The notes under the pieces were generated by a model. The model made no database searches and was not told where the DNA came from. It saw only the letters and a list, made by a program, of their open reading frames with translations. Source: Minisyncoccota bacterium (lineage in GTDB: Bacteria; Patescibacteriota; Minisyncoccia; Phycocordibacterales; UBA9973). From it: a DNA stretch of 64,000 nt. This document shows positions 1 through 64,000 of the stretch, piece by piece. The stretch is from the NCBI GenBank assembly GCA_041664285.1, contig JBAYLA010000002.1, positions 1,349 to 65,348 of the forward strand, read 5' to 3'. Positions within the stretch are counted from its first letter, which is position 1. Each line of letters opens with the position of its first letter. The position numbers and the translations under genes are program-made.

Positions 1-221
1 CTCTTTATGCTTTAACTCAAGGTTACATGGATGAGGTAGCTGTTGATAAAATAAAAGAATTTGAACAAGCCCTTATTAAATACAGTGAGCAAAAGGCAAA
101 AGTTTTCTATAAAGAAGTTATTGAAAAGAAAATGTGGAGTGAAAAAGGGGAGGCAGAATTAAAAAAGGTAATTGAAGATTTTTCCGCTCAAGGCGGATTC
201 GCCTCTGGCGAAAAAAAGTAA
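1..221 (+). CDS. atpA: ATP synthase F1 alpha subunit, C-terminal fragment (gene starts upstream of window)
   Basis: C-terminal pattern of alpha subunits (V..V..FE..L..Y...LK..I..F); sits directly before atpG-atpD-atpC in the canonical operon order. Confidence 0.75.
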   Translation, partial: LYALTQGYMDEVAVDKIKEFEQALIKYSEQKAKVFYKEVIEKKMWSEKGEAELKKVIEDFSAQGGFASGEKK

Positions 222-224
222 TTT

Positions 225-1157
225 ATGGCTGGAACTAAAGAAATCAAAAGACGAATAAAAAGTGTGAAGAATACAAAGAAAATCACTAAAGCGATGGAGC
301 TTGTGGCTGCTTCTAAAATGAAACGCGCAGTTGTATCTACTTTGGCTTCTCGTCTTTATTCTCGATATTCTTGGGAGATTCTTACCTCGGTTGCTGAAAA
401 TTTAGAACAAAATACGCATCCATTTTTCAATGAACAAAAGCAGGGGAAAATATTAGTGGTTTTAATTACTTCTAATCGTGGACTTTGCGGAGGATATGAT
501 TCTCAAATTATTAAAAAAACTCTCCATCAATTGCAAGAGTTTCAGACGTTGGACGTCCAAGGATCCCGACGTCCAACGTCTGAAATAGTTGATATTATTA
601 CTGTTGGCAAGAAAGGAGACATGGCTATGCGAAGAATTAATCAAAATATTACTGAAGTTTTTACCAATATGCCAGATATTAACATAGCTCTTTCAGACAT
701 TGCTCCACTTTCTAAATCATTAATGGATCAATATATAAATCATATTTATAAAAAAGTTTACATAGCTTATACCCATTTTTCTTCTGCTTTATCACAGAAA
801 CCTATAATTAAACAATTACTTCCAATTTCTAAACAAGAAGTTAAAGAAAATTTACAAGAGGCAATAAAAAATTTGCCCGAGCAAGTAAAAAATACAAAAA
901 TAAATTATTTATTTGAAGGAGATTTTGATACACTCATCACCTCTCTTTCTGAGAATATTACGCGAATGCAAATTTATCAAATGTTTCTTGAATCTAACGC
1001 TTCTGAACAATCGTCTCGGATGCTTGCCATGAAAAATGCTAGTGATGCTTCCAGCGAAATGATTGACGACTTAACTCTGATGTTTAATAAAGCCAGACAG
1101 GCGAATATTACCAGAGAAATATCAGAGATTAGTGCCGGTATGGCAAGTGTGAACTAA
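225..1157 (+). CDS. atpG: ATP synthase F1 gamma subunit
   Basis: N-term MAGTKEIKRRIKSVKNTKKITKAMELVAASKMKRA and C-term ...LTLMFNKARQANITREISEI are classic gamma-subunit helices; internal ITSNRGLCGGYDS motif. Confidence 0.9.
   Translation: MAGTKEIKRRIKSVKNTKKITKAMELVAASKMKRAVVSTLASRLYSRYSWEILTSVAENLEQNTHPFFNEQKQGKILVVLITSNRGLCGGYDSQIIKKTLHQLQEFQTLDVQGSRRPTSEIVDIITVGKKGDMAMRRINQNITEVFTNMPDINIALSDIAPLSKSLMDQYINHIYKKVYIAYTHFSSALSQKPIIKQLLPISKQEVKENLQEAIKNLPEQVKNTKINYLFEGDFDTLITSLSENITRMQIYQMFLESNASEQSSRMLAMKNASDASSEMIDDLTLMFNKARQANITREISEISAGMASVN
540..585. repeat. perfect 18-bp inverted repeat (arms TTTCAGACGTTGGACGTC / GACGTCCAACGTCTGAAA) with a 10-nt centre containing GGATCC, embedded in-frame in atpG
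   Basis: read directly from the sequence; arms are exact reverse complements. Confidence 0.9.
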
Positions 1158-1174
1158 AAGATTATTAATTTTAA

Positions 1175-2569
<1,395 letters not shown>

Positions 2570-2598
2570 TTAGGTGCTAGTGACTAGGGACTAGTAAG

Positions 2599-2631
2599 CT
2601 AGAACCTAGAACCTAGAACCTAGAACCTAAC
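2599..2631. repeat. tandem heptamer CTAGAAC x about 4.7 in the atpD-atpC spacer, part of a CTAG-rich leader element
   Basis: seen directly: ctagaac ctagaac ctagaac ctagaac ctaac immediately 5' of the atpC ATG. Confidence 0.85.
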
Positions 2632-2634
2632 ATT

Positions 2635-3078
2635 ATGAAACAATTAAAATTAAAAATAGTTACACCAGAACGTCTTGTTTTGGAAGAAATGGTTGATCAA
2701 GTTGTTTTGCCGACCACTGAGGGGGAAATTACGGTTTTACCAGATCATGTTCCGTTAATTGTAGGACTTAAATCTGGAGACGTGGTTGCTTTTGTAAGTG
2801 GTGAGCAAGTGCCGATGGCTGTTGTAGGTGGATTTGTGGAAGTAAAAAAAAATGAAGGAGATATTACTGAAGTAGCTGTTTTAGCTGATTTTGCTGAACA
2901 CTTATCGGAACTTTCTGATGCGGTAATAGAAAAAGCAAAAGCTCGAGCAGAAGAATTAAAGAAACTGATGGAAAACAAAGAACATGTTGACTTCGAACAC
3001 TTTGAAGCTGAACTTGAACGCTCACTCACTCGCGTAAAAATCGCAGACAAGTGGAAAACGAAAAAATATAGAAAATAA
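2635..3078 (+). CDS. atpC: ATP synthase F1 epsilon subunit
   Basis: 147 aa, beta-sandwich plus helical hairpin pattern of epsilon subunits, last gene of the atp operon. Confidence 0.85.
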   Translation: MKQLKLKIVTPERLVLEEMVDQVVLPTTEGEITVLPDHVPLIVGLKSGDVVAFVSGEQVPMAVVGGFVEVKKNEGDITEVAVLADFAEHLSELSDAVIEKAKARAEELKKLMENKEHVDFEHFEAELERSLTRVKIADKWKTKKYRK

Positions 3079-3112
3079 CTAAATAGTCTTATGGCATATG
3101 CCAATACAGGGC

Positions 3113-3141
3113 TTGACTTTTTGTATTATGTATGATATACT
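3113..3141 (+). promoter_or_regulatory. sigma70-like promoter (TTGACT-N17-TATACT) upstream of a small ORF
   Basis: hexamers and spacing read from the sequence. Confidence 0.45.
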
Positions 3142-3215
3142 TAAACCTAAAGTAGTTCAAATAAAATTAAATATTAAACTCTGTGCTTTTTTAAGCACAG
3201 AAAAAGGAGGAACAA

Positions 3216-3392
3216 ATGAATAAAGAAGAAAGATTTTACATTTTTGTTATGAGTGTAGGATTGTTTTTAGTGATATCTGCAAATACCATAGCCACAGGCA
3301 ATTTGTTTACAAACATTGAAGAGTCAGTGTGGGTCGCGGTAGGAGCGATTTCAATCTCTGCTTCATTAAACGCAATGTTGAAACGGAGATAA
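3216..3392 (+). CDS. small hydrophobic protein (58 aa), not in the ORF track
   Basis: ATG preceded by AAAGGAGG at about 7 nt; translation MNKEERFYIFVMSVGLFLVISANTIATGNLFTNIEESVWVAVGAISISASLNAMLKRR looks like a single or double TM peptide. Confidence 0.45.
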   Translation: MNKEERFYIFVMSVGLFLVISANTIATGNLFTNIEESVWVAVGAISISASLNAMLKRR

Positions 3393-3480
3393 GGCGTACC
3401 GTGATCGCGCTATGTTCAATCGAATTGAGAATTACGGACTCAATTCAAAAAAGCTCTGATGGAAACATTCAGGGCATTTT

Positions 3481-4440
3481 TTATTTTTGGTTGGCAAGTC
3501 CAAGCATTAATTCTATATTTTGCACAGCTGCGCCTGCAGCTCCTTTTCCAAGGTTATCAAGAGATGCAACAAGTACGGCTTGTTCTTTTTTTCCATCCCA
3601 AAAAACATGCAAGTCAAGTTTGTCAGTTTTGGCTAGTGCTTCAGGATTAAGACGGCTTTCATATGGAGGATGTAAAATAACTTTAATTTGATTAGATTCT
3701 GCATAATGTTTCCTTAACACTTCTGCTATGTTTTCACCTGTTATTTTCCCTGGGAGCTGTTTTAAATGAAGAGGTATGCTTACAAGCATTCCTTGAGGAA
3801 ACCCTCCAACAGAAGGAATAAAGATTGGACTTTCTTTTAATTGGCTGTGCGTTTGTATTTCTGGTATATGTTTATGTTCTAGATCAAGTCCATATAATTC
3901 AAAATTTGGTGCTGTGCCTTTATTGTGGGCTTCTATCATTTTTTTTCCTCCTCCACTATAACCACTCATAGCATTGATAGTTATTGGATAATCTTCTGGG
4001 ATTACTCCAGCTTGAACAAGAGGCCGAAGAAGTGCGATTGCTCCAGTTGCATAACATCCCGGGTTGGAAACGGCGTCAGCTTCTTTAATTTTTTCTGATT
4101 GTTGGTTGTCCATCTCTGGAAAACCATAAACCCATCCCTGAGCAATGCGATGCGCTGTACTGGCATCAAGAATTTTTGGCGCACTTGAACCAAGGGAGTT
4201 TGCTATCGCAACAGATTCTTTTGCAGCATCATCGGGAAGACAAAGTACAACTAGGTCACTTTTTTCCATAGCTTCGCTACGTTCCTTAGGGTCTTTCGGA
4301 GGTCCTTTTACAAAAACCATTTCAATTTCACCTTTTTCTTCAATAAGTTTTTTTAAGCGCTCGCGTATTTCTAGGGCAGTTGTTCCTTCTGCTCCGTCAA
4401 TAAAGATCTTTGGTTTTGGTTTCCATCCTCCTTTTTCCAT
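3481..4440 (-). CDS. argC: N-acetyl-gamma-glutamyl-phosphate reductase, short type-2 ArgC
   Basis: active-site region NPGCYATG and C-terminal LDNLGKGAAGAAVQN are hallmarks of the ArgC/Asd semialdehyde dehydrogenase family, ArgC-like. Confidence 0.7.
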   Translation of the reverse strand: MEKGGWKPKPKIFIDGAEGTTALEIRERLKKLIEEKGEIEMVFVKGPPKDPKERSEAMEKSDLVVLCLPDDAAKESVAIANSLGSSAPKILDASTAHRIAQGWVYGFPEMDNQQSEKIKEADAVSNPGCYATGAIALLRPLVQAGVIPEDYPITINAMSGYSGGGKKMIEAHNKGTAPNFELYGLDLEHKHIPEIQTHSQLKESPIFIPSVGGFPQGMLVSIPLHLKQLPGKITGENIAEVLRKHYAESNQIKVILHPPYESRLNPEALAKTDKLDLHVFWDGKKEQAVLVASLDNLGKGAAGAAVQNIELMLGLANQK

Positions 4441-4469
4441 AGATTAATTATAACAATTCCTCCTTTTTT

Positions 4470-5180
4470 ATGATAGACTATTATAAATCATTAAATATTA
4501 TGTCTAAATTTTATGTTGTAGCTACGCCAATAGGAAATATGGGGGACATCACCTTTCGGGCTGTTGGAATACTGAAAACCGTTGATTTAATTTTATGCGA
4601 AGATACCAGAGAAACTAAAAAGATTCTAGATAAATATGAAATTAGTAAACCCACTATGAGCTACCACGCTCAAAGTAAGTTTTCCAAAGAAGATAAAATT
4701 TTTGAATTATTGGAGGCAGGGAAAGACTTAGCTTTAGTATCAGATGCTGGGACACCTGGAATTTCAGATCCAGGAGCCATGTTGGTATCTAAAATTAAAG
4801 AATATTTCAATGATAGGGTAAAAGTAATCCCAATTCCGGGAGCGACAGCTTTAATCACAGCCCTGTCGGCTTCAGGGTTACCAACGCATGAGTTTACTTT
4901 TTTAGGATTTTTACCACATAAAAAAGGTAGAGAAACTTTATTTAAAGAAATTGCCCAATCAAAGAGAACAATGGTCTTTTACGAATCTCCTCATAGAATT
5001 TTGAAAACCCTTGAATCACTCGTAAAATTTTGTGAAGGCAAAGAGAAAAAAGTTTGTATTGCCCGTGAACTGACAAAAATTTATGAAGAATTTAAAACTG
5101 GAACTCCAGCAGAAGTTTTAGAATATTTCGAGAAGAATAAAGAGAAACAAAGAGGGGAGTTTACCGTAATTGTTTCTTAA
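4470..5180 (+). CDS. rsmI: 16S rRNA (cytidine1402-2'-O)-methyltransferase RsmI (tetrapyrrole-methylase fold); likely true start at the ATG at 4500
   Basis: VVATPIGNMGDITFRAV...LILCEDTRETKKIL motif typical of RsmI. Confidence 0.8.
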   Translation: MIDYYKSLNIMSKFYVVATPIGNMGDITFRAVGILKTVDLILCEDTRETKKILDKYEISKPTMSYHAQSKFSKEDKIFELLEAGKDLALVSDAGTPGISDPGAMLVSKIKEYFNDRVKVIPIPGATALITALSASGLPTHEFTFLGFLPHKKGRETLFKEIAQSKRTMVFYESPHRILKTLESLVKFCEGKEKKVCIARELTKIYEEFKTGTPAEVLEYFEKNKEKQRGEFTVIVS

Positions 5181-5205
5181 AATACCCAAAAGCACTTAGA
5201 ACTTT

Positions 5206-7155
5206 TTATAGTAAATCTTCAGGATCTACAAGTACTTCGTAGGATGGAGGTAAAGAAGAAAGTAAATTAAACAGATTTTGGTCAATAGATGAACCATGAG
5301 AAAGTTCAGGCAGAGACCATTGTTTTAGCTCCAATTTTATTAAAGCATTTGTTCTATAATTATTTTTATTTTTTGCTATAAATCCACTGAATATTTCAGG
5401 ATTATATTCTTTAAAAATCTCCTTCAACATCTTCCTTGCTTTTTTTGTTTGTTCTTTATCTCCTTTGTAAGTGATTTTAATAAAACGCTTAAATGGGGGA
5501 TATCCTAAATTTTTTCTATCTTTTAATTCTTCACGCACAAAAGACAATAAATTAGATGTTTTGATTGCCAACATAGATGCATCATCCTCATTTTTAATCT
5601 GAATAATAACTTTCTCTTTTGTTCTATTAATTATTGAAAGTATTATTTGAATAATTTTTTCCCCCATTTGAAAATTAGGGATACTCCAAAGCGAATCAAA
5701 AGAAGCGATGACTGAAAATGCAACTTTTTCTTGAAGATAGAAGAATGCCATTTCTGTCCCAATCAGGATTGATCCTTTGTTTTCTTCAAAATCTTTTATA
5801 ATTTTTTTCGCACCTGAAGCTGTTTTTGCAGATTCTTTATCTAATTTAAAAATTTTAATTTTTGGAAAAAGTTTACTTATCTCTTCATGCACAGTGTCGG
5901 TGCCAATACCAAGGGGTAATAGATTCCAACCTCCACACAATGTGCAATTAGTGTCTCCATCTATGTTTATTTCACATCGATTACAAACGAATACCCTTTT
6001 TTTGTCTTTATGTGATGTATAAAGTACAAGGGGTGCTCCGCACTTTTTACAACTGACTGTTTCGTTACAGTCTTTACATAGGGTCATGGTCGCCAAGCCT
6101 TTTCTTAATGAAAAAATAAAAACATTTTTTTTGCTTTCTAGCGCCAATTTTATTTCCTTTATACTTTCGTCATTAAATATTTGGAATTTTTCTTTATTAT
6201 TTTTTTTCTTGCTTAAAATTTCTATTTCTCCTTCAAAATCAATTCTAAAAGACAAAGGATATAAAGGATTAAAATTATCTATATCTTTTCTTCCGATTGT
6301 TTCGTAACGGAGTATTTCATCAGCCATTATAAACCTTGCATTTATCTTTGAAGTATAAATTTCTACAAAAACTCTTAAATCGAGGTGGGGCATAGCGATC
6401 ATTTTATAAGCATTTGAATTTTCGTGTTCTAAAATTATGGTACCAATATCCTTTTTAGGAATAGAAAGAAAAGGAGGAGTACCAATGATTAAAACTGGAT
6501 GAGTAGCATTTATTATTTTTTCATAAGTCGTTAGATTTTTCTTTTTATTTATTCCACTTTGGATAGAAAAAGTAAATTGTTCAATGCCTTTTGATAATTG
6601 ATCAGTAAATTTTTCTATATCAAATTGGGTAGGCACGACCACAAAAATAGATTTACCTTTAGCAAAAGATTCACGAATAAGGGTTTTATAGATGGAGATA
6701 CGGTCTTCTAATGGATATTGAAATAATAATTTTTCTGTTCTTAATTTTTGTTCGTTTTTAAAAATGTCCTGGTGGCTATTTTTTATTTTTGCAATCTTGT
6801 CATATTCTTCTAAAAAGATATTTGGAATTAATGAAGCTAGGGTCTTATTTTTATTTTGAGCAAAGTATTTACTGGTATCAAAAATAGTATTTAGAAATTC
6901 TTTTAAAAAAACAGAGTCTCCTTTGTCCTTAGTGACTTTTCTTAAATTGAAATTCATGTTTTTTATATTACTTTTTCTTTCCGTTAATTCTTCGCTGGAC
7001 GTGACTAGAGCTAGAGTTTCTTTATTTCTTATTGGGACAGACACAATATTTCCAACAGCTATATCTAAATTAGAAAAATAGGTTAAATCGCCTCTTAGGG
7101 TGTTCTTTTTTAATGGTATGACTGATATAATTTTCATGATTTTATGTGGCGTCAA
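5206..7155 (-). CDS. priA: primosomal protein N' (PriA) homolog with degenerate helicase ATPase motifs
   Basis: N-terminal 3'-DNA-binding domain, Cys-rich zinc-binding insert (CKDCN...CKKCG...CNRCE...CTLCGG) and C-terminal LGYPPF motif typical of PriA; no GxGKT Walker A where expected and DEEH is replaced by LEHE. Confidence 0.65.
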   Translation of the reverse strand: MTPHKIMKIISVIPLKKNTLRGDLTYFSNLDIAVGNIVSVPIRNKETLALVTSSEELTERKSNIKNMNFNLRKVTKDKGDSVFLKEFLNTIFDTSKYFAQNKNKTLASLIPNIFLEEYDKIAKIKNSHQDIFKNEQKLRTEKLLFQYPLEDRISIYKTLIRESFAKGKSIFVVVPTQFDIEKFTDQLSKGIEQFTFSIQSGINKKKNLTTYEKIINATHPVLIIGTPPFLSIPKKDIGTIILEHENSNAYKMIAMPHLDLRVFVEIYTSKINARFIMADEILRYETIGRKDIDNFNPLYPLSFRIDFEGEIEILSKKKNNKEKFQIFNDESIKEIKLALESKKNVFIFSLRKGLATMTLCKDCNETVSCKKCGAPLVLYTSHKDKKRVFVCNRCEINIDGDTNCTLCGGWNLLPLGIGTDTVHEEISKLFPKIKIFKLDKESAKTASGAKKIIKDFEENKGSILIGTEMAFFYLQEKVAFSVIASFDSLWSIPNFQMGEKIIQIILSIINRTKEKVIIQIKNEDDASMLAIKTSNLLSFVREELKDRKNLGYPPFKRFIKITYKGDKEQTKKARKMLKEIFKEYNPEIFSGFIAKNKNNYRTNALIKLELKQWSLPELSHGSSIDQNLFNLLSSLPPSYEVLVDPEDLL

Positions 7156-7214
7156 GCTCGTAATTTGTATTTCATTCTAGCATGAATATGTATTATATCC
7201 CCATACATATTTCC

Positions 7215-7243
7215 TTGATTTAAAATAGGTGTCGGGGTATATT
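7215..7243 (+). promoter_or_regulatory. promoter-like TTGATT-N17-TATATT carrying the spacer box AGGTGTCGGGGTATA (also upstream of tRNA-Trp)
   Basis: seen directly; the -10 ends 7 nt before the mreB ATG at 7250, which would make the transcript leaderless if this is the promoter. Confidence 0.4.
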
Positions 7244-8269
7244 GTTTTTATGGGATTTTTCTCACGCAAATTAGGAATAGATTTGGGTACAGCTAATACT
7301 TTAGTGTTTATGCCGGGTAAGGGTATTGTTCTAAACGAGCCTTCAGTTGTCGCAGTTTCTGAGCAAGATAATAAAATTCTAGCGATTGGATTTGAGGCGA
7401 AGGATATGATTGGTAAAACTCCAGATTCAATTATTACTTATTGTCCAATGAAAGATGGAGTTATTGCTGACTATCGAGTAACTGAAGCGATGCTTCGTTA
7501 TTTTATAAGCAAAGCAATGGGGAAATTTAGTTTTTTAAAACCAGACGTAATGGTTTCTGTCCCAGCCGGTGTTACTTCCACTGAAAGACGAGCAGTCGTA
7601 GAAGCAGCTATACGAGCAGGTGCTAAAAATGCTTATGTAGTTAAAGAGCCAATCTTAGCAGCCATTGGTGCTGGTATTCCAATTTATGAATCAAAAGGTT
7701 ATATGGTAGTAGACATCGGTGGTGGGACGACAGATGTGGCGGTGATCTCTTTGGGAGGGATTGTGTCTTCGACTTCCGTTAAATGTGCTGGAAATAAAAT
7801 AGATCAAGCGATAGCAGATTATATTAAGAAAACTTTTAATTTAGCTATAGGAGATAGAACAGCCGAGGAAGTAAAAATAAAAATAGGCGCTGCTATTAAC
7901 TTAGACGAAGAACTTCGGGTGACAATTAAAGGTAGAGATTTTATACAAGGATTACCAAGATCGGCTCAAGTAGGGACTAATGAAATAGTTAAAGCGATAG
8001 ATCCGGAACTACGACAAATAATCAAAGCAATAAAAACTGTTTTACAAGAAACTCCTCCAGAACTTGCTTCTGATATTATTGATCATGGAATTGTGATGAC
8101 TGGTGGATCTTCTCAGTTACGTAATTTTACTGATTTAGTTTATCGAAAAACAGGAGTGAAGGCGACTTTAGCTGAAGATGCTCTTTTTTGTGTGGTAAAA
8201 GGTACAGGTGTTGCTCTAGAGCATCTAGATGTTTATAAAAAAACAGTTTTAAGTAAGAAGTATAACTAG
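7229..8269 (+). CDS. mreB: rod shape-determining protein MreB (probable true start ATG at 7250, MGFFSRKLGIDLGTANT)
   Basis: actin-fold phosphate-1 motif GIDLGTANTLVF and overall MreB pattern. Confidence 0.9.
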   Translation: MSGYIVFMGFFSRKLGIDLGTANTLVFMPGKGIVLNEPSVVAVSEQDNKILAIGFEAKDMIGKTPDSIITYCPMKDGVIADYRVTEAMLRYFISKAMGKFSFLKPDVMVSVPAGVTSTERRAVVEAAIRAGAKNAYVVKEPILAAIGAGIPIYESKGYMVVDIGGGTTDVAVISLGGIVSSTSVKCAGNKIDQAIADYIKKTFNLAIGDRTAEEVKIKIGAAINLDEELRVTIKGRDFIQGLPRSAQVGTNEIVKAIDPELRQIIKAIKTVLQETPPELASDIIDHGIVMTGGSSQLRNFTDLVYRKTGVKATLAEDALFCVVKGTGVALEHLDVYKKTVLSKKYN

Positions 8270-8288
8270 TTATTATAAACTAGAATTT

Positions 8289-9062
8289 ATGTCCCTAATC
8301 CAAAAAAATTTAGATAAGAATAATTTACATCATGCATATTTAATAGAGGGCGAGAGGAGTGTAATCGTGAAAGAAATTGAAGAATTTTTAAAAAGTTTAG
8401 GAGTAAGCACCATTGGTAATCCTGACTTTATTCACATTCAATTAGACTCTTTTAAAATTGAAGATGCGAGGAATTTAAAATCCTATGCAAACCAAAAAAG
8501 TTTTTCCTTGGAGAAGAAAATTTTTATTATTTCTGCCAATAACTTTTTACTTGAGGCTCAGAATAGCTTATTGAAGATTTTTGAAGAACCAATAGAAAAT
8601 ACACACTTTTTCTTAATTGTGCCAGATGTCAATTCCCTTTTAAAAACTCTTGTTTCTAGATTTTATTTGATTTCTACAAAGCAAGATATTGGAGAGGTGA
8701 AAGAAGTAGAGAAATTTATTACTATGCCGTTAAAAAACAGAATTGATTTTATAAAAGAATTATTGACTACAGAAGACGAAGAAGATGAAGAAGGAAATGA
8801 AATTATTGTGCTAAATTCTACTCGTTCAAAGGCCTTAAGATTTTTAAATGCGCTAGAGTCTGTGTTATATAGCAAATTTATAAAGAATTTTTCTGGCTTT
8901 ACCCTTCCTGGAGTACCGGGTGGGACTTACGCCATTCAAAATTCTTTACAAATTTGCTTCCCTCATTTTTTTAAGGTTCGCGAATTTCTTCGGATGCCAG
9001 GGAGTTCTGTAAAAAGCTTGATGAAATCCGTAGCAATAGTAACACCAAATTTTAAAAATTAA
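8289..9062 (+). CDS. holB: DNA polymerase III delta-prime-like clamp-loader subunit (no P-loop)
   Basis: HAYLIEG and LLKIFEEP motifs typical of the delta-prime/AAA+ clamp loader; no Walker A, as in delta-prime. Confidence 0.6.
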   Translation: MSLIQKNLDKNNLHHAYLIEGERSVIVKEIEEFLKSLGVSTIGNPDFIHIQLDSFKIEDARNLKSYANQKSFSLEKKIFIISANNFLLEAQNSLLKIFEEPIENTHFFLIVPDVNSLLKTLVSRFYLISTKQDIGEVKEVEKFITMPLKNRIDFIKELLTTEDEEDEEGNEIIVLNSTRSKALRFLNALESVLYSKFIKNFSGFTLPGVPGGTYAIQNSLQICFPHFFKVREFLRMPGSSVKSLMKSVAIVTPNFKN

Positions 9063-9084
9063 TTTTTTGTGATATAGTAAATTT

Positions 9085-9636
9085 ATGCAATACAATTTTT
9101 CAAATTTTAAAGTAGAGCTTAAAAAAACAGAAGATTTCTTAGGCAAAGAATACACTCAGCTTAACATTGGACGAGCGTCACCCATGATCCTCGATGGTGT
9201 GTCTGTCGAATCATATGGTTCATATGTTCCATTAAAAAATGTAGCTTCTATTTCTATTGAAGACCCAAAAACATTACGCATTGCCCCTTGGGATAAATCT
9301 CAAATAAAAGCGATTGAAAAGGCTATTGTTGGTTCAAATTTAGGGTTGTCTGTGGCGACTGATGATTTAGGTATAAGAGTTATTTTTCCACAATTAACTA
9401 CCGAAACGAGGAAAACCTTGGTAAAAGTTTTAAAAGAAAAATTAGAAGAAAGTAGAATTATTGTGCGACGTCTTCGTGAAGCTGTGGTGGTTGAGATAGA
9501 GAAACAAGAAAAAGAAGGTAAAATGACCGAAGATGAAAGATTTCGCGCGAAAGAAGAATTACAGAAAATTATCACTGAAACAAATAGCAAACTAGAAGCA
9601 ATCTTTGAGAAAAAGGAGAGTGAAGTAATGGGATAG
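9085..9636 (+). CDS. frr: ribosome recycling factor
   Basis: 183 aa, conserved RRF pattern (RASPMILDGVSVESYG...LRIAPWDKS...EDERFRAKEELQKI). Confidence 0.85.
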   Translation: MQYNFSNFKVELKKTEDFLGKEYTQLNIGRASPMILDGVSVESYGSYVPLKNVASISIEDPKTLRIAPWDKSQIKAIEKAIVGSNLGLSVATDDLGIRVIFPQLTTETRKTLVKVLKEKLEESRIIVRRLREAVVVEIEKQEKEGKMTEDERFRAKEELQKIITETNSKLEAIFEKKESEVMG

Positions 9637-9641
9637 AAAAT

Positions 9642-10775
9642 ATGAGTATCGTAATTTTTATAATAATTCTATTAGTTCTCGTTCTAGTCCATGAGTTTGG
9701 GCATTTTTTTACCGCGAAGAGTTTTGGTATAAAGGTTGAGGAATTTGGTTTTGGTTTTCCGCCCAAGTTATTTAGTTTTAAAAAAGGGGAGACGGAATAC
9801 AGTTTTAATTTATTACCCTTAGGTGGATTTGTAAAAATTTTTGGAGAAACTGTTGATGAAGCTGATTTTGTAGAAGTGGGATTTTTAGATAAAAAAGAAA
9901 CTCCAGAAAAAGTTGAATTGGCGGAAAGAAGCCTGGCGAACAAGCCAAAATGGCAACAAGCCTTAGTACTTTTTGCTGGGATTTTCGCTAATTTTTTATT
10001 AGCTTGGCTTTTATTTTCTATTGGTTTTATGTCTGGATTTCCTACTTCGGTTGGAAGTGAGTCCGCCGGTTATAAATTAGAAAATATAAATTTAGTCATT
10101 GTTTCTGTTTTAGCCAAGTCTCCCGCTGAAAATGCTGGACTTAAGGCTGGTGATAAAATAATTAATATAAAAAGTGGTGATAATTTCACCACAAATATTA
10201 GTCCTGAAACTGTTAAATCTTTTGTTGTTGAAAATAGAGGAAAAGAAATTGATATTGGATATTTACGGGGGAAAAATTCTGAAGTAAATATTGCCAAAAT
10301 AAATCCTAAAGAAATTAACGGAGAACCTACCATTGGGATTTCTATGGATCAAATAGGAACAGCTAAATTGCCATTTTTTTCAGCAATTTGGCAGGGGTTG
10401 CGTTTAGACCTACTTATGACAAAAAGTACTGCCGTAGGGCTTTATACGCTTGTTTCTGAGGCCATAAAGGGTAAAGGAAGCCTTGCTACAGTTACAGGAC
10501 CTATCGGCATGGTGGGCATTGTCGGAGATGCCTATCAATTTGGCTTTGTTTACCTTTTGTCTTTTGCAGCACTTATTTCGATAAATCTTGCAATCATAAA
10601 TCTTATTCCATTTCCGGCTCTTGATGGTGGGCGACTTTTCTTTTTATTGATTGAAAAAATAAAAGGTTCTCGTATAAATCCAAAAGTTGCAAATACTATG
10701 AATATGATTGGTTTTTATCTCCTAATATTTCTAATGCTCTTCATTACTTATCGTGATGTTATTAAATTGTTTTAG
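9642..10775 (+). CDS. rseP: RIP zinc metalloprotease RseP (site-2 protease) with PDZ domain
   Basis: N-terminal TM plus HEFGH zinc motif, LPLGGFV, central PDZ-like segment, C-terminal LDGG motif. Confidence 0.85.
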   Translation: MSIVIFIIILLVLVLVHEFGHFFTAKSFGIKVEEFGFGFPPKLFSFKKGETEYSFNLLPLGGFVKIFGETVDEADFVEVGFLDKKETPEKVELAERSLANKPKWQQALVLFAGIFANFLLAWLLFSIGFMSGFPTSVGSESAGYKLENINLVIVSVLAKSPAENAGLKAGDKIINIKSGDNFTTNISPETVKSFVVENRGKEIDIGYLRGKNSEVNIAKINPKEINGEPTIGISMDQIGTAKLPFFSAIWQGLRLDLLMTKSTAVGLYTLVSEAIKGKGSLATVTGPIGMVGIVGDAYQFGFVYLLSFAALISINLAIINLIPFPALDGGRLFFLLIEKIKGSRINPKVANTMNMIGFYLLIFLMLFITYRDVIKLF

Positions 10776-10812
10776 TATTTACATATCTCTAATTCGCGTT
10801 AATATTTAAATT

Positions 10813-12522
10813 ATGAACAGCGAAATTAAGAATTGTCAAAATTGTAAAAAGGATTTCACTATTGAACCAGAAGATTTTGATTTTTATGAAAAAATAAAAG
10901 TTCCTCCACCTACTTTTTGTCCAGACTGTAGGTTGATGAGACGTCTTTTATGGCGCAATGAACATTCATTATTTCGTAGTCCTAACGGAGAAAAAGGAAA
11001 ATCTAATTTAATTATATCTATCTATCATCCAGACTCTAAGCTAATATCTTACGATAAAGAAATGTGGTGGAGTGATAAATGGGATCCTTGTGATTATGGC
11101 ATAGGGTATGATTTTTCAAGGTCATTTTTTGAACAATTTAAAGAACTTCTAGAAAAAGTTCCACACTTAGCATTATCTAATTCAAATTCTATAAATTCTA
11201 GATTTTGCCAGACAGCAGTTGAGCTAAAAAATTGCTATTTGGTAGGTTCTAGTATGGCGTGTGAAGATTCTATGTATTGTAATCGTATCTTTCATTGTAA
11301 ATTTACACACGACTCTTATATTTGTTATTCTACAGAATTTGGTTATGACAATGTATATTGTCGTGAATCTAGTAAATTATTTTTTTCCAGAGAAAGCGAA
11401 AGTTGTTTGGACTCATATTTTCTTTATGATTGCAGAAATTGCTCTAGTTGTATTTTATGTACTAATTTAAGAAATAAAAGCTATTGCATAGAAAACATAC
11501 AATACAACAAAGAAGAATATATAAAAAAGAAAAAAGAACTTGCTTTAAATACTCGTTTTGGTATAGAAAAAGCAAGAATTAGATTTGAACAGTTATGGCG
11601 TGATGCATTTCATAAACATTTAAAACTTACTAATACTGTAAATGTTATTGGAGATCAAGTTAAAGATTCTCGTAACTGCTACTACGTTTTTGACCTAGAA
11701 GGAGAAGCGGAAAATGTAAAATATGCTCACTGGGGCTCTAAGGGAACACGTGATTCTTATGACGTTGGACCTGGATGTGGCAATAATGCTGAGCTTCTTT
11801 ATGAAGGTATAAGTACTGGAGTGCAGAACAGTCGAGCTTTTTTTAACGCTGTAGTTTGGTATTCCAATAATATTTATTATAGTTATATGCTAAACAATTG
11901 CCAAAATTGTTTCGGTTGTGCTGAAATGAATAGCAAGCAGTATTGTATTCTAAACAGACAATATACAAAAAAAGAATATGAAAATTTAATGCCAAAGATA
12001 GTTGAACAGATGAAAAATGTTCCTTATATAGACAAAAAAGGCAATATATATAGTTTTGGAGAATTTTTCCCTCCAGAAATATCCCCATTTACTTATAATG
12101 AAACAGTAGCACAGGATTATTTTCCATTAGACAAAAGAAGAGCTGAGGCGGAGGGGTATTCTTGGCGAGAATATCAACCTAGTTCTTATCAAATTACCAT
12201 CAATGGGCAAGATTTACCTCAAGCTATTTCCGAGGTAAATGATTCAATCTTAAATGAGGTTATTGAATGCGAAATTACTAAAAAACCTTTTAAAATTCTT
12301 GAGCAAGAGTTGAGTTTTTATCGAAGACTTGATTTACCACTTCCATCAATTCATCCTGACGAAAGGCACAACAGAAGATTAAAACTTCGCAATCCGATGG
12401 TTTTAAATAAAAGGATGTGCTTCTTTGGAGATGAAGAAGTTCTGACAACTTATTTACCAGAATCTAAAGGTGGTCCGAAAAAAGTAGTATGTACAAAACA
12501 TTACAATCAAGAGATTTATTAA
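10813..12522 (+). CDS. large cysteine-rich protein of unknown function (paralog A, 569 aa; N- and C-terminal zinc-ribbon-like CxxC pairs and many internal CxxC/NC..C motifs)
   Basis: uninterrupted ORF; clear paralog of 56026..57756 (shared blocks CQNCKK.F.I..EDF.FYEKIKV.PPTFCP.CR..RR, YDFS.SFFEQF, CR.C..C.LC.NLRNK..C, NC..C..CFGC, VIEC....KK.F....E.L.YLR). Confidence 0.8.
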   Translation: MNSEIKNCQNCKKDFTIEPEDFDFYEKIKVPPPTFCPDCRLMRRLLWRNEHSLFRSPNGEKGKSNLIISIYHPDSKLISYDKEMWWSDKWDPCDYGIGYDFSRSFFEQFKELLEKVPHLALSNSNSINSRFCQTAVELKNCYLVGSSMACEDSMYCNRIFHCKFTHDSYICYSTEFGYDNVYCRESSKLFFSRESESCLDSYFLYDCRNCSSCILCTNLRNKSYCIENIQYNKEEYIKKKKELALNTRFGIEKARIRFEQLWRDAFHKHLKLTNTVNVIGDQVKDSRNCYYVFDLEGEAENVKYAHWGSKGTRDSYDVGPGCGNNAELLYEGISTGVQNSRAFFNAVVWYSNNIYYSYMLNNCQNCFGCAEMNSKQYCILNRQYTKKEYENLMPKIVEQMKNVPYIDKKGNIYSFGEFFPPEISPFTYNETVAQDYFPLDKRRAEAEGYSWREYQPSSYQITINGQDLPQAISEVNDSILNEVIECEITKKPFKILEQELSFYRRLDLPLPSIHPDERHNRRLKLRNPMVLNKRMCFFGDEEVLTTYLPESKGGPKKVVCTKHYNQEIY

Positions 12523-12528
12523 AAAATT

Positions 12529-13260
12529 ATGAAAACAAAATTAATTCATGAAATCAGGGCGGTAAAGAATAAGAAAGAACTTGTTAATATTATTAGAGCA
12601 CAGAGGATAAGTGAAAAAGTATTAAAAGAAGTACTTAGTAAATTAAAAACAGGCATAACAGAAATTGAAATTGCAAATTTTATTAAAAAATCTTTTGTAA
12701 AGTACGGTATGCATATATTATCTTTTACCCCCATTGTTTCTTTTGGTAAAAATACCGCGAATGTTCATCATGAGCCCAGTAAAACTAAATTAAAGAAAGG
12801 GGACATAATAATGCTTGATTTTGGCTGTACGGTGAACCATTTTTGTTCAGACATGACAAGGACATATTTCTGGGGCGAGCCATCAGAAAAAGGAAAGCGA
12901 ATTTATTTAGCTGTTTTAAAAGCTCAAGAACTTGCTTTAAATAAAATAAAAAATGGTGAACGCAGAGCGAAGACAATAGATAAAGTAGCAAGAGATTTTT
13001 TAAATAAGAAATATAGAAATAAATTCTTACATGGGCTTGGTCATGGGGTTGGTACTGTGATTCACGAATGGCCGAATTTTAAACCAAAGAGCAAAGACAT
13101 TGTTCCAGTGGGGTGTGTGATGACCGTAGAGCCCGGTTTGTATTTAAAAGGTTTTGGTGGTGTGCGAATCGAAGATATGGTTTTAATTACCAAGAATGGC
13201 TGTAAGAATTTAACAAATTTCCCCAAAGATCTTAAAAGTGCCATACTTCCAATTAAATAA
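12529..13260 (+). CDS. M24-family metallopeptidase, catalytic domain only (Xaa-Pro / methionine aminopeptidase-like)
   Basis: pita-bread motifs HGLGHGVGTVIHEWP and GGVRIEDMVLIT; 243 aa. Confidence 0.7.
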   Translation: MKTKLIHEIRAVKNKKELVNIIRAQRISEKVLKEVLSKLKTGITEIEIANFIKKSFVKYGMHILSFTPIVSFGKNTANVHHEPSKTKLKKGDIIMLDFGCTVNHFCSDMTRTYFWGEPSEKGKRIYLAVLKAQELALNKIKNGERRAKTIDKVARDFLNKKYRNKFLHGLGHGVGTVIHEWPNFKPKSKDIVPVGCVMTVEPGLYLKGFGGVRIEDMVLITKNGCKNLTNFPKDLKSAILPIK

Positions 13261-13296
13261 TTTTTTGCAAGAAAAGTGAAGTTATTCACATATTTT

Positions 13297-13325
13297 TTGA
13301 CTTTTCTATTTTTATCTTATAAAAT
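13297..13325 (+). promoter_or_regulatory. sigma70-like promoter TTGACT-N17-TAAAAT upstream of ddl
   Basis: hexamers and spacing seen directly. Confidence 0.45.
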
Positions 13326-13356
13326 AAGGATATGTTAAAAATAATTTTTTGCAAAA

Positions 13357-15774
13357 ATGTCTGTTAAAACCACTAAAAACAAGATAAGTGTTGCGGTGCT
13401 CTGTGGAGGTCCTTCACTTGAGCGTGGAATATCACTTAACTCTGCAAGAAGTGTGCTCGATCATCTAGGTAGCCAAGGTGTAGGAATTATTCCAATTTAT
13501 TTTAATGAACAAAAAAAGCCTTATAAGATTTCTACCGCTCAACTTTATTCCAACAATCCTTCTGATTTTGATTTTAAATTAAATAAATCTAGTAAAGAGC
13601 TTTCAGAATCAGAGCTTATAAAAATTTTAAAAAGTGTTAGCATTACTTTTCCGTGTATTCATGGAGCATTTGGTGAGGATGGAGAAATACAAAGTTTTCT
13701 AGAAAAACACAGCATTCCTTTTGTCGGATCCAACTCAGTGTCCTGCAAAAAAGCCTTTGATAAATTTAAAGCAAATGAATATATTAGATCTCTCGGATTT
13801 TACGCTCCACAATCTATTTTATTGAAAATTACCGATAGTGAAAAAGAAATTAGAAAAAAAGTACAAGATTTTTGGAAAAATCAAAAAATAACTCGTGCGA
13901 TAGTAAAGCCTGCTTCCGGAGGGTCAAGTATTGGTGTATTTTCTGTTAATAAAGCAAGTGAAGCCATAGAAAGTATTAAAACTTTATTTAGTAAACGGAT
14001 GGATACACGCGTGGTCATCGAACCCTTTATTCAAGGTAAGGAATTCACGGTTATTATTTTACAGAATAGATTTAATATGCCGGTAGCAATTTTGCCGACT
14101 GAAATGGAAATGGATTATGACAAGCATCAATTTTTTGATTTTCGTAAAAAATATTTACCGACACGTCAAGTTACTTATCATTGCCCTCCACGATTTCCAA
14201 ATGAAATAATAGAAAAAATACAAATAGAAGCTGAGCAATTGTTTTCTGTTTTTGGAATGCAAGATTTTGCTCGTTTTGATGGATTTCTTTTACCCGACGG
14301 TAATGTTTGGTTTTGTGACTTTAATCCAATTTCTGGAATGGAACAGAATAGTTTCTTGTTTCAGCAGTCATCTCGAATTGGTCTTTCCCATCAGGACCTT
14401 TTACGTTTTATCATCAACAACGCTTGTTTGCGTAGGAATATACCAGTAGTAATTGAAAATGTCTTTTCCGACAAAAAACTTGTCCGCCGTGGTGGGCGAA
14501 AACCGCTTGCTGTACTTTTTGGTGGTGAAACTGCAGAAAAACAAGTTTCACTGATGAGTGGTACCAATGTTTGGCTGAAATTACGAGGATCTACAGTTTA
14601 CAAACCACGTCCATTTCTTCTGGTTGGGAAAAAAGAAGTTTGGGAACTTCCTTATTCTTACATCTTAAATCATACAGTTGAAGAAATAATAGAAAATGCA
14701 GAAAAAGCTCCACGAGACAGTGAGAGATTATTTTTTCTAATTGAAAAAGTAAAAATGAGATTATTCCTACAAAAATCAGATGCTACTGAGGATTTCTTTA
14801 TGCCGAAAAAGCATACCCTGGATAAAATTTTGAAACAATATTCAAATATATTTTTAGCTCTTCATGGTGGAGTGGGTGAAGACGGAACGATTCAAAGAAT
14901 TTTAGAAAAAAATAAAATTAAATACAATGGTTCGGATAGTCTTACTTCAAAATTATGTATAGATAAATGGCTAACTAGTGAAATGATCTTGCAAGCAAAT
15001 ATAAAAGGTGTCAGTGTTGCTCCGCATGTTTTATTAAAAATTAAGGATTTTTCTAAATTATCTGACGATAAAATTAAAGAAGCTTACTGGGCCATGCTTC
15101 TTAAAACACTTGGAACAAAAACAATTATTGCGAAGCCCAGAAGTGATGGTTGTTCGGCTGGAGTGGTGAGGCTTTTTAATAAAAAAGATTTATCCACTTA
15201 CATTTCTTTTGTAAAAAATAAATACACAGTTGCACCCTTGGGTACCTTTACTAGTCAGCGTGGCATTACCCAAATGCCTGAAGGAGAGGTAGCGGATATT
15301 ATTTTTGAATCTTTTATAGAGACTGATAAGTTAAAAATTAGTGGAGATAAAATTTCTCATATTCGAAAAAGTGGTTATGTGGAGATGACGGTGGGAGTGA
15401 TAGAAGACAAAGGTCACCTTAGGGCACTATCTCCAAGTATTACTGTGGCAGAAGAAACGGTTTTGAGTGTTGAAGAAAAATTCCAAGGTGGTACTGGTGT
15501 CAATATTACCCCTCCTCCTAAGGAAATTATTTCCATGAAAAATGTGAATAAGGTGAAAAAATCTATTGAGTTAGTAGCTAAAAAAATTGGGATTCGTGGA
15601 TACGCAAGAATTGATATTTTTGTTCAAATTAAAACTGGTGATATTATTATTATTGAAATAAATACTCTCCCTGGGCTTACTCCTTCGACGGTTATTTATC
15701 ACCAAGCTTTAGCTGAAAAAGAGCCGATGTCCCCAATAAAATTTTTGGAACTTATAACTGAAAACAAAAAATAA
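13357..15774 (+). CDS. ddl: tandem fusion of two D-alanine--D-alanine ligase (ATP-grasp) modules, 805 aa
   Basis: two successive Ddl-like units, each with an N-terminal motif (ISVAVLCGGPSLERGISLNSA / LAVLFGGETAEKQVSLMSG), a central ATP-grasp segment (AIVKPASGGSSIGV / IIAKPRSDGCSAGV) and a C-terminal motif (FARFDGF...CDFNPISG / ARIDIFV...EINTLPGLTP). Confidence 0.75.
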   Translation: MSVKTTKNKISVAVLCGGPSLERGISLNSARSVLDHLGSQGVGIIPIYFNEQKKPYKISTAQLYSNNPSDFDFKLNKSSKELSESELIKILKSVSITFPCIHGAFGEDGEIQSFLEKHSIPFVGSNSVSCKKAFDKFKANEYIRSLGFYAPQSILLKITDSEKEIRKKVQDFWKNQKITRAIVKPASGGSSIGVFSVNKASEAIESIKTLFSKRMDTRVVIEPFIQGKEFTVIILQNRFNMPVAILPTEMEMDYDKHQFFDFRKKYLPTRQVTYHCPPRFPNEIIEKIQIEAEQLFSVFGMQDFARFDGFLLPDGNVWFCDFNPISGMEQNSFLFQQSSRIGLSHQDLLRFIINNACLRRNIPVVIENVFSDKKLVRRGGRKPLAVLFGGETAEKQVSLMSGTNVWLKLRGSTVYKPRPFLLVGKKEVWELPYSYILNHTVEEIIENAEKAPRDSERLFFLIEKVKMRLFLQKSDATEDFFMPKKHTLDKILKQYSNIFLALHGGVGEDGTIQRILEKNKIKYNGSDSLTSKLCIDKWLTSEMILQANIKGVSVAPHVLLKIKDFSKLSDDKIKEAYWAMLLKTLGTKTIIAKPRSDGCSAGVVRLFNKKDLSTYISFVKNKYTVAPLGTFTSQRGITQMPEGEVADIIFESFIETDKLKISGDKISHIRKSGYVEMTVGVIEDKGHLRALSPSITVAEETVLSVEEKFQGGTGVNITPPPKEIISMKNVNKVKKSIELVAKKIGIRGYARIDIFVQIKTGDIIIIEINTLPGLTPSTVIYHQALAEKEPMSPIKFLELITENKK

Positions 15775-15778
15775 CAAA

Positions 15779-16915
15779 ATGCAAAGAAAAATATTTCTTT
15801 CTTGTATAGAATTATCGAAAAAGAACCTTATTTATAATTTTAAACAATTTAAAAACTTAGCTAAAAAGGGGACTAAGTTTTCTGTTGTGGTAAAAGGGAA
15901 CGCTTATGGCCATGGGCAAAATGAAATAGTAAAAATTTTAGATCCTTTTGTAGATTATTTTCAAGTTGATAGTATCTCTGAGCTTAAATTATTACGTAAA
16001 ATAAGTACTAAAAAAACATTTGTTTTAGGGTATATTCAAAACATAGATTTAAGGCAAGCCATTAAACTTGGATGCATACTGTCAATTTTTTCAATACAAG
16101 AATTAAAACAAGTAGAGAAGACTGCAAAAAAACTTAAAATAATACAAGAGATCCACATACCCTTCGATGCATATTTAGGACGAGAAGGTTTCTTATTAGA
16201 TGAATTACCAAAACTTTTTATAGAAATTAAAAAATGTAGGAATATAAAATTTTCTGGTATGTATGCACACTTTGCAAACATTGAAGATACTACAAATTTT
16301 TCTCATGCCCAAAAACAAATTAAGGAATTCAAAAAAGCTTTAAAGTTAGCAGATAAATTTAATTTTAACAACTTACAAACGCATATCTCTGCCACTTCTG
16401 GACTTTTAGCTTATGAAAAAGATCATGGAATTCATTCGATTATTCGTTTAGGAATCGGAGTATATGGCATGTGGCCATCAGAACACTTAAGGTCTATTTA
16501 TAAAAATAAATTTAGTTTGAAATCTGTACTAACATGGAAAACAAAAATCACGCAAATTAAAATTTTACCAGAAGGCCATACTATTGGTTATGGATTAACC
16601 TATAAAACAAAGAAGAAAACAAAGATTGCTATTATCCCACAAGGTTATGCAGATGGTTTTGATAGAGGTTTTTCAAATAATGGATTTGTCTTGATCGGTG
16701 GTAGTAGGTGTAAAATATTAGGACGAGTGATGATGAATATGTTTGTAGTGGATATAAATCATTTAAAGAAAGCTCAAGAGGAAGATGATGTAGTAATAAT
16801 AGGAGTTCAAGGTAAAGAGGAAATTACGGCAGAAGAGAATGCTGAGCGTATAAATACTATTAATTACGAGATAACTACACGTATTAGTGCACTATTGCCT
16901 AGAGTTATTATTTAA
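15779..16915 (+). CDS. alr: alanine racemase
   Basis: PLP-lysine motif VVKGNAYGHG, 378 aa, immediately downstream of ddl. Confidence 0.9.
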   Translation: MQRKIFLSCIELSKKNLIYNFKQFKNLAKKGTKFSVVVKGNAYGHGQNEIVKILDPFVDYFQVDSISELKLLRKISTKKTFVLGYIQNIDLRQAIKLGCILSIFSIQELKQVEKTAKKLKIIQEIHIPFDAYLGREGFLLDELPKLFIEIKKCRNIKFSGMYAHFANIEDTTNFSHAQKQIKEFKKALKLADKFNFNNLQTHISATSGLLAYEKDHGIHSIIRLGIGVYGMWPSEHLRSIYKNKFSLKSVLTWKTKITQIKILPEGHTIGYGLTYKTKKKTKIAIIPQGYADGFDRGFSNNGFVLIGGSRCKILGRVMMNMFVVDINHLKKAQEEDDVVIIGVQGKEEITAEENAERINTINYEITTRISALLPRVII

Positions 16916-16951
16916 CTTGCTTTTAATGCTTTTTTATATTAATCTATACAC

Positions 16952-17110
16952 ATGTCACAAGATAGACTTATAAAGCTTGCTTGCGGAACTTGTAAACGTA
17001 TAAATTACTGGTCCAGTAAAAACAAGAAACTCGTTACTAAAAAAATCGAGCTTAAAAAATACTGCAAATGGTGTCGCAAACAGACCAAGCATAAAGAGAT
17101 TAAAAAATAG
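16952..17110 (+). CDS. rpmG: 50S ribosomal protein L33, apparently frameshifted at an A6 run (17039..17044); not in the ORF track
   Basis: frame 1 gives MSQDRLIKLACGTCKRINYWSSKNKKLVTKK; the -1 frame continues IELKKYCKWCRKQTKHKEI*, matching the L33 zinc-ribbon C-terminus (compare Bacillus ...IELKKYCPR...). One extra A would restore a canonical 50-aa L33 with two CxxC pairs. Confidence 0.55.
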   Translation: MSQDRLIKLACGTCKRINYWSSKNKKLVTKKIELKKYCKWCRKQTKHKEIKK

Positions 17111-17120
17111 ATTTTTTCTA

Positions 17121-17151
17121 GAAATACCCCTTAAGGGGATTTCTTTTTTTG
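17121..17151 (+). terminator. rho-independent terminator after rpmG (GAAATACCCC-TTAA-GGGGATTTC followed by T7)
   Basis: GC-containing hairpin with one bulge, then TTTTTTT on the + strand. Confidence 0.6.
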
Positions 17152-18240
17152 TTATTTCTATGGTATTTTATAAATATGGTGAAAGAAAGTATTTCTTTCA
17201 ATTCTAATAGAATTGAAATATCTAAATTAAGGGCAGCTTTGTTGAAAGCTGAAGCTAAAGGGGACGAAGAGGCAGTTCTCGCCCTAGAAGCAGAGTTGAG
17301 AGCTCTTGAAAAAGGGGAAGTTTTTAATCGTGAACAATTTTTACTTGAAAGAGCCGAAGTTGAAAAATCAAAACAGCCAATTACAAAAAACAATAAACAT
17401 AATATTTTAAAAGAAATGCAAGATCTTTCAAAATCGGATAAGATAGAAGCAGATAGTTGGACATATGATGGAATACATGAATATGATCCAGGAAAATATT
17501 CTAAAGATAAATCTTATGAAAATACTTTTAGAGGTATTTTAGACAAAATGCATTGCGTAAGTTTTACAGAGTTAGTTAAAAATAAATCTTTAGAGTTAGG
17601 TAGAAAAATTGAAGTAATGGATTTATTTGGCGGAGCTTATTTTTTAAGTGACTTAGAAAATGTTTCTAGAATAATAGGAGTTCGCACTAGAAATATTGAT
17701 GAAATACTTCTACAAGATTTAAAAGAAAGTAAACTACTGAATCTTGAGAAAATTCTCCCAGAAGAATTTAAAGGATTAGATATTAGAATTAATGATTATA
17801 TTAAAAAAGTTAGTGAACTAATGAATGACAAAAAACGATTAATAATAGAGGGTAATTTGTATAAAGGAAAAACATGGAAAAAATTAACTAAGTATAGTAA
17901 ATTAGGAGAGAATCATGGTTTTGATCTTATTGTTTGTAGACCACAAGGAGTTTTCAATGGAATATCAAGTGCTAAAAATATTACAAACATAGATAATAAA
18001 GAGTTCCACAAAGAAGAAATTTTTCTTTCTCTACTTGAAAGAACTTTAAAATTATTGTCTCCTGATGGTGGTGTATTTTTTACACAACTTCCTAATTTTG
18101 ATACAAAAGATGATATTTTAAACAATTTTATGTATGAATACATAAAAAAGAAAGAAAAAGAGGGGTATGAATTTTTAAGTGGTAAAGATGGTACATCAGA
18201 AGGAAATAAGGTCATAGCATTTAAAAGAATAAAAAACTAA
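17149..18240 (+). CDS. hypothetical protein; coiled-coil N-terminus and a C-terminal region reminiscent of a Rossmann methyltransferase, with DPPY replaced by CRPQ (probable start ATG 17176)
   Basis: VMDLFGGAY (motif I-like), FDLIVCRPQG (motif IV position), LLSPDGGVFFTQLP; weak, fold-level only. Confidence 0.4.
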   Translation: MLFLWYFINMVKESISFNSNRIEISKLRAALLKAEAKGDEEAVLALEAELRALEKGEVFNREQFLLERAEVEKSKQPITKNNKHNILKEMQDLSKSDKIEADSWTYDGIHEYDPGKYSKDKSYENTFRGILDKMHCVSFTELVKNKSLELGRKIEVMDLFGGAYFLSDLENVSRIIGVRTRNIDEILLQDLKESKLLNLEKILPEEFKGLDIRINDYIKKVSELMNDKKRLIIEGNLYKGKTWKKLTKYSKLGENHGFDLIVCRPQGVFNGISSAKNITNIDNKEFHKEEIFLSLLERTLKLLSPDGGVFFTQLPNFDTKDDILNNFMYEYIKKKEKEGYEFLSGKDGTSEGNKVIAFKRIKN

Positions 18241-18294
18241 AAAATACAGTACAATTTTTATTTTTCGGCTATACCCACACACCTGTTTTGTATT

Positions 18295-18322
18295 TTGAAA
18301 ATAATAGGTGTCGGGGTATACT
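18295..18322 (+). promoter_or_regulatory. promoter TTGAAA-N16-TATACT with AGGTGTCGGGGTATA box, flanked upstream by its imperfect inverted copy TATACCCACACACCT (18270..18284)
   Basis: seen directly; located 50 nt upstream of tRNA-Trp. Confidence 0.5.
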
Positions 18323-18371
18323 AAAGTCGATCCTCATTAAGGTCGTTTTTTGTTCTAGTTAAGTTTAATAA

Positions 18372-18442
18372 GGGTGATTAGTTAAGTGGTATAACTTCGG
18401 TCTCCAAAACCGATGTCGGGGGTTCGATTCCCTCATCACCCG
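18372..18442 (+). tRNA. trnW: tRNA-Trp (anticodon CCA)
   Basis: manual cloverleaf: acceptor GGGTGAT/ATCACCC, anticodon stem TCGGT/ACCGA with loop CTCCAAA, T-arm GGGGG-TTCGATT-CCCTC; CCA end not fully encoded. Confidence 0.9.
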
Positions 18443-18556
18443 CAGGGAGATAGCAAGCAAACTGCTTTGCTTACGGAGGGAAGCGAAAAGCTTTTCATTA
18501 GTAGCGAAGAATTTATTCTAAGCTATTTGAAAAGGTATACTGTTCCTGTAAGGAAA

Positions 18557-18575
18557 GATTCCCTCATTACCCGCA
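18557..18575 (+). repeat. direct repeat of the tRNA-Trp 3' end (GATTCCCTCATTACCCGCA vs GATTCCCTCATCACCCGCA in the tRNA), 131 bp downstream
   Basis: 18 of 19 nt identical, same orientation; classic appearance of an att-site duplication at a tRNA 3' end. Confidence 0.7.
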
Positions 18576-18579
18576 TTTT

Positions 18580-18939
18580 ATGAATAATAGTCAATTAAGA
18601 AAACCATTTAAAAAAAAATTAACTGAAATTCCAACAGAAGAAGCACATGGTGGAAGTGGAAAAAGACAGTTAATTCTTTCAAAAGAGGACGCTATTTCTA
18701 GGGAATTACAAGCTTTGACAAAAGGTTTTTTAGAAATTGGCGAATGTTTTGATTGGCATAACCACAAAAACATTGATGAATTTTTTTTAGTAATAAAAGG
18801 ATCTGGGATAGTTGAATTTGAAGATGACTTAAAAATCGAATATAAAAATGAAGATTTAATTTATACTCCAGCCAATATAAAACATAAAATTACCGCAAAA
18901 GAAGATAGTGAATTTTTCTTTATTAGATTGAATGGTTAA
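18580..18939 (+). CDS. cupin-domain protein
   Basis: two-His/Glu cupin motif region WHNHKNIDEFFLVIKGSG...YTPANIKHKI; 119 aa. Confidence 0.55.
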   Translation: MNNSQLRKPFKKKLTEIPTEEAHGGSGKRQLILSKEDAISRELQALTKGFLEIGECFDWHNHKNIDEFFLVIKGSGIVEFEDDLKIEYKNEDLIYTPANIKHKITAKEDSEFFFIRLNG

Positions 18940-18941
18940 TT

Positions 18942-19994
18942 ATGTATTTTATTAAAATTATTGGAAAAGTATTAGTTATTATTTTTGCTATAATTGGGCT
19001 TGTTTTTGCCGGTGTTTTTGTCGCGATGAAGCTTGGTTGGACCAACGTGAGAGGAACTATTAAAGAGCGTAATTCAGCTTATTTTCAAGATATTAGTAAT
19101 AGCCAAACTGTAAGTGGAGATGAAAATAAAGAAATAATTTTATCTTGCAAGATTCATGCACTTTTTAATTACGCACCAGATACAGCCAACAAAATAGACA
19201 CAGAATACAGAATGATCGGCAACGTAGCATTTATAGAAAAAATGCTTGAATATGCCTTGATTCGTTATAGAGATACCGCCCTTGTTTCTGATTTTAATAA
19301 TTGTAATGGGGCAACGATACTGGACAAAACTCCACTTGCGCAGACTGCATACGCCTGGGCTGATTCTGACGAATGGGGAGTTTTAAAATTTGTCTTTACT
19401 CGTGATCAAGATATTATAAAAAAGGCAGCGAAGGATGCCGGTATTTCTCCTAGAATTTTACTCGGCGGTGTTATTGGAGAACAATTAAGATTTTTCTCTA
19501 ATCGACGTGAGTCATTTAAAGCATATTTTGAACCATTGAAGATTCTTGCGACCTTATCAAGTTTCTCATATGGTATTGCTGGATTGAAGCCAGACACTGT
19601 TGCAAAAATTGATGATAATTTAAAGAACAAAAATTCTGTTTTTTATCTTGGGAGTAGTATGGAAAACGTCATTACATATCCGGAAGGTGAAAACATAGAA
19701 AAGTTACGTTTTGAAAGAATTACAGACACGAAGAATACATATTATTCTTATCTATATGTTGGGCTTTTTATGCGACAAGTTACTGCCCAATGGTTGGCGT
19801 CTGGTTATGACATTAGGAATCGTGTTGGTATACTTTCTACTCTATATAATCTTGGATTTAATCGCTCAATACCAAAGCCTGATGCTTCTCTTGGAGGGTC
19901 AAGTATTACTATAAATGATCAAGAGTATAGTTTTGGTGAGTTGGGTGAGGAGTTTTATTATTCAGGTGAGTTACTTAGAGAATTTCCATTATAA
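18942..19994 (+). CDS. hypothetical membrane-anchored protein (N-terminal TM helix, 350 aa)
   Basis: ORF with hydrophobic N-terminus MYFIKIIGKVLVIIFAIIGLVFAGVFVAM; no recognisable domain. Confidence 0.5.
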   Translation: MYFIKIIGKVLVIIFAIIGLVFAGVFVAMKLGWTNVRGTIKERNSAYFQDISNSQTVSGDENKEIILSCKIHALFNYAPDTANKIDTEYRMIGNVAFIEKMLEYALIRYRDTALVSDFNNCNGATILDKTPLAQTAYAWADSDEWGVLKFVFTRDQDIIKKAAKDAGISPRILLGGVIGEQLRFFSNRRESFKAYFEPLKILATLSSFSYGIAGLKPDTVAKIDDNLKNKNSVFYLGSSMENVITYPEGENIEKLRFERITDTKNTYYSYLYVGLFMRQVTAQWLASGYDIRNRVGILSTLYNLGFNRSIPKPDASLGGSSITINDQEYSFGELGEEFYYSGELLREFPL

Positions 19995-20022
19995 ATTTTT
20001 ATCAATAAGCAAAAATATAATC

Positions 20023-20292
20023 ATGGAAAAAGATCCAATAAAAAAAGCAGAAGAATTAGTAAGAGAAGTGCATAACACTGCTGGGAAATATACTCGACCA
20101 GTCCTTAAGCGATACCCACTTTTGTTTGCCTTCTTAATTGTTTTTAGTGCTGCAGCAATCATAGAAGGATTTAGACTTTTTGTTGATGAAATTCCTTTTT
20201 TTAGAGAGCATCCAACTTTCTTAATTTTTATTGGAGTTCTCACTTTACTTTTTACAGGTAAACTTTATGAATCTCTGGAAAAGATGAAATAA
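20023..20292 (+). CDS. small membrane protein (start chosen at MEKDPIKK; the ORF track starts earlier at 19915, overlapping the previous gene)
   Basis: two predicted TM segments; weak. Confidence 0.35.
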   Translation: MEKDPIKKAEELVREVHNTAGKYTRPVLKRYPLLFAFLIVFSAAAIIEGFRLFVDEIPFFREHPTFLIFIGVLTLLFTGKLYESLEKMK

Positions 20293-20294
20293 TT

Positions 20295-20966
20295 ATGGAA
20301 AAGAACTATAAATATTTAGGGGCTATCAGTGTTTTCTTTGTTTCTATTTTGTTGATTTCTAATGTCGCTTCAACAAAAATAGCTGATTTTGGTTGGTTCA
20401 CTTTTGATGGGGGGACTTTACTTTTCCCACTTTCTTATATTTTTGGAGATATTTTAACCGAAGTTTATGGTTATAGAAAATCTCGGAGTGTCATTTGGCT
20501 TGGATTTTTTATGGCTCTACTGATGTCCATAATATTTATTATCGTTGGCAAGCTTCCTCCTGCTTCTGGTTGGGAAAATCAATCTGCCTATGATGCTATT
20601 TTAGGATTAACTCCACGAATAGTTTTTGCCAGTTTGATTGCTTATATTTGTGGAGAATTTTCTAACTCCTACATTTTAGCTAAAATGAAAATATGGACCA
20701 AGGGAAAATGGCTCTGGACTAGAACAATAGGCTCTACTTTAGTTGGTGAATTAGTAGACAGCATCCTTTTTATTATGATAGCTTTTTGGGGTATCTTGCC
20801 AAATTCTTTACTTCTTATACTTGTAATTTCAAATTATATTTTTAAAACTGGAGTTGAGATATTGTTTACACCCATAACATATAGAATTATAAAATTTTTG
20901 AAAAGGGAAGAGGGGGAAGATTATTATGATATCAATACCAACTTTAATCCTTTTAAAACAGAGTAA
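20295..20966 (+). CDS. YhhQ/DUF165-family membrane protein (queuosine-precursor transporter family)
   Basis: multi-TM protein with FPLSYIFGDILTEVYGY motif characteristic of COG1738/YhhQ. Confidence 0.55.
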   Translation: MEKNYKYLGAISVFFVSILLISNVASTKIADFGWFTFDGGTLLFPLSYIFGDILTEVYGYRKSRSVIWLGFFMALLMSIIFIIVGKLPPASGWENQSAYDAILGLTPRIVFASLIAYICGEFSNSYILAKMKIWTKGKWLWTRTIGSTLVGELVDSILFIMIAFWGILPNSLLLILVISNYIFKTGVEILFTPITYRIIKFLKREEGEDYYDINTNFNPFKTE

Positions 20967-20978
20967 GTATTTTATAAT

Positions 20979-21320
20979 TTATTCTTCCTTCTCAAATATT
21001 TCTAAAGCCCAGCTGATGATTGCGAGCACAATACCGAACAAAAGAGCCCACCAGAAATTATCTACTGTAAATCCAGGTACGATATAACTTGCCAACATTA
21101 CAAGTAAACCATTGATAACTAATACAAAAACCCCAAGCGTTAAGATTGTAATAGGCAAAGTAAGGAATATAAGTATTGGACGCAAAATTGTATTAATAAT
21201 TCCTAGGACTAGTGCTAAAACAAGAGCTGCTACTATGCCACTTACGTGCACTCCTGGTAAAATATAAGCAGTTATTAATATTGCTAAAACCGAAATAACA
21301 AAATGTAATATTGTTTTCAT
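20979..21320 (-). CDS. phage-holin-like 4-TM membrane protein (Phage_holin_4_2 / YvlD-like family)
   Basis: 113 aa; pattern ...ILRPILIFLTLPITILTLGVFVLVINGLLVMLASYIVPGFTVDNFWWALLFGIV matches the conserved core of this family. Confidence 0.6.
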   Translation of the reverse strand: MKTILHFVISVLAILITAYILPGVHVSGIVAALVLALVLGIINTILRPILIFLTLPITILTLGVFVLVINGLLVMLASYIVPGFTVDNFWWALLFGIVLAIISWALEIFEKEE

Positions 21321-22210
21321 AATGTTTTAATTATATCATTAAGCTTCATTTTTGACGAATCAAACCATTTAATATCTTTATCTCTTTTAAACCACGTAAT
21401 TTGACGTTTGGCGTATTTATAAATTTCAGAATTTAATCTTTTTAACATCTCCTGTTTAGTAATTTTATTTTGCAAATATAAAGCCATAAATCTATATTCT
21501 AACCCAAGTTCTTCCATTCTTGAGTAAGATAAACCCTGCCCATGAAGTCTTTTAGCTTCATTTAACATGCCAGCCCTTATTCTTACTAATAGTCTTTTTT
21601 CTATTTTCTTTTTTAATAAATCTTCCGGTAAATATAATCCAATTTTTATGAATTTATATGGGGGAGGTGTTGTCTTCACTACTGGAACTTTCCCTAAAAC
21701 CTTTAATATTTCAATAGCTCGAATTAGCCTTACTTTATTATTTTTATCAATATTGTTTGCTCGTCTTAAGTCAAGTTTTTTTAATATCTGGAAAAGTTCT
21801 TTAACTGATTTTTTTTCTAAAACTTTTCTTAGTTTCAAATTTGGTGGAACTTCAGGGAAAATTATGCCTTTTGTTACAGCATCAATATAAAATCCTGTTC
21901 CTCCGCAAATGATAGGAGTTTTATTCCTTTTTACAATATCAGCCATGGCTGATATTGCTAATTTTTGATATTCAACAACAGTAAACTTTTTTTTAGGATT
22001 TGCTACATCGAGTAAATGGTGGGGAACACCCCGCATTTCTTTTTTGGTAATTTTTCCTGTACCTATATCTAATCCTTTGTAAACTTGTCTAGAATCAGCA
22101 GAAATGATCTCACCACTAATTTTCTTAGCGATCTTGACCGATAAATCACTCTTTCCAGCCGAAGTTTGGCCTAAAATCACAATAATTTTAGGTTGATTAT
22201 TTTTCACCAT
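21317..22210 (-). CDS. miaA: tRNA dimethylallyltransferase
   Basis: P-loop GQTSAGKS, ISADSRQVYKGLDIGTGK, typical MiaA length. Confidence 0.9.
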   Translation of the reverse strand: MVKNNQPKIIVILGQTSAGKSDLSVKIAKKISGEIISADSRQVYKGLDIGTGKITKKEMRGVPHHLLDVANPKKKFTVVEYQKLAISAMADIVKRNKTPIICGGTGFYIDAVTKGIIFPEVPPNLKLRKVLEKKSVKELFQILKKLDLRRANNIDKNNKVRLIRAIEILKVLGKVPVVKTTPPPYKFIKIGLYLPEDLLKKKIEKRLLVRIRAGMLNEAKRLHGQGLSYSRMEELGLEYRFMALYLQNKITKQEMLKRLNSEIYKYAKRQITWFKRDKDIKWFDSSKMKLNDIIKTL

Positions 22211-22217
22211 AAGTTTA

Positions 22218-23549
22218 TTATTTCAAAATTTTAATATCTGCACCGATAGAATTTAATCGCTCAGCTATTTCTTCGTAGCCACGATTTATCATATATACAT
22301 TACGAAGAATAGAAGTTCCTCCTGCTGCCAACATAGAAATAAATATAACCATTGAAGGGCGGAGAGCAGGCGGACAGACTACTTGAGCAGCTTTTAAGGG
22401 TGTTCCACCCTGAATATAAACTCGATGTGGATCTGCCAGAGTAATGTTTGCTCCTAAACGATTTAATTCTGTGAAATAGATTGCCCGATTTTCATAAACC
22501 CAATCATGAATCATTGTTTGACCTTTTGCCTTTATTGCTATTGGTACAAAAAATGGAAGATTGTCGATGTTTATTCCCGGGTAAGGATTGGAATGGATCT
22601 TATCTTTTAGAGCTCTTAATTTACTTGGAAAAATTTCAATATCAGCAAGTCTGGTACGGCCATTATAGGAATAATATTTCTTTGAAATTTTATATTTTAA
22701 ATTCATTCTTTTTAATTTTTCAAGTTCCAGTGAAAGAAAATCAATTGGACATCGAGTTACTGTCAGTTTCGAGTCTGTGACGATACAAGCCGATATAAAC
22801 ATCATAGACTCAATCGGATCTTCGCTATTCCAATATTCAATATCTTTATTTATTTCCTTGATTCCATGAACAGTTAAAGTAGCTGTTCCAATACCATCAA
22901 TTTTTACACCTAAAGTTTCAAGGAAGAAACATACTTCTTGAACCATGTAGTTGGCACTTGCAAAACTTATGGTAGTGGTACCATTTATTAAAGCAGCAGC
23001 GGTTAAGACATTTTCACAAGCTGTATCCCCAGATTCATACATCACTATTTCTGCAGATTTTAATTTTTTTGCGTTGATTTCGTAAACCTTTGGTGTTGTT
23101 TTTATTTTTACCCCAAGCTCTTCTAGGGCATAAGTGTGAGCAGCAATTGTACGTTTACCTAAAATACAGCCTTGTGCATGAGGAAGAGGAAAGTTAGTTA
23201 ATTTATGTATTAGGGGCCCAATCAACATAACAATCGAACGTGTTTTAATAGCTGATTCTGTATTAATGTTTTTTATTTGAAACACCTTAGGAGGTGTAAT
23301 TTTTATTGTATTGCGATCCAACCAATGTACTTTTACTCCAATGCTTTCAAGAATTTCAATCACTCTATTTACTTCTTCAATATGGGCAATGCCATGCAGG
23401 GTCGTTGTTCCACTATTGAGGAGAGAAGCACAAAGCAGTCCAACAGAACCATTTTTCGAAAAATTGGTTTTAATTTTTCCACTTAACTTTTTTCCACCAT
23501 TTACTTGGAAATCAATTGAGTTACTTAATTGTATTTTCTCTTTTTTCAT
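22218..23549 (-). CDS. murA: UDP-N-acetylglucosamine 1-carboxyvinyltransferase (EPSP-synthase fold)
   Basis: 443 aa, repeated beta-alpha-beta-alpha-beta-beta units, C-terminal ...AAGGTSILRNVYMINRGYEEIAERLNSIGADIKIL like MurA. Confidence 0.75.
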   Translation of the reverse strand: MKKEKIQLSNSIDFQVNGGKKLSGKIKTNFSKNGSVGLLCASLLNSGTTTLHGIAHIEEVNRVIEILESIGVKVHWLDRNTIKITPPKVFQIKNINTESAIKTRSIVMLIGPLIHKLTNFPLPHAQGCILGKRTIAAHTYALEELGVKIKTTPKVYEINAKKLKSAEIVMYESGDTACENVLTAAALINGTTTISFASANYMVQEVCFFLETLGVKIDGIGTATLTVHGIKEINKDIEYWNSEDPIESMMFISACIVTDSKLTVTRCPIDFLSLELEKLKRMNLKYKISKKYYSYNGRTRLADIEIFPSKLRALKDKIHSNPYPGINIDNLPFFVPIAIKAKGQTMIHDWVYENRAIYFTELNRLGANITLADPHRVYIQGGTPLKAAQVVCPPALRPSMVIFISMLAAGGTSILRNVYMINRGYEEIAERLNSIGADIKILK

Positions 23550-23559
23550 TTTTTCTATG

Positions 23560-23641
23560 TGCCGGAGGAGAGAATCGAACTCTCACCCCTTGCGAGACAC
23601 GATTTTGAGTCGTGCGCGTCTACCAATTCCGCCACTCCGGC
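23560..23641 (-). tRNA. trnL: tRNA-Leu (anticodon CAA), type II with long variable arm
   Basis: reverse complement folds: acceptor GCCGGAG/CTCCGGC, anticodon loop CTCAAAA, variable arm TCTCGCAAGGGGT, T-arm GAGAG-TTCGATT-CTCTC. Confidence 0.85.
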
Positions 23642-23722
23642 CTGCTTCGCTAATCAAGGCGAGCAATTAACACATTCTACACACTTTTACGCTCAAAATC
23701 AATTTTTGAAAATAAAAATTTT

Positions 23723-24736
23723 ATGTTAAAATGGAGCATGTCTAATTTATATTCTAATTCAATTTTTTGGATTGATACCGACAAAATAAAACCAAATCCT
23801 TTTCAACCTAGGAGAGATTTTGACGAAGCTCGTTTACAAGATTTATCTGATTCCATAAAACAATACGGAGTGCTTCAGCCACTCATTGTTTCTCGGGTAG
23901 AAATGGAAAAAGAAGACGGTGGAGGATTAGTGACAGAATATGAACTAATAGCAGGGGAGCGCAGGTTACGAGCTGCTAAGCTTGCGATGGTGTCGCAAGT
24001 ACCAGTTGTAATTCGCACAGGAGATACAGCCATCATGAAGCTTGAGCTTGCCATTATTGAGAATTTACAACGTGAAGATCTAAATGTTGTTGATCGTGCC
24101 AGAGCCTTTTTTAGATTAGTGAGTGAATTTAAATTCACTCATATTGAAATTGCCAAAAAAATGGGTCGCAGTAGGGAATATGTTTCTAATACTTTACGTA
24201 TTTTGTCTTTACCTGAAGAAATATTGAATGGCTTATCAGAAGGGAAAATTACCGAAGGGCACACTCGCCCGATTTTAATGCTAGCAGACCATCCAGAAGA
24301 ACAAATGGTTTTGTTTAAAGAGATTGTATATAAAAAGATAACGGTTCGCGAAGCAGAAAGATTAGCTCGAAAAATAGCATATGATCGCGTACGCAAGAAA
24401 GAATTTATGCCTGATCCAGAAATTACTGAACTAGAAGAGGAATTTCAAGAAAAATTAGGTACTCGTGTCCACATAGACAGAAAGGAATTAGGTGGACAGA
24501 TTAAAATTGATTTCTTTTCCACTGAAGACCTACGGACTATCTTAGACTTAATTCATAAGGGAGAAAATGAAAAAAAGCCGGAAGAGATGATGGAAAATTA
24601 CATTACTCAAAATAATTTAGCTGAAGCAGACGGCCCTGATCTAATGCCTGAAAGTATGCCTATTGACGACAGAACAAAAGAGGAAACACAAAAAGACGAT
24701 ACAGATTTATATAATATTTCTAACTTTAGTCTTTAG
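23723..24736 (+). CDS. parB: chromosome partitioning protein ParB/Spo0J
   Basis: ParB box LQPLIVSR...YELIAGERRLRAAKLA and HTH region; acidic C-terminal tail. Confidence 0.85.
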   Translation: MLKWSMSNLYSNSIFWIDTDKIKPNPFQPRRDFDEARLQDLSDSIKQYGVLQPLIVSRVEMEKEDGGGLVTEYELIAGERRLRAAKLAMVSQVPVVIRTGDTAIMKLELAIIENLQREDLNVVDRARAFFRLVSEFKFTHIEIAKKMGRSREYVSNTLRILSLPEEILNGLSEGKITEGHTRPILMLADHPEEQMVLFKEIVYKKITVREAERLARKIAYDRVRKKEFMPDPEITELEEEFQEKLGTRVHIDRKELGGQIKIDFFSTEDLRTILDLIHKGENEKKPEEMMENYITQNNLAEADGPDLMPESMPIDDRTKEETQKDDTDLYNISNFSL

Positions 24737-24748
24737 GTTATATAAAAA

Positions 24749-26218
24749 TTAGTTTTGTCCAAAAGATTTAAGCTTAGATAGCAAGCTATGTTTTTCTAGA
24801 TATGATCTTATGTGTTTTTTTGCGACAGAGGTTTTTATATATTCAAGCCATTTATTAGAAGGCTTAGAGTCTTTCTTTGTTATTATTTCAACGATATCTC
24901 CATTTTTTAACTTTGTAAAAATTTGAGACATTTTACCATTTATTTTAGCTCCAAAAATATGATCTCCAATATCTGAATGTATTGAATAAGCGAAATCTAT
25001 TGGATTCGAATCTTCAGGCAAATCTATAACGTCTCCTTTGGGTGTAAAAATAAAAATACGATTATTGAAAAAATCCATTTTAAGGTGGTCAATAAACTTT
25101 TTTGGGTCATCATCATCTGAATATTTTAATTCTTTTAATTCATTAATCCATTTTAATTTATTTTTATCATTCTTCCCTTTATTATTATTTTCTTTATAAG
25201 CAAAATGTGCGGCAATACCATAAGCTGCCTCAGCATGCATGTCTTTTGTTCGTATTTGAATTTCAGCTACTCCACCTAAGCCAGTAAAAACAGTTGTGTG
25301 GATAGAACGATAACCGTTTGGTTTAGGGATAGCAATATAATCTTTGATTCTGCCAGGCAATGGATTCCATAGAGAATGAACCAATCCCAAAACCCTATAA
25401 CATTCTTCTATGGTATTAACGACAACACGAAGAGCTACAATGTCATAGATTTTTTCTATGTCCATGTTATATCTTAAAAGTTTTTTATAGAGACTATATT
25501 TGTGTTTTATTCGGTAATCAATTTCAACAAATTTTATTTTATTTTTTTCTAATTCTTTTTTTAATTTTACATTTACTTCTGTTAAATATTTTTTAAAAAG
25601 TTCTTTTTTTTCTTTTAATATTTCCTCTATTTCTTTATATTCTTTTGGATAAGCATACGAGAAAGCAGCATCTTCTAATTCACCTTTAAGTTTTCCCATT
25701 CCTAGACGGCTAGCGAGCGGGGCATAGATTTCGATTGATTCTAATGCGATTCTACGTCTCTTATTTTCAGGAATGAATTCTAATGTTCTTAAATTATGAA
25801 GTCTATCAGCAAATTTTATAATAACTACTCGCAAATCATTTGCCATTGCAACAAAAAATTTACGTAAAGATTCCACGTGTCTTTCGTGCCCTCTATATTT
25901 TAAGGTTCCTAATTTTGTAACACCTTTTATTAAAAATAAAATATCATCACCGAAATTTTTCTGTATTTCTTCTTCTTTGGTTGATGTATCTTCCAGAACA
26001 TCATGCAATAGTCCTGCAACAATAGTCTGTGTATCCATTCCCAGGCTTGCTAAAATTTTTGCTGTCTCAAAAGGATGGATAAAATATGGCTCCCCACTCA
26101 TTCTTTTTTGACCGGCATGAGCCTTTTCGGCAAAATCATAAGCTTTTTTAAGGAGTTCTGCTTCTTCTCTTTTTATACCTCCCCCCATAAGGTCAATTAT
26201 TTCTTTTATTCTTGCCAT
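24749..26218 (-). CDS. bifunctional (p)ppGpp synthetase/hydrolase, short Rel/SpoT form with TGS domain
   Basis: HD hydrolase motif HDVLEDT, synthetase RIKDYIAIPKPNGYRSIHTTV, C-terminal TGS-like FTPKGDVIDLPEDSNPIDFAYSIHSDIG. Confidence 0.85.
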   Translation of the reverse strand: MARIKEIIDLMGGGIKREEAELLKKAYDFAEKAHAGQKRMSGEPYFIHPFETAKILASLGMDTQTIVAGLLHDVLEDTSTKEEEIQKNFGDDILFLIKGVTKLGTLKYRGHERHVESLRKFFVAMANDLRVVIIKFADRLHNLRTLEFIPENKRRRIALESIEIYAPLASRLGMGKLKGELEDAAFSYAYPKEYKEIEEILKEKKELFKKYLTEVNVKLKKELEKNKIKFVEIDYRIKHKYSLYKKLLRYNMDIEKIYDIVALRVVVNTIEECYRVLGLVHSLWNPLPGRIKDYIAIPKPNGYRSIHTTVFTGLGGVAEIQIRTKDMHAEAAYGIAAHFAYKENNNKGKNDKNKLKWINELKELKYSDDDDPKKFIDHLKMDFFNNRIFIFTPKGDVIDLPEDSNPIDFAYSIHSDIGDHIFGAKINGKMSQIFTKLKNGDIVEIITKKDSKPSNKWLEYIKTSVAKKHIRSYLEKHSLLSKLKSFGQN

Positions 26219-26261
26219 AGTATGAAGTATAGCATTTATTAAAAGCTTCGAAAATGTTATT

Positions 26262-28478
26262 TTAAGCCTCTATCTTTGGTATTTTATGAGGATTGTGCAT
26301 TTTACAAGTTTTATTAGAACATCTTTCAGGGATAGTTTTTGTGCCTTCCATCATTAAACTTCCGCATTCTTTACATATATTTCCAGTAGGTTTAGCCTTG
26401 ATGGCAAATTTACAATCTGGATAATTTGAACAAGAATAAAAAATTCCAAATCTTCCACGTCGTTCTGAAATATCTCCTTTTTTACAAACAGGGCAAATAA
26501 CCCCTGTACGCTTTCTTGCTTCCTCTTCTTCGTCTTTTTTTATAAATTTACATTTTGGATAACGAGAACAAGAAATAAATGTACCTGTACCATCACGTCT
26601 TTCTTTAATGATAAGTTTACCTCCACCAGACTTTCTCTTTTTTTCTCCACATTGGGGACATAGTTCGCCAGTCTCTTTGGGGCCTTTTAATTCGGTACCA
26701 TCCAACATTAAGGCTCCATCGCAGTCAGGATATTTAGAACAAGAATAAAATTTACCCCCTCGAGAAAGTTTAATGATCATAGAACTACCACATTTCGGAC
26801 ACTTTATATTTTCTGGTGCATCACCTAAATTTGTTGCTTTCTCTAGTTTTTCTTTTGATTTTACATCTTTTGAAAAAGGTGTATAAAAATCTTTTAATGT
26901 CTTTTCATATTCACGCTCGCCTCTAGATATTTCATCTAGTTCATCTTCCATTAAAGCAGTAAATGTGTCGGAAATATAATTAGCGAAATGTTTTTCTAGA
27001 AAATCTGAAACAACTTCACCAACATCAGTCGGGAATAATGTTTTACCTTCTTTTTTTACATAACCTCTGTCGTCAATTGTTCTCATAATAGATGCATAGG
27101 TAGAAGGTCGTCCTATTCCTCTTGCTTCAAGTTCTTTAATTAATCCTGCTTCAGAATATCTACTTGGTGGTTCGGTAAACTTTTCTTCTCCACTCAAGCC
27201 GAGCAGTTTTAATTTTTCTCCTTCCTGACACAAAGGAAGTTCTACGTCTTCGCCTCGAGCGCCGGTATCTACGGCTAGCCATCCAGGGAAAAGTAAACGA
27301 GATCCAGTTGCTCCAAAATCAGGGATATCATCATGACCTTCCACCACAGCTGTAATTTTTGTTTTAAGTAATTTTGCTTCTGTCATTTGAGAAGATACAG
27401 CTCTTTCCCAAATAAGTCTATAAAGCTTACTTTGATCTTCGGTACCGGCATGCAATTTTTCTATATGAGTTGGACGAATAGCTTCGTGCGCTTCTTGGGC
27501 ATTTTTTGATTTAGTTTTATAAACTCTGGCTTGGGCATATTTATCTCCATATTCTTTCTTAATAAAAGATAAAATTTGATTTACTGCAGCCCCTCCAAGA
27601 TTCGTGCTGTCTGTTCTCATATAGGTGATATGTCCAGCTTCATAAAGTTTCTGAGCAATTTGCATTGTACGTGAAGGGGAATATCCAAGTCTAGAAGAAG
27701 CTGTTTGCTGTAAGGTAGAAGTGGTAAAGGGTGCTCTAGGAGAGCGTTTCTGTTCAGATTCTTTTACACTTTTTACTATCCAAGAACCCTTTTTCCCTTC
27801 AATCATTATTTTTTCAAATAATTTTTCATCTCTTGGTTCTTCAGAACACGTTAAAGTAATTTTTTCTTTTTTTTGTGTTTCAAATAATCCTAATATTTTC
27901 CAAAATTTTTCAGGTACGAAAGCGCGAATTTCACGTTCACGTTCCATTATTATACGAAGTGCAGGGGATTGAACACGACCAGCCGAGAGTCCATATCTTA
28001 CTTTTTTCCAAATTAAACCCGAGAGATCATAACCAACTAATCTATCAAGAACCCTGCGTGCTTCTTGAGCTTTACGTAGTGCTGTATCAATTTTACGTGG
28101 ATGTTGCAATGCTTCTTCTACTGCTTCTTTTGTAATTTCATAAAAAGCTACTCTTTTTATTGGTGCCTTAACTTTCTTGTCTTGATTTAGAAGTGTCTCA
28201 ATGTGCCAAGCAATAGCTTCTCCCTCACGGTCTGGGTCTGTGGCGAGAAGTATTTCATTTGCTTTTTCCGCTAGTCCTTGAAGTTCGTGAACAATTTTTT
28301 CTTTACCTTTTGAGATTTCATAATGTGGAATAAATCCGCCCTCTATATCTATGGCTTGTTTGTTTGATTTTGGTAAGTCACGAATATGTCCAACAGAAGC
28401 GCGTACAGTAAATTTGCCTTCAAGATATTTCTCAATAGTTTTTGCTTTGGATGGCGATTCAACAATTAATAATTTCAT
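26262..28478 (-). CDS. topA: DNA topoisomerase I with C-terminal zinc ribbons
   Basis: TOPRIM start MKLLIVESPSKAKTIEKYLEGKFTVRASVGHIRDLP, catalytic Tyr region, multiple C4 ribbons at the C-terminus. Confidence 0.9.
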   Translation of the reverse strand: MKLLIVESPSKAKTIEKYLEGKFTVRASVGHIRDLPKSNKQAIDIEGGFIPHYEISKGKEKIVHELQGLAEKANEILLATDPDREGEAIAWHIETLLNQDKKVKAPIKRVAFYEITKEAVEEALQHPRKIDTALRKAQEARRVLDRLVGYDLSGLIWKKVRYGLSAGRVQSPALRIIMEREREIRAFVPEKFWKILGLFETQKKEKITLTCSEEPRDEKLFEKIMIEGKKGSWIVKSVKESEQKRSPRAPFTTSTLQQTASSRLGYSPSRTMQIAQKLYEAGHITYMRTDSTNLGGAAVNQILSFIKKEYGDKYAQARVYKTKSKNAQEAHEAIRPTHIEKLHAGTEDQSKLYRLIWERAVSSQMTEAKLLKTKITAVVEGHDDIPDFGATGSRLLFPGWLAVDTGARGEDVELPLCQEGEKLKLLGLSGEEKFTEPPSRYSEAGLIKELEARGIGRPSTYASIMRTIDDRGYVKKEGKTLFPTDVGEVVSDFLEKHFANYISDTFTALMEDELDEISRGEREYEKTLKDFYTPFSKDVKSKEKLEKATNLGDAPENIKCPKCGSSMIIKLSRGGKFYSCSKYPDCDGALMLDGTELKGPKETGELCPQCGEKKRKSGGGKLIIKERRDGTGTFISCSRYPKCKFIKKDEEEEARKRTGVICPVCKKGDISERRGRFGIFYSCSNYPDCKFAIKAKPTGNICKECGSLMMEGTKTIPERCSNKTCKMHNPHKIPKIEA

Positions 28479-28552
28479 ATGAATTAGGTTATAGGTTTTA
28501 GTTTCTAGAATTTTTACTAGTCCCTAGCAACTAGTCACTAACACCTAACCTT
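28479..28552 (-). promoter_or_regulatory. CTAG-rich leader element immediately 5' of the topA ATG, homologous to the atpD-atpC spacer element
   Basis: on the - strand it reads TTAGGTGTTAGTGACTAGTTGCTAGGGACTAGTAAAAATTCTAGAAACTAAAACCTATAACCTAATTC-AT-ATG, versus TTAGGTGCTAGTGACTAGGGACTAGTAAGCTAGAACC(TAGAACC)3TAAC-ATT-ATG for atpC. Confidence 0.6.
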
Positions 28553-28587
28553 GAGTATTACACAAAATTGAATTCTTTTGCAAATAT

Positions 28588-28615
28588 TTGCATAAAAAAT
28601 GGTGTTTAGTATAAT
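28588..28615 (+). promoter_or_regulatory. sigma70-like promoter TTGCAT-N16-TATAAT for the divergent hypothetical gene
   Basis: hexamers and spacing seen directly. Confidence 0.45.
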
Positions 28616-28690
28616 GTAGTAGATATATGAAAAAGGAAGTTAGAAATAAAAAAATAGCTAATTAAATTTTATTATTAGTACACAATAAAT

Positions 28691-29065
28691 ATGGAATTTA
28701 AACAATCAATAAAGAAAGAGGAGAAGACAAAATTTATTATAGCAGATAATGGTTTTGAAAGAGCGATAGGCCCTGCTGAAGAAATTAAAAATCGTTATAC
28801 CTTTTATAGAGATAAAGATTATCCTGCAGAGCTAAGACTTAATGGAAATCTCCTTTATGATGAATATAAACCTATAACTATCGAAGAAGATAGTATTATC
28901 TATGATAATGCGGGACTTAGTAATTATGTGCTTAGAAAGGGTGATTTAATTGTTGTCACCAAAGATGGCAAACAGCCAGATGGAGAAAACTGGAATCTTA
29001 TTAACGAAGAATCAGTCAAGGGGATAAAAACTGCCGTATGGGTGAAAAAAAATAAATTACATTAA
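28691..29065 (+). CDS. hypothetical protein (124 aa)
   Basis: ORF only; no recognisable motif. Confidence 0.45.
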   Translation: MEFKQSIKKEEKTKFIIADNGFERAIGPAEEIKNRYTFYRDKDYPAELRLNGNLLYDEYKPITIEEDSIIYDNAGLSNYVLRKGDLIVVTKDGKQPDGENWNLINEESVKGIKTAVWVKKNKLH

Positions 29066-29917
29066 TCTAATTTCTCCTATTTCCTCTTTTATTAATCCTT
29101 TAATTTCCATTACAGACAAGAGAGCGTTAGCTGTAGGTGTCGACATTTTTAACGCACGGATTAAATCATCTCGAGACATTGGTTCCCGTAATAAATCTGC
29201 AACTTTTTTCTCTTCAGGGAGTAAATCAAAAAATAATTTTGCTTGCCTTTCTTTATTTTTTGGAAGTTCAAAACCAAGAGCTTCTAAAACATCTTCCGAA
29301 CAAGTGACGGGTGTTGCGCCTTGATGTAACAATTTATTTACACCTTTAGAATTGGGAGAAAAGATTGATCCAGGTACAACTAATAAATCTCTATTATATT
29401 CTGTGGTTAAACGGGCAGTGATAAGCGTTCCAGACTTTTCTTCTGCTTCTATAATAAGTACTGCTTTTGAAATTCCTGCCATCAACCTGTTTCTTCTTGC
29501 AAAGCCCCATAAGGTTGCCTTGAAGTCTGGTTCAAATTCTGAAATTAAACATCCACCACTTTTAATAATTTCTTCTGCTAATTTTGCATTTGTTTTTGGA
29601 TACATAGCTTCTCTTGATAATCCTGATCCAGGAAATACTAAAACTTTTAATCCAACAGCTAAAGCTTTTTGGTGGGCAATAGCATCAATGCCCATAGCCA
29701 GTCCAGAAACTATCACTATTGGGTAATCTTTCAAGCCTGCAATTATCTTTTCACACGCTTCACGACCGTAACTAGTGTTTTTTCGTGAACCGACGATACA
29801 TAAATGTATTAAATGTTCTTCTGGTAACTCACCAATTATCCAAAGATTTTCTGGAGGTTGAGGAATTTCTAAAAGTGCTTTTGGGAATTTATTTTTTGGT
29901 AATTTTTTTATTTGCAT
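29057..29917 (-). CDS. dprA: DNA processing protein DprA (Smf)
   Basis: Rossmann-like core IVSGLAMGIDAIAHQKAL...VLVFPGSGL typical of DprA; C-terminal winged-helix tail. Confidence 0.85.
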   Translation of the reverse strand: MQIKKLPKNKFPKALLEIPQPPENLWIIGELPEEHLIHLCIVGSRKNTSYGREACEKIIAGLKDYPIVIVSGLAMGIDAIAHQKALAVGLKVLVFPGSGLSREAMYPKTNAKLAEEIIKSGGCLISEFEPDFKATLWGFARRNRLMAGISKAVLIIEAEEKSGTLITARLTTEYNRDLLVVPGSIFSPNSKGVNKLLHQGATPVTCSEDVLEALGFELPKNKERQAKLFFDLLPEEKKVADLLREPMSRDDLIRALKMSTPTANALLSVMEIKGLIKEEIGEIRLM

Positions 29918-30073
29918 AAAAATATATACTCAGTATGTCTTTTATAAAGCAATCTATCTGGCGAAGCTTCGGGAGCGTTCTGCTCGTCAATCAAGAAAAT
30001 AATAAATGGAATACCATTTTTATTTTCTAATTTCCCGCGCAAGGCTTTCTAAAAAACATACTTTCGCTATATT

Positions 30074-30102
30074 TTGCAATTATAACAATATTTATATATA
30101 AT
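30074..30102 (+). promoter_or_regulatory. sigma70-like promoter TTGCAA-N17-TATAAT upstream of serS, followed by a CTAG-heptad leader (30103..30149)
   Basis: seen directly; leader ACTAGAATAGCACTAGAAACTATAATCTAGAAGCTAGAACCTAATTT-ATG. Confidence 0.45.
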
Positions 30103-30149
30103 ACTAGAATAGCACTAGAAACTATAATCTAGAAGCTAGAACCTAATTT

Positions 30150-31418
30150 ATGTTAGACATAAAATTTATTCGTGAGAACAAAGACATTGTGGAAGCGGGT
30201 GCGAAAAAGAAACATATAGAGATAGATATTGAAAAATTAATTTCTCTAGATGATGAACGCTTAAAGACACTTAAAGAAGTGGAAGATCTTCGTAGTGAAG
30301 TTAATAAAGTTTCAAACGATATTGCTCGTGATCAAGATCCTGCGCTTAAAATTCAGCTGATCGAAGAAATGCGAGTAGTTAAAGACGATATTAAAACTAA
30401 AGAAGAAAAACTTAAAAAAATAATTGAAGAATGGCAAAAGCTTATGGTTCAAGTACCCAATGTACCAGATATTTCTGTGCCAGACGGGGATTGTGATGAA
30501 AACAATCTTGAATTTCGCACATGGGGAGAGAAACCACAATTTTCTTTCACTCCTAAAAATCATACAGAGCTTATGCTCTCTCACGATATGGCAGATTATG
30601 AAAGAGGGAGCAAGGTAGCAGGTTTCCGTGGATATTTTATGAAAAATGATGGAGCCCGTTTACAATGGGCGCTTATGCATTTTGTGGAGGATCATTTTAT
30701 GAACAAACAAGATTTTACGCCAATGATAGTGCCTTCACTCACTAGGCGTGAACCTTTCGTCGGTACAGGATATTTACCTCAGAGTGAAGAAGATTTATAC
30801 AAAACTCAAGATGGTGAATATCTTGCTGGAACAGCCGAAGTATCTACGATGGGTTATTACATGAATGAAATAATTGATAAAAAAAATCTTCCCATTAAAT
30901 TTTTCTCTTTTTCTCCATGTTTTCGTCGTGAAGCGGGGAGTCATGGGAAAGACACCAAAGGAATATTCAGAATTCATGAATTTATGAAATATGAACAAGT
31001 TGTTTTGTGTGAAGCTAATCACGAAGAGTCTGTGCGTTTTCATGAAGAATTAACTGCAAACTCAGAAGCTCTTTTACAAGAGTTAGGACTTCCTTATCGG
31101 GTAGTTGTAAATTGTGGAGGGGACTTAGGTCTTGGTCAAGTAAAAAAATATGACATAGAAGCTTGGATGCCAAGTGATAATAAATACAGAGAAACACATT
31201 CTTCTTCATATTTTCACGATTTTCAAACTAGAAGACTAGGAATTAGATATAAAGACGATAATGGTAAATTGCATTTCGCACATTCTTTGAACAATACTGC
31301 TCTTGCTATGCCTCGAATAATTTGTCAGATAGTTGAAAACTACCAACAAGCTGACGGTTCTATAAAAATTCCAGAAGTTTTACGTAAATATATGGGAGGG
31401 AGGGAATTTATAAAGTAA
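30150..31418 (+). CDS. serS: seryl-tRNA synthetase
   Basis: N-terminal coiled-coil MLDIKFIREN..., class II motifs, 422 aa. Confidence 0.95.
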   Translation: MLDIKFIRENKDIVEAGAKKKHIEIDIEKLISLDDERLKTLKEVEDLRSEVNKVSNDIARDQDPALKIQLIEEMRVVKDDIKTKEEKLKKIIEEWQKLMVQVPNVPDISVPDGDCDENNLEFRTWGEKPQFSFTPKNHTELMLSHDMADYERGSKVAGFRGYFMKNDGARLQWALMHFVEDHFMNKQDFTPMIVPSLTRREPFVGTGYLPQSEEDLYKTQDGEYLAGTAEVSTMGYYMNEIIDKKNLPIKFFSFSPCFRREAGSHGKDTKGIFRIHEFMKYEQVVLCEANHEESVRFHEELTANSEALLQELGLPYRVVVNCGGDLGLGQVKKYDIEAWMPSDNKYRETHSSSYFHDFQTRRLGIRYKDDNGKLHFAHSLNNTALAMPRIICQIVENYQQADGSIKIPEVLRKYMGGREFIK

Positions 31419-31437
31419 AGCTGTTTCGTTAAATCTA

Positions 31438-32289
31438 ATGCAAAAAAGAAACGTTTTAAATTCTCCGCGTCTTTTGGAATTAAAAAAACATCGGCGGAGA
31501 GTTGTTTTAATTAAAATTTTTATGTCCCTGCTCGCATTTTCGGTGGTTTTTTTCCTATTAGCTTATTTTTCTAATTTAAAAAGTTTAAATATTAGTAATG
31601 TTGAAATCACTGGTAATAAGGTAATAGATACAGAAGCTTTACAAGGAACGGTGGAAGAGCAAATAACTGGAAAATATCTTTGGCTTTTTCCGAAAACAAA
31701 CATTTTACTTTATCCTAAAAATAGTATAAAAAATACACTTCAAGAAAAATTTAAAAGACTGAATAATATGAATTTATCAATTAAAAATAATACCTTAGAA
31801 GTCTCTCTAGGTGAACGCACTGCGAAATATACTTGGTGTGGTACTGAATCCCCAGAAGCACCTCTCCAAAACCAGCAATGTTATTTTGTTGACGAAGATG
31901 GTTATGTTTTTGATGAGGCTCCTTATTTTTCTGGTGAAGTTTATTTTAAATTTTATGGTGTTCAATCCGAATCTTATTTTTATAAGCAGAATTTTAAACA
32001 ATTAATTGCTTTTAAGGATATCCTTATCGGCTTAGATTTGAAACCTATTATTCTATATGTCGCAAACAATGGTGATGTAGAAATATTTCTTTCCAAAGGT
32101 ATATCTTCAGTTTCAACTATTGGGCCTAAAATTATTTTTAAATTAAATGCTGATTTTGAAAATGTTGCGGAGAATCTAGGCGCAGCCTTGAATAATGAAC
32201 CATTAAAGTCAAAATTCAAAAATAAATATTCCTCACTTTTATATGTTGATTTACGATTTGGAAATAAAGTTTATGATAAATTCCAGTAA
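31438..32289 (+). CDS. FtsQ/DivIB-like cell division protein (TM plus POTRA)
   Basis: basic cytoplasmic N-terminus, one TM, then POTRA-like ISNVEITGNKVIDTEALQ and LEVSLGERTAKYTWC. Confidence 0.5.
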   Translation: MQKRNVLNSPRLLELKKHRRRVVLIKIFMSLLAFSVVFFLLAYFSNLKSLNISNVEITGNKVIDTEALQGTVEEQITGKYLWLFPKTNILLYPKNSIKNTLQEKFKRLNNMNLSIKNNTLEVSLGERTAKYTWCGTESPEAPLQNQQCYFVDEDGYVFDEAPYFSGEVYFKFYGVQSESYFYKQNFKQLIAFKDILIGLDLKPIILYVANNGDVEIFLSKGISSVSTIGPKIIFKLNADFENVAENLGAALNNEPLKSKFKNKYSSLLYVDLRFGNKVYDKFQ

Positions 32290-32294
32290 GACAT

Positions 32295-33296
32295 ATGAAT
32301 AATTTTTGGCATAAATTAGATAGGCCATTTTTCTGCTTGGCTCCAATGTCAGATGTTACAGATATTGCTTTTCGTTACATTTTGGCAAAATATGGCAAAA
32401 ATAGAGAAAATAAAAATAGAATTGTTTTCTGGACAGAGTTTATTTCTGCAGATGGTTTGTGTAATAAGCTTGCCAGGAAAAAATTATCACATATATTAAA
32501 ATATTCAGAATCTGAAAGGCCGATTGTGGCTCAGGTTTTCGGAGCAAATCCGGAAAATATGAAAAAAGCTTGTCAGTATATTGCTAGTCTTGGTTTTGAT
32601 GGAATAGATATAAATATGGGTTGTCCAGATAAATCTGTTATTAGCCAAGGAGCTGGATCTGCTTTAATAAAAACTCCACAACTTGCAAGAAAGATCATTG
32701 AAGCTGCGCATGCCGGTATAGAGGCTACTGGTTCGCATATTCCTGTATCAGTCAAAACGAGAATTGGTTTTAATAAAGAAGAAATAGATAAATGGATTCC
32801 TGAGTTAGTAAAAAAAGATATCTCTGCTCTAACAATTCATTTACGTACCACTAAAGAACTTTCACTTGTTCCCGCAAACTGGAATCATCTTAAAAAAATA
32901 AAAGAACTTATTAAAAAGAGTGGGGAAAAGATCTTACTTATTGGTAATGGAGATATTGTAGATATGAAGGATGGAGAAAGTAAAGCCAAAGAATATGGCT
33001 GTGATGGAGTAATGATAGGCCGGGGAGTTTTTGGTAATCCATTTTTCTTTTCGGGAGAAAAAAATCAAAATATTTCAACGGAAGAAAGATTAAAAATCTT
33101 AGTGGAACATACTCAAATTTTTGACAAAGAACTCTCTAAGCCTAAATATAAAAATTTTGCTGTGATGAAAAAACATTTTAAGGCTTATGTGCATGGTTTT
33201 GATGGGGCGAAAGAGCTTCGAGTGAAACTAATGGAAACTGAAAATGCCAAACAAGTAGAAAAAATAGTAAAGAAATTTTTAGAAAGAAAAAATTAA
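32295..33296 (+). CDS. dus: tRNA-dihydrouridine synthase
   Basis: LAPMSDVTDIAFR start, FMN-binding TIM-barrel motifs (NMGCP, catalytic Cys region). Confidence 0.85.
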   Translation: MNNFWHKLDRPFFCLAPMSDVTDIAFRYILAKYGKNRENKNRIVFWTEFISADGLCNKLARKKLSHILKYSESERPIVAQVFGANPENMKKACQYIASLGFDGIDINMGCPDKSVISQGAGSALIKTPQLARKIIEAAHAGIEATGSHIPVSVKTRIGFNKEEIDKWIPELVKKDISALTIHLRTTKELSLVPANWNHLKKIKELIKKSGEKILLIGNGDIVDMKDGESKAKEYGCDGVMIGRGVFGNPFFFSGEKNQNISTEERLKILVEHTQIFDKELSKPKYKNFAVMKKHFKAYVHGFDGAKELRVKLMETENAKQVEKIVKKFLERKN

Positions 33297-33340
33297 AACT
33301 TTGATTTTAATTTTTTCTTATTTTAAGGTATACTACTTTT

Positions 33341-34384
33341 ATGCACGATTTAGCTTTATATCGTAAATATAGGCCGAAAACTTTCAAGGAAGTCTTGGGC
33401 CAAGACCATATTGTAAAGGTATTAGCGAGCTCGGTGGAGACCAATAAGGTTTCTCATGCTTATCTTTTTGTGGGTTCGCGAGGCACTGGTAAGACTTCGG
33501 TGGCTAGGATTTTTGCGACCAATATCGGTGTATCAGTTAACGACCTTTATGAAATAGATGCTGCTTCTAATAGAGGAATTGAGGATATTAAAGAATTACG
33601 TAATGGTGTCCGAGTATTGCCCTTTGATTCAAAATATAAAGTTTATATCATTGATGAAGTTCATATGCTGTCTAAAGATGCTTGGGGAGCGCTTCTAAAA
33701 ACCTTAGAAGAACCACCGAAACATGTGATTTTTATTTTAGCTACGACTGAATTTCACAAAGTCCCAGAAACAATTATTTCTCGTTGTCAGGTTTTTACAT
33801 TTAAAAAAGCTTCTGACGCCATTAACAGGAAAATGTTATTGGATATTGGTAAAAAAGAAGGCTTTGAACTAGATGCTGGAGGAGCAGAACTATTAGCTAT
33901 TTTGGCAGATGGATCATTCCGTGATGCATTAGGAGAACTTCAAAAAATTATAAACTTTAGCAAGGGCAAAAAAGTTACCAGAGAAGACGTGGAGAAAATA
34001 ACCGGTGCACCGAAGACGACCCTGGTAAATGATTTTATCTCCGCTATTGTTGAGAAAGATTTAGAAAAGGGAATATCCGTTGTCCGAAATGCATCTTTAG
34101 CGAATTTGGATATGAAATTATATTTTAAACTTATAATCCAAAAGTTTCGGATGGCTATAATTTTACGCTATGCTCCAAAATTAGAAAAGGAAATGGCAGG
34201 GGATTTAGGGGAAACAGATTTAGAATTTTTGAAGGAGTTAATTAAAAAAGACAAGGAGGGCATGCTTCGATCAGGGGCACTGTCTATTTTACTTGAAGCA
34301 TATCAAAGCATGGATAATGCGTTTATTACCGAATTACCACTAGAACTTGCTCTTGTGAAGATAATATCTATTGCAAAATCTTAA
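33341..34384 (+). CDS. dnaX: DNA polymerase III subunit gamma/tau (short, domains I-III)
   Basis: YRKYRPKTF...HAYLFVGSRGTGKTSVARIFA Walker A, DEVHML Walker B, SRC motif. Confidence 0.85.
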   Translation: MHDLALYRKYRPKTFKEVLGQDHIVKVLASSVETNKVSHAYLFVGSRGTGKTSVARIFATNIGVSVNDLYEIDAASNRGIEDIKELRNGVRVLPFDSKYKVYIIDEVHMLSKDAWGALLKTLEEPPKHVIFILATTEFHKVPETIISRCQVFTFKKASDAINRKMLLDIGKKEGFELDAGGAELLAILADGSFRDALGELQKIINFSKGKKVTREDVEKITGAPKTTLVNDFISAIVEKDLEKGISVVRNASLANLDMKLYFKLIIQKFRMAIILRYAPKLEKEMAGDLGETDLEFLKELIKKDKEGMLRSGALSILLEAYQSMDNAFITELPLELALVKIISIAKS

Positions 34385-34958
34385 GAGCTTCCTTTAAAGT
34401 CTCACTATCGTTTTTAAATACGGGATAATTATATTTTTCAGCTTCTTTCTTAAAATATGGCTGGTCGCCCAAGAAAAGAGCAACTGATTGCAATTCAAGC
34501 TCTTCACTGTCCCATTCAGGCCTTTCTTTGTTTGCTTCTATCACCTCTTTAAGATTTATTCCGATAATCACTACACAAGGAAAATCTAGATCTTGATGGA
34601 CTAAGTGTGGCAACATACCAACACCCTCAAAAATGACGGGACGCTCCTCGTCTTTATAACTATTTATTTTTTCCAACACTCCTTCCCACAATTGTTCAGA
34701 TTGAGTAACAAGGTTTTTCCACTGTTGATTATAAGGCGTTTTTATATAATACGCCCTCTTGTTTTTGTCTTTCCAAAAATATGTAGTAGCGGTGTATTTT
34801 GGATTTGATCTAAGATAATTTCGAATTTCTTCACTGGAGACACAAATTCCCCCGACTGCTTCCGCAAGCTGTTTTGCTAAGTTTGTTTTACCAATAGTTG
34901 GTATTCCAGTTATAATTAATCTTTTCCCCTTATGCTGTACTTTATTTTTTGTTTCCAT
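34368..34958 (-). CDS. P-loop NTPase/kinase-like protein (196 aa)
   Basis: Walker A GIPTIGKTNLAKQL; otherwise unassigned. Confidence 0.4.
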   Translation of the reverse strand: METKNKVQHKGKRLIITGIPTIGKTNLAKQLAEAVGGICVSSEEIRNYLRSNPKYTATTYFWKDKNKRAYYIKTPYNQQWKNLVTQSEQLWEGVLEKINSYKDEERPVIFEGVGMLPHLVHQDLDFPCVVIIGINLKEVIEANKERPEWDSEELELQSVALFLGDQPYFKKEAEKYNYPVFKNDSETLKEALKILQ

Positions 34959-35092
34959 AAATAAATTTTAATATATAAATATGATTATATCAAATTTGTA
35001 TGCATAAATTATACCACTTATGATTTTAATAGCCAACTAATATATAGATTTTTGTTAAGATTCATGCTATAAATTAAGTGTTTTAAAGATAT

Positions 35093-35166
35093 TGGGAGAT
35101 CGTCTAACGGTAGGACAGCGGCCTTTGAAGCCGTGAATCTTGGTTCGATTCCAAGTCTCCCAGCCA
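35093..35166 (+). tRNA. trnQ: tRNA-Gln (anticodon TTG), CCA encoded
   Basis: acceptor TGGGAGA/TCTCCCA, anticodon stem GCGGC/GCCGT with loop CTTTGAA, T-arm CTTGG-TTCGATT-CCAAG, discriminator G then CCA. Confidence 0.85.
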
Positions 35167-35221
35167 CCTCGAGCGCGTCTCGAACGCTCTAGATGCTTAG
35201 AAATCATTATTAATAAATAAT

Positions 35222-36085
35222 ATGGATCAAGTCTCAGCATTAACATTAATAAATTTATCAAAAGACATAGCACAGCTTAATTTAGGATATTTAGGAATAT
35301 CAGTGGCCATTTTGGGTGTACTTGGTGTGGTTTTTGTTTATTTCAATTTAAATCCATTAAAGGAAACCTTAAGTAAACAAGAGAAAAAAATTGAAGATTT
35401 AAAAACAGAAGCACATGATTTATTAAATCAATCAAAGGAGCAGTCTGAAAAAACTCTCGATGATTTTAAAATAAATCAATCCAATATGGTGACTTCAATT
35501 TTTAAACAACAAAAAAATGAAATCGATCTAGAAACAAAAAATAAAATTCAAGAATCTTATACTATATTGTTAGAAAAAATAGAAAGTATTTCAGAAGACA
35601 AGGACACAAAACTTAAAGAAATTATTATATCTGAAGCTAATAATAGTTTAGCTAATTTAGACAAAGATCTTACTGCAAAAATAAGCGCCATGAAAGAAGA
35701 TATTCTCAAAGAAGTTAAGGCGATAAATACTGGATTTAAAGCAAGAATAAAAGAACTGGATGAGAAAATTAAAGAATTACAAGTTTATAAGTATAGTAAA
35801 GAGGGACAAATGGGCGCAATAATTTATTCCATTGAATTGCTTGAAAATGCTATAGATGATTATCTAGAATTCAAAAAAATACTTAAAGGAGTTCCATTTA
35901 ACGCTGAAACACATGGTTGGAAAATTAATCTTAGAATAGAAGGATTAATAAAAGAAATTGGTGATCTTCCTGTTGAACAAGAATATATTTCAAAAATTAA
36001 TTTACAATTAACAAAAATTGAAAACGAATCTATTTTTAAAAATTTAATTGACAAACTCAGGAAAAAACTTTTACCTGTGGCATAA
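35222..36085 (+). CDS. hypothetical membrane-anchored coiled-coil protein (287 aa)
   Basis: one N-terminal TM then long K/E-rich heptad-like region. Confidence 0.5.
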   Translation: MDQVSALTLINLSKDIAQLNLGYLGISVAILGVLGVVFVYFNLNPLKETLSKQEKKIEDLKTEAHDLLNQSKEQSEKTLDDFKINQSNMVTSIFKQQKNEIDLETKNKIQESYTILLEKIESISEDKDTKLKEIIISEANNSLANLDKDLTAKISAMKEDILKEVKAINTGFKARIKELDEKIKELQVYKYSKEGQMGAIIYSIELLENAIDDYLEFKKILKGVPFNAETHGWKINLRIEGLIKEIGDLPVEQEYISKINLQLTKIENESIFKNLIDKLRKKLLPVA

Positions 36086-36096
36086 ACTGGATACTC

Positions 36097-36188
36097 TAGA
36101 CGCGTCGTTTTGGTATAATAAAATAGAGCAGGGAAGCTTTACAGGGTAATGAATTGTACGGTTCTGTCACGAGACCGCCAGCCAGCAC
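36097..36188 (+). repeat. repeat R1: ~78-nt element (extended -10 TGGTATAAT plus conserved leader) ending in box GACCGCCAGCCAGCAC; near-identical copy at 38883..38960
   Basis: manual alignment of 36097..36174 with 38883..38960 gives about 9 of 10 identical positions; the CCAGCCAGCA box recurs at 36728..36751 and 37093..37115. Confidence 0.85.
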
Positions 36189-36219
36189 TTGTTAGGTTAA
36201 TAAATAGTATACTTAACTT

Positions 36220-36576
36220 ATGGAACCACTTTTTTCTGAAATCAAAAAATCTCTAGAAGATGGAAATTTTTATGCTGCGCTTTTTATGGTTCTGACTATC
36301 CCTGATATTTGTTTGTCTGTAAAAATGGGTAAGCACGCTGGGCAAGACTATGAAGAATGGTTTAATAATAATTTATCAAGATATAAAGGATACATGACGG
36401 GTAAAGATTGCTATGCTTTTAGGTGTGCTATCTTACACGAAGGATCAGATAATGTTTTATCTCAGTCAAAGAAAGATATAATTGATAAATTTGAAATTTT
36501 ATCTAAAAAAGAATCTTCTCATTTAATTTATATGGGGGCAATAAGTATAACGGGATTTTACAACCAACAAAATTAA
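36220..36576 (+). CDS. hypothetical protein (118 aa)
   Basis: ORF downstream of R1; no motif. Confidence 0.45.
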   Translation: MEPLFSEIKKSLEDGNFYAALFMVLTIPDICLSVKMGKHAGQDYEEWFNNNLSRYKGYMTGKDCYAFRCAILHEGSDNVLSQSKKDIIDKFEILSKKESSHLIYMGAISITGFYNQQN

Positions 36577-36727
36577 TTATAAATTTACATATTTTTTGCA
36601 ACGACATTATGAATTCTTCACAAAAATTTATTAGTGACAATAACCTAAATGCCAGAAATATTGTAGATATTAAAAGTAAATATAATGACGGATTTATAAG
36701 TATTGGTTAGATAAAACGACTCCGATA

Positions 36728-36751
36728 TCATTCCAGACTGCCAGCCAGCAC
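36728..36751 (+). repeat. repeat R2 box TCATTCCAGACTGCCAGCCAGCAC, 21 nt upstream of the next ATG
   Basis: matches R3 at about 25 of 28 positions; ATTCCA...CCAGCCA core loosely matches the tRNA-Gln T-loop/acceptor 3' end (GATTCCAAGTCTCCCAGCCA). Confidence 0.75.
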
Positions 36752-36772
36752 TTTTTAAGCTATAATTAAATT

Positions 36773-37078
36773 ATGAAGAAAGTTATTTTTAAAAAAGATA
36801 AATATAAAAAAGCTAGAGGAGGTTATTCAAGACTTTTGAATATTTTTTGTAGAAAATGTGGCAAACAAATTTGTCAGTATCAGAAAGATGGTCAAGGAAA
36901 TTTAAGAAGAATGTATATTGATAGAATCTCGGGAAAGAAAGTTCCTATCTTGGGAAAAAATTTGAGTTGTCCTGAAGGACACACACTAGGAATAAAAATT
37001 ATTTACGAAAAAGAGAATCGTCCAGCATTTCGATTATTTGTTGATTCAGTGACAAAAAAGATCGTTAAATTACATTAA
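36773..37078 (+). CDS. small zinc-ribbon protein (101 aa)
   Basis: CRKCGKQIC ... CPEGH spacing; basic. Confidence 0.45.
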   Translation: MKKVIFKKDKYKKARGGYSRLLNIFCRKCGKQICQYQKDGQGNLRRMYIDRISGKKVPILGKNLSCPEGHTLGIKIIYEKENRPAFRLFVDSVTKKIVKLH

Positions 37079-37092
37079 TAGCGGTTCCAACG

Positions 37093-37115
37093 TCATTCCA
37101 GACACCCAGCCAGCA
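37093..37115 (+). repeat. repeat R3 box TCATTCCAGACACCCAGCCAGCA, 5 nt upstream of the MFS gene ATG
   Basis: see R2. Confidence 0.75.
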
Positions 37116-37120
37116 TTTTT

Positions 37121-38380
37121 ATGAGAATTGAGAAAAAAACTTTTGAATCACTTAAGATAAGAAACTACAGATTATATTTTATTGGTCAATCTATTTCTTT
37201 ACCTGGAACTTGGATGCAGACAGTTGCTCAATCTTGGCTTGTATTAAAATTAACTGGTTCTGGTACAGCCTTGGGGCTTGTCCTTGCCTTACAATATTTG
37301 CCGATGCTTATTCTTGGACCCTGGGGAGGACTTTTAGTAGATAGATTTCCAAAAAGAAAATTATTATTTTTTACCCAATCCGCTTATGGTATATTCGCTT
37401 TAATTTTGGGAATTTTAGTACTTATAGGTACAGTACAGTTATGGATGATTTATATCTTTGCTTTTTGTTTGGGTTTGATAAATACAGTAGATAATCCGAC
37501 ACGACAGACTTTCGCTGTTGAAATGGTAAGTAAGGACAAGTTACATAATGCTATTGTTTTAAATTCAATTGAAATAAATCTCGCTCGAGTTGTTGGGCCT
37601 GCCCTAGCTGGTATTTTAATCTTATCTGTTGGAATTGGATTTTGTTTTATCCTAAATGCAATTTCTTTTATAGGGGTCATCATTTCTTTGTCTATGATGC
37701 ACTCAAAAGAATTATTCCCTTCTCCTCTGGTAAAAAAGAAAAAAGGACAAGTTATAGAAGGCCTAAAATATGTGAAAAACTCTCCAGTAATTAAAGACAC
37801 GATTATTATGATGGCAATCATTGGAACTTTGACTTATGAATTTAGTGTCAGTTTGCCACTTTTGACACAATCTACTTTTCATGGAGATGCAGGAACTTTT
37901 ACATTACTGACTTCTTCTATTGGAATAGGTGCAGTCATCGGTGGATTATTTATTGCTAGTCGTAAAAAAACTGGTTCTGTGACTATTGTTACTGGAGCTT
38001 TTTTCTTAGGACTTTTTGTTTTAGGTGCCTCAATGGCTCAAAATATCTTGATGGCGATTTTGTTGTTAATAGGAGTTGGCTTTTTTTCTATCTATTTTAA
38101 TTCTTCAGGAAATACTACAATTCAACTTGAAAGTTCTCCTTCTATGCGAGGCAGGGTCATGGCTCTTTGGGCAGTGGCATCTCTCGGTTCAACTCCAATA
38201 GGGAGCCCAATCATTGGTTGGGTCGGAGAACATATGGGAGCTAGATACTGCGTGGCTCTAGGAGGGGTAGCTGCAATTGTAGCTGCTTTGTTCGGGGCAA
38301 TACAATTAAAAAGAGGTAAATATCTAGAAGTACAGGAAAAAGAAATAGAGGAAACCGATATTTCTGTGCCAAAGATTTAA
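37121..38380 (+). CDS. MFS transporter (12 TM)
   Basis: MFS signature GPWGGLLVDRFPKRK between TM2 and TM3, 419 aa with about 12 hydrophobic segments. Confidence 0.8.
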   Translation: MRIEKKTFESLKIRNYRLYFIGQSISLPGTWMQTVAQSWLVLKLTGSGTALGLVLALQYLPMLILGPWGGLLVDRFPKRKLLFFTQSAYGIFALILGILVLIGTVQLWMIYIFAFCLGLINTVDNPTRQTFAVEMVSKDKLHNAIVLNSIEINLARVVGPALAGILILSVGIGFCFILNAISFIGVIISLSMMHSKELFPSPLVKKKKGQVIEGLKYVKNSPVIKDTIIMMAIIGTLTYEFSVSLPLLTQSTFHGDAGTFTLLTSSIGIGAVIGGLFIASRKKTGSVTIVTGAFFLGLFVLGASMAQNILMAILLLIGVGFFSIYFNSSGNTTIQLESSPSMRGRVMALWAVASLGSTPIGSPIIGWVGEHMGARYCVALGGVAAIVAALFGAIQLKRGKYLEVQEKEIEETDISVPKI

Positions 38381-38477
38381 ATAAACAAGGACGGTCCTTG
38401 TTTATTTAGCAGAAGGTACTTTTAGTTTTATTTTGATATAATAGTTTTATGAAAAATAAATATGTTATTATTTAAAA

Positions 38478-38876
38478 ATGGATTTTAGTTCAACCTCACT
38501 TGGATACATTTTAGATCTGTTTGCGACTATCTTTATTGTTTTTTCCATAGTTTTCCGATCTAAAAGAAGGATAGGGGTCGACTCTGAAACTTTATATGGT
38601 GGAAATCCGTTTGTATATGAGTCACAATTGAGATCATTTTGGGATGGATGGATTGGAATAATAATCTTTTTTATAGGAACAGTACTGCATTTATTTCATT
38701 TTCAATTAGGAATTAGGAATTTTATTCTAGTTCTCATCTTAACAATAATATTGTTAATAATTTTGAGGTTAATAATAATATTCTTTATAAAAAGAGATGT
38801 TAGAAAAAGATACAAACATTATGATTCTGTAAAGAAAGCGATGGATGAAGGTAAATATGATACTTATCCCAAATAG
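38478..38876 (+). CDS. hypothetical small membrane protein (132 aa)
   Basis: 3-4 TM segments; no motif. Confidence 0.45.
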   Translation: MDFSSTSLGYILDLFATIFIVFSIVFRSKRRIGVDSETLYGGNPFVYESQLRSFWDGWIGIIIFFIGTVLHLFHFQLGIRNFILVLILTIILLIILRLIIIFFIKRDVRKRYKHYDSVKKAMDEGKYDTYPK

Positions 38877-38882
38877 TCGCTC

Positions 38883-38960
38883 GAGATGCGTCGTTTTGAT
38901 ATAATAAAATAGAGCAGGGAAGCTTTACCGGGTAAGGAATTGTACAGTTCTATCACGAGG
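38883..38960 (+). repeat. repeat R4: second copy of the ~78-nt R1 element (extended -10 TGATATAAT plus leader), with the terminal CCAGCCAGCA box degenerated
   Basis: see R1. Confidence 0.85.
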
Positions 38961-39030
38961 ATGTCAGCAAAGTATTAAAACTGTTATTTTAAAGTTGCAA
39001 ATAGACTTAAAGGTTGTAGTATTATAATAC

Positions 39031-39846
39031 ATGGTCAAAACATTAATTCTAAATGATGTTAAAAAGACTTTTGACGTTGGAAAACCGTTTGAAGTGTTAA
39101 AGAATATTACTCTAGATGTGAATGAAGGAGATTTTGTTTCCATAGTTGGACCAAGTGGTTGTGGAAAATCAGTTCTTCTTTATTTAATTGCTGGTTTTAT
39201 AGAAAAAACATCTGGACAAGTTTTAATTAATAATAATTCTATTGTTCGGCCCGGTACTGATAGAATGATGGTTTTCCAGGACTACGTGCTACTTCCATGG
39301 AAAAGCGTTTATGATAATGTTCTCTTCAGTTTAGAAAAAAGCGATTTAAGCGATAAAGAAAAAAAGGAGCTTACAACAAAATATATTGACTTAGTAGGAC
39401 TTACTCAATTTAAAAATTGGCATATTCACAGACTCTCTGGAGGGATGAAACAAAAAGTTGCTATCGCCCGAGCGTTGATTGTAAATTCAAAAATTCTGCT
39501 TATGGATGAGCCTTTTTCCGCACTGGATCCACAGCAACGTAAATATTTGCGAAAAAGTCTTTTAGAGATATGTGAAAAGACAAAAAAAACAGTATTATTT
39601 GTTACACATAGTGTAAGTGAGGCTTTATATCTTTCAAACAAAATATATGTAATGAGTTCATGTCCGGCAGTAATTAAAAATCGTTATGACATTAATATAC
39701 CACATCCACGACATTCTTCAGATCCACAATATGTTCGTTTTAAAGAAAAAATTGAAGAAGATTTATTTCAAGAGTTTGAAAAAACACTACTAAATCAAAG
39801 AGAGGAAACATTAATTGATTTAATATTAAAAACAGAAGTGATATGA
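39031..39846 (+). CDS. ABC transporter ATP-binding protein (NitT/TauT family, SsuB/TauB-like)
   Basis: Walker A GPSGCGKS, signature LSGGMKQKVAIARAL, Walker B LLMDEPFSALD. Confidence 0.85.
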   Translation: MVKTLILNDVKKTFDVGKPFEVLKNITLDVNEGDFVSIVGPSGCGKSVLLYLIAGFIEKTSGQVLINNNSIVRPGTDRMMVFQDYVLLPWKSVYDNVLFSLEKSDLSDKEKKELTTKYIDLVGLTQFKNWHIHRLSGGMKQKVAIARALIVNSKILLMDEPFSALDPQQRKYLRKSLLEICEKTKKTVLFVTHSVSEALYLSNKIYVMSSCPAVIKNRYDINIPHPRHSSDPQYVRFKEKIEEDLFQEFEKTLLNQREETLIDLILKTEVI

Positions 39847-40880
39847 GTAAATCTAAAAAAAGTTTAATTATAGTCATCAGTATATTTCTTGCCTTATGTT
39901 TTATTTTTTTTCTATATATAACATTTGAACAGGAATTTAAAAAAGATGAGTTTCTTAAAATAGGATATGCTGGTCATAGTCTCAATTACGGATCAGTAAT
40001 GGTGGCATACGAGGGGGATTTTTTTAATAAGCATGGAGTATCAACCAAGCTAGTATCTTTTAAATCTGGTTCAGAAATAGGCCTTGCACTTGCAACGGGG
40101 AAAATTGATGTGGCCCTTCTTAGTATTTCTAGCGCTCTGATCACTATTGATGCTGGAGCTCCAATTAAAATAATAGGCCCAACAGCAAGAGCATCTACTG
40201 TTGTATTTGTAAGACCGAACGACTCTATCCAGTCATTTAGTGATCTGCGCGGGAAAAAGATTGAGGGTGGAGGGACAGGTACTTCAAAACTCGAGTTTCT
40301 TCGTGCAGCGTCTAAAGAAGGGTTAAAAGAATCTGATTTTACGTTTGTAGATGTTGACAAAGATTATAAAGAGATTGCTCTTTTACAAAAAAAAATAATT
40401 GATGCAATACCAACTAGTAAATATAACGCTGATTCTTTAATCAAAGCAGGGGCAATTCCATTAAAAGAATGGGAAGAAAAGAGATATGACAGAGTCTTTA
40501 ATGCGCACACATATATGGTGGTAAACACAAAATACGCACAAAACCATGAAGCAGAGATAGAAAAAGTTATAGATTCGATAATTGACGCACAGAGTTTTAT
40601 TGCCAAGGATCCTCAGAATGCGGCACCACTTGTAGTTCGAAATATTCAAAACGCAACCGATGGCGTTGCAAATTTTACTACTTCACAAGTATTGGAAAAT
40701 TGGCAAAAAAGTATTCGGTATATTGTGTGGTCAGATCCAAATGAAGTTATTGATATAGTAAATTTTTTACGTGCATCAAAAGGAATTAAAAATACACTTA
40801 CTCTTGATCAGATATTTGATTTACATTTTTTATCAAAACTAGAAAAAATGCAAAAAATAATATATGGCTCGGAAAATTAA
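39843..40880 (+). CDS. ABC transporter substrate-binding protein, NMT1/THI5-SsuA-like, membrane anchored
   Basis: N-terminal TM, periplasmic-binding-protein type 2 fold features; ATGA overlap with the ATPase gene. Confidence 0.55.
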   Translation: MSKSKKSLIIVISIFLALCFIFFLYITFEQEFKKDEFLKIGYAGHSLNYGSVMVAYEGDFFNKHGVSTKLVSFKSGSEIGLALATGKIDVALLSISSALITIDAGAPIKIIGPTARASTVVFVRPNDSIQSFSDLRGKKIEGGGTGTSKLEFLRAASKEGLKESDFTFVDVDKDYKEIALLQKKIIDAIPTSKYNADSLIKAGAIPLKEWEEKRYDRVFNAHTYMVVNTKYAQNHEAEIEKVIDSIIDAQSFIAKDPQNAAPLVVRNIQNATDGVANFTTSQVLENWQKSIRYIVWSDPNEVIDIVNFLRASKGIKNTLTLDQIFDLHFLSKLEKMQKIIYGSEN

Positions 40881-41643
40881 AAACATAGCGCTAGGTTCTA
40901 TTCCATTTTTAGTTGTTATTATTATCTGGTTTTTTGGTAATTATTTTTCTTTCTTTCCGAGATGGATGATACCATCACCATTTACAACCGCACAAACATT
41001 TTTTTGGCTTATCAAAGATGGTACATTGCTTCAGCTGGCGTGGGGAAGCATTCAAATCGCTTTAGTTGGTTTTGGATTTGCAACGATCGTTGCAGTTATT
41101 TTGGGAATCCTTATAGGGAGTTATCCAACAATGCGTAAAATTTTCTTTCCTTTTTTCTCTGCAGTATATATTGTTCCTTCACTAGCTTGGTTACCTGTAA
41201 TTATATTGATTTTGGGATTTACAAAAACAACAGTTATCTGTATTGTGTTCCTCTCAAGTTTTAAAAAAATAATTTATAACGTGGTAAGCGGAGTACGTAG
41301 TGTAAATATCAGCTGGATACTGGCTGGAAAAAACATTGGTTTAAATAAGTTTGAAATTACGTACAAAATTATTATTCCCGCTGCATTACCTCAAATAATT
41401 ACAGGTCTTAGAATGGGATTTGCTAGTGCTTGGAGAACTTTGATTGGAGCTGAAATGTTAGTTTCCGGAGCTGCTGGCTTGGGAAGATTTATTTGGAATG
41501 CACAATGGTTTTTGGCTTTTGATAAGGTTTTTTCTGGAATTATTATAATTGCATTAATTGGTATGCTAGCGGAACAATTTGTATTTAAACCTTTTGAGGA
41601 TAAGACATTAATAAAATGGGGTTTAGCACAAGAAGAAATATGA
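40864..41643 (+). CDS. ABC transporter permease (NitT/TauT family)
   Basis: six TM helices and the EAA-like loop motif of binding-protein-dependent permeases; overlaps the upstream gene. Confidence 0.75.
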   Translation: MARKIKNIALGSIPFLVVIIIWFFGNYFSFFPRWMIPSPFTTAQTFFWLIKDGTLLQLAWGSIQIALVGFGFATIVAVILGILIGSYPTMRKIFFPFFSAVYIVPSLAWLPVIILILGFTKTTVICIVFLSSFKKIIYNVVSGVRSVNISWILAGKNIGLNKFEITYKIIIPAALPQIITGLRMGFASAWRTLIGAEMLVSGAAGLGRFIWNAQWFLAFDKVFSGIIIIALIGMLAEQFVFKPFEDKTLIKWGLAQEEI

Positions 41644-41686
41644 AAATATTATCCTTATTCTTCTATAAGTTTGATATAATAAAAAT

Positions 41687-41983
41687 ATGAAAAAACCATT
41701 TTTATATGCATTGGGGGCAGCTAGCTATATTGTTGTTATAGTTTTCGTTGTAAAAGTCTTGGGTTCTGCCCTAAAGATCCAAAACGAAACTATAATTATT
41801 CCAATGACTATGTTAAGCCTATTTGTATTGTCAGCTGCAGTGATGGGATTTTTATTTTTATCTGAATCTCTATATTTACTTGTAGAGAATCGAAGAAAAG
41901 AAGCTATTATTTTCTTTGGGAAAATTGTTGGATTTTTTGCTTGCTTCGTAGTTGTTTTTACAATTTTACTTTTCTTTCTATGA
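41687..41983 (+). CDS. hypothetical small membrane protein (98 aa)
   Basis: three hydrophobic segments. Confidence 0.4.
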   Translation: MKKPFLYALGAASYIVVIVFVVKVLGSALKIQNETIIIPMTMLSLFVLSAAVMGFLFLSESLYLLVENRRKEAIIFFGKIVGFFACFVVVFTILLFFL

Positions 41984-43074
41984 TAATTATTTTTCTCTCT
42001 GTAGTTTCTTTTGTCCTTGCTTTGACGCATTTTGTTATTTATAAAGTAATTATTTCTTTATTTTCTTTTTCTTCAGTTGAGCGAATAATTATAGGAATTA
42101 TTTTAACGATTCTTTGCCTTAGTTTTATTATTGCATCAATATTAACTTTTAATTTTAATAATTCATTTACTCGTATTTTTTATATAACTTCTGCTTCATG
42201 GCTTGGTTTTGCTTTTTACTTATTTTTATTTTCTTGTATATACATTCTAACCCTAGAAATGTTGAGACTATTTGGAGTAAATATTTCATTAAAATGGTTC
42301 GGCATTTTATGTCTTATTATTGCTATTATTATCGGAATTTATGGTCTCATTCATGCACGCTATATAAATATAAAAAACATAAATGTCGCTCTACCTAATC
42401 TTCCGGTTAGTTGGCAAGGGAAAAAAGCTGTATGGATTAGTGATTTACATTTAGGAGTTATATATGATACAAATTTTACTCAAAACATAGTAAACAAAAT
42501 AAATGAAATAAATCCAGACATCGTTTTTATTGGAGGGGATCTTTATGATGGAACAAAAGTAGATGAAATTGACATTGTAAAACCTTTTACAGGATTACAT
42601 CCGGCACTTGGTACGTATTTCATTACAGGAAATCATGAAGAATTTCGCAATAATAAAGTTTACTTGAATGCAATAAGCAGTACAGGAATTCATATTCTCG
42701 ATAATGAAATGATTATAATAGACGGAGTACAGATAATAGGTGTAAATGACAAAGACTCTACAAATGTTGCTGAGTTTAACATTATTCTTTCAAGTTTAAA
42801 TATAGATAAAAGTAAACCAATTATTCTTTTAAAGCACCAGCCTTTTCAATTAGCGCAAGCTGCACAAGCAGGCATTTCTTTCCAAATTTCGGGACATACT
42901 CATCAAGCCCAGATGTTTCCTCTTAATATATTTACAAATTTAATTTATAAGGGTTATGATTATGGTTTTCACAAAGTAGATAAAATGGACGTATTTACTT
43001 CAAACGGAGTAGGAACATGGGGGCCTCCTATGAGAGTGGGAAATAATGCTGAAATAGTTGTTTTTAATTTTTAA
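41979..43074 (+). CDS. membrane-anchored metallophosphoesterase (calcineurin-like)
   Basis: N-terminal multi-TM region then VWISDLHLG, GGDLYDG, GNHE, GHTH motifs; start set at the ATGA overlap with the previous gene. Confidence 0.7.
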
Positions 43075-43111
43075 AGGGGTATAGTATAGTAAAATTTTAA
43101 TCCAATAGAAT

Positions 43112-43735
43112 ATGAAATTTTTTAAACCAAAAAGTTCAGAATTTTTTAATTTATTTAAAGAAGTAGGGAATGATTTAAGTAATATATCTACATTGTTAGT
43201 GCGGTTTTCTAAGGAATTTAAGGATTTCGAAAGATATGCGCAGGAGGCTAAAAAAATTGAACATTTAGCTGATCAAAAAACTTATCAAATAGTCGATTTA
43301 TTGAATAAAACATTTATTACTCCTTTTGACCGAGAAGATATTTACCTCTTGGCTCATGAGCTTGATGACATTATTGATTTAACTGAAAACGTAGTACATT
43401 ACATTTATCTTTATGAAATTACCAATAAAATTTCTTCTTTTGAAGAATTTTCTGATCTTATTAAGCAGGGAGCAGTTAATACAGAAAAATTAATTGTTTG
43501 CCTAGAAAAACAAAAATGTACTCCTGAACTTTATCAAATAAAAAAATTCATGCACGACTTAGAAGATCGAGGCGATGAAGCTTTTGCTAAAGCTATTTCT
43601 CAATTATTTAAGAAAGAGAAAGATCCAATCATAATAATGAAGGAAAAAGAAATCTTAGAATGCTTGGAAAATATTTTAGACAAATATCAGAAAGTGAGTG
43701 ACATTATTGAGGGAATTTTAGTTAAATCAAGTTAA
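43112..43735 (+). CDS. DUF47 / PhoU-like Pit accessory protein
   Basis: pattern of DUF47 (YkaA-like) proteins, which are typically adjacent to pit; 207 aa. Confidence 0.65.
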   Translation: MKFFKPKSSEFFNLFKEVGNDLSNISTLLVRFSKEFKDFERYAQEAKKIEHLADQKTYQIVDLLNKTFITPFDREDIYLLAHELDDIIDLTENVVHYIYLYEITNKISSFEEFSDLIKQGAVNTEKLIVCLEKQKCTPELYQIKKFMHDLEDRGDEAFAKAISQLFKKEKDPIIIMKEKEILECLENILDKYQKVSDIIEGILVKSS

Positions 43736-43741
43736 AATTTT

Positions 43742-44746
43742 ATGGTCAGTACAACTCTTCTGCTGGTGATCTTCATTATAGTTATTGCCTTAATTTTTGA
43801 TTTTACTAACGGTATCCATGATTCAGCTAATTCTATTGCTACTATTGTTTCTACTCGTGTCCTCTCTCCCAGACAAGCTGTGTGCTGGGCGGCCTTTTTT
43901 AATTTTATTGCTTTTCTAGTTTTTGGTACGGGAGTAGCGAGTACCATAGGAAAAGGTCTAATAGATTTAAAAACAGTTACTCCTTTTGTTGTCTTGGCAG
44001 GTTTATTGGGTGCTATTATTTGGAATTTAATAACTTGGTTTTTGGGTTTACCTACAAGTTCTTCTCATGCTTTAATTGGTGGTTATATTGGCGCGTCTAT
44101 TGTTAATGCAGGATTCGGGGTAATTATTTTAGGTGGTTTTATTAAAATAATTATATTTATTTTTCTAGCTCCTATTATAGGATTCCTTCTTGGTATGTTG
44201 TTTATGTATATCACTATGCGTGTTTTAGAAAAAAAACATGCTTCACCACAACCTGTAACCACCTGGTCTAAACGTATGCAACTTGTTTCTGCTGCAGCTT
44301 ATAGCCTGGGTCATGGTGGCAATGATGCACAGAAAACAATGGGCATTATCACTAGTTTGTTATTTTCTGTTGGATATATTAAAACTTTTACTATTCCACT
44401 ATGGGTTGTTTTATCTGCACAAGCAGCTATTGCGCTCGGTACTTTAATGGGGGGATGGAGGATTGTAAAAACAATGGGTCAAAAAATTGTACGATTGAAA
44501 CCGTTAGATGGTGTTTGCGCAGAAACGGCTAGTGCTATTAGTATTTTCTTAGCGACACATTTTGGTATTCCTGTTTCCACTACTCATATTATTACTGGAG
44601 CAATTTCAGGGGTAGGAGCAACAAAGAGAATGTCGTCGGTACGATGGCAAACAACTTTTCGTATTGTTTGGGCGTGGGTGTTTACTATCCCAGCAGCAGC
44701 TTTTGTCGGGGGATTCATTTTCTTTATTCTAAAATTTATATTTTAA
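43742..44746 (+). CDS. pit: inorganic phosphate transporter, PiT family
   Basis: PHO4 motifs GIHDSANSIAT (N half) and GHGGNDAQKTMG (C half). Confidence 0.8.
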   Translation: MVSTTLLLVIFIIVIALIFDFTNGIHDSANSIATIVSTRVLSPRQAVCWAAFFNFIAFLVFGTGVASTIGKGLIDLKTVTPFVVLAGLLGAIIWNLITWFLGLPTSSSHALIGGYIGASIVNAGFGVIILGGFIKIIIFIFLAPIIGFLLGMLFMYITMRVLEKKHASPQPVTTWSKRMQLVSAAAYSLGHGGNDAQKTMGIITSLLFSVGYIKTFTIPLWVVLSAQAAIALGTLMGGWRIVKTMGQKIVRLKPLDGVCAETASAISIFLATHFGIPVSTTHIITGAISGVGATKRMSSVRWQTTFRIVWAWVFTIPAAAFVGGFIFFILKFIF

Positions 44747-44752
44747 TCTTGT

Positions 44753-44781
44753 TTGACAACACACCATTTTTCTGGTAAAGT
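44753..44781 (+). promoter_or_regulatory. sigma70-like promoter TTGACA-N17-TAAAGT
   Basis: consensus -35 and spacing seen directly. Confidence 0.4.
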
Positions 44782-44823
44782 ATTTTCGGCTATTTGTTTC
44801 TTACAAAAAAAGGAGGATACGTA

Positions 44824-45135
44824 ATGGCGACAGTTCAGCCTAAAAAGAAAAGAAAGAAAGAAAAAATGGATGTTGTGGAAGAAGGAATTATCCTTGAGCT
44901 GTTGGAACATGGAGAGAAGGCTTACTTTAATAAATGCGGGTATTTTATTAAGGGGAGCAGTGATTCTGCCTGGGTGCATTCAAAAGATGCACTTATGCTA
45001 AAAATGGAATCATTACGCCCTAAGGCTGAGTATTTATTTTTTCATCCGGCTATTTACAACTTCACAACGGGGCGGAAGAAAATAATAGGAAAACCCGACT
45101 CTTTTAATGATTTCTTCACTAAGAAAAAAATTTAA
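44824..45135 (+). CDS. hypothetical basic protein (start set at the ATG after AAAGGAGG)
   Basis: strong SD AAAAAGGAGG 8 nt before the ATG at 44824; the ORF track starts earlier at 44794. Confidence 0.5.
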   Translation: MATVQPKKKRKKEKMDVVEEGIILELLEHGEKAYFNKCGYFIKGSSDSAWVHSKDALMLKMESLRPKAEYLFFHPAIYNFTTGRKKIIGKPDSFNDFFTKKKI

Positions 45136-45179
45136 TTAATAGAGACAAATAGCCAAAATTTGTTTCCCAAAAAATCTCG

Positions 45180-45220
45180 AAGGGCAGATTACATCATGTG
45201 TGTCTGCCTTTCTTTAATTT
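45180..45220 (+). terminator. possible rho-independent terminator (AAGGGCAGA...TCTGCCTTT followed by a T-rich run)
   Basis: 9-bp stem but a long 14-nt loop; weak. Confidence 0.35.
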
Positions 45221-45317
45221 TAGTCACTATTTTTTATAAAAAGATCATTATTAGACTTTCAATAAAGTAAATAATCTAGTATAATATATCTATTAAAAGT
45301 AACGCCACAAAAATTAT

Positions 45318-45554
45318 ATGAAAAATAACAATTGTGAAAGTTGTATGATGCCTCTTAGTAAAGACCCTGGTCAAAGTGGGTCCGACCAATACTGCAGTTA
45401 TTGTTTTAAAGATGGTAAATTTACCTATGAAGGAAATGATGTAAATGAATTTAAAAAAGGTTCATATGAAGAGATGCGAAAGAAAGGCACGAATCCAATT
45501 CTAGCAAAATTCTATACTTGGATGATTGGTTTCGCTCCTAGGTGGAAAAAATAA
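45318..45554 (+). CDS. small zinc-ribbon domain protein (78 aa)
   Basis: CESCMMP...CSYCFKDG pairs. Confidence 0.45.
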   Translation: MKNNNCESCMMPLSKDPGQSGSDQYCSYCFKDGKFTYEGNDVNEFKKGSYEEMRKKGTNPILAKFYTWMIGFAPRWKK

Positions 45555-45557
45555 AAT

Positions 45558-46052
45558 ATGAAATTCATCAGAATATTTTTACTTATCTTAATAATCATTG
45601 GTATTTTCTTGTTGTGCACTCAACAAATTTGGGTACCGAAATTGGTTGATAGAATTCTTTCATCTGAAGCTTCAAAAAATATAATACCCGTTCCAAATAA
45701 GACAACAACAAAAGCTGATCTCATTCAAGTTGATTATCCTCAACCAAATCAAAATATTTCAAGCCCACTTGTTATAAAAGGAAAAGCACGAGGTAATTGG
45801 TTTTTTGAAGCAAGTTTTCCGGTAGTTTTGACTAATTGGGATGGATTAATAATTGCACAGGGAGTTGCCCAAGCACAAGGAGATTGGATGACAACAGAAT
45901 TTGTCCCATTTGAGGCAACCCTTACATTTGATGTAGATAAAAAAGCATATAGCAATAAAGGAGCATTAACATTACAAAAAGATAATCCATCTGGCTTGTC
46001 AGAAAAGGATGATTCAATTGAAATTCCTGTTGTATTTACTGAAGTAAAATAA
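45558..46052 (+). CDS. membrane-anchored Gmad2-like immunoglobulin-fold protein
   Basis: signal/TM, then ISSPLVIKGKARGNWFFEASFPVVL...AQGDWMTTEFVPFEATLTF pattern of the Gmad2 Ig-like domain. Confidence 0.55.
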   Translation: MKFIRIFLLILIIIGIFLLCTQQIWVPKLVDRILSSEASKNIIPVPNKTTTKADLIQVDYPQPNQNISSPLVIKGKARGNWFFEASFPVVLTNWDGLIIAQGVAQAQGDWMTTEFVPFEATLTFDVDKKAYSNKGALTLQKDNPSGLSEKDDSIEIPVVFTEVK

Positions 46053-46056
46053 AAAT

Positions 46057-47145
46057 ATGTTTCCTATACACTATATTCGTAATTTTTATGGCAAGTTTGA
46101 ACGCCCAATTTCGTCTCTATCTTTGGTAGCTGGATTCGTTTTTGACGCATTAACACTCAAACGAGTAGATACTTTATGGGAAAATCTTTGGATTTTAGGA
46201 CACCTTCTTATTATTGGGATTTTTATAACCTTAATACATTTAAAAGAAAACGAAGGTGGTAATGAGAAAGATCCAAAAAAAGCCCATTTTTGGTACGTTA
46301 ATATATTGCAGTTTTTCTTTGGAGGAATTCTTTCCACTTATTTAGTTTTTTATTTTCGAAGTGCTGATATTTTTGTAACTTGGCCATTTATTGCTCTTTT
46401 AGTTGGCGCTTTTATCGCTAACGAATCTTTAAAACGACACTATATTAGGCTTAGTTTCCAAATAAGTTTATTTTTTCTTTCTGTTTATTCATTCGCAATT
46501 TTTTTAGTACCGGTAGTGTTACATAAAATTGGCGATTGGGTATTTCTACTTTCTGGATTTCTAAGCTTAATTTTTATTGTTATTTTCTTAAAGATTTTAT
46601 TTTATTTTATAAAAGATAAATTCACGGAAAGTAAAAAATTAATTATATCCTTGATTTTAGGTATTTTTATTTTAGTTAACTTTTTATATTTCACAAATTT
46701 AATTCCGCCTATTCCACTTTCTCTTAAAGATGCTGGGATGTATCATTCAATTCAAAAAAACAGAGAGGGGAATTATGACATTACTTATGAGAATTATGGA
46801 TGGAGAGGCTTTTTCAATTTATATCCAAATTTCCAACAAATTGATGGAGCTCCTGTCTATGCTTTTAGTGCTATTTTTTCTCCTAAAAATCTTAACCTTA
46901 CGATTTTGCACGAATGGCAACATTACGATGAAATACAAAAGGAATGGATAACCGAAAGGGTAATAAATTTACCTGTTATCGGTGGGCGAGATGGTGGTTT
47001 CCGTACATACTCTATGCGAATAAACTTAGCGTCTGGTAAATGGCGAGTAAATATTAAGACTGAGCAAAATCAAAATATTGGCAGTTTACGCTTTAATATA
47101 ATTCAAACAAACACCGAACCTACGCTCGCTATAGGGGTAAAATAG
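46057..47145 (+). CDS. hypothetical polytopic membrane protein (362 aa)
   Basis: about 7 TM segments then a soluble C-terminal domain. Confidence 0.5.
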   Translation: MFPIHYIRNFYGKFERPISSLSLVAGFVFDALTLKRVDTLWENLWILGHLLIIGIFITLIHLKENEGGNEKDPKKAHFWYVNILQFFFGGILSTYLVFYFRSADIFVTWPFIALLVGAFIANESLKRHYIRLSFQISLFFLSVYSFAIFLVPVVLHKIGDWVFLLSGFLSLIFIVIFLKILFYFIKDKFTESKKLIISLILGIFILVNFLYFTNLIPPIPLSLKDAGMYHSIQKNREGNYDITYENYGWRGFFNLYPNFQQIDGAPVYAFSAIFSPKNLNLTILHEWQHYDEIQKEWITERVINLPVIGGRDGGFRTYSMRINLASGKWRVNIKTEQNQNIGSLRFNIIQTNTEPTLAIGVK

Positions 47146-47151
47146 AGAAAA

Positions 47152-47709
47152 TTATTCATTTATTTCATTCATAATAAGGCTCTTAGCATTTTGTCCTGTA
47201 TAAAGAATCGTTTTTAAATTAGGATATTTTTTAAAATCAAGATCTTCAAAATGCTTAGCTTTATCATCAATAAATACCACTTTTTCTTCTTTATGCTTAG
47301 TGCATATTTTTTCTATTGCTTCTTTTTTACTTCCTGATACAACAATTATTTCTGAAAACAAAGAGGACACTCCTGTTCGCTCTATTTTATCTATTTGATA
47401 TTCTGCTTCACCATAACTAACAACATAACAATTTGATTTTCCAAGTTTTTTTATCCATGTAATTAATTCATTTTTAACAAAACTTTTATTTTTACCCATT
47501 ATCTCTTTATACATATTTTCATTTACGGAAAAATGAGCCAGCATTTTTTTTAATGAAAATTTATTCCATCGTTCTTTCTCAACATATTCTTTTGATAGAT
47601 TATGTGGCACACCGGCTTTTTCTAATGAGGAATATATATGTTCTCTAAAATTTTTTGGATTACAAGAAGTATTGAATAACACATCGTCAAAATCAAAAAT
47701 ATACTTCAT
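47152..47709 (-). CDS. HAD-superfamily hydrolase
   Basis: motif I FDFDDVLFNT at the N-terminus. Confidence 0.5.
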   Translation of the reverse strand: MKYIFDFDDVLFNTSCNPKNFREHIYSSLEKAGVPHNLSKEYVEKERWNKFSLKKMLAHFSVNENMYKEIMGKNKSFVKNELITWIKKLGKSNCYVVSYGEAEYQIDKIERTGVSSLFSEIIVVSGSKKEAIEKICTKHKEEKVVFIDDKAKHFEDLDFKKYPNLKTILYTGQNAKSLIMNEINE

Positions 47710-47710
47710 C

Positions 47711-48700
47711 TTATTTGTTTATTATTTTAGCTATACATTCTGCTAATTTAAGAGAATCATGACGAATAAATCCTCTTGTAACTGGAATAACATCCTCAGA
47801 ACTTTTCTTGAAAACTATATGAGATAAAAGGGGAGTTCGAACTACCCTACTATCCCTAAAATCATCTTCTATAAATACCCCTTCTCCTTCTTCTAGTTTA
47901 TATTGCTCCATTTGGGAAGAGGATGGTTCTTCGCTATTAACTAAAATAATATCAACTAACTTTCCTAGATATTTTTCTATATCATTTACATAATTACTCA
48001 CTTTCCAATCAGTGGTATGTCCTAATTTATTCGTAAGATTAATTGGTAAAATAATCTTTGCCTTACTTTCTATAACAGCTTCTTTAAAACCACTTACTAT
48101 TAGATTAGGTACAATGGAGCAAAAATAGTTTCCTGGACCAAGAATAATATAATCGGCTTTTAGAATAGCTACTTTAGCGTGTTCATTTAATAAAACTTCA
48201 TTTTTGTAAAAAATTTCTTTTATTCCTTCAGCTTGCAAATTGGCATTTTGGATATTGTCTTCTCCTTTAAATACTTTTCCATTTAAAAGTGAAGCTACTA
48301 ATTCAGCTTTGTAATTTGTTACAGGAATAACCTTTCCATTAACTTTCAAAATCTCTGATGCGATTTCTACTCCTTTTCCAAAATCCCCAGTAACTTTTTC
48401 TAAGGCTGCAAGAAAAATATTGCCAAAATTGTGCCCTTTTAAAGTTCCTTCATTGAATCGATAGTTCATTAACTTGCGAACAATATCGCTATGTTCACTT
48501 AGGGCAACCAAGCATTGCCTAACGTCTCCAGGAGGCAAGACTCCAAGTTCATCCATTAGTACCCCTGTTGAACCGCCATTATCTGACATAGAGACAAGCG
48601 CAGTCAAAGAAACATCTGGTAAATTTTTCAAACCAGATAAAACAGTATAGCTTCCTGTTCCTCCGCCTATTGTCACAATATTTTTTATCATAGGTTCCAT
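47711..48700 (-). CDS. yvcK: YvcK/CofD-family protein (gluconeogenesis factor / UPF0052)
   Basis: IVTIGGGTGSYTVLSGLK ... SMSDNGGSTGVLMDELGVLPPGDVRQCLVAL. Confidence 0.8.
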   Translation of the reverse strand: MEPMIKNIVTIGGGTGSYTVLSGLKNLPDVSLTALVSMSDNGGSTGVLMDELGVLPPGDVRQCLVALSEHSDIVRKLMNYRFNEGTLKGHNFGNIFLAALEKVTGDFGKGVEIASEILKVNGKVIPVTNYKAELVASLLNGKVFKGEDNIQNANLQAEGIKEIFYKNEVLLNEHAKVAILKADYIILGPGNYFCSIVPNLIVSGFKEAVIESKAKIILPINLTNKLGHTTDWKVSNYVNDIEKYLGKLVDIILVNSEEPSSSQMEQYKLEEGEGVFIEDDFRDSRVVRTPLLSHIVFKKSSEDVIPVTRGFIRHDSLKLAECIAKIINK

Positions 48701-48745
48701 TTGTAAATATTAGCCTAAATTCCATTTTTTTGCTATATTTTAACG

Positions 48746-50617
48746 ATGTGTGGGATTGTTGGATACATCGGAACAAAAGAAGCTTGGCCAATTTTAATTA
48801 AAGGACTAGAGCGATTAGAGTATCGTGGTTATGATTCGGCTGGAATTGCCTTGCTTGATAAAGGTAATTTTTCTGTTTATAAGAAAAAGGGGAAAGTTGC
48901 AGAATTATCTAAATTTATTAAAAATAAAAATAGTAATGAACTTTCAGGTGGAGTAGGTATCGCACACACACGTTGGGCAACCCATGGCATACCATCAGAT
49001 CTAAATTCTCATCCACATTTATCTAATGGAGGAGATATTGTGATAGTTCATAACGGTATCATTGAGAATTATCTTTCTATAAAAAAAGTATTAGTGAGTA
49101 AAGGGTATAAATTTAAAAGCGATACTGATACTGAGGTATTGGCCAATTTAATTGAAGATATAAAAAAACACGAAAAAGTTGCCATTGACGAAGCAGTGCG
49201 TCTTGCTTTGGCGGAAGTTATTGGAGCTTACGCAATCTTAGTTTTGTCTAAAAATGAACCGGAAACCATGGTAATAGCCAAAATGGGTAGCCCTGTTGTC
49301 ATCGGCATTGGTAAAGGTAAATCCAAAAGTGAATTTTTTGTGGCTTCTGACGCCACTCCTATCATTGAACATACGAATAAAGTAGTTTATTTAGAAGATG
49401 GAGAAATAGCCATCATAAATAAAAAAAATAAAAAACTTACTCTAAAAATAAAATCAATAAAAAACAATGGAATAAAAAATCCATATGTTCACATCTTAGA
49501 AACAAAAATCGAAGAATTAGAAAAAGGTGGTTTTCCACATTTTATGTTGAAAGAAATTTTTGATCAACCAGAATCCTTACGTAATACGATGCGAGGCCGG
49601 ATTGTTTTAAATAAAGGTAATATAAAATTTGGTGGATTGGAAAAATTTGAAAAAGAAATTAAAAATTTAAAACGTCTAACAATAACAGGTATGGGAACTG
49701 CTCGTTTTACTGGGCTCATAGGTGAATATGCCTTCGAGGAGTTGTCTAATATTCCAACGAAGGTAGAATATGGTTCAGAATTTACTTATCGTAATATTGC
49801 AGAACCATTAGATACTGGACTCATTGCTATTTCACAATCTGGAGAAACTGCTGATACATTAAACGCTATCAAAAAAGCAAAAAAAGAAAAGATGTTAACT
49901 TTAGGAGTGGTAAATGTCATTGGTTCAAGTATTGCTAGAGAAGTAGATGCTGGTATTTATAATCACGTTGGGCCAGAGACCGCAGTCGCCTCAACTAAAG
50001 CATCAACCTCCCAGGTGCTCCTCCTTATTATGCTTGCTCTTTATTTTGGAAGAATGCGTGGCCTCTCAAAATCAAAAGGTCAAGAAATTCTGAAAGAAAT
50101 AGAAAGGCTTCCTGCCCTTGTTGAAAAAATTCTAAAAAATGCAAAGTTAATTGAAAAATTAGCTAAAAAATATAAAAAATATAATAACTTTTTTATTCTC
50201 GGTAGAAAATATAATGCTGGCACTGCCATGGAGGGAGCTTTGAAAATGAAAGAATGTTCTTATATTCATGCTGAAGGATGTAATTCCGCAGAATTAAAAC
50301 ACGGTCCGATCTCTCTTATTGATAAGAATTTTCCATCCATTGTAATAGCGCCAATGGACAGTATGTATGAAAAAATGAAGAGTTCGATACAAGAAATTAA
50401 AGCTCGCGGAGGTTTAGTTATAGCTCTGACCACTGACGGGAATAAGGAATTAAAAAATATCGTTGATGATGTAATCTATATCCCGAAAACTCTTGAAATA
50501 TTAACTCCAATTTTAGCTTTTATCCCAATGCAACTTTTAGCATATTATATATCTACAGAGCGAGGGAATGACGTTGATAAACCTCGTAATTTAGCAAAAA
50601 GTGTGACCGTGGAATAA
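48746..50617 (+). CDS. glmS: glutamine--fructose-6-phosphate aminotransferase
   Basis: N-terminal MCGIVGYIG (Ntn Cys), two SIS domains, C-terminal ...KSVTVE. Confidence 0.95.
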   Translation: MCGIVGYIGTKEAWPILIKGLERLEYRGYDSAGIALLDKGNFSVYKKKGKVAELSKFIKNKNSNELSGGVGIAHTRWATHGIPSDLNSHPHLSNGGDIVIVHNGIIENYLSIKKVLVSKGYKFKSDTDTEVLANLIEDIKKHEKVAIDEAVRLALAEVIGAYAILVLSKNEPETMVIAKMGSPVVIGIGKGKSKSEFFVASDATPIIEHTNKVVYLEDGEIAIINKKNKKLTLKIKSIKNNGIKNPYVHILETKIEELEKGGFPHFMLKEIFDQPESLRNTMRGRIVLNKGNIKFGGLEKFEKEIKNLKRLTITGMGTARFTGLIGEYAFEELSNIPTKVEYGSEFTYRNIAEPLDTGLIAISQSGETADTLNAIKKAKKEKMLTLGVVNVIGSSIAREVDAGIYNHVGPETAVASTKASTSQVLLLIMLALYFGRMRGLSKSKGQEILKEIERLPALVEKILKNAKLIEKLAKKYKKYNNFFILGRKYNAGTAMEGALKMKECSYIHAEGCNSAELKHGPISLIDKNFPSIVIAPMDSMYEKMKSSIQEIKARGGLVIALTTDGNKELKNIVDDVIYIPKTLEILTPILAFIPMQLLAYYISTERGNDVDKPRNLAKSVTVE

Positions 50618-50634
50618 CTTACCTTTAATTTTTA

Positions 50635-52461
50635 ATGATTACTAACAAACAATTTCAAAAAATTTACGCTGAATCTATTCAAGACTCAGAAAAATTTTGG
50701 GCAAATGTTGCAGAAACGACGATTGAATGGTTTACAAAATGGGATAAAGTCTTAAAGTGGGAATTCCCAAATTATCAATGGTTTGTAGGAGGGAAATTAA
50801 ATGCTACTTATAATTGTTTAGATCGTCATGTTACAGCAGGGCTAGGAGAAAAAACTGCCTTAATTTATTTAAATGAAAACAACGAAAGAATAACAATTAA
50901 TTATCGGGATTTATTAAAACAGGTTAATAAATTTTCTAACGGGTTAAAATCATTGGGCGTAAAGAAAGGAGATCGGGTTTTGATTTATATGCCCTTGGTT
51001 ATTGAACAAATTATAGCCATGTTAGCTTGTGCTAGAATTGGCGCAATTCATAGTGTGGTATTCGCTGGATTTAGTGCTAATGCTTTACGTGAACGAGCAG
51101 AGAGCTTAAAAGCCAAAGTTGTTATTACGGCTACTTGGACTTTACGACGTGGAAAAAATAAATTATTAAAACCAGTTGCCGAAGAAGCAATAAAAGATTT
51201 GGAGTTTATAGAGAAACTGATAGTTTTAAATCGAGACGAGGAAAAAGTTAGCTCTGTGAATGAGCAGGAAATTGATTTCTATGATTTATTAAATCCGCAA
51301 AGCGATGTTTGTGAAGGAGAAATTATGGATAGTGGAGATCCCTTGTTTGTTCTTTATACTTCTGGTTCTACTGGTAAACCTAAAGGTATAGTACATACTA
51401 CTGGTGGATTTTTAGTCTACGCACAATATACTCTACAAACTGCTTTTGACATTAAGTCAGATGATATTTATTGGTGCACAGCAGACCCAGGATGGATAAC
51501 TGGTCATAGTTATGTAACTTATGGACCCTTATCTAAGGGTTTAACTGTTCTCTTAGTAGAAGGTGTTCCGGATTATCCCAAACCAGATAATTGGTATAAA
51601 ATTATTGAACAAGAAAAAGTTAATATTTTTTATACCTCACCTACCGCTCTGCGAATGCTTAAAAAATACGGAGAAGGGTATTGCAAGCAGCATGACCTTA
51701 GTTCACTGCGAATTTTAGGGACAGTTGGTGAGCCAATTAATCCCGAAGTTTGGAAATGGTATTACGAATTTATTGGTAATAAAAAATGTTCAATTGTTGA
51801 CACTTGGTGGCAAACTGAAACAGGTGGGCATATGATTATGACCTTACCGGGATTAGAAGAAAAACCTGGCGTAGCTGGTCTGCCTTTTTATGGGATTGAT
51901 GTTGCGATTATAAATCAAAATGGAGAAGAAATGCCGGTTAATGAAAAAGGATTTTTGGTAGTAAAAAAACCATGGCCCGGAGCTTTAGTTAATTGTTGGG
52001 AAAATTCGGATCGTTTTATTCAATATTGGAATGAGGTTGGTAAAGTATTTTTTACTGGAGATTTTGCTATTAAAGATGTGGACGGTTATATTCAAATTCT
52101 AGGTCGCAGTGATGATGTAATAAATATATCTGGTCATCGCATTGGAACTGCAGAAGTAGAAAACTTATTAGTTTCTTTTAATGGAATTGTTGAAGCGGCT
52201 GTAATTTCTAAACCCGATGAGCTTAAAGGGGAAAAGCTTAAGGCTTTCGTTGTGCTAAAATCAAATATAAAAGGTGATGACGTTTTGAAACTAAATATTC
52301 AAAAATATATAAAAATGGAAATTGCTTCATTTGCCGTGCCAGAAGAGATAGAATTCATAGCCAGTTTACCTAAAACTAGAAGTGGTAAGATTATGCGTCG
52401 AATACTTAAAGCGCAAGAATTAGGACAAGATGTTGGCGATTTAACAACTTTAGAAGATTAA
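50635..52461 (+). CDS. acs: acetyl-CoA synthetase-like AMP-forming ligase
   Basis: N-terminal FW..VA....W.....VL.WEFPNYQWFVGGKLNATYNCLDRH typical of Acs; AMP motif YTSGSTGKPKG; C-terminal PKTRSGKIMRR. Confidence 0.8.
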   Translation: MITNKQFQKIYAESIQDSEKFWANVAETTIEWFTKWDKVLKWEFPNYQWFVGGKLNATYNCLDRHVTAGLGEKTALIYLNENNERITINYRDLLKQVNKFSNGLKSLGVKKGDRVLIYMPLVIEQIIAMLACARIGAIHSVVFAGFSANALRERAESLKAKVVITATWTLRRGKNKLLKPVAEEAIKDLEFIEKLIVLNRDEEKVSSVNEQEIDFYDLLNPQSDVCEGEIMDSGDPLFVLYTSGSTGKPKGIVHTTGGFLVYAQYTLQTAFDIKSDDIYWCTADPGWITGHSYVTYGPLSKGLTVLLVEGVPDYPKPDNWYKIIEQEKVNIFYTSPTALRMLKKYGEGYCKQHDLSSLRILGTVGEPINPEVWKWYYEFIGNKKCSIVDTWWQTETGGHMIMTLPGLEEKPGVAGLPFYGIDVAIINQNGEEMPVNEKGFLVVKKPWPGALVNCWENSDRFIQYWNEVGKVFFTGDFAIKDVDGYIQILGRSDDVINISGHRIGTAEVENLLVSFNGIVEAAVISKPDELKGEKLKAFVVLKSNIKGDDVLKLNIQKYIKMEIASFAVPEEIEFIASLPKTRSGKIMRRILKAQELGQDVGDLTTLED

Positions 52462-52465
52462 AATT

Positions 52466-53053
52466 ATGGAAATTATTCCACAAACAGATTTAAAAAAATT
52501 ATCATTTCCATTACCAATTTATCAAACTATTGAAATTGGTGAGGCTATTAGTAGAGATGGAGAACATTTTTATATCTTTGTCGGATTGAATAAAGAAATG
52601 GTCATACAGCTTAAAACTTTATCCTTAGATGGAAATGATATTGATCTACAGAAAAATACTGTAGATAAAAATCGTTTTGGAAAAGGATCTTATGAAGACT
52701 GGTATAGAAAAAATCGTACTCCTTTTGTTCTTGTTCACAAAAATACAAATGCCTTAGCTGCTTTAGTTTGGTTTGGGCCAGACTCATTACCTGAACATGA
52801 AGGTAACTGGCACACATCTGCATGGCGTTCGTATATACCTTTTCGAGGAAAAGGATTAATAAAAGAATTTTTAGCTTTTTCAATAAATACTTATTTCAAA
52901 AATGCTCCTCATGTTAAGCTTTGGGCTCGTATCAAGAGCGAAAATATTACTAGTGAAAAACTAGTTGAAGGATTAGGTTTTAAACTATTAGAAAAACTGT
53001 CCAATAATAATTCTCATTATCTTGTTCTGGTTAATAATTTAGAATTAGTATAA
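52466..53053 (+). CDS. GNAT-fold acetyltransferase-like protein (195 aa)
   Basis: motif A-like FRGKGLIKEFLAF and C-terminal ...LVEGLGFKLLEK; weak. Confidence 0.35.
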   Translation: MEIIPQTDLKKLSFPLPIYQTIEIGEAISRDGEHFYIFVGLNKEMVIQLKTLSLDGNDIDLQKNTVDKNRFGKGSYEDWYRKNRTPFVLVHKNTNALAALVWFGPDSLPEHEGNWHTSAWRSYIPFRGKGLIKEFLAFSINTYFKNAPHVKLWARIKSENITSEKLVEGLGFKLLEKLSNNNSHYLVLVNNLELV

Positions 53054-53062
53054 TATACCTAT

Positions 53063-55975
53063 ATGATTTCTCGGATATATGTGACACCTAAAGGAAAAGT
53101 TAATTTCATTAATTCTTATCTAATTTCACACAAATTAGGAAATGAAAAAATCAGTAAAATTGCTGAGGCTTTAACTAACTCTATCCTTGAAGATTTTTCT
53201 ATAAATAAATTTCCCTCGGTTAAAGGATTTACTTATGCTATTGAAATAGGATTTAAGCCTGGGGTTACAGACAATGTCGGACATACAGTCAAAGAAACCA
53301 TCACTGACTTGCTGCATCTTAAAAATAATTCTGATTTAGCTGTTTATACTTCTAAAATTTTTTTAATCTACGATCATGTAAATGAAGATAAGGTAAAAGA
53401 AATTGCTTTTTCTTTACACAATCCTTTAATTGAACGTTCTTATATTGCAAGTTTTAAAGAAATAAAGAAAAAAAATGGTTTTCCTTTAAAAGTTCCTGAG
53501 GTAATTTTTAAAAAAACTATTCCCGTTATTAAAGTACCGCTTTCAAAAATGACAGACGAAGAATTAGAACAAATTGGGAAAATGGGAATAATGGAAAACA
53601 ATGGCCTACATCGTGGGCCACTTGCTCTTGATTTATCGTCGATGAAAGTAATCAAAGAGCATTTCAAAAAATTAAAAAGGGAACCAACTGATATTGAAAT
53701 TGAATCATTGGCGCAAACTTGGTCTGAACATTGTAAACATACTATTTTCGCGAATCCAATTGATGATATAAAAGATGGTTTATACAAAACATATATTAAA
53801 GGTGCCACTAATCTAATTAGAAAAAATAAAAAGAAAAAAGATTTTTGTGTTTCTGTATTTAATGATAATTCTGGTGGAATAGTTTTTGATAAAAATTATT
53901 TAATAACGCATAAAGTAGAAACACATAACAGTCCTTCAGCCTTGGATCCTTTCGGTGGAGCAATTACCGGAATTGTGGGCGTAAATCGAGATACGATTGG
54001 TTTTGGGCTAGGGGCCAAGCCGGTGGCTAATGTTTATGGTTTTTGTTTTGGTAATCCGTACGACACAAGACCACTTTTCCGCGACAAAGATTTAAAAAAC
54101 AAAATGTTATTACCTAAACGCATTATGGAAGGTGTGATAAAGGGTATAAATGTTGGTGGAAATTGTTCTGGCATCCCAACTCTTTCTGGTTTTGTTCATT
54201 ATGATGATAGATACAGGGGCAAGCCTTTAGTTTTTGCTGGTACTGTAGGGATTATTCCAAGAAAAATTAATGGAAAATTTTCACATCTCAAAAAAGCGCG
54301 AAAAGGGGACTATGTGGTAGTGGTAGGGGGAAGAGTTGGAGCAGATGGAATTCACGGGGCAACATTTTCTTCTGTTGCTATGGACTCAAATTCTCCGGCA
54401 ACCGCCGTGCAAATCGGAGATCCAATCACTCAGAAAAAATTAAGTGATGCTATAGTAAAAGAAGCACGAGATATGAATTTATATAACAGTATTACAGACA
54501 ATGGAGCTGGAGGAATTTCTTGTTCAGTAGCAGAAATGGCAAAAGAGTGCGGGGGAGTAAAAGTTTATTTAGAAAAAGTTCCGCTAAAATATCCTGGTCT
54601 TCGTCCTTGGGAAATTTGGATTTCAGAATCACAAGAACGGATGACTCTCGCAGTCCCAAAAGGAAAATGGGAAGTTTTTCATAAATTAATGGAAAGTCGT
54701 GGAGTAGAAGCTTTTGTTATAGGAGAGTTCACAAATTCTGGAAAAGCTGTCGTTCAATGGAAAGGAAAAACAATAATGGATATAGATATGGAATTTTTAC
54801 ATAATGGGCTTCCTAAACACATGCTGACAACGGCTCCAGTTGTTTATAAAAATACTGAGCCAATACTGAAGATACAAAAATCTTATACAGAAATTTTAGA
54901 AAAATTACTTGGAAATAAAAATATCAATGGATTTTCTTTCATTTCCGAACAATATGATCACGAAGTTCAAGGATCTTCGGTGCTAAAACCCCTCTCGGGA
55001 GCTGGCCGTATAAATACCGATGCGCAAGTTTTTAGTCCAGTTTTAAATTCAAATAAAGGAGTTGTACTAGCTTCCAGTGTTTATCCTTCCTATGGAGATA
55101 TCAGTACTTATCATATGGCCGCTTGTGCTATTGATACCGCAATTAGAAACATTATATCTGCGGGTGGAACACTTTCAGAGCTGGCTATTTTAGATAATTT
55201 CTGTTGGTGCTCATCATATGATCAAAAACGCCTAAAACAGCTTGTAGGTGCAGTAAAAGCTTGTTATGACTATGCTATAGGCTATGGTACACCATTTATT
55301 TCCGGCAAAGATAGTATGTTTAATGATTTTAAAGGTTATGATGAAAAAGGGAATTTTGTGGCTATCTCTATACCACCCACCCTTCTCATTTCCGCCATTA
55401 GCATAATGCCAAATATTTCTAAAACTGTTTCTCCTGAGTTTAAAAATAGTGGTGATGTAATTTATTTACTAGGAGAAACATATGATGAATTGGGTGGAGG
55501 AGAATATTTCAAAATGTTAAATTTTATTGGCAACAATGTACCCAAGGTTAATTTAAAGAAAAATCTAAAAACTTATCGAGTTGCCGAACGGCTTATTTCG
55601 GACGAATTGATCCGTTCGACCATTTCCGTAGCTTCTGGAGGACTGGGAATTGCACTAGCGAAAGCCTGCGTTGGTGGAATGATCGGATGTAAAATATCTC
55701 TTGAGAAATTAGTAGGCAACGCAAAGTCTACAGATGTAAAGCTTTTCTCTGAAAGTCAGGGCAGAATTCTTGTATCTGTTGCTCCAAAAAATATAAAACA
55801 ATTTGAGAAAATAATAAAAGATATTCCTTGTACTAAATTAGGTAAAACCACAAAAGATGGAAAAGTTATTGTTCTAGATGAAAAGCTTGCCCGTCGTGGT
55901 GGGAAAAAGATGATTGAAACAACTGTTAAAAAATTACATGGTATTTACCACAGTTTTTCAAATAGTATGAAGTAA
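53063..55975 (+). CDS. purL: phosphoribosylformylglycinamidine synthase II with N-terminal PurS-like domain (PurS-PurL fusion, 970 aa)
   Basis: N-terminal ~90 aa with GFKPGVTDNVGHTVKE resembling PurS; remainder has PurL AIR-synthase-related N and C domain repeats. Confidence 0.8.
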   Translation: MISRIYVTPKGKVNFINSYLISHKLGNEKISKIAEALTNSILEDFSINKFPSVKGFTYAIEIGFKPGVTDNVGHTVKETITDLLHLKNNSDLAVYTSKIFLIYDHVNEDKVKEIAFSLHNPLIERSYIASFKEIKKKNGFPLKVPEVIFKKTIPVIKVPLSKMTDEELEQIGKMGIMENNGLHRGPLALDLSSMKVIKEHFKKLKREPTDIEIESLAQTWSEHCKHTIFANPIDDIKDGLYKTYIKGATNLIRKNKKKKDFCVSVFNDNSGGIVFDKNYLITHKVETHNSPSALDPFGGAITGIVGVNRDTIGFGLGAKPVANVYGFCFGNPYDTRPLFRDKDLKNKMLLPKRIMEGVIKGINVGGNCSGIPTLSGFVHYDDRYRGKPLVFAGTVGIIPRKINGKFSHLKKARKGDYVVVVGGRVGADGIHGATFSSVAMDSNSPATAVQIGDPITQKKLSDAIVKEARDMNLYNSITDNGAGGISCSVAEMAKECGGVKVYLEKVPLKYPGLRPWEIWISESQERMTLAVPKGKWEVFHKLMESRGVEAFVIGEFTNSGKAVVQWKGKTIMDIDMEFLHNGLPKHMLTTAPVVYKNTEPILKIQKSYTEILEKLLGNKNINGFSFISEQYDHEVQGSSVLKPLSGAGRINTDAQVFSPVLNSNKGVVLASSVYPSYGDISTYHMAACAIDTAIRNIISAGGTLSELAILDNFCWCSSYDQKRLKQLVGAVKACYDYAIGYGTPFISGKDSMFNDFKGYDEKGNFVAISIPPTLLISAISIMPNISKTVSPEFKNSGDVIYLLGETYDELGGGEYFKMLNFIGNNVPKVNLKKNLKTYRVAERLISDELIRSTISVASGGLGIALAKACVGGMIGCKISLEKLVGNAKSTDVKLFSESQGRILVSVAPKNIKQFEKIIKDIPCTKLGKTTKDGKVIVLDEKLARRGGKKMIETTVKKLHGIYHSFSNSMK

Positions 55976-56025
55976 GCCAATATCAGCCATGGCGTATATG
56001 ATAATTTAGAGATGTATATATAATT

Positions 56026-57756
56026 ATGAAAGAAGAAATAAAAACACAATCTACGATATGCCAGAATTGCAAAAAGAACTTTGCCATAGACGTGGAAGAT
56101 TTTAATTTTTATGAAAAAATAAAAGTTTCACCACCTACTTTTTGTCCGGAATGCAGAATGCAAAGACGATTTGGCTATAGAAACGAACGTACTCTTTATC
56201 GTCGTAAGTGTGCCTTAACTGGTAAAGATGTTATTTCTTGCTTTGCGCCAGAAGTCCCTTTTAAAGTTATTGATCGTGATTTATGGTGGGGAGATAATTG
56301 GAACGAACTTGAAAGTGGTCGTGATTATGATTTTTCTAAATCATTTTTTGAACAATTTCATAAGCTTATGCAAGAAACTTACATGCCTGCACTTTTTATC
56401 GGCAAATGCGTGAATACAAAATATGGCAATCATATTGGCGAATTTAAAAATGCTTATCTTGTTTCTGCTTCGTGGATGGGAGAAGACATAATGTATGCTT
56501 CTCGTTGTAATTCTTGTAAAAATTCACTTGATATGTTCTCAACTTTTGAATGTCAGTTTTGTTATGGAGATATAGCTTGTATAAAATGCAACACCGTCTA
56601 TTTTTCAGAATACGCAACAGCTTGTTCGAGTTCAGCATTCCTTTATAATTGTCGTGGATGTATGGACTGTTTTTTGTGTTCAAATTTACGAAATAAACAA
56701 AATTGTTTTATGAACGAACAACTTTCTAAAGAGGAGTATAAAAAGCGTTTAGAAGAATACGAAATTGGTACTTGGTCTGGACTACAAAAAGCAAAAAATG
56801 CTTTCGAAAATCTAAAAAAAGAAACGATAAGGCGTTATGCGATAGTAATAAACTCTCAAAATGTGACTGGTGACAATATCACCAATGCCTTTAATCTTAA
56901 ACAATGTTTTGACGTAGCTAATCATATAAAAGATTGTTGTTATATTACAAACTCTCTTGATCGAGTTGAAGATTGTTATGATGGGCATGGTTTGGCTTCT
57001 ATTACCACCGGTCTAGAAATGATTGATACAGGAGACGAAGCTGGGCGTTGTTTCTTTGTGGCGACGGTGTGGGGAAGTCAAGATATGTGGTATTCATATA
57101 ATTGTCACAGCTGTAATAATTGTTTTGGTTGTGTGTGTTTAAAGAAAAAGTCTTATTGTGTTTTTAATAAACAATATTCAAAAGAAGAATATTTAATTTT
57201 AAAAGACAAAATTATTGAACAAATGAAAAAAGTACCTTTTATCGATAAAAAAGGGCGTATACATTCTTTCGGTGATTATTTTCCTGTAGAGCTTTCACCC
57301 TTTGCATATAATAAAACTATTGCCCAAGATTATTTTCCTAAGAGTAAAGAGGAAATAGAAAAAGAAGGTTGGTTTTTTGCAGAAATGAAACAAAGTGAAT
57401 ATACTATAACAAAACGTGAAAAAGATATTCCCGATTCAATTAATGATATTCAGGATTCTTTTGTTAACGAAGTTATTGAATGTACAATGTGTAAAAAAGC
57501 TTTTCGGGTAATGGAAAATGAACTTATTTATTTACGTAAGTTTGGTATTGCTGTTCCACGTTATTGTTTTGAGTGCCGCCACTTAGAAAGATTTTCAATG
57601 GTGAATTTACCAAGACTGTACCATAGACAATGTATGTGCGATAAGGAAAATCATAATCATGATGGAAATTGTATTAATAAATTTGAAACAAGCTACGCAC
57701 CCGATCGACCAGAGATAGTGTATTGTGAAAAATGTTACCAACAAGAAGTTTACTAG
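56026..57756 (+). CDS. large cysteine-rich protein of unknown function (paralog B, 576 aa), inserted between purL and purQ
   Basis: paralog of 10813..12522 (see there); no signal peptide. Confidence 0.8.
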   Translation: MKEEIKTQSTICQNCKKNFAIDVEDFNFYEKIKVSPPTFCPECRMQRRFGYRNERTLYRRKCALTGKDVISCFAPEVPFKVIDRDLWWGDNWNELESGRDYDFSKSFFEQFHKLMQETYMPALFIGKCVNTKYGNHIGEFKNAYLVSASWMGEDIMYASRCNSCKNSLDMFSTFECQFCYGDIACIKCNTVYFSEYATACSSSAFLYNCRGCMDCFLCSNLRNKQNCFMNEQLSKEEYKKRLEEYEIGTWSGLQKAKNAFENLKKETIRRYAIVINSQNVTGDNITNAFNLKQCFDVANHIKDCCYITNSLDRVEDCYDGHGLASITTGLEMIDTGDEAGRCFFVATVWGSQDMWYSYNCHSCNNCFGCVCLKKKSYCVFNKQYSKEEYLILKDKIIEQMKKVPFIDKKGRIHSFGDYFPVELSPFAYNKTIAQDYFPKSKEEIEKEGWFFAEMKQSEYTITKREKDIPDSINDIQDSFVNEVIECTMCKKAFRVMENELIYLRKFGIAVPRYCFECRHLERFSMVNLPRLYHRQCMCDKENHNHDGNCINKFETSYAPDRPEIVYCEKCYQQEVY

Positions 57757-57838
57757 CGTCGCACTTTAGTCGCATTTTAAAGGAGAATGCGACATGATTC
57801 AGCAGAATCAATTGCGCGACATGATTTCGTAAAATCAA
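57757..57838 (+). promoter_or_regulatory. cluster of GTCGCA / TGCGAC repeats upstream of purQ (possible operator)
   Basis: CGTCGCAC-TTTA-GTCGCATTTT...AATGCGACATGATT...TTGCGCGACATGATT: two direct plus two inverted copies, and GCGACATGATT repeated twice. Confidence 0.35.
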
Positions 57839-58681
57839 ATGAAAAAAACAAAAGTAAAAATACATTCGAAAATTTCAGTACCTACGGCTAAAAAGCCTCG
57901 GATCATAATAATGTCAGGATACGGACTTAATTGTGAAGAAGAAACAAAATTCGCTTTTGAGTGGGCGGGCACTAAAAAGAATGTTCTTGCGGATATTGTT
58001 CACATTAACGATTTAATAAAAAAACCAAAAATACTTTCAACTTACGATATTCTTGTTTTTCCTGGTGGATTTTCTTATGGAGATGACACTGGTAGTGGGA
58101 AAGCTTACGCAAATAAGTTTAAAAATCATCTTAGTAAAGAACTTGGAGAATTTTTATCTCGAGATACTCTCGCCATAGGCATATGTAATGGATTTCAAAT
58201 TATGACCAATTTAGGAATTTTGCCTGGTGGTCTAACTTATAATAAGAATGGAAAATACATAGACCGTTGGGTTGATTTAGAAATAGTGAGTTCCCCCCGC
58301 CATGACGAGACAAGTAGTCCTTGGCTTAAGGGGATTAAGGCAATATCTTTACCAATAGCGCACGGAGAGGGAAATTATGTAATAAACGAAAAAAATTATA
58401 AAAATTTAAAGAAAAATAATCAAGTAGCCTTTACTTATGTAAAAGGTGAAATAACTAAATTCCAAAATCTAGACTATAACCCAAATGGTTCAGATTTTTG
58501 CATTGCTGGAGTTTTGGCATATAATGGGAGAGTCCTTGGAATGATGCCTCATCCGGAGCGTGCGATGTTCGCTCATCAAAGTCCCTTATGGCAAATTAAT
58601 AAAAACAAACAAAAGGAGGGTGCTGGATTACAAATTTTTAAAAATGCAATTAATTACTTTAAAAAAAATACTGAAACATAA
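57839..58681 (+). CDS. purQ: phosphoribosylformylglycinamidine synthase I (glutaminase subunit)
   Basis: class I GATase triad context ICNGFQIM and HPER; 280 aa. Confidence 0.85.
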   Translation: MKKTKVKIHSKISVPTAKKPRIIIMSGYGLNCEEETKFAFEWAGTKKNVLADIVHINDLIKKPKILSTYDILVFPGGFSYGDDTGSGKAYANKFKNHLSKELGEFLSRDTLAIGICNGFQIMTNLGILPGGLTYNKNGKYIDRWVDLEIVSSPRHDETSSPWLKGIKAISLPIAHGEGNYVINEKNYKNLKKNNQVAFTYVKGEITKFQNLDYNPNGSDFCIAGVLAYNGRVLGMMPHPERAMFAHQSPLWQINKNKQKEGAGLQIFKNAINYFKKNTET

Positions 58682-58684
58682 TTT

Positions 58685-60094
58685 ATGAGTGAATTAAAAG
58701 AAAAGTGTGGAATTGTAGGAATATATGGTAAGAATTTACCTGTCTCAAGGCTCGCCTTTTTTTCTTTATTTGCATTACAACATAGAGGACAAGAAGCATC
58801 CGGTATAACTACTAGTGATGGGAAAAATCTTTATACTCACAAGGGTGCAGGATTAGTGCCTCAAGTTTATACAGAAAAAAACATCGAAGACTTAAAAGGT
58901 TATATAGCTATCGGACATAATAGATACTCAACTTCTGGTGGTGGAGCGTTAGACCATGCTCAACCCATTTTAAATAATAAGATTAATAAAGATGCTACTT
59001 TTGCTTTAGCTCATAATGGAAATTTACCAAGTGTTAAAAAACTTGAAAAGTTTTTAGCTTCTAAAAAAGCCTTACAGAAAAATCGAATGGACTCTGAGCT
59101 CATTACTGATGCAATTGATGTTTATATAAAAGAAGGTAATACAATCGCCAGATCTGTAGAAAAAATTTTTCCACTAATTACCGGAGCCTTTTCATTAGTA
59201 ATGATGGATAAAGATACCTTGGTGGCTATACGAGATACTTATGGAATGCGCCCGCTTTCATTGGGTAGGTTTGGCCATGGTTATGTGGTTGCATCAGAAA
59301 CATGCGCCCTTCAAACCATTGGAGCAACATTTATAAGAGATATTAAGCCAGGGGAAATGGTTGTCATAAATAAAAATGAATTAAAAAGCAAACAATTAGC
59401 GCCATCAAATCCAAAGCACGACATCTTTGAATACGTTTATTTTGCTCGACCAGACAGTGTCCTTTCCGGTAAATTAATTTACGACGTCAGAAAAAACTTT
59501 GGAAAAGCTCTGGCTGATGAATTTAAATTAAAAGTAGATGCTATTGTGCCAGTGCCTGATACTGCCACTCCTGTTGCTTTAGGCTACAGTAAGGCAACAG
59601 GAATTCCAATTGAAATGGCTTTAGTGAAAAATCGCTATGTCCATAGAACTTTCATCGAACCTGACCAGAAATCTCGTCGAAAAAGTGTTGCTCTTAAGCT
59701 CATACCACTTCCTTCTGTTTTAAAAGGTAAAAAAATAGCAGTCATAGATGATTCGATAGTCAGAGGAAATACCTCTAAAAAATTAGTGGAAACACTTTTT
59801 AAATCAGGAGCTAAAGAAGTACATTTTTTGGTTTCTTCTCCACCAATACGTTTTCCAGACTTTTATGGGATGGATACTCCAAATCAAAATGAATTAATTG
59901 CTTCTAATAAAACCATCGAAGAGACTCGTAAATTTCTCGGGGCTACCTCATTAAATTATCTTTCTCTCGGTGGGCTAATAAAATCTGTCGGTCTTCCAAA
60001 GAATCATATATCGACTTCATGTTTTACGGGTATTTATCCTATTGATTTAAAGGAACGTAAAGATGAGGTAAATTACGATGTCCCAAATAAATAA
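58685..60094 (+). CDS. purF: amidophosphoribosyltransferase
   Basis: N-terminal CGIVGIYG, PRTase motif VIDDSIVRGNTS. Confidence 0.9.
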   Translation: MSELKEKCGIVGIYGKNLPVSRLAFFSLFALQHRGQEASGITTSDGKNLYTHKGAGLVPQVYTEKNIEDLKGYIAIGHNRYSTSGGGALDHAQPILNNKINKDATFALAHNGNLPSVKKLEKFLASKKALQKNRMDSELITDAIDVYIKEGNTIARSVEKIFPLITGAFSLVMMDKDTLVAIRDTYGMRPLSLGRFGHGYVVASETCALQTIGATFIRDIKPGEMVVINKNELKSKQLAPSNPKHDIFEYVYFARPDSVLSGKLIYDVRKNFGKALADEFKLKVDAIVPVPDTATPVALGYSKATGIPIEMALVKNRYVHRTFIEPDQKSRRKSVALKLIPLPSVLKGKKIAVIDDSIVRGNTSKKLVETLFKSGAKEVHFLVSSPPIRFPDFYGMDTPNQNELIASNKTIEETRKFLGATSLNYLSLGGLIKSVGLPKNHISTSCFTGIYPIDLKERKDEVNYDVPNK

Positions 60095-60704
60095 AACATC
60101 TAATAATTTAAAATTGGTGGTATTAATTTCTGATACTGGTACGGGTACCAATCTTCAAGCAATAATTGATGGAATTAACGCAGGTAAAATTAAAGCAGAA
60201 ATCTGTACGATAATTTCTGATACTGAAAATGCCCTAGGATTAGAACACGCTAAAAAATACAATATAAAAATTGAAATATGCTTTAAAAAAGAAAATTTAT
60301 TAGCACTTTTACAAAGACTGAACCCCGACTATGTTTGTCTAGCAGGCTGGAAACAAATTATATTAGACGAAGTAATTATCGCTTTTCACAACAAAATTAT
60401 AAATTTACATCCTGGTTTAATTCCAGACACAGTTGATGGAAATGTTAAAAATCCAGATGGAACAATTGCGCTTTGGAACAAAGGCATGTTAACAGATAAG
60501 GCGATTGCTAACTTTTTAGATAAAAAAGTTACCTTTGCCGGTTCCTCAATTCATTTTTTAACTTTAAACTTTGATTTCGGTCCAGTCTTAGGCAGAACTT
60601 TTGAAAAAGTTGAACCCAATGATAATGTTGAATCTCTATACACAAGACTTAAGAAAAAAGAAAACGAATTGTATGTAGAAGTTTTAGAAAAATTATGTAA
60701 ATAA
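60078..60704 (+). CDS. purN: phosphoribosylglycinamide formyltransferase
   Basis: KLVVLISDTGTGTNLQAIID start and formyl-transferase core; overlaps the purF end. Confidence 0.8.
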   Translation: MSQINKTSNNLKLVVLISDTGTGTNLQAIIDGINAGKIKAEICTIISDTENALGLEHAKKYNIKIEICFKKENLLALLQRLNPDYVCLAGWKQIILDEVIIAFHNKIINLHPGLIPDTVDGNVKNPDGTIALWNKGMLTDKAIANFLDKKVTFAGSSIHFLTLNFDFGPVLGRTFEKVEPNDNVESLYTRLKKKENELYVEVLEKLCK

Positions 60705-60708
60705 TTAT

Positions 60709-61449
60709 ATGAAAATGTTTGATCGATTTGAAAAAAAAAGTATTTCCTTCGAAAAACCTACTGGTCAAAAGACAGAGGTGTACATTGTAAGTGAAATTCC
60801 TATTGATGGAGGAAGTTTTGGAAAAATTTTTAAGACTGTTATTAGAGTTGGCAATTTAGAAGAGATGTTTATAGTAAAAAAATATCGTAGCAACGGTAGT
60901 ATATGGGGAGAAGAAGGTGCTCAAAATAGTGCTCAAAATGCATTCAAAAACTACTATTTAGCCAAAAAAGCTGGATTAAAGGTATTTCCAACTTTTCGAA
61001 TAGGGGAGGATAAAAAAAGTATATTAATGACAGCTGGTTTTTCTGATGATTCAATATGTATTGGAAGTAATACTAATAAAGGCATTGCTCATTTTGAAAG
61101 ACCACGTATTAAAGAAATTGAAAACTTGGGGAAATTCTTGACTGCTATTTTTACTGAAGGGATAAAAGCAGCTAATAATAATATTTCTTTATATGACGAT
61201 ATCTTTTTCTTTATTATAAGTAAGACTGAACCGACAAAAATAGATTTTGTTCTTGGTGACCTTGATCTTTTAGAAAAATTAGAACCTATAAATGATATAA
61301 GATTAGAAAATATTAAAGTAATAAAAAGCACCTTAACTGAATTTTGTAATAATAATATTGACCCTAGTTTTTCTGATGATTTTTTTAGTAAAGTGGAAAG
61401 CTGTTACGAACAAAACAAGAATGATATAATCAACAGCTATAAAAAATAA
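60709..61449 (+). CDS. hypothetical protein with faint protein-kinase-like features
   Basis: glycine-rich DGGSFGKIFKTV followed by IVKKY, later FVLGDLDLL; speculative. Confidence 0.35.
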   Translation: MKMFDRFEKKSISFEKPTGQKTEVYIVSEIPIDGGSFGKIFKTVIRVGNLEEMFIVKKYRSNGSIWGEEGAQNSAQNAFKNYYLAKKAGLKVFPTFRIGEDKKSILMTAGFSDDSICIGSNTNKGIAHFERPRIKEIENLGKFLTAIFTEGIKAANNNISLYDDIFFFIISKTEPTKIDFVLGDLDLLEKLEPINDIRLENIKVIKSTLTEFCNNNIDPSFSDDFFSKVESCYEQNKNDIINSYKK

Positions 61450-61452
61450 TTT

Positions 61453-62190
61453 ATGCAAATAAAAAAGCAGAAAATTAGTTTTTTGAGCAAAAAGCAAAAG
61501 ATCCAAGGAACCCTTGTGATGCCAGTTAAGATGAAAAAAAAGATTCCTGGAGTTATATTTTTCCATGGAATGACAACTAGTGAAAAAAGATATATTTCAA
61601 TTGCTGAAAAATTATCTAAACTAGGTATTTGTGTAATGACTTTTAGCCTCAGGGGTCACGGTAATAGTGAAGGAAGCTTTAATAATCTTAAATTTCCGAA
61701 CGGTGTGCAAGACGGATTAAATGCCTATGATTTTCTAGTAAAACATAGCTTTGTTGATAAAAATAAAATTGGTTTATGTGGCTCAAGCGTCGGAGGTGCA
61801 ATTGTTGCTATAATTTCTAAACAAAGAAAAGTAAAAAGTTTAATTTTAAAAGCACCAGCAATATACACTAAAAAAATGATGGCCATGACTTATGATCATC
61901 TAATGAAGATAGAAAACAGGGTATTTAAAGAGATAAAAAATCCAAGCGACACCCCGGCCATAAAAGCAATTTCCCAGTTTAGGGGGAATTTATTAGTAAT
62001 ACTTTCAGAAAAAGATAATATTATTCCGATTAAAAAACAAGAACAATATTTAATAAATGCAAAAAAAGTATCAAGAAAAAAGAAGGTTATAATAAAAGGT
62101 GCCAACCATAGTCTTTCAAAGAAAAAATGGAAGGAAGAATTTGTTGAAAAAATGACAAAATGGTTTATATTAACACTTTTAAAAGTATGA
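61453..62190 (+). CDS. alpha/beta hydrolase (dienelactone-hydrolase-like)
   Basis: HGMTTS...RGHGNSEG and nucleophile elbow GSSVG; 245 aa. Confidence 0.65.
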   Translation: MQIKKQKISFLSKKQKIQGTLVMPVKMKKKIPGVIFFHGMTTSEKRYISIAEKLSKLGICVMTFSLRGHGNSEGSFNNLKFPNGVQDGLNAYDFLVKHSFVDKNKIGLCGSSVGGAIVAIISKQRKVKSLILKAPAIYTKKMMAMTYDHLMKIENRVFKEIKNPSDTPAIKAISQFRGNLLVILSEKDNIIPIKKQEQYLINAKKVSRKKKVIIKGANHSLSKKKWKEEFVEKMTKWFILTLLKV

Positions 62191-63476
62191 ATAATAAGCA
62201 AAAAATTTTAATAATTGGAAGTGGGGGAAGAGAACACGCTATCGGTTGGAAAGTTGCACAATCGCCAAAAGCAGAACAAATTTTCTTTGCGCCAGGAAAT
62301 GGTGGCACTAGTAAAATTGGAACTAATATTGATATAAAAGCCACTAATATTGTGGGACTCTTGGAATTTACAAAAAAAGAAAAGATAGATTTAACTTTGG
62401 CTCTACCAGACGATCCACTTGCCCTTGGCATTGTAGATCAATTTAAGAAAGAAGGTTTGCGAATCTGGGGTCCAAATAAGGCTGCTAGTAAGCTTGAATG
62501 GTCTAAAGCTTTTTCAAAAGACTTTATGCGTCAACATAATTTACCGACGGCTAGATTTGAAATATTTAATGATTATGAAAAAGCAAAAGAATATGTTCTA
62601 AAACAAAATCTCCCTATTGTTGTAAAGGCAAGTGGTTTAGCGCTTGGAAAAGGTGTAATTATTTGCCAAACACTAGAGGAAACAGATGAAGCACTTAAAG
62701 ATATGTTTATTAAAAAAGTTTTTGGAAATTCGGGTAATGAGGTCGTGATAGAAGAATTCATGACTGGGCCAGAAATCTCTATTCATGCATTTTCTGATGG
62801 AAAAAATTATAAAATGTTTCCAAGTTCTCAAGATCATAAGAAAATAGGAGAAAATGATGTTGGATTAAATACTGGTGGAATGGGCACAATTGCTCCGCTA
62901 CCTTTTGTGACAGAAACAGTTTTAAAAAATATTGAAGAAAATATCGTTGCTCCGACCATTGAGGCAATGGTCAAAGAAGATAATCCATTTTTAGGTGTGC
63001 TTTATCCGGGATTAATTCTTACGGAGGACGGTCCTAAAATTCTTGAATACAATGCACGTTTTGGCGACCCAGAAACTCAAACATATATGAGACTTTCAGA
63101 TGGAGATATTATAGATATTTTCAACGCATGTATTGATGGAAACTTAGATAAAATTGAAATAAAGTGGAAAAAAGGATTTGCTTGTACGATAGTACTTGCT
63201 TCAGGTGGTTATCCAGAAAATTATGAAAAAGATAAGGTGATTTCAGGAATTGAGGAGGCAGAAAAGGAATTAGATATCGTTGTTTTCCACGCTGGCACAA
63301 AAGTTGTTGGGGGAAACCTTGTTACTAATGGCGGACGAGTATTAGGAGTTTCAGCGACAGGGGACACTCTACAGGAAGCACTTGCAAAAGCCTATAAAGC
63401 AATAGAAAAAATTTCATTTGAAGGTATGCAATACCGCAGAGACATCGGCCAATCTGCTTTAAAAATCAAAAATTAA
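62187..63476 (+). CDS. purD: phosphoribosylamine--glycine ligase (start at the ATGA overlap; ORF track 62160)
   Basis: KILIIGSGGREHAIGWK N-terminus and ATP-grasp core. Confidence 0.9.
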   Translation: MNNKQKILIIGSGGREHAIGWKVAQSPKAEQIFFAPGNGGTSKIGTNIDIKATNIVGLLEFTKKEKIDLTLALPDDPLALGIVDQFKKEGLRIWGPNKAASKLEWSKAFSKDFMRQHNLPTARFEIFNDYEKAKEYVLKQNLPIVVKASGLALGKGVIICQTLEETDEALKDMFIKKVFGNSGNEVVIEEFMTGPEISIHAFSDGKNYKMFPSSQDHKKIGENDVGLNTGGMGTIAPLPFVTETVLKNIEENIVAPTIEAMVKEDNPFLGVLYPGLILTEDGPKILEYNARFGDPETQTYMRLSDGDIIDIFNACIDGNLDKIEIKWKKGFACTIVLASGGYPENYEKDKVISGIEEAEKELDIVVFHAGTKVVGGNLVTNGGRVLGVSATGDTLQEALAKAYKAIEKISFEGMQYRRDIGQSALKIKN

Positions 63477-63477
63477 T

Positions 63478-64000
63478 TTATTTATCCCAATTAAAGAAAT
63501 GTTCTCGGCCTGGGCCCGTACCGACTGAAATAATTTTCACATTCAAGTCAGAAAGTTTACTTTTTATATATTTTAAATAAGAAGAGAGTTCTTTAGAAAC
63601 TTTCTGCTTATTTTTAACACCAAAGTTGGCATTGCCCCAACCTGGCATTTCTTCTGTTTGTACATCCGTTACGTGATTTAAATAAAGTGGAAATTCTTTT
63701 AGAATTTTTCCTTTTTGCTTATATCCAGTAACTACTTTTATCTTATCACTCAAACAAATGTCAGATTTGTTGATGAAAATTTTATTCGCCCCAGATAATG
63801 CAATAGCATAACGAAGTGCAAATAAATCAAGCCATCCACACATTCTAGGTCTTCCTGTGGTTGCTCCAAATTCATTCCCAGCCTTTTGGAAAAGTTTTTC
63901 TAAAGCTTCATCTTTAATTCTAGCTGGGAAATTTCCACCTCCAACTTTGGTGGTATAAGCCTTAAGAACACCATAAATATTCCGCAAGTAAGTATGTGAG
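63478..64000 (-). CDS. purA: adenylosuccinate synthetase, C-terminal part (gene continues beyond the window end)
   Basis: ...AYTTKVGGGNFPARIKDE...GATTGRPRMCGWLDL... matches the PurA C-terminal half; the frame stays open to position 64000. Confidence 0.8.
   Translation of the reverse strand, partial: SHTYLRNIYGVLKAYTTKVGGGNFPARIKDEALEKLFQKAGNEFGATTGRPRMCGWLDLFALRYAIALSGANKIFINKSDICLSDKIKVVTGYKQKGKILKEFPLYLNHVTDVQTEEMPGWGNANFGVKNKQKVSKELSSYLKYIKSKLSDLNVKIISVGTGPGREHFFNWDK

Follow-up and report, generated by a model that had tools for sequence, protein, structure and literature searches.

A probable cassette-like, hypervariable accessory-gene locus at tRNA-Gln and a conserved zinc protein gene in a patescibacterial genome, with short intergenic repeats as likely recombination points

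Within the 64-kb stretch of DNA analyzed here (the window), a tRNA-Gln(TTG) gene is followed on the same strand by single genes and small operons, between which lie copies of two direct repeats, a long element and a shorter box (Table 1). The initial annotation had placed this tRNA at the start of the region, which ARAGORN and Rfam bear out, and had listed four genes between the two copies of the long element: a 118-aa ORF, a 101-aa zinc ribbon protein, an MFS transporter and a 132-aa membrane protein. All are as described except the first, which is a frameshifted copy of a 163–164-aa gene, termed geneA; its frame is broken in a G5 run (36534–36538), and the restored frame stops at TAG 36708–36710. 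Full-length homologues of geneA (64–73% identical) are found in unrelated genomic contexts, and elsewhere the exact start of the family coincides with a tRNA-Ser CCA end or a ...CCGCCA relic. The hairpin directly behind the MFS gene is probably a terminator.

Table 1 Features of the locus, in window coordinates
Feature	Position	Strand	Basis and remarks
tRNA-Gln(TTG)	35093–35166	+	ARAGORN and Rfam; upstream anchor of the variable locus
Short post-tRNA site: CTCGAGCGCGTC (35168–35179) and CTCTAGATGC (35187–35196)	35168–35196	+	Sequence inspection
287-aa coiled-coil/membrane ORF	35222–36085	+	Variable unit filling the tRNA-Gln/long-element slot
Long element copy 1, including box1	36094–36192 (89-nt repeat 36094–36182)	+	Repeat search, nhmmer
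Box1	36158–36192	+	3' part of long element copy 1
geneA	36220–36710	+	Frameshifted copy of a 163–164-aa gene; invariant Rx4H motif
Box2	36721–36755	+	Repeat search; E = 1.2e-5 with multi-genome box HMM
ZnR, conserved 101-aa zinc protein	36773–37078	+	Locus anchor gene; protein homology, AF2 model
Box3, canonical, directly past ZnR stop codon	37084–37120 (~35-nt box 37086–37120)	+	E = 2.7e-6 with multi-genome box HMM
MFS_3-type transporter	37121–38380	+	Pfam MFS_3, E = 6e-61; variable unit
Perfect 15-bp hairpin directly 3' of MFS gene	38378–38408	+	Inverted-repeat search
132-aa membrane ORF	38478–38876	+	ORF call; variable unit
Long element copy 2, with TGATATAAT and degenerate box, ahead of ABC operon	38880–38978 (89-nt repeat 38880–38968)	+	Repeat search, nhmmer
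NitT/TauT-type ABC transporter operon (ATPase, NMT1/SsuA-like binding protein, permease)	39031–41643	+	Pfam and NCBIfam
98-aa membrane gene	41687–41983	+	Conserved downstream flank; 58% aa identity to L151 9034–9324

The zinc protein (ZnR) belongs to a family of more than 1,170 clusters, the 120 best listed being 66–84% identical. It has no Pfam match, and its AF2 model (pLDDT 86) suggests a weak resemblance to the Yippee/Mis18/cereblon zinc fold. Same-strand tRNA-Gln lies upstream of ZnR in 11 ARAGORN-called ZnR loci, in the contig-edge fragments L087 and L101, and in L151, at distances from directly adjacent up to 3.6 kb. The stretch between the two has no content in common among the genomes compared, and defense genes (Thoeris ThsA/ThsB, T5orf172, an HNH-like gene) occur in it.

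The long element, initially described as ~78 nt at ~90% identity, is real and slightly longer, its two copies being 88% identical over 89 nt; a shared 20-mer occurred twice in none of 100 shuffles, and nhmmer found no third copy in the 64-kb window. As had been noted, both copies directly follow a stop codon (8 nt past that of the 287-aa ORF, 3 nt past that of the 132-aa ORF), and both carry an extended −10, TGGTATAAT at 36111–36119 in copy 1 and TGATATAAT in copy 2. Copy 1 comprises, in order, a 5' site (CTCTAGACGCGTCG), the extended −10, ~40 nt of conserved sequence and box1. Homologues occupy the same locus in at least seven other genomes, usually just upstream of ZnR (L045, L050, L076, L059, L098 and L151, with partial copies in L093); in nhmmer the seed sequences score E = 1e-18 to 1e-23, the independent L093 copies 1e-5 to 1e-6 and L151 1.3e-8. 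The ~60-nt leader proposed for the element did not hold up: there is no conserved RNA structure, and the element is not kept ahead of orthologous ABC operons, being absent from those in L030 and L031. Without such structure it is therefore not a riboswitch, an identity that was ruled out, and neither long element nor box matched any Rfam family.

By sequence inspection, the short site behind tRNA-Gln resembles the first 10–14 nt of both long repeats, and CTCTAGAYGC repeats (35187, 36094) bracket the 287-aa ORF, for which no homologue was found in the fetched loci. In L050, CTCGAGACGCGTCC occurs 20 nt past tRNA-Gln and again at the 5' end of the long element, with a 450-aa gene in between; L098 has a similar 17-nt repeat on both sides of ZnR itself.

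The box reported ahead of three genes was confirmed: CCAGCCAGCA occurs exactly three times in the window, at 36178, 36741 and 37106, and with one mismatch allowed there are six matches against 0.95 expected, a number reached in none of 100 shuffles. The full box is ~35 nt long, its three window copies are 69–83% identical, and they end 32, 22 and 5 nt (boxes 1, 2 and 3) before the next ATG. Across genomes the core reads GTTCCAAC-N-TCGTYCCAGAC, and a multi-genome box HMM gave 41 matches (E < 0.5) in 16 fetched loci over 644 kb searched; the loci were sampled by their ZnR anchor, and these counts refer to ZnR-linked loci. All 41 copies lie on the ZnR strand and 38 are intergenic, although ORFs cover 80% of bases; their spacing (115–1493 nt) makes arrays with gene-sized steps. 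The box stands 3–7 nt past the ZnR stop codon in the window and nine other loci (L042, L045, L053, L055, L089, L095, L097, L101, L106), and 65 nt past it in L034, L035 and L036. Repeat searches found seven copies of the 21-nt core in L095, six of them at 90–100% identity to the reference, and three copies in L034 of an 88-nt module composed of box, hairpin with a T-run, and TGGTAGAAT.

Boxes are rich in C, poor in G and contain direct half-repeats (GTTCCA/GTCCCA) spaced 11 nt apart; neither dyad symmetry nor an attC-like fold was found in them. They lie 0–25 nt behind stop codons and ahead of promoters, in fixed orientation with respect to transcription. The core is conserved over deep divergence while the flanks vary, and no ORF lies between certain paired boxes, such as L034 561/1150 and L053 3082/3197. 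Both repeats are members of conserved non-coding families in other Patescibacteria, in this ZnR-anchored sample always around tRNA-Gln and ZnR, and the loci that bear them are scattered over the ZnR tree.

Synteny between the window and L151 runs through DprA, SerRS, Dus, DnaX and tRNA-Gln and resumes at the long element, ZnR and a 96-aa gene, the homologue of the 98-aa gene in the window, which in L151 overlaps the ZnR stop codon. L151 has a single long element, directly ahead of ZnR, and two unrelated genes in place of the 287-aa ORF; missing from it are geneA, the 132-aa gene, the ABC operon, the second long element and also the MFS gene, of which none of the fetched loci has a homologue. 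Relative to L151, the window has extra DNA in geneA plus box2 (about 36193–36755) and in a 4.6-kb stretch past ZnR (37079–41675) that includes the second long repeat and the entire ABC operon, missing there between ZnR and the 96/98-aa gene. The block 36175–38882, initially taken as one inserted unit, contains ZnR, the conserved anchor, and is not such a unit in this comparison. For each difference, the direction (insertion or deletion) is one that we infer. A homologue of geneA in L095 is box-flanked and lies downstream of ZnR, on the opposite side from that in the window; geneA is a movable unit.

Between the related contigs L053 and L055, identity is 95% across the 411 nt that span ZnR and 100% across a 127-nt downstream flank; what sets them apart is a single 830-nt unit with a box at either end. 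The single L055 box matches both boxes around the extra L053 unit, and the crossover falls within TTCCGACTTCGTTCCAGA. In L045, L050 and L076, genes lie between long element and ZnR and the box is not duplicated, so not all insertions can be put down to recombination at boxes. The window's genome has just one other assembly (L001), which is identical and offers no polymorphism.

On balance, we consider it probable that this is a cassette-like hypervariable accessory-gene locus built on tRNA-Gln and ZnR, at which the repeats act as recombination points; the locus recurs across Paceibacterota/Patescibacteria. The earlier suggestion of accumulated cassette-like insertions without a classical integrase is supported in its core by the box arrays in 16 loci, the L053/L055 indel, the shifted geneA in L095 and the single L151 element; its one-block unit, tRNA-derived box and leader are not supported. 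Units would be single genes or small operons separated by a same-strand, C-rich box of ~21–35 nt, sometimes followed by a hairpin terminator; most have their own −10 element ~6 nt ahead of the ATG, the leaderless habit of the window's genome. The long element would be a second conserved module (short 5' site, extended −10, ~40 nt, box variant). Recombination within boxes and at this 5' site may cause gain, loss and reshuffling of units, and would leave direct repeats around inserted DNA. In the window's genome, geneA would have entered between the long element's box and ZnR, ~4.6 kb (MFS gene, 132-aa gene, duplicated long element, ABC operon) would have been added past ZnR, and the tRNA/long-element slot holds the lineage-specific 287-aa gene.

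That the repeats are themselves the substrates, and by which enzymology, is what we infer. Exchange may be RecA- or transformation-driven, with functional intergenic repeats serving as portable homology, as for the promoter-early stem-loops (PeSLs) of T4-like phages, or may depend on some recombinase acting in trans. Counting against the cassette reading, the 21-nt core does not exceed the shortest length at which RecA usually recombines efficiently and lacks the dyad symmetry expected of tyrosine/serine recombinase core sites, and conservation of the boxes could be due to regulation alone. The initial remark that the window has no integrase agrees with the scan made here: none of the 20 ORFs covered, mostly integrase-sized, has a recombinase Pfam match (five have no match at all), nor do the genes of the locus itself, and in the array loci examined the genes that were called or scanned likewise yielded no recombinase.

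An integron-like system, with the box as the site of a dedicated recombinase encoded elsewhere, the long element acting like attI/Pc and units captured as circles, is possible but rather unlikely. The strict orientation of the ORF–repeat–ORF architecture, the persistence of the core amid varying flanks, the gene-free box pairs, a core short for homologous recombination, and the position in the window of geneA directly behind the long element's box, with a duplicated box behind it, would all suit such a system; the failure to find a recombinase in the window or the array loci, the missing dyad symmetry and attC-like fold, the own promoters of most units and the insertions in L045, L050 and L076 speak against it. 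It is improbable that the role of the repeats is purely regulatory, the box being an operator, a Rho-utilization-like or processing site or a 3'-UTR protein-binding site shared by co-regulated neighbors, the long element a promoter/leader or small-RNA gene, and gene turnover ordinary hotspot behavior in which repeats are uninvolved. Such a role would account for the orientation, placement, composition and half-repeats of the box and for the conserved extended −10, and a short RNA of its own could arise from the promoter 100–125 nt upstream, an unusual position in a genome that is leaderless elsewhere. However, the L053/L055 breakpoints lie inside the box, gene-free box pairs exist, the long element has neither conserved RNA structure nor an Rfam match, and box-adjacent gene sets are functionally unrelated.

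The initial annotation had likened the box to the tRNA-Gln 3' end, and boxes could then be displaced, decayed tRNA ends from successive insertions by integrases whose genes were since lost. This is very improbable. The likeness can be seen by inspection (ATTCCA...CCAGCCA), tRNA-Gln marks the start of the arrays, L084 and L086 contain a genuine partial tRNA-Gln duplicate between tRNA and ZnR, and the geneA family elsewhere begins at tRNA-Ser ends or relics; but the tRNA-Gln end scores only E = 46 with the box HMM, which is not significant, a tRNA-Gln 3'-half HMM matches no box, and a full tRNA-Gln HMM scores the long element no higher than shuffled controls. Moreover, boxes resemble each other between genomes more than they resemble any tRNA, they also occur downstream of the conserved ZnR, and the units (0.4–1.5 kb) are without integrase remnants.

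The closest analogues appear to be integrons and PeSL shuffling in T4-like phages. With integrons and CALINs the locus shares same-orientation single-gene units that each end in a repeat, an array that begins with a promoter-bearing module, and highly variable content, often of unknown or defense type. Unlike integrons, it has no IntI found at the locus, a promoter of its own precedes most units, the array includes a conserved housekeeping-like gene (ZnR), and the box is 21–35 nt without R''/L''–L'/R' inverted-repeat structure, whereas attC sites span 57–141 nt. Like tRNA-linked genomic islands and integrative elements, it lies immediately 3' of a tRNA gene, carries accessory and defense cargo, and has direct repeats at unit borders; in contrast to these, no integrase was found, the repeats are not demonstrably tRNA 3'-end copies, and units are single genes, not many-kilobase islands. 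Minimal mobile elements of Neisseria are cassettes that sit between conserved genes and are swapped through transformation and homologous recombination (PMC3787668, PMC3082526); there too, alternative genes lie between conserved flanks and exchange needs no mobility genes, and the window encodes the competence gene DprA (29057–29917), but here unit borders are marked by internal short repeats, beyond flanking core genes. PeSLs are mobile cassettes with a regulatory function, through which modules are shuffled (Arbiol et al. 2010, PMC2839356; Comeau et al. 2014, PMC4122927). As at the present locus, they are short conserved intergenic repeats that join terminator and promoter elements, a composite form seen in the 88-nt L034 module; they border non-essential ORFs, most of them unknown, in hyperplastic regions; they contain the end points of indels or replacements between close relatives, and act without a dedicated recombinase, none having been found here. 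The present system differs in its bacterial (CPR) chromosomal instead of phage host, its anchoring at tRNA-Gln and ZnR, its 21-nt, C-rich, non-hairpin core ahead of the terminator/promoter part (no hairpin in the window), and the conservation of that core across genomes whose ZnR proteins are only ~70% identical. The locus thus appears to represent, in a candidate-phyla-radiation bacterium, a mode of accessory-gene shuffling that has not been described.

Two kinds of direct repeat separate the genes that follow tRNA-Gln in the window, which comes from a Candidatus Paceibacterota MAG (see table). The long repeat that the initial annotation had placed at two sites was recovered by repeat search as an 89-nt element whose copies are 88% identical and share a 20-mer (one that occurred twice in none of 100 shuffles); nhmmer found no third copy in the window. 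In the shorter box, CCAGCCAGCA occurs exactly three times in the window, at 36178, 36741 and 37106. The observation of a repeat-bounded block of genes is therefore borne out, and its interpretation as accumulated insertions or a cassette-like array is partly supported and considerably extended here. The listed ORFs stand as given, except that the 118-aa ORF proved to be a frameshifted gene (geneA).

Repeats and neighboring features beside tRNA-Gln (positions in the window)
Feature	Positions	Basis
tRNA-Gln(TTG)	35093-35166	
Long element, 89 nt	36094-36182, 38880-38968	repeat search
Repeated box, ~35 nt (boxes 1 to 3)	36158-36192, 36721-36755, 37086-37120	repeat search
geneA, frameshifted	36220-36710	
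ZnR, 101-aa zinc protein	36773-37078	

The box is C-rich, with a non-palindromic core of about 21 nt (GTTCCAAC-N-TCGTYCCAGAC) and two direct half-repeats 11 nt apart; its 5′ half is kept across genomes, whereas its 3′ half varies among genomes and among copies. A hidden Markov model (HMM) built from 13 boxes near the gene for ZnR, and run over 644 kb with a cut-off of E < 0.5, gave 41 matches, distributed over 16 loci from about 13 genome types. All 41 share the strand of ZnR, and 38 are intergenic although ORFs cover 80% of bases; the remaining three overlap ORFs owing to miscalled ORF starts. Every box starts 0–65 nt past a stop codon; in 10 fetched loci (window box 3 among them) one lies 3–7 nt past the stop codon of ZnR, and in L034, L035 and L036 one lies 65 nt past it. 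Spacing from box to box is 115–1493 nt, some pairs enclosing no ORF, and the overall arrangement is a same-orientation array of gene-sized, repeat-bounded units, as in integrons and their integrase-less relatives (CALINs). One locus, L095, carries seven copies of GTTCCAACATCGTCCCAGAC, of which six are 90–100% and one is 71% identical to the reference copy, and in L034 an 88-nt module composed of the box, a hairpin with a T-run and TGGTAGAAT occurs three times. Units in other genomes encode Thoeris ThsA/ThsB, T5orf172, HNH/GmrSD-like, AAT, His_Phos_1, Peptidase_S51 and NTPase_I-T proteins, and many have no match at all. Matches to the box core in viral contigs (37) all lie inside coding sequence, 33 in one conserved gene, read from its translated motif as a C5-methyltransferase, and 4 in a second gene; they are coincidences multiplied by gene copies and were rejected as box elements.

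Comparison of relatives revealed gain or loss of such units. Across 411 nt spanning ZnR, L053 and L055 share 95% identity, and their 127-nt downstream flanks are 100% identical, but L053 carries an extra 830-nt unit between two boxes, both of which align to the single box of L055; the switch point lies inside TTCCGACTTCGTTCCAGA. Synteny between L151 and the window extends from DprA, by way of DnaX and tRNA-Gln, as far as ZnR (83% nucleotide identity). L151 has a single long element, no geneA, and nothing between ZnR and an overlapping 96-aa gene whose homologue lies at 41687–41983 in the window. The window therefore has four extra stretches: a minus-strand gene of 196 aa ahead of the tRNA, another occupant in the slot between tRNA and long element, geneA plus box 2, and 4.6 kb (37079–41675) comprising box 3, an MFS transporter gene, a 132-aa gene, the second long element and an ABC operon. 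In both comparisons the indels end in repeats, as they do for the promoter-early stem-loop repeats (PeSLs) of T4-like phages. A relative with one long-repeat copy, as the initial annotation had envisaged, thus exists, but the stretch enclosed by the two copies is not what varies, since it includes the conserved ZnR. Separately, a 144-nt repeat in L034 (457–600 and 4155–4298, 83% identical) spans the ZnR 3′ end and the downstream box, and 3.7 kb upstream a second copy sits at the 3′ end of a different ORF; partial gene ends may therefore also travel with recombination.

Homologues of the long element were found by nhmmer in L045, L050, L076, L059 and L098, with partial copies in L093 and L151. 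Three features are common to the family: the 5′ site CTCGAGAYGCGTC, an extended −10 of the form TGGTAnAnT and, on the 3′ side, a variant of the box (GGTTCTNAC-CGAGAC-NGCCAGC); the motif TGGTATAAT within the element is a putative transcript start. The element lies immediately 5′ of ZnR in L151 and L093 and is separated from it by one or two genes in L045, L050 and L076, while in L098 and L059 ZnR comes first. By eye, the 14-nt 5′ site recurs in L050 at 20 nt past tRNA-Gln and at the element, enclosing a 450-aa gene; a 17-nt version encloses ZnR in L098, and CTCTAGAYGC repeats enclose a 287-aa gene in the window. The genes 3′ of the element vary from genome to genome, with no constant position before orthologues.

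A riboswitch or other structured leader was rejected for the long element because it has no Rfam match (E up to 10), no significant fold and no consensus structure or covariation, and is absent upstream of related ABC operons. RNAalifold on seven homologues gave −0.74 kcal/mol, four pairs and no compensatory changes, and single sequences folded no better than shuffled ones (z-scores +0.8 to −1.0). The related operons in L030 and L031 (ATPase 63–67% identical) are preceded by a bare promoter and by tRNA-Trp, respectively. A search of the genome contigs for NMT1-type binding proteins returned just two distant, irrelevant loci.

The constant partner of this variable DNA is ZnR, whose family comprises more than 1170 clusters (the best 120 listed being 66–84% identical) and has no Pfam match. 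A metagenome scan yielded 80 loci carrying it, at least 13 of which have tRNA-Gln upstream on the same strand, directly adjacent (L063), at a few tens of nt (L071, L094, L098, L101), at about 190 nt (L084, L086) or at 0.8–3.6 kb (L075, L087, L055, L076, L050, L053); the intervening DNA is unrelated in each locus. ZnR is often located near tRNA-Gln and is probably co-transcribed with it. The predicted model (pLDDT 86) weakly resembles a beta-tent zinc domain of the Yippee/Mis18/cereblon-CULT/RIG-I-CTD type (best Foldseek E 0.03, TM 0.5), and the modeled fold is not that of a recombinase.

Several free-standing nuclease-type genes occur at these loci. LAGLIDADG-type genes (L050 731–1420, L055 912–1601, L005 8785–9792) lie immediately 5′ of the tRNA-Gln or tRNA-Ser that heads the variable region, and variable slots contain an HNH/GmrSD_C-like gene (L151 8141–8596) and a T5orf172 gene (L050 3310–3975).

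The frameshift in geneA falls in a G5 run (36534–36538); one added G restores a 163-aa product ending at 36708–36710, with full-length homologues of 163–164 aa at 64–73% identity. The arrangement is identical, frameshift included, in an independent Logan contig (L001), and the gene could be either a pseudogene or one with a phase-variable or slippery site. A HEPN-like Rx4H motif is invariant in the family; Pfam, NCBIfam and PADLOC gave no match, and the fold search returned only non-significant AbiV/HEPN matches. Homologues sit in unrelated contexts, often amid restriction-modification, AIPR and HTH genes, and in L095 one is a box-flanked unit downstream of ZnR, whereas the window geneA lies upstream. 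Frequently they lie directly 3′ of tRNA-Ser with a conserved leader and trailer of their own; in L010, L011, L023, L004 and L005 the leader is 88 nt and begins exactly at the tRNA-Ser CCA end or a ...CCGCCA relic, and the trailer is about 140 nt. These show some similarity by eye to the long element and box of the window, but nhmmer detected no kinship. In L011 and L023, tRNA-Ser is replaced by a GC-rich element of ~270 nt with no Rfam match. A match to the type III hammerhead ribozyme, below threshold (33 bits against a gathering score of 48.5, E 0.002), was noted at L010 2790–2829 and L011 2619–2658, in a 690-nt gap of a restriction-modification/AIPR island beside a geneA homologue.

Only 3 of 58 window genes have a Shine-Dalgarno sequence, and many have a TAnnnT hexamer (−10) ending ~6 nt before the ATG (for example 3481–4440 minus, 9085, 33341, 41687, 47711 and 53063), which suggests that leaderless mRNAs are widespread in this genome. 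Boxes 1 and 2 have TATACT/TATAAT downstream, 6 nt from the ATG, but no hairpin, and from these −10 promoters most units would probably be transcribed on their own; box 3 has neither a hairpin nor such a −10. In L034, L053 and L055 the box precedes a hairpin with a T-run and then TGGTAnAAT, a putative terminator and promoter. The box itself was rejected as a −35 or UP element, its distance to the nearest −10 ranging from 3 to >18 nt. Elsewhere in the window, a tandem octamer (CTAGAACC) occurs four times at about 2595–2634, directly 5′ of the ORF at 2635, and related CTAGAA(A/C)C...CCTAAnnT motifs stand directly 5′ of two other genes, at 30150 and 26262–28478 (minus); these motifs may be promoters or operators.

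Taken together, we consider it fairly probable that the locus is a repeat-bounded cassette hotspot whose repeats are points of recombination. How units would move can be approached from several sides. Against purely homologous exchange stands the length of the conserved core, just 21 nt. An integron-like mechanism would account for the same-orientation array, but neither an integrase nor an attC-type structure was found: as the initial annotation had stated for the window, 20 of its ORFs, mostly integrase-sized, gave no recombinase match in Pfam (five had no match of any kind), and none was found by Pfam among the locus genes, next to the tRNA-proximal junction among scanned window and locus ORFs, or in the genes called or scanned at array loci of other genomes. 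In the repeat search none of the boxes coincided with an inverted repeat, box regions fold weakly (z-scores +0.5 and −2.1) with no Rfam match, and the box was rejected as a Xer/dif-like or attC-like site for lack of dyad symmetry.

Position, together with alignments made by eye, hints that the box and even the entire long element derive from tRNA-Gln, but such an origin has a low probability. The resemblance of box and tRNA end that the initial annotation had perceived did not survive HMM comparison, in which the box model scored the tRNA-Gln end at E = 46 and a tRNA-Gln 3′ model found no box at E < 10; three such tests failed for box and long element. A genuine partial duplicate of tRNA-Gln is present only in L084 (3805–3900) and L086 (2865–2960), where the DNA separating the intact tRNA-Gln from ZnR holds a copy of tRNA-Gln(CTG) that starts in the D-arm and extends to the 3′ end, with an inserted GC-rich hairpin and a different acceptor strand. 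Nuclease-driven insertion is conceivable at the loci with free-standing nuclease-type genes. It seems rather unlikely, though worth stating, that Patescibacteria have an undescribed form of cassette capture, in which a 21-nt direct-repeat site and a promoter-bearing platform beside tRNA-Gln would be served in trans by a recombinase, or else by a nuclease-driven process; LAGLIDADG, HNH and T5orf172 genes, free-standing near such loci, would be the candidates, and ZnR could be a site-binding factor.

Most CPR/Patescibacteria, a group with tiny genomes, have yet to be cultured, and their ways of taking up accessory and defense genes are poorly understood. The platform described here holds Thoeris, HEPN-like, nuclease, transporter and uncharacterized genes and recurs across many CPR genomes; the locus would be a defined place to seek strain-level variation and new defense systems, and it also gives genomic context to the very conserved, uncharacterized ZnR family. 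If a dedicated capture system exists, it would build up arrays of defense and transport genes in the manner of integrons, and its enzyme would perform a new site-specific recombination at a short asymmetric site. On the conservative reading, in which functional repeats between genes supply the portable homology, PeSL-type shuffling would extend from T4-like phages to a bacterial chromosome.

The proposed cassette hotspot has affinities with cassette arrays, PeSL-like shuffling and tRNA-linked hotspots. In the literature searched, nothing relevant turned up on integrons or cassettes in CPR or on the box sequence itself, nor any earlier description of such systems in this lineage. In integrons IntI adjoins the array, whereas none was found here; CALINs do not require an integrase. 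Their attC sites are imperfect inverted repeats (R''-L''...L'-R') that fold as single strands, which the box lacks. Elements targeted to tRNAs carry a repeat homologous to the 3′ part of the tRNA together with an integrase, neither of which was found here. The closest described behavior is that of PeSLs, in which a stem-loop terminator and a sigma70-type promoter form a composite repeat on either side of dispensable ORFs; homologous recombination at these repeats gives rise to indels and also to mini-circles (PMC2839356, PMC4122927).

Follow-up and report, generated by a model that had tools for sequence, protein, structure and literature searches.

The window analysed here is the whole 64-kb stretch of DNA, which comes from a metagenome-assembled Candidatus Paceibacterota (CPR) genome, and searches of it covered 64 of the 89.8 kb of the contig. 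A tRNA-Gln (UUG) gene at positions 35093..35166 on the plus strand forms the left border of an accessory region of about 12 kb (35167..47150), in which all called genes are on the plus strand and which extends as far as HAD and CofD genes. In the relative L016, the HAD and CofD genes (minus strand) are located directly after tRNA-Gln, and they are the orthologues of window positions 47152-48700, with 61% and 68% amino-acid identity. Because the flanking orthologues directly follow the tRNA in L016, the interval 35167-47150 is interpreted as an accessory insertion of ~12 kb. It resembles a tRNA-linked genomic island in that it adjoins the 3′ end of a tRNA and is absent from a related genome (L016).

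The SerRS-Dus-DnaX-tRNA-Gln backbone is common to the relatives with 85-93% identical DnaX, and the region 3′ of tRNA-Gln is different in every relative fetched. In L121-126, a GIY-YIG gene and an extra tRNA-Gln are inserted into tRNA-Gln, and the locus also shows a duplication of 47 nt and a disrupted copy in tandem. Within this clade, tRNA-Gln is visibly a preferred site of DNA insertion. Searches of 16 island ORFs (a set that leaves out a 78-aa ORF near 45320) against Pfam, PHROGs and NCBIfam return no integrase or recombinase, and a serine recombinase is present only in the relative L128. An anticodon-arm fragment is also seen after tRNA-Gln in L016.

Both copies of an 89-nt direct repeat, termed repeat A, are found inside the accessory region, and a 287-aa coiled-coil/membrane ORF (plus strand, as are all features in this paragraph) is located between tRNA-Gln and copy 1. 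The gene downstream of copy 1 (36220..36710) consists of a 118-aa ORF and its continuation in another frame. The fused 163-aa reading scores 95.6 bits against phrog_18591 (residues 1-148), compared with 82.7 bits for the 118-aa ORF alone, and because of this better score the 118-aa ORF is regarded as a frameshifted gene or the result of a sequencing indel. Next come a 101-aa Cys-rich ORF (36773-37078) and an MFS_3/EntS-like efflux transporter (37121-38380), followed by a hairpin (AAACAAGGA-CGG-TCCTTGTTT, then ATTT; 38383..38407) that was recognized by reading the sequence and was not called by the consensus scan. This hairpin looks like a terminator and would close the unit begun at A copy 1. 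A separate TGATATAAT promoter (38434-38442) and a 132-aa membrane ORF (38478-38876) follow, the latter ending just ahead of A copy 2. Beyond copy 2 lies an ABC importer operon of the SsuA/Nrt/Tau type (39020..41643, with a proximal -10-like box), whose genes encode an ATPase (39031), an SsuA/NMT1-type binding protein (39843) and a permease (40864). The two copies of A bracket a 2.8-kb block that comprises the phrog_18591-like gene, the 101-aa ORF, the MFS transporter gene and the 132-aa ORF. An earlier note on this DNA had placed the copies correctly, upstream of the 118-aa ORF and of the ABC operon, and had described the 118-aa ORF as an unknown gene. As phrog_18591 is a phage family, the gene downstream of copy 1 belongs to a phage-associated family; no viral loci were found for the fused phrog_18591-like protein.

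Repeat A was delimited with a repeat finder and by sequence. Its copies (R1 and R4 of the earlier note) are located at 36094..36182 and 38880..38968, both on the plus strand, with 88% identity over the 89 nt and an offset of 2786 nt. The previous claim of a conserved element present twice is thereby confirmed, and the boundaries given for it (36097 to 36219) are only approximate, since the start lies 3 nt inside the repeat and the end 37 nt past the repeated part. The near-identical segment that was described downstream of the promoter is likewise present, as a 54-mer that is exact at 36120-36173 and has 4 differences in copy 2. The copies are 91% identical over 80 nt, a block with 7 substitutions that includes a perfect 29-nt stretch across the predicted transcription start site. 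Identity drops to roughly 50% in the 30 nt past this block and is nil leftward of the repeat.

The 19-mer core of A (TAGAGCAGGGAAGCTTTAC) has 2 matches in the window at ≤3 mismatches, against 0.06 expected, and no third copy of A is detected in the 64-kb window by sensitive blastn, a two-sequence nhmmer profile or a covariance model. The segment 35137-43082, with both copies, is present in identical form in an independently assembled Logan contig, so the duplication is not an assembly artefact. Copy 1 begins 8 nt past the stop codon of the 287-aa ORF and is located 100 nt upstream of the 118-aa ORF (36220); copy 2 begins 3 nt past the stop codon of the 132-aa ORF and is located 125 nt upstream of the ABC ATPase gene (39031). 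The left-end motif reads CTCTAGACGCGTCG in copy 1 (36094-36107) and CTCGAGATGCGTCG at the start of copy 2 (38880), each on the plus strand. Unique sequence occupies copy 1 up to ~36157, and ~40 nt of A match no other sequence at the locus. From 36158 onward, the right end of copy 1 resembles a second repeat family, B, and the tail of copy 2 past ~38960 has diverged from the B motif.

Both copies of A carry the sequence TTTTGrTATAAT. The extended -10 box that the earlier note reported for each copy is present as TGGTATAAT at 36111-36119 in copy 1 and as TGATATAAT at 38897-38905 in copy 2 (plus strand), and both boxes have the features of a sigma-70 extended -10 element, i.e. TGnTATAAT in an intergenic position pointing to a gene. 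Transcription from copy 1 is predicted to start near 36125-36127. The sequence TTTGATATAATAAAA also occurs upstream of a 98-aa ORF at 41687. Occurrences of TTTTGnTATAAT in the window number 4 against 0.38 expected, which supports the view that the copies of A, themselves homologous, share a promoter form typical of this genome. The generic promoter in the genome and its relatives consists of TGnTATAAT(AAAA..), 6 nt and ATG, and the promoter part of A equals it.

Many genes in the window and in relatives have a -10 hexamer ~6 nt ahead of the ATG and lack a Shine-Dalgarno sequence. Examples are a minus-strand gene at 3481-4440 (with its -10 box near 4455), the genes at 9085, 33341 (dnaX), 36773 and 41687 in the window, and a methyltransferase gene and the genes at 12406 and 13763 in the relative L012. 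This spacing and the missing Shine-Dalgarno sequence suggest that the mRNAs of this genome are leaderless. The genes downstream of A have start-proximal boxes of their own on the plus strand, namely TATACT at 36208-36213, 6 nt before the ATG of the 118-aa ORF, and the -10-like TATTAT at 39020-25, 5 nt before the ATG of the ABC ATPase gene. The promoters in A would therefore be extra, distal promoters, 100 and 125 nt upstream. At the position relative to the -10 box where an ATG is usual, A has GAG. We infer from the sequence that each copy of A provides at most an outward-reading constitutive promoter that would feed the downstream genes, and serving as outward-reading promoters is most likely the only function of the copies.

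The same promoter region can also be read as the promoter and operator of one DNA-binding regulator that co-controls the two transporter units, with 14 conserved nt ahead of the -10 box and ~50 nt beyond it as candidate operator sequences. In keeping with this, A is conserved on both sides of the -10 box, including the perfect 29-nt block over the predicted start site, and copy 1 contains a perfect 8-bp palindrome (GACGCGTC) at the position of the -35 region or spacer. The 118/101/MFS exporter unit and the SsuA-type ABC importer unit both end in transporters. Edges as sharp as those of the conserved block would not result from simple neutral decay of a larger duplication and call for either selection or a defined tract of recombination or conversion; sharp edges are consistent with selection on an operator. 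However, copy 2 has only an imperfect version of the palindrome (GATGCGTC), and palindromes of 8 bp can readily arise by chance within 89 nt (~0.3 expected by our estimate). The island contains no recognizable transcription factor gene, 64 kb hold no third site, and both genes have proximal promoters. An operator function for A is considered unlikely.

The repeat family B is a possible link between A and the tRNA. The sequence CCAGCCAGCA occurs exactly 3 times in the window, at 36178, 36741 and 37106, and these sites belong to the family B of ~55 nt. B copy 1 (CGGTTCTGTCACGAGACCGCCAGCCAGCACTTGTTAGG...; 36159..36208, plus strand) overlaps the right end of A copy 1. B copy 2 (R2; 36717..36771, plus strand) is located just past the end of the frameshifted phrog_18591-like gene and is followed by TATAAT, 6 nt and the ATG of the 101-aa ORF. 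B copy 3 (R3; 37081..37135, plus strand) begins 2 nt past the stop of the 101-aa ORF and extends into the start codon (ATG, 37121) of the MFS gene. Copies 2 and 3 thus start right after the preceding reading frame and lead through a -10-like box to the next ATG. Beyond the window, one homologue of B is found in L012 (minus strand, ~11298-11242); it matches copy 3 with 90% identity over 30 nt and directly follows the stop codon of the single gene after tRNA-Gln.

When the B copies are aligned with the 3′ end of tRNA-Gln, the local-alignment scores of R2, R3 and the L012 copy are reached by 2-7 of 1000 shuffles, and that of the copy overlapping A (R1) by 184 of 1000, which is not significant. 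The B sequences share only ~65-70% similarity with the tRNA in its present form. The right end of A (CGGTTCTGTCACGAGAC...) can be aligned to the 5′ half of B, and the sequence just past the B copy in L012, CTCGTCGTTTAAGCTATATAAAAT, is similar to the 5′ part of A (GCGTCGTTTTGGTATAATAAAAT). The left end of A resembles the tRNA trailer, and the sequence immediately after tRNA-Gln (CTCGAGCGCGTCTCGAACGCTCTAGATGC; 35167..35196, plus strand) contains two versions of the left-end motif of A. Exact matches to CTCKAGAYGC are found only at the starts of both A copies and at 35187, 20 nt after tRNA-Gln. The trailer sequence CCAGCCA-CCTCGAG is conserved in the relative L129.

The earlier note proposed that A includes a shared regulatory 5′ UTR, which corresponds to a promoter joined to a ligand- or signal-sensing leader (riboswitch or attenuator) common to the two operons. 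Transcripts from the A promoters would have leaders of ~95 and 125 nt, a length out of the ordinary in this genome. In other bacteria, the genes that riboswitches typically control include those for SsuA/Nrt-type ABC importers and for efflux pumps, e.g. with the ykkC guanidine-I class. The Rfam/Infernal scan that had been named as a check was run and places no family on A. At the gathering score, Rfam 15 identifies only 3 tRNAs in the whole window. At E≤10, it identifies no family on A in a 4.2-kb section of the window (35000-39200) and none in slices of 146 and 170 nt, in which a 10.9-bit Hairpin-ribozyme match to copy 1 is noise and copy 2 has no match. A riboswitch leader therefore has no Rfam match at any of these thresholds.

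Single-sequence folds of the leaders, the core and the opposite strand give z values of -1.2 to +0.7 relative to dinucleotide shuffles, i.e. the folds of A, including those of the leader only, are no more stable than those of shuffled sequence. The consensus scan detects no terminator-like sites in the leaders (36120-36220 and 38906-39031), and an expression platform between A and the genes is absent, with neither a terminator nor a Shine-Dalgarno sequence available for sequestering. The leader conservation in relatives that the proposal called for is not observed either. Apart from the two copies themselves, a covariance model of A finds no homologues in 240 kb of the window and related genomes, and the leaders of three distant homologous ABC operons (L002/L003, L004 and L130) have no similarity to A. 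The binding protein of the operon in the window has no relative above 50% identity among 5.8 billion proteins. An exact scan for TAGAGCAGGGAAGCTTTAC returns 1 chance match in species-representative genomes, in Shewanella LysR coding sequence and with no flanking similarity, and 5 unrelated matches in JGI metagenomes, none with flanking similarity. Three other A patterns, and one B pattern in viral contigs, give zero or chance matches, and blastn of A against plasmids and phages gives no match. The chance matches to the core in these collections fall in coding regions.

By every testable membership criterion, A falls outside the known riboswitches. The gene after copy 1 is frameshifted, and both downstream genes have their own -10 boxes at a leaderless distance. 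These proximal boxes also count against a shared regulatory 5′ UTR, as does a consensus structure that reaches upstream of the -10 box (see below), and the proposal is left unsupported by the lack of an Rfam family, of unusual folds, of a terminator and of homologues. The accompanying argument, that such conservation ahead of unrelated genes points to RNA-level regulation, is weakened because both copies are 2.8 kb apart in one accessory island, so that their identity is explained by descent through local duplication. The interpretation given in the earlier note is partly supported overall, and a sensing leader is judged improbable.

The consensus structure was predicted with RNAalifold from the two copies of A. 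It contains 25 pairs, of which 2 are compensatory (C-G to U-A at columns 12/77 and A-U to C-G at columns 54/61), 1 has a compatible one-sided change and none is broken, so that all 7 substitutions in the 80-nt block leave the structure intact. In a simulation in which 7 random substitutions were placed on copy 1 and RNAalifold was rerun (2000 trials), at least 2 compensatory pairs were obtained in 3.8% of trials (p = 0.038, from only two sequences). A column-shuffle control, in which the count was 117 of 500, is uninformative with two sequences. The folding term of the consensus fold is only -9.8 kcal/mol, the single-sequence z values are +0.36 and +0.18, and one of the two compensatory pairs falls in a 2-bp helix. 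The -10 box itself is paired in this structure, and one arm is located upstream of the box, so a transcript from that promoter cannot have the structure as its leader; for a riboswitch leader, all covariation-supported helices would need sequence from upstream of the transcription start. As modelled, the structure could form only in transcripts that read through from upstream genes or in single-stranded DNA.

This weak covariation signal keeps alive a reading of A as a structured 80-nt element (a 3′ UTR or read-through RNA, a single-stranded DNA recombination site or a miniature inverted-repeat element) whose ends pair (CTCKAGAY with RTCACGAG) and in which the promoter is incidentally embedded. 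Five G-U pairs would favour the plus strand as RNA, and the position of A immediately past stop codons is one that it shares with cassette recombination sites and many intergenic repeats. The low folding term, the ordinary z values, the 2-bp helix and the shuffle control speak against such an element, and the covariance model finds nothing else in the 240 kb searched. Moreover, there is no target-site duplication, no integron core site (RYYYAAC / GTTRRRY) at the ends of A and no intI or transposase, and the two copies are clustered rather than dispersed. A structured element of this kind is quite unlikely. A more elaborate proposal treats A and B as junctions of a tRNA-Gln-anchored, integron-like cassette array that operates with neither IntI nor attC, with A as a new structured, promoter-bearing element. 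If true, A would fold as RNA or single-stranded DNA with its ends paired, and each inserted block would arrive with or receive transcription, but this is highly improbable.

Several other candidate identities for A and B were tried and rejected. A is not a decayed copy or pseudogene of tRNA-Gln, as ARAGORN and the Rfam tRNA model find nothing and the score of the alignment of whole A with tRNA-Gln is reached by 198 of 1000 shuffles, which is not significant. Assignment of A to the MITEs is countered by an inverted repeat of 8 nt with 6/8 and 7/8 matches, no flanking duplication and 2 clustered copies. Assignment of A or B to integron attC sites or CALIN arrays is countered by the lack of paired core sites (a lone GTTAGGT follows B copy 1) and of intI. 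A coding function is rejected for frame +3, which has 3/4 synonymous changes (a result with a chance of ~0.27 across six frames, by our estimate) and no start codon in copy 2, and for the minus-strand ORFs of 30 aa, in which the changes are mostly non-synonymous. Guanidine-II-like ACGR hairpins are represented by one hairpin only, which is degraded in copy 2 and has no Rfam match. CTGTCAC does not qualify as a Pho box, since it is located to the wrong side of the -10 box and copy 2 has a mutated version. The 6-bp palindromes (XhoI, XbaI, MluI and HindIII sites) do not indicate vector DNA, as the window contains 29 TCTAGA and 43 AAGCTT sites and CTCGAG and ACGCGT are found elsewhere in it too. 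The 98 matches of the B pattern GGTTCCAACGTCNTNCCAGAC in viral contigs all fall in one conserved coding region of high-GC phages and are irrelevant.

In the preferred interpretation, which is adopted tentatively and at somewhat less than even confidence, A represents a cassette junction that carries a promoter and was duplicated within the tRNA-Gln-linked island. A would then be a junction module of a mosaic accessory island on the 3′ side of tRNA-Gln, composed of four pieces. The first would be the 14-nt left end, which is like the native tRNA-Gln trailer (CTCGAG..GCGTC), and the second the standard strong extended -10 promoter of the lineage (TTTTGrTATAATAAAAT). The third would be the ~40 nt of unique sequence, and the fourth the right end, homologous to the 5′ half of B, which in turn resembles the 3′ end of tRNA-Gln. 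The junction was probably copied when the 2.8-kb block was recombined into the array, or the two copies were homogenized later by gene conversion. The near-identical ‘leader’ would accordingly reflect recent common descent and probably contains no RNA sensor. The repeat, its promoter consensus, its setting in the island, its relation to B and to the tRNA trailer and the negative RNA tests are direct results of the analysis; promoter activity, for which the basis is sequence consensus, the duplication mechanism and the absence of a sensing function are inferred. The junction account is weakened by the absence of a recombinase from the island, the sharp edges of A, the weak covariation signal and the lack of an outgroup copy of A.

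If the junction account holds, A is an ordinary by-product of island assembly. The locus documents that accessory genes accumulate next to tRNA-Gln in a Paceibacterota (CPR) genome, and it also documents, for this lineage, TGnTATAAT promoters 6 nt before start codons and thus apparently leaderless mRNAs. To our knowledge, gene regulation and gene-cassette exchange are almost unstudied in uncultivated CPR bacteria with reduced genomes, and for this reason A or B would matter more if they were CPR-specific recombination or regulatory elements; the present evidence is insufficient for that claim.

Four kinds of known systems can be compared with A and B. Riboswitch leaders such as ykkC guanidine-I, mini-ykkC, the NMT1/xanthine motif and TPP are found upstream of transporters like those that follow A, and the GUC-ACGA-GAC mini-hairpin in copy 1 superficially recalls the ACGR loop of mini-ykkC. 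Unlike these leaders, A has no covariance-model match at E≤10 (146-nt slice) and no expression platform; the second ACGR hairpin of mini-ykkC is missing, and the mini-hairpin is degraded in copy 2. Integron cassette arrays (Pc, attI/attC; CALIN) share with this locus the co-oriented, short and mostly orphan ORFs, repeats that start right after stop codons and a strong promoter that reads into the array. They differ from it in that here the element ends lack RYYYAAC/GTTRRRY, B lacks an attC-type hairpin, intI is absent and the promoter is inside repeat A. Promoter-bearing MITEs, such as the Neisseria Correia and enterobacterial ERIC/IRU elements, are similar to A in that A is short (~80 nt) and intergenic, has imperfect terminal inverted repeats, is located just past stop codons and carries an outward-reading -10 box. 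In contrast to MITEs, A exists as two clustered copies with an 8-nt imperfect repeat, no target-site duplication and no parent insertion sequence seen.

The att repeats of tRNA-linked islands, which in tandem arrays are attL/attR copies of the tRNA 3′ end, differ from the present repeats in that no integrase is found here, the blocks are tiny (0.35-2.8 kb) and B is decayed to ~65-70% tRNA likeness. The body of A has no detectable tRNA similarity, and A far exceeds a typical core site in length and has a promoter inside it. The locus is nevertheless like such islands in that it adjoins the 3′ end of a tRNA and the region is missing from a relative, the co-oriented B repeats resemble the tRNA 3′ end, A starts with trailer-like sequence, and the two copies of A flank a discrete block of genes.

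The roughly 55-nt junction repeat B occurs in the window at 36159-36208, 36717-36771 and 37081-37135, with the first copy overlapping the right end of the first copy of A, the 89-nt promoter-bearing direct repeat. The family carries the sequence …GGTTCC..CCAGACnnCCAGCCAGCA…. Two of its three copies in the window begin directly where the upstream reading frame ends, as does the single homologue found in a related genome. This homologue (relative L012, about 11242-11298, minus strand) occupies the same position relative to tRNA-Gln as the family does in the window. B shows a partial resemblance to the 3' end of tRNA-Gln.

The gene downstream of the first copy of A (36220-36710), called as a 118-aa open reading frame, contains a frameshift near a run of five G nucleotides at about 36534-36538. 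When the two frames are fused, the resulting 163-aa reading aligns along almost its entire length with the phage family phrog_18591. The frameshift could mark a pseudogene or be a homopolymer sequencing error.

In many genes the ATG is preceded, at a distance of about 6 nt, by a TATAAT-like box, frequently of the form TGnTATAAT, and there is no Shine-Dalgarno sequence. Examples are found in the window at 4440 (minus strand), 9085, 33341, 36220, 36773 and 41687, and in L012 at 11922 (minus strand), 12421 and 13778. Such starts suggest, from sequence, that leaderless mRNAs are widespread in this Paceibacterota lineage. A putative promoter at 38434, TGATATAAT, is followed after 6 nt by the ATG of an 8-codon open reading frame (38449-38480 region), which ends 2 nt upstream of the ATG of the 132-aa open reading frame. 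This segment may represent a mini-ORF on a leaderless transcript, or nothing more than a leader of 29 nt.

In the window, runs of CTAGAAC-like heptamers (ctagaacctagaacctagaacc…) lie immediately upstream of three gene starts, at about 2575-2634, 28479-28540 (minus strand) and 30090-30149, preceding a 147-aa open reading frame (2635), topoisomerase I and seryl-tRNA synthetase, respectively; they may represent a shared regulatory or repeat motif. A 154-nt direct repeat with 71% identity (10827-10980 versus 56052-56205) lies within large open reading frames of 569 and 576 aa, which are evidently paralogues; the 576-aa frame has no Pfam match.

The accessory island at 35167-47150 (about 12 kb) is bordered by tRNA-Gln (35093-35166) on one side and HAD/CofD genes on the other, has all of its called genes on the plus strand, and is absent from the relative L016. 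It encodes an MFS exporter, an SsuA-type ABC importer and a PHO4 phosphate transporter (with PhoU_div), along with a metallophosphoesterase, Gmad2 and DUF2914 proteins and several orphan open reading frames. No recombinase gene was found in it.

In a related genome (L121 at 11050-11546; also L122-L126), tRNA-Gln is apparently interrupted by an additional tRNA-Gln together with the gene for a small GIY-YIG endonuclease. A tandem disrupted copy of the tRNA gene is present, and 47 nt of the tRNA 5' half, whose D-arm has a GC-rich hairpin inserted into it, are duplicated. Downstream of tRNA-Gln in another relative, L128 (18288-19664), lies a large serine recombinase with a restriction/modification-type island, an arrangement consistent with the tRNA-Gln site being an integration hot spot.
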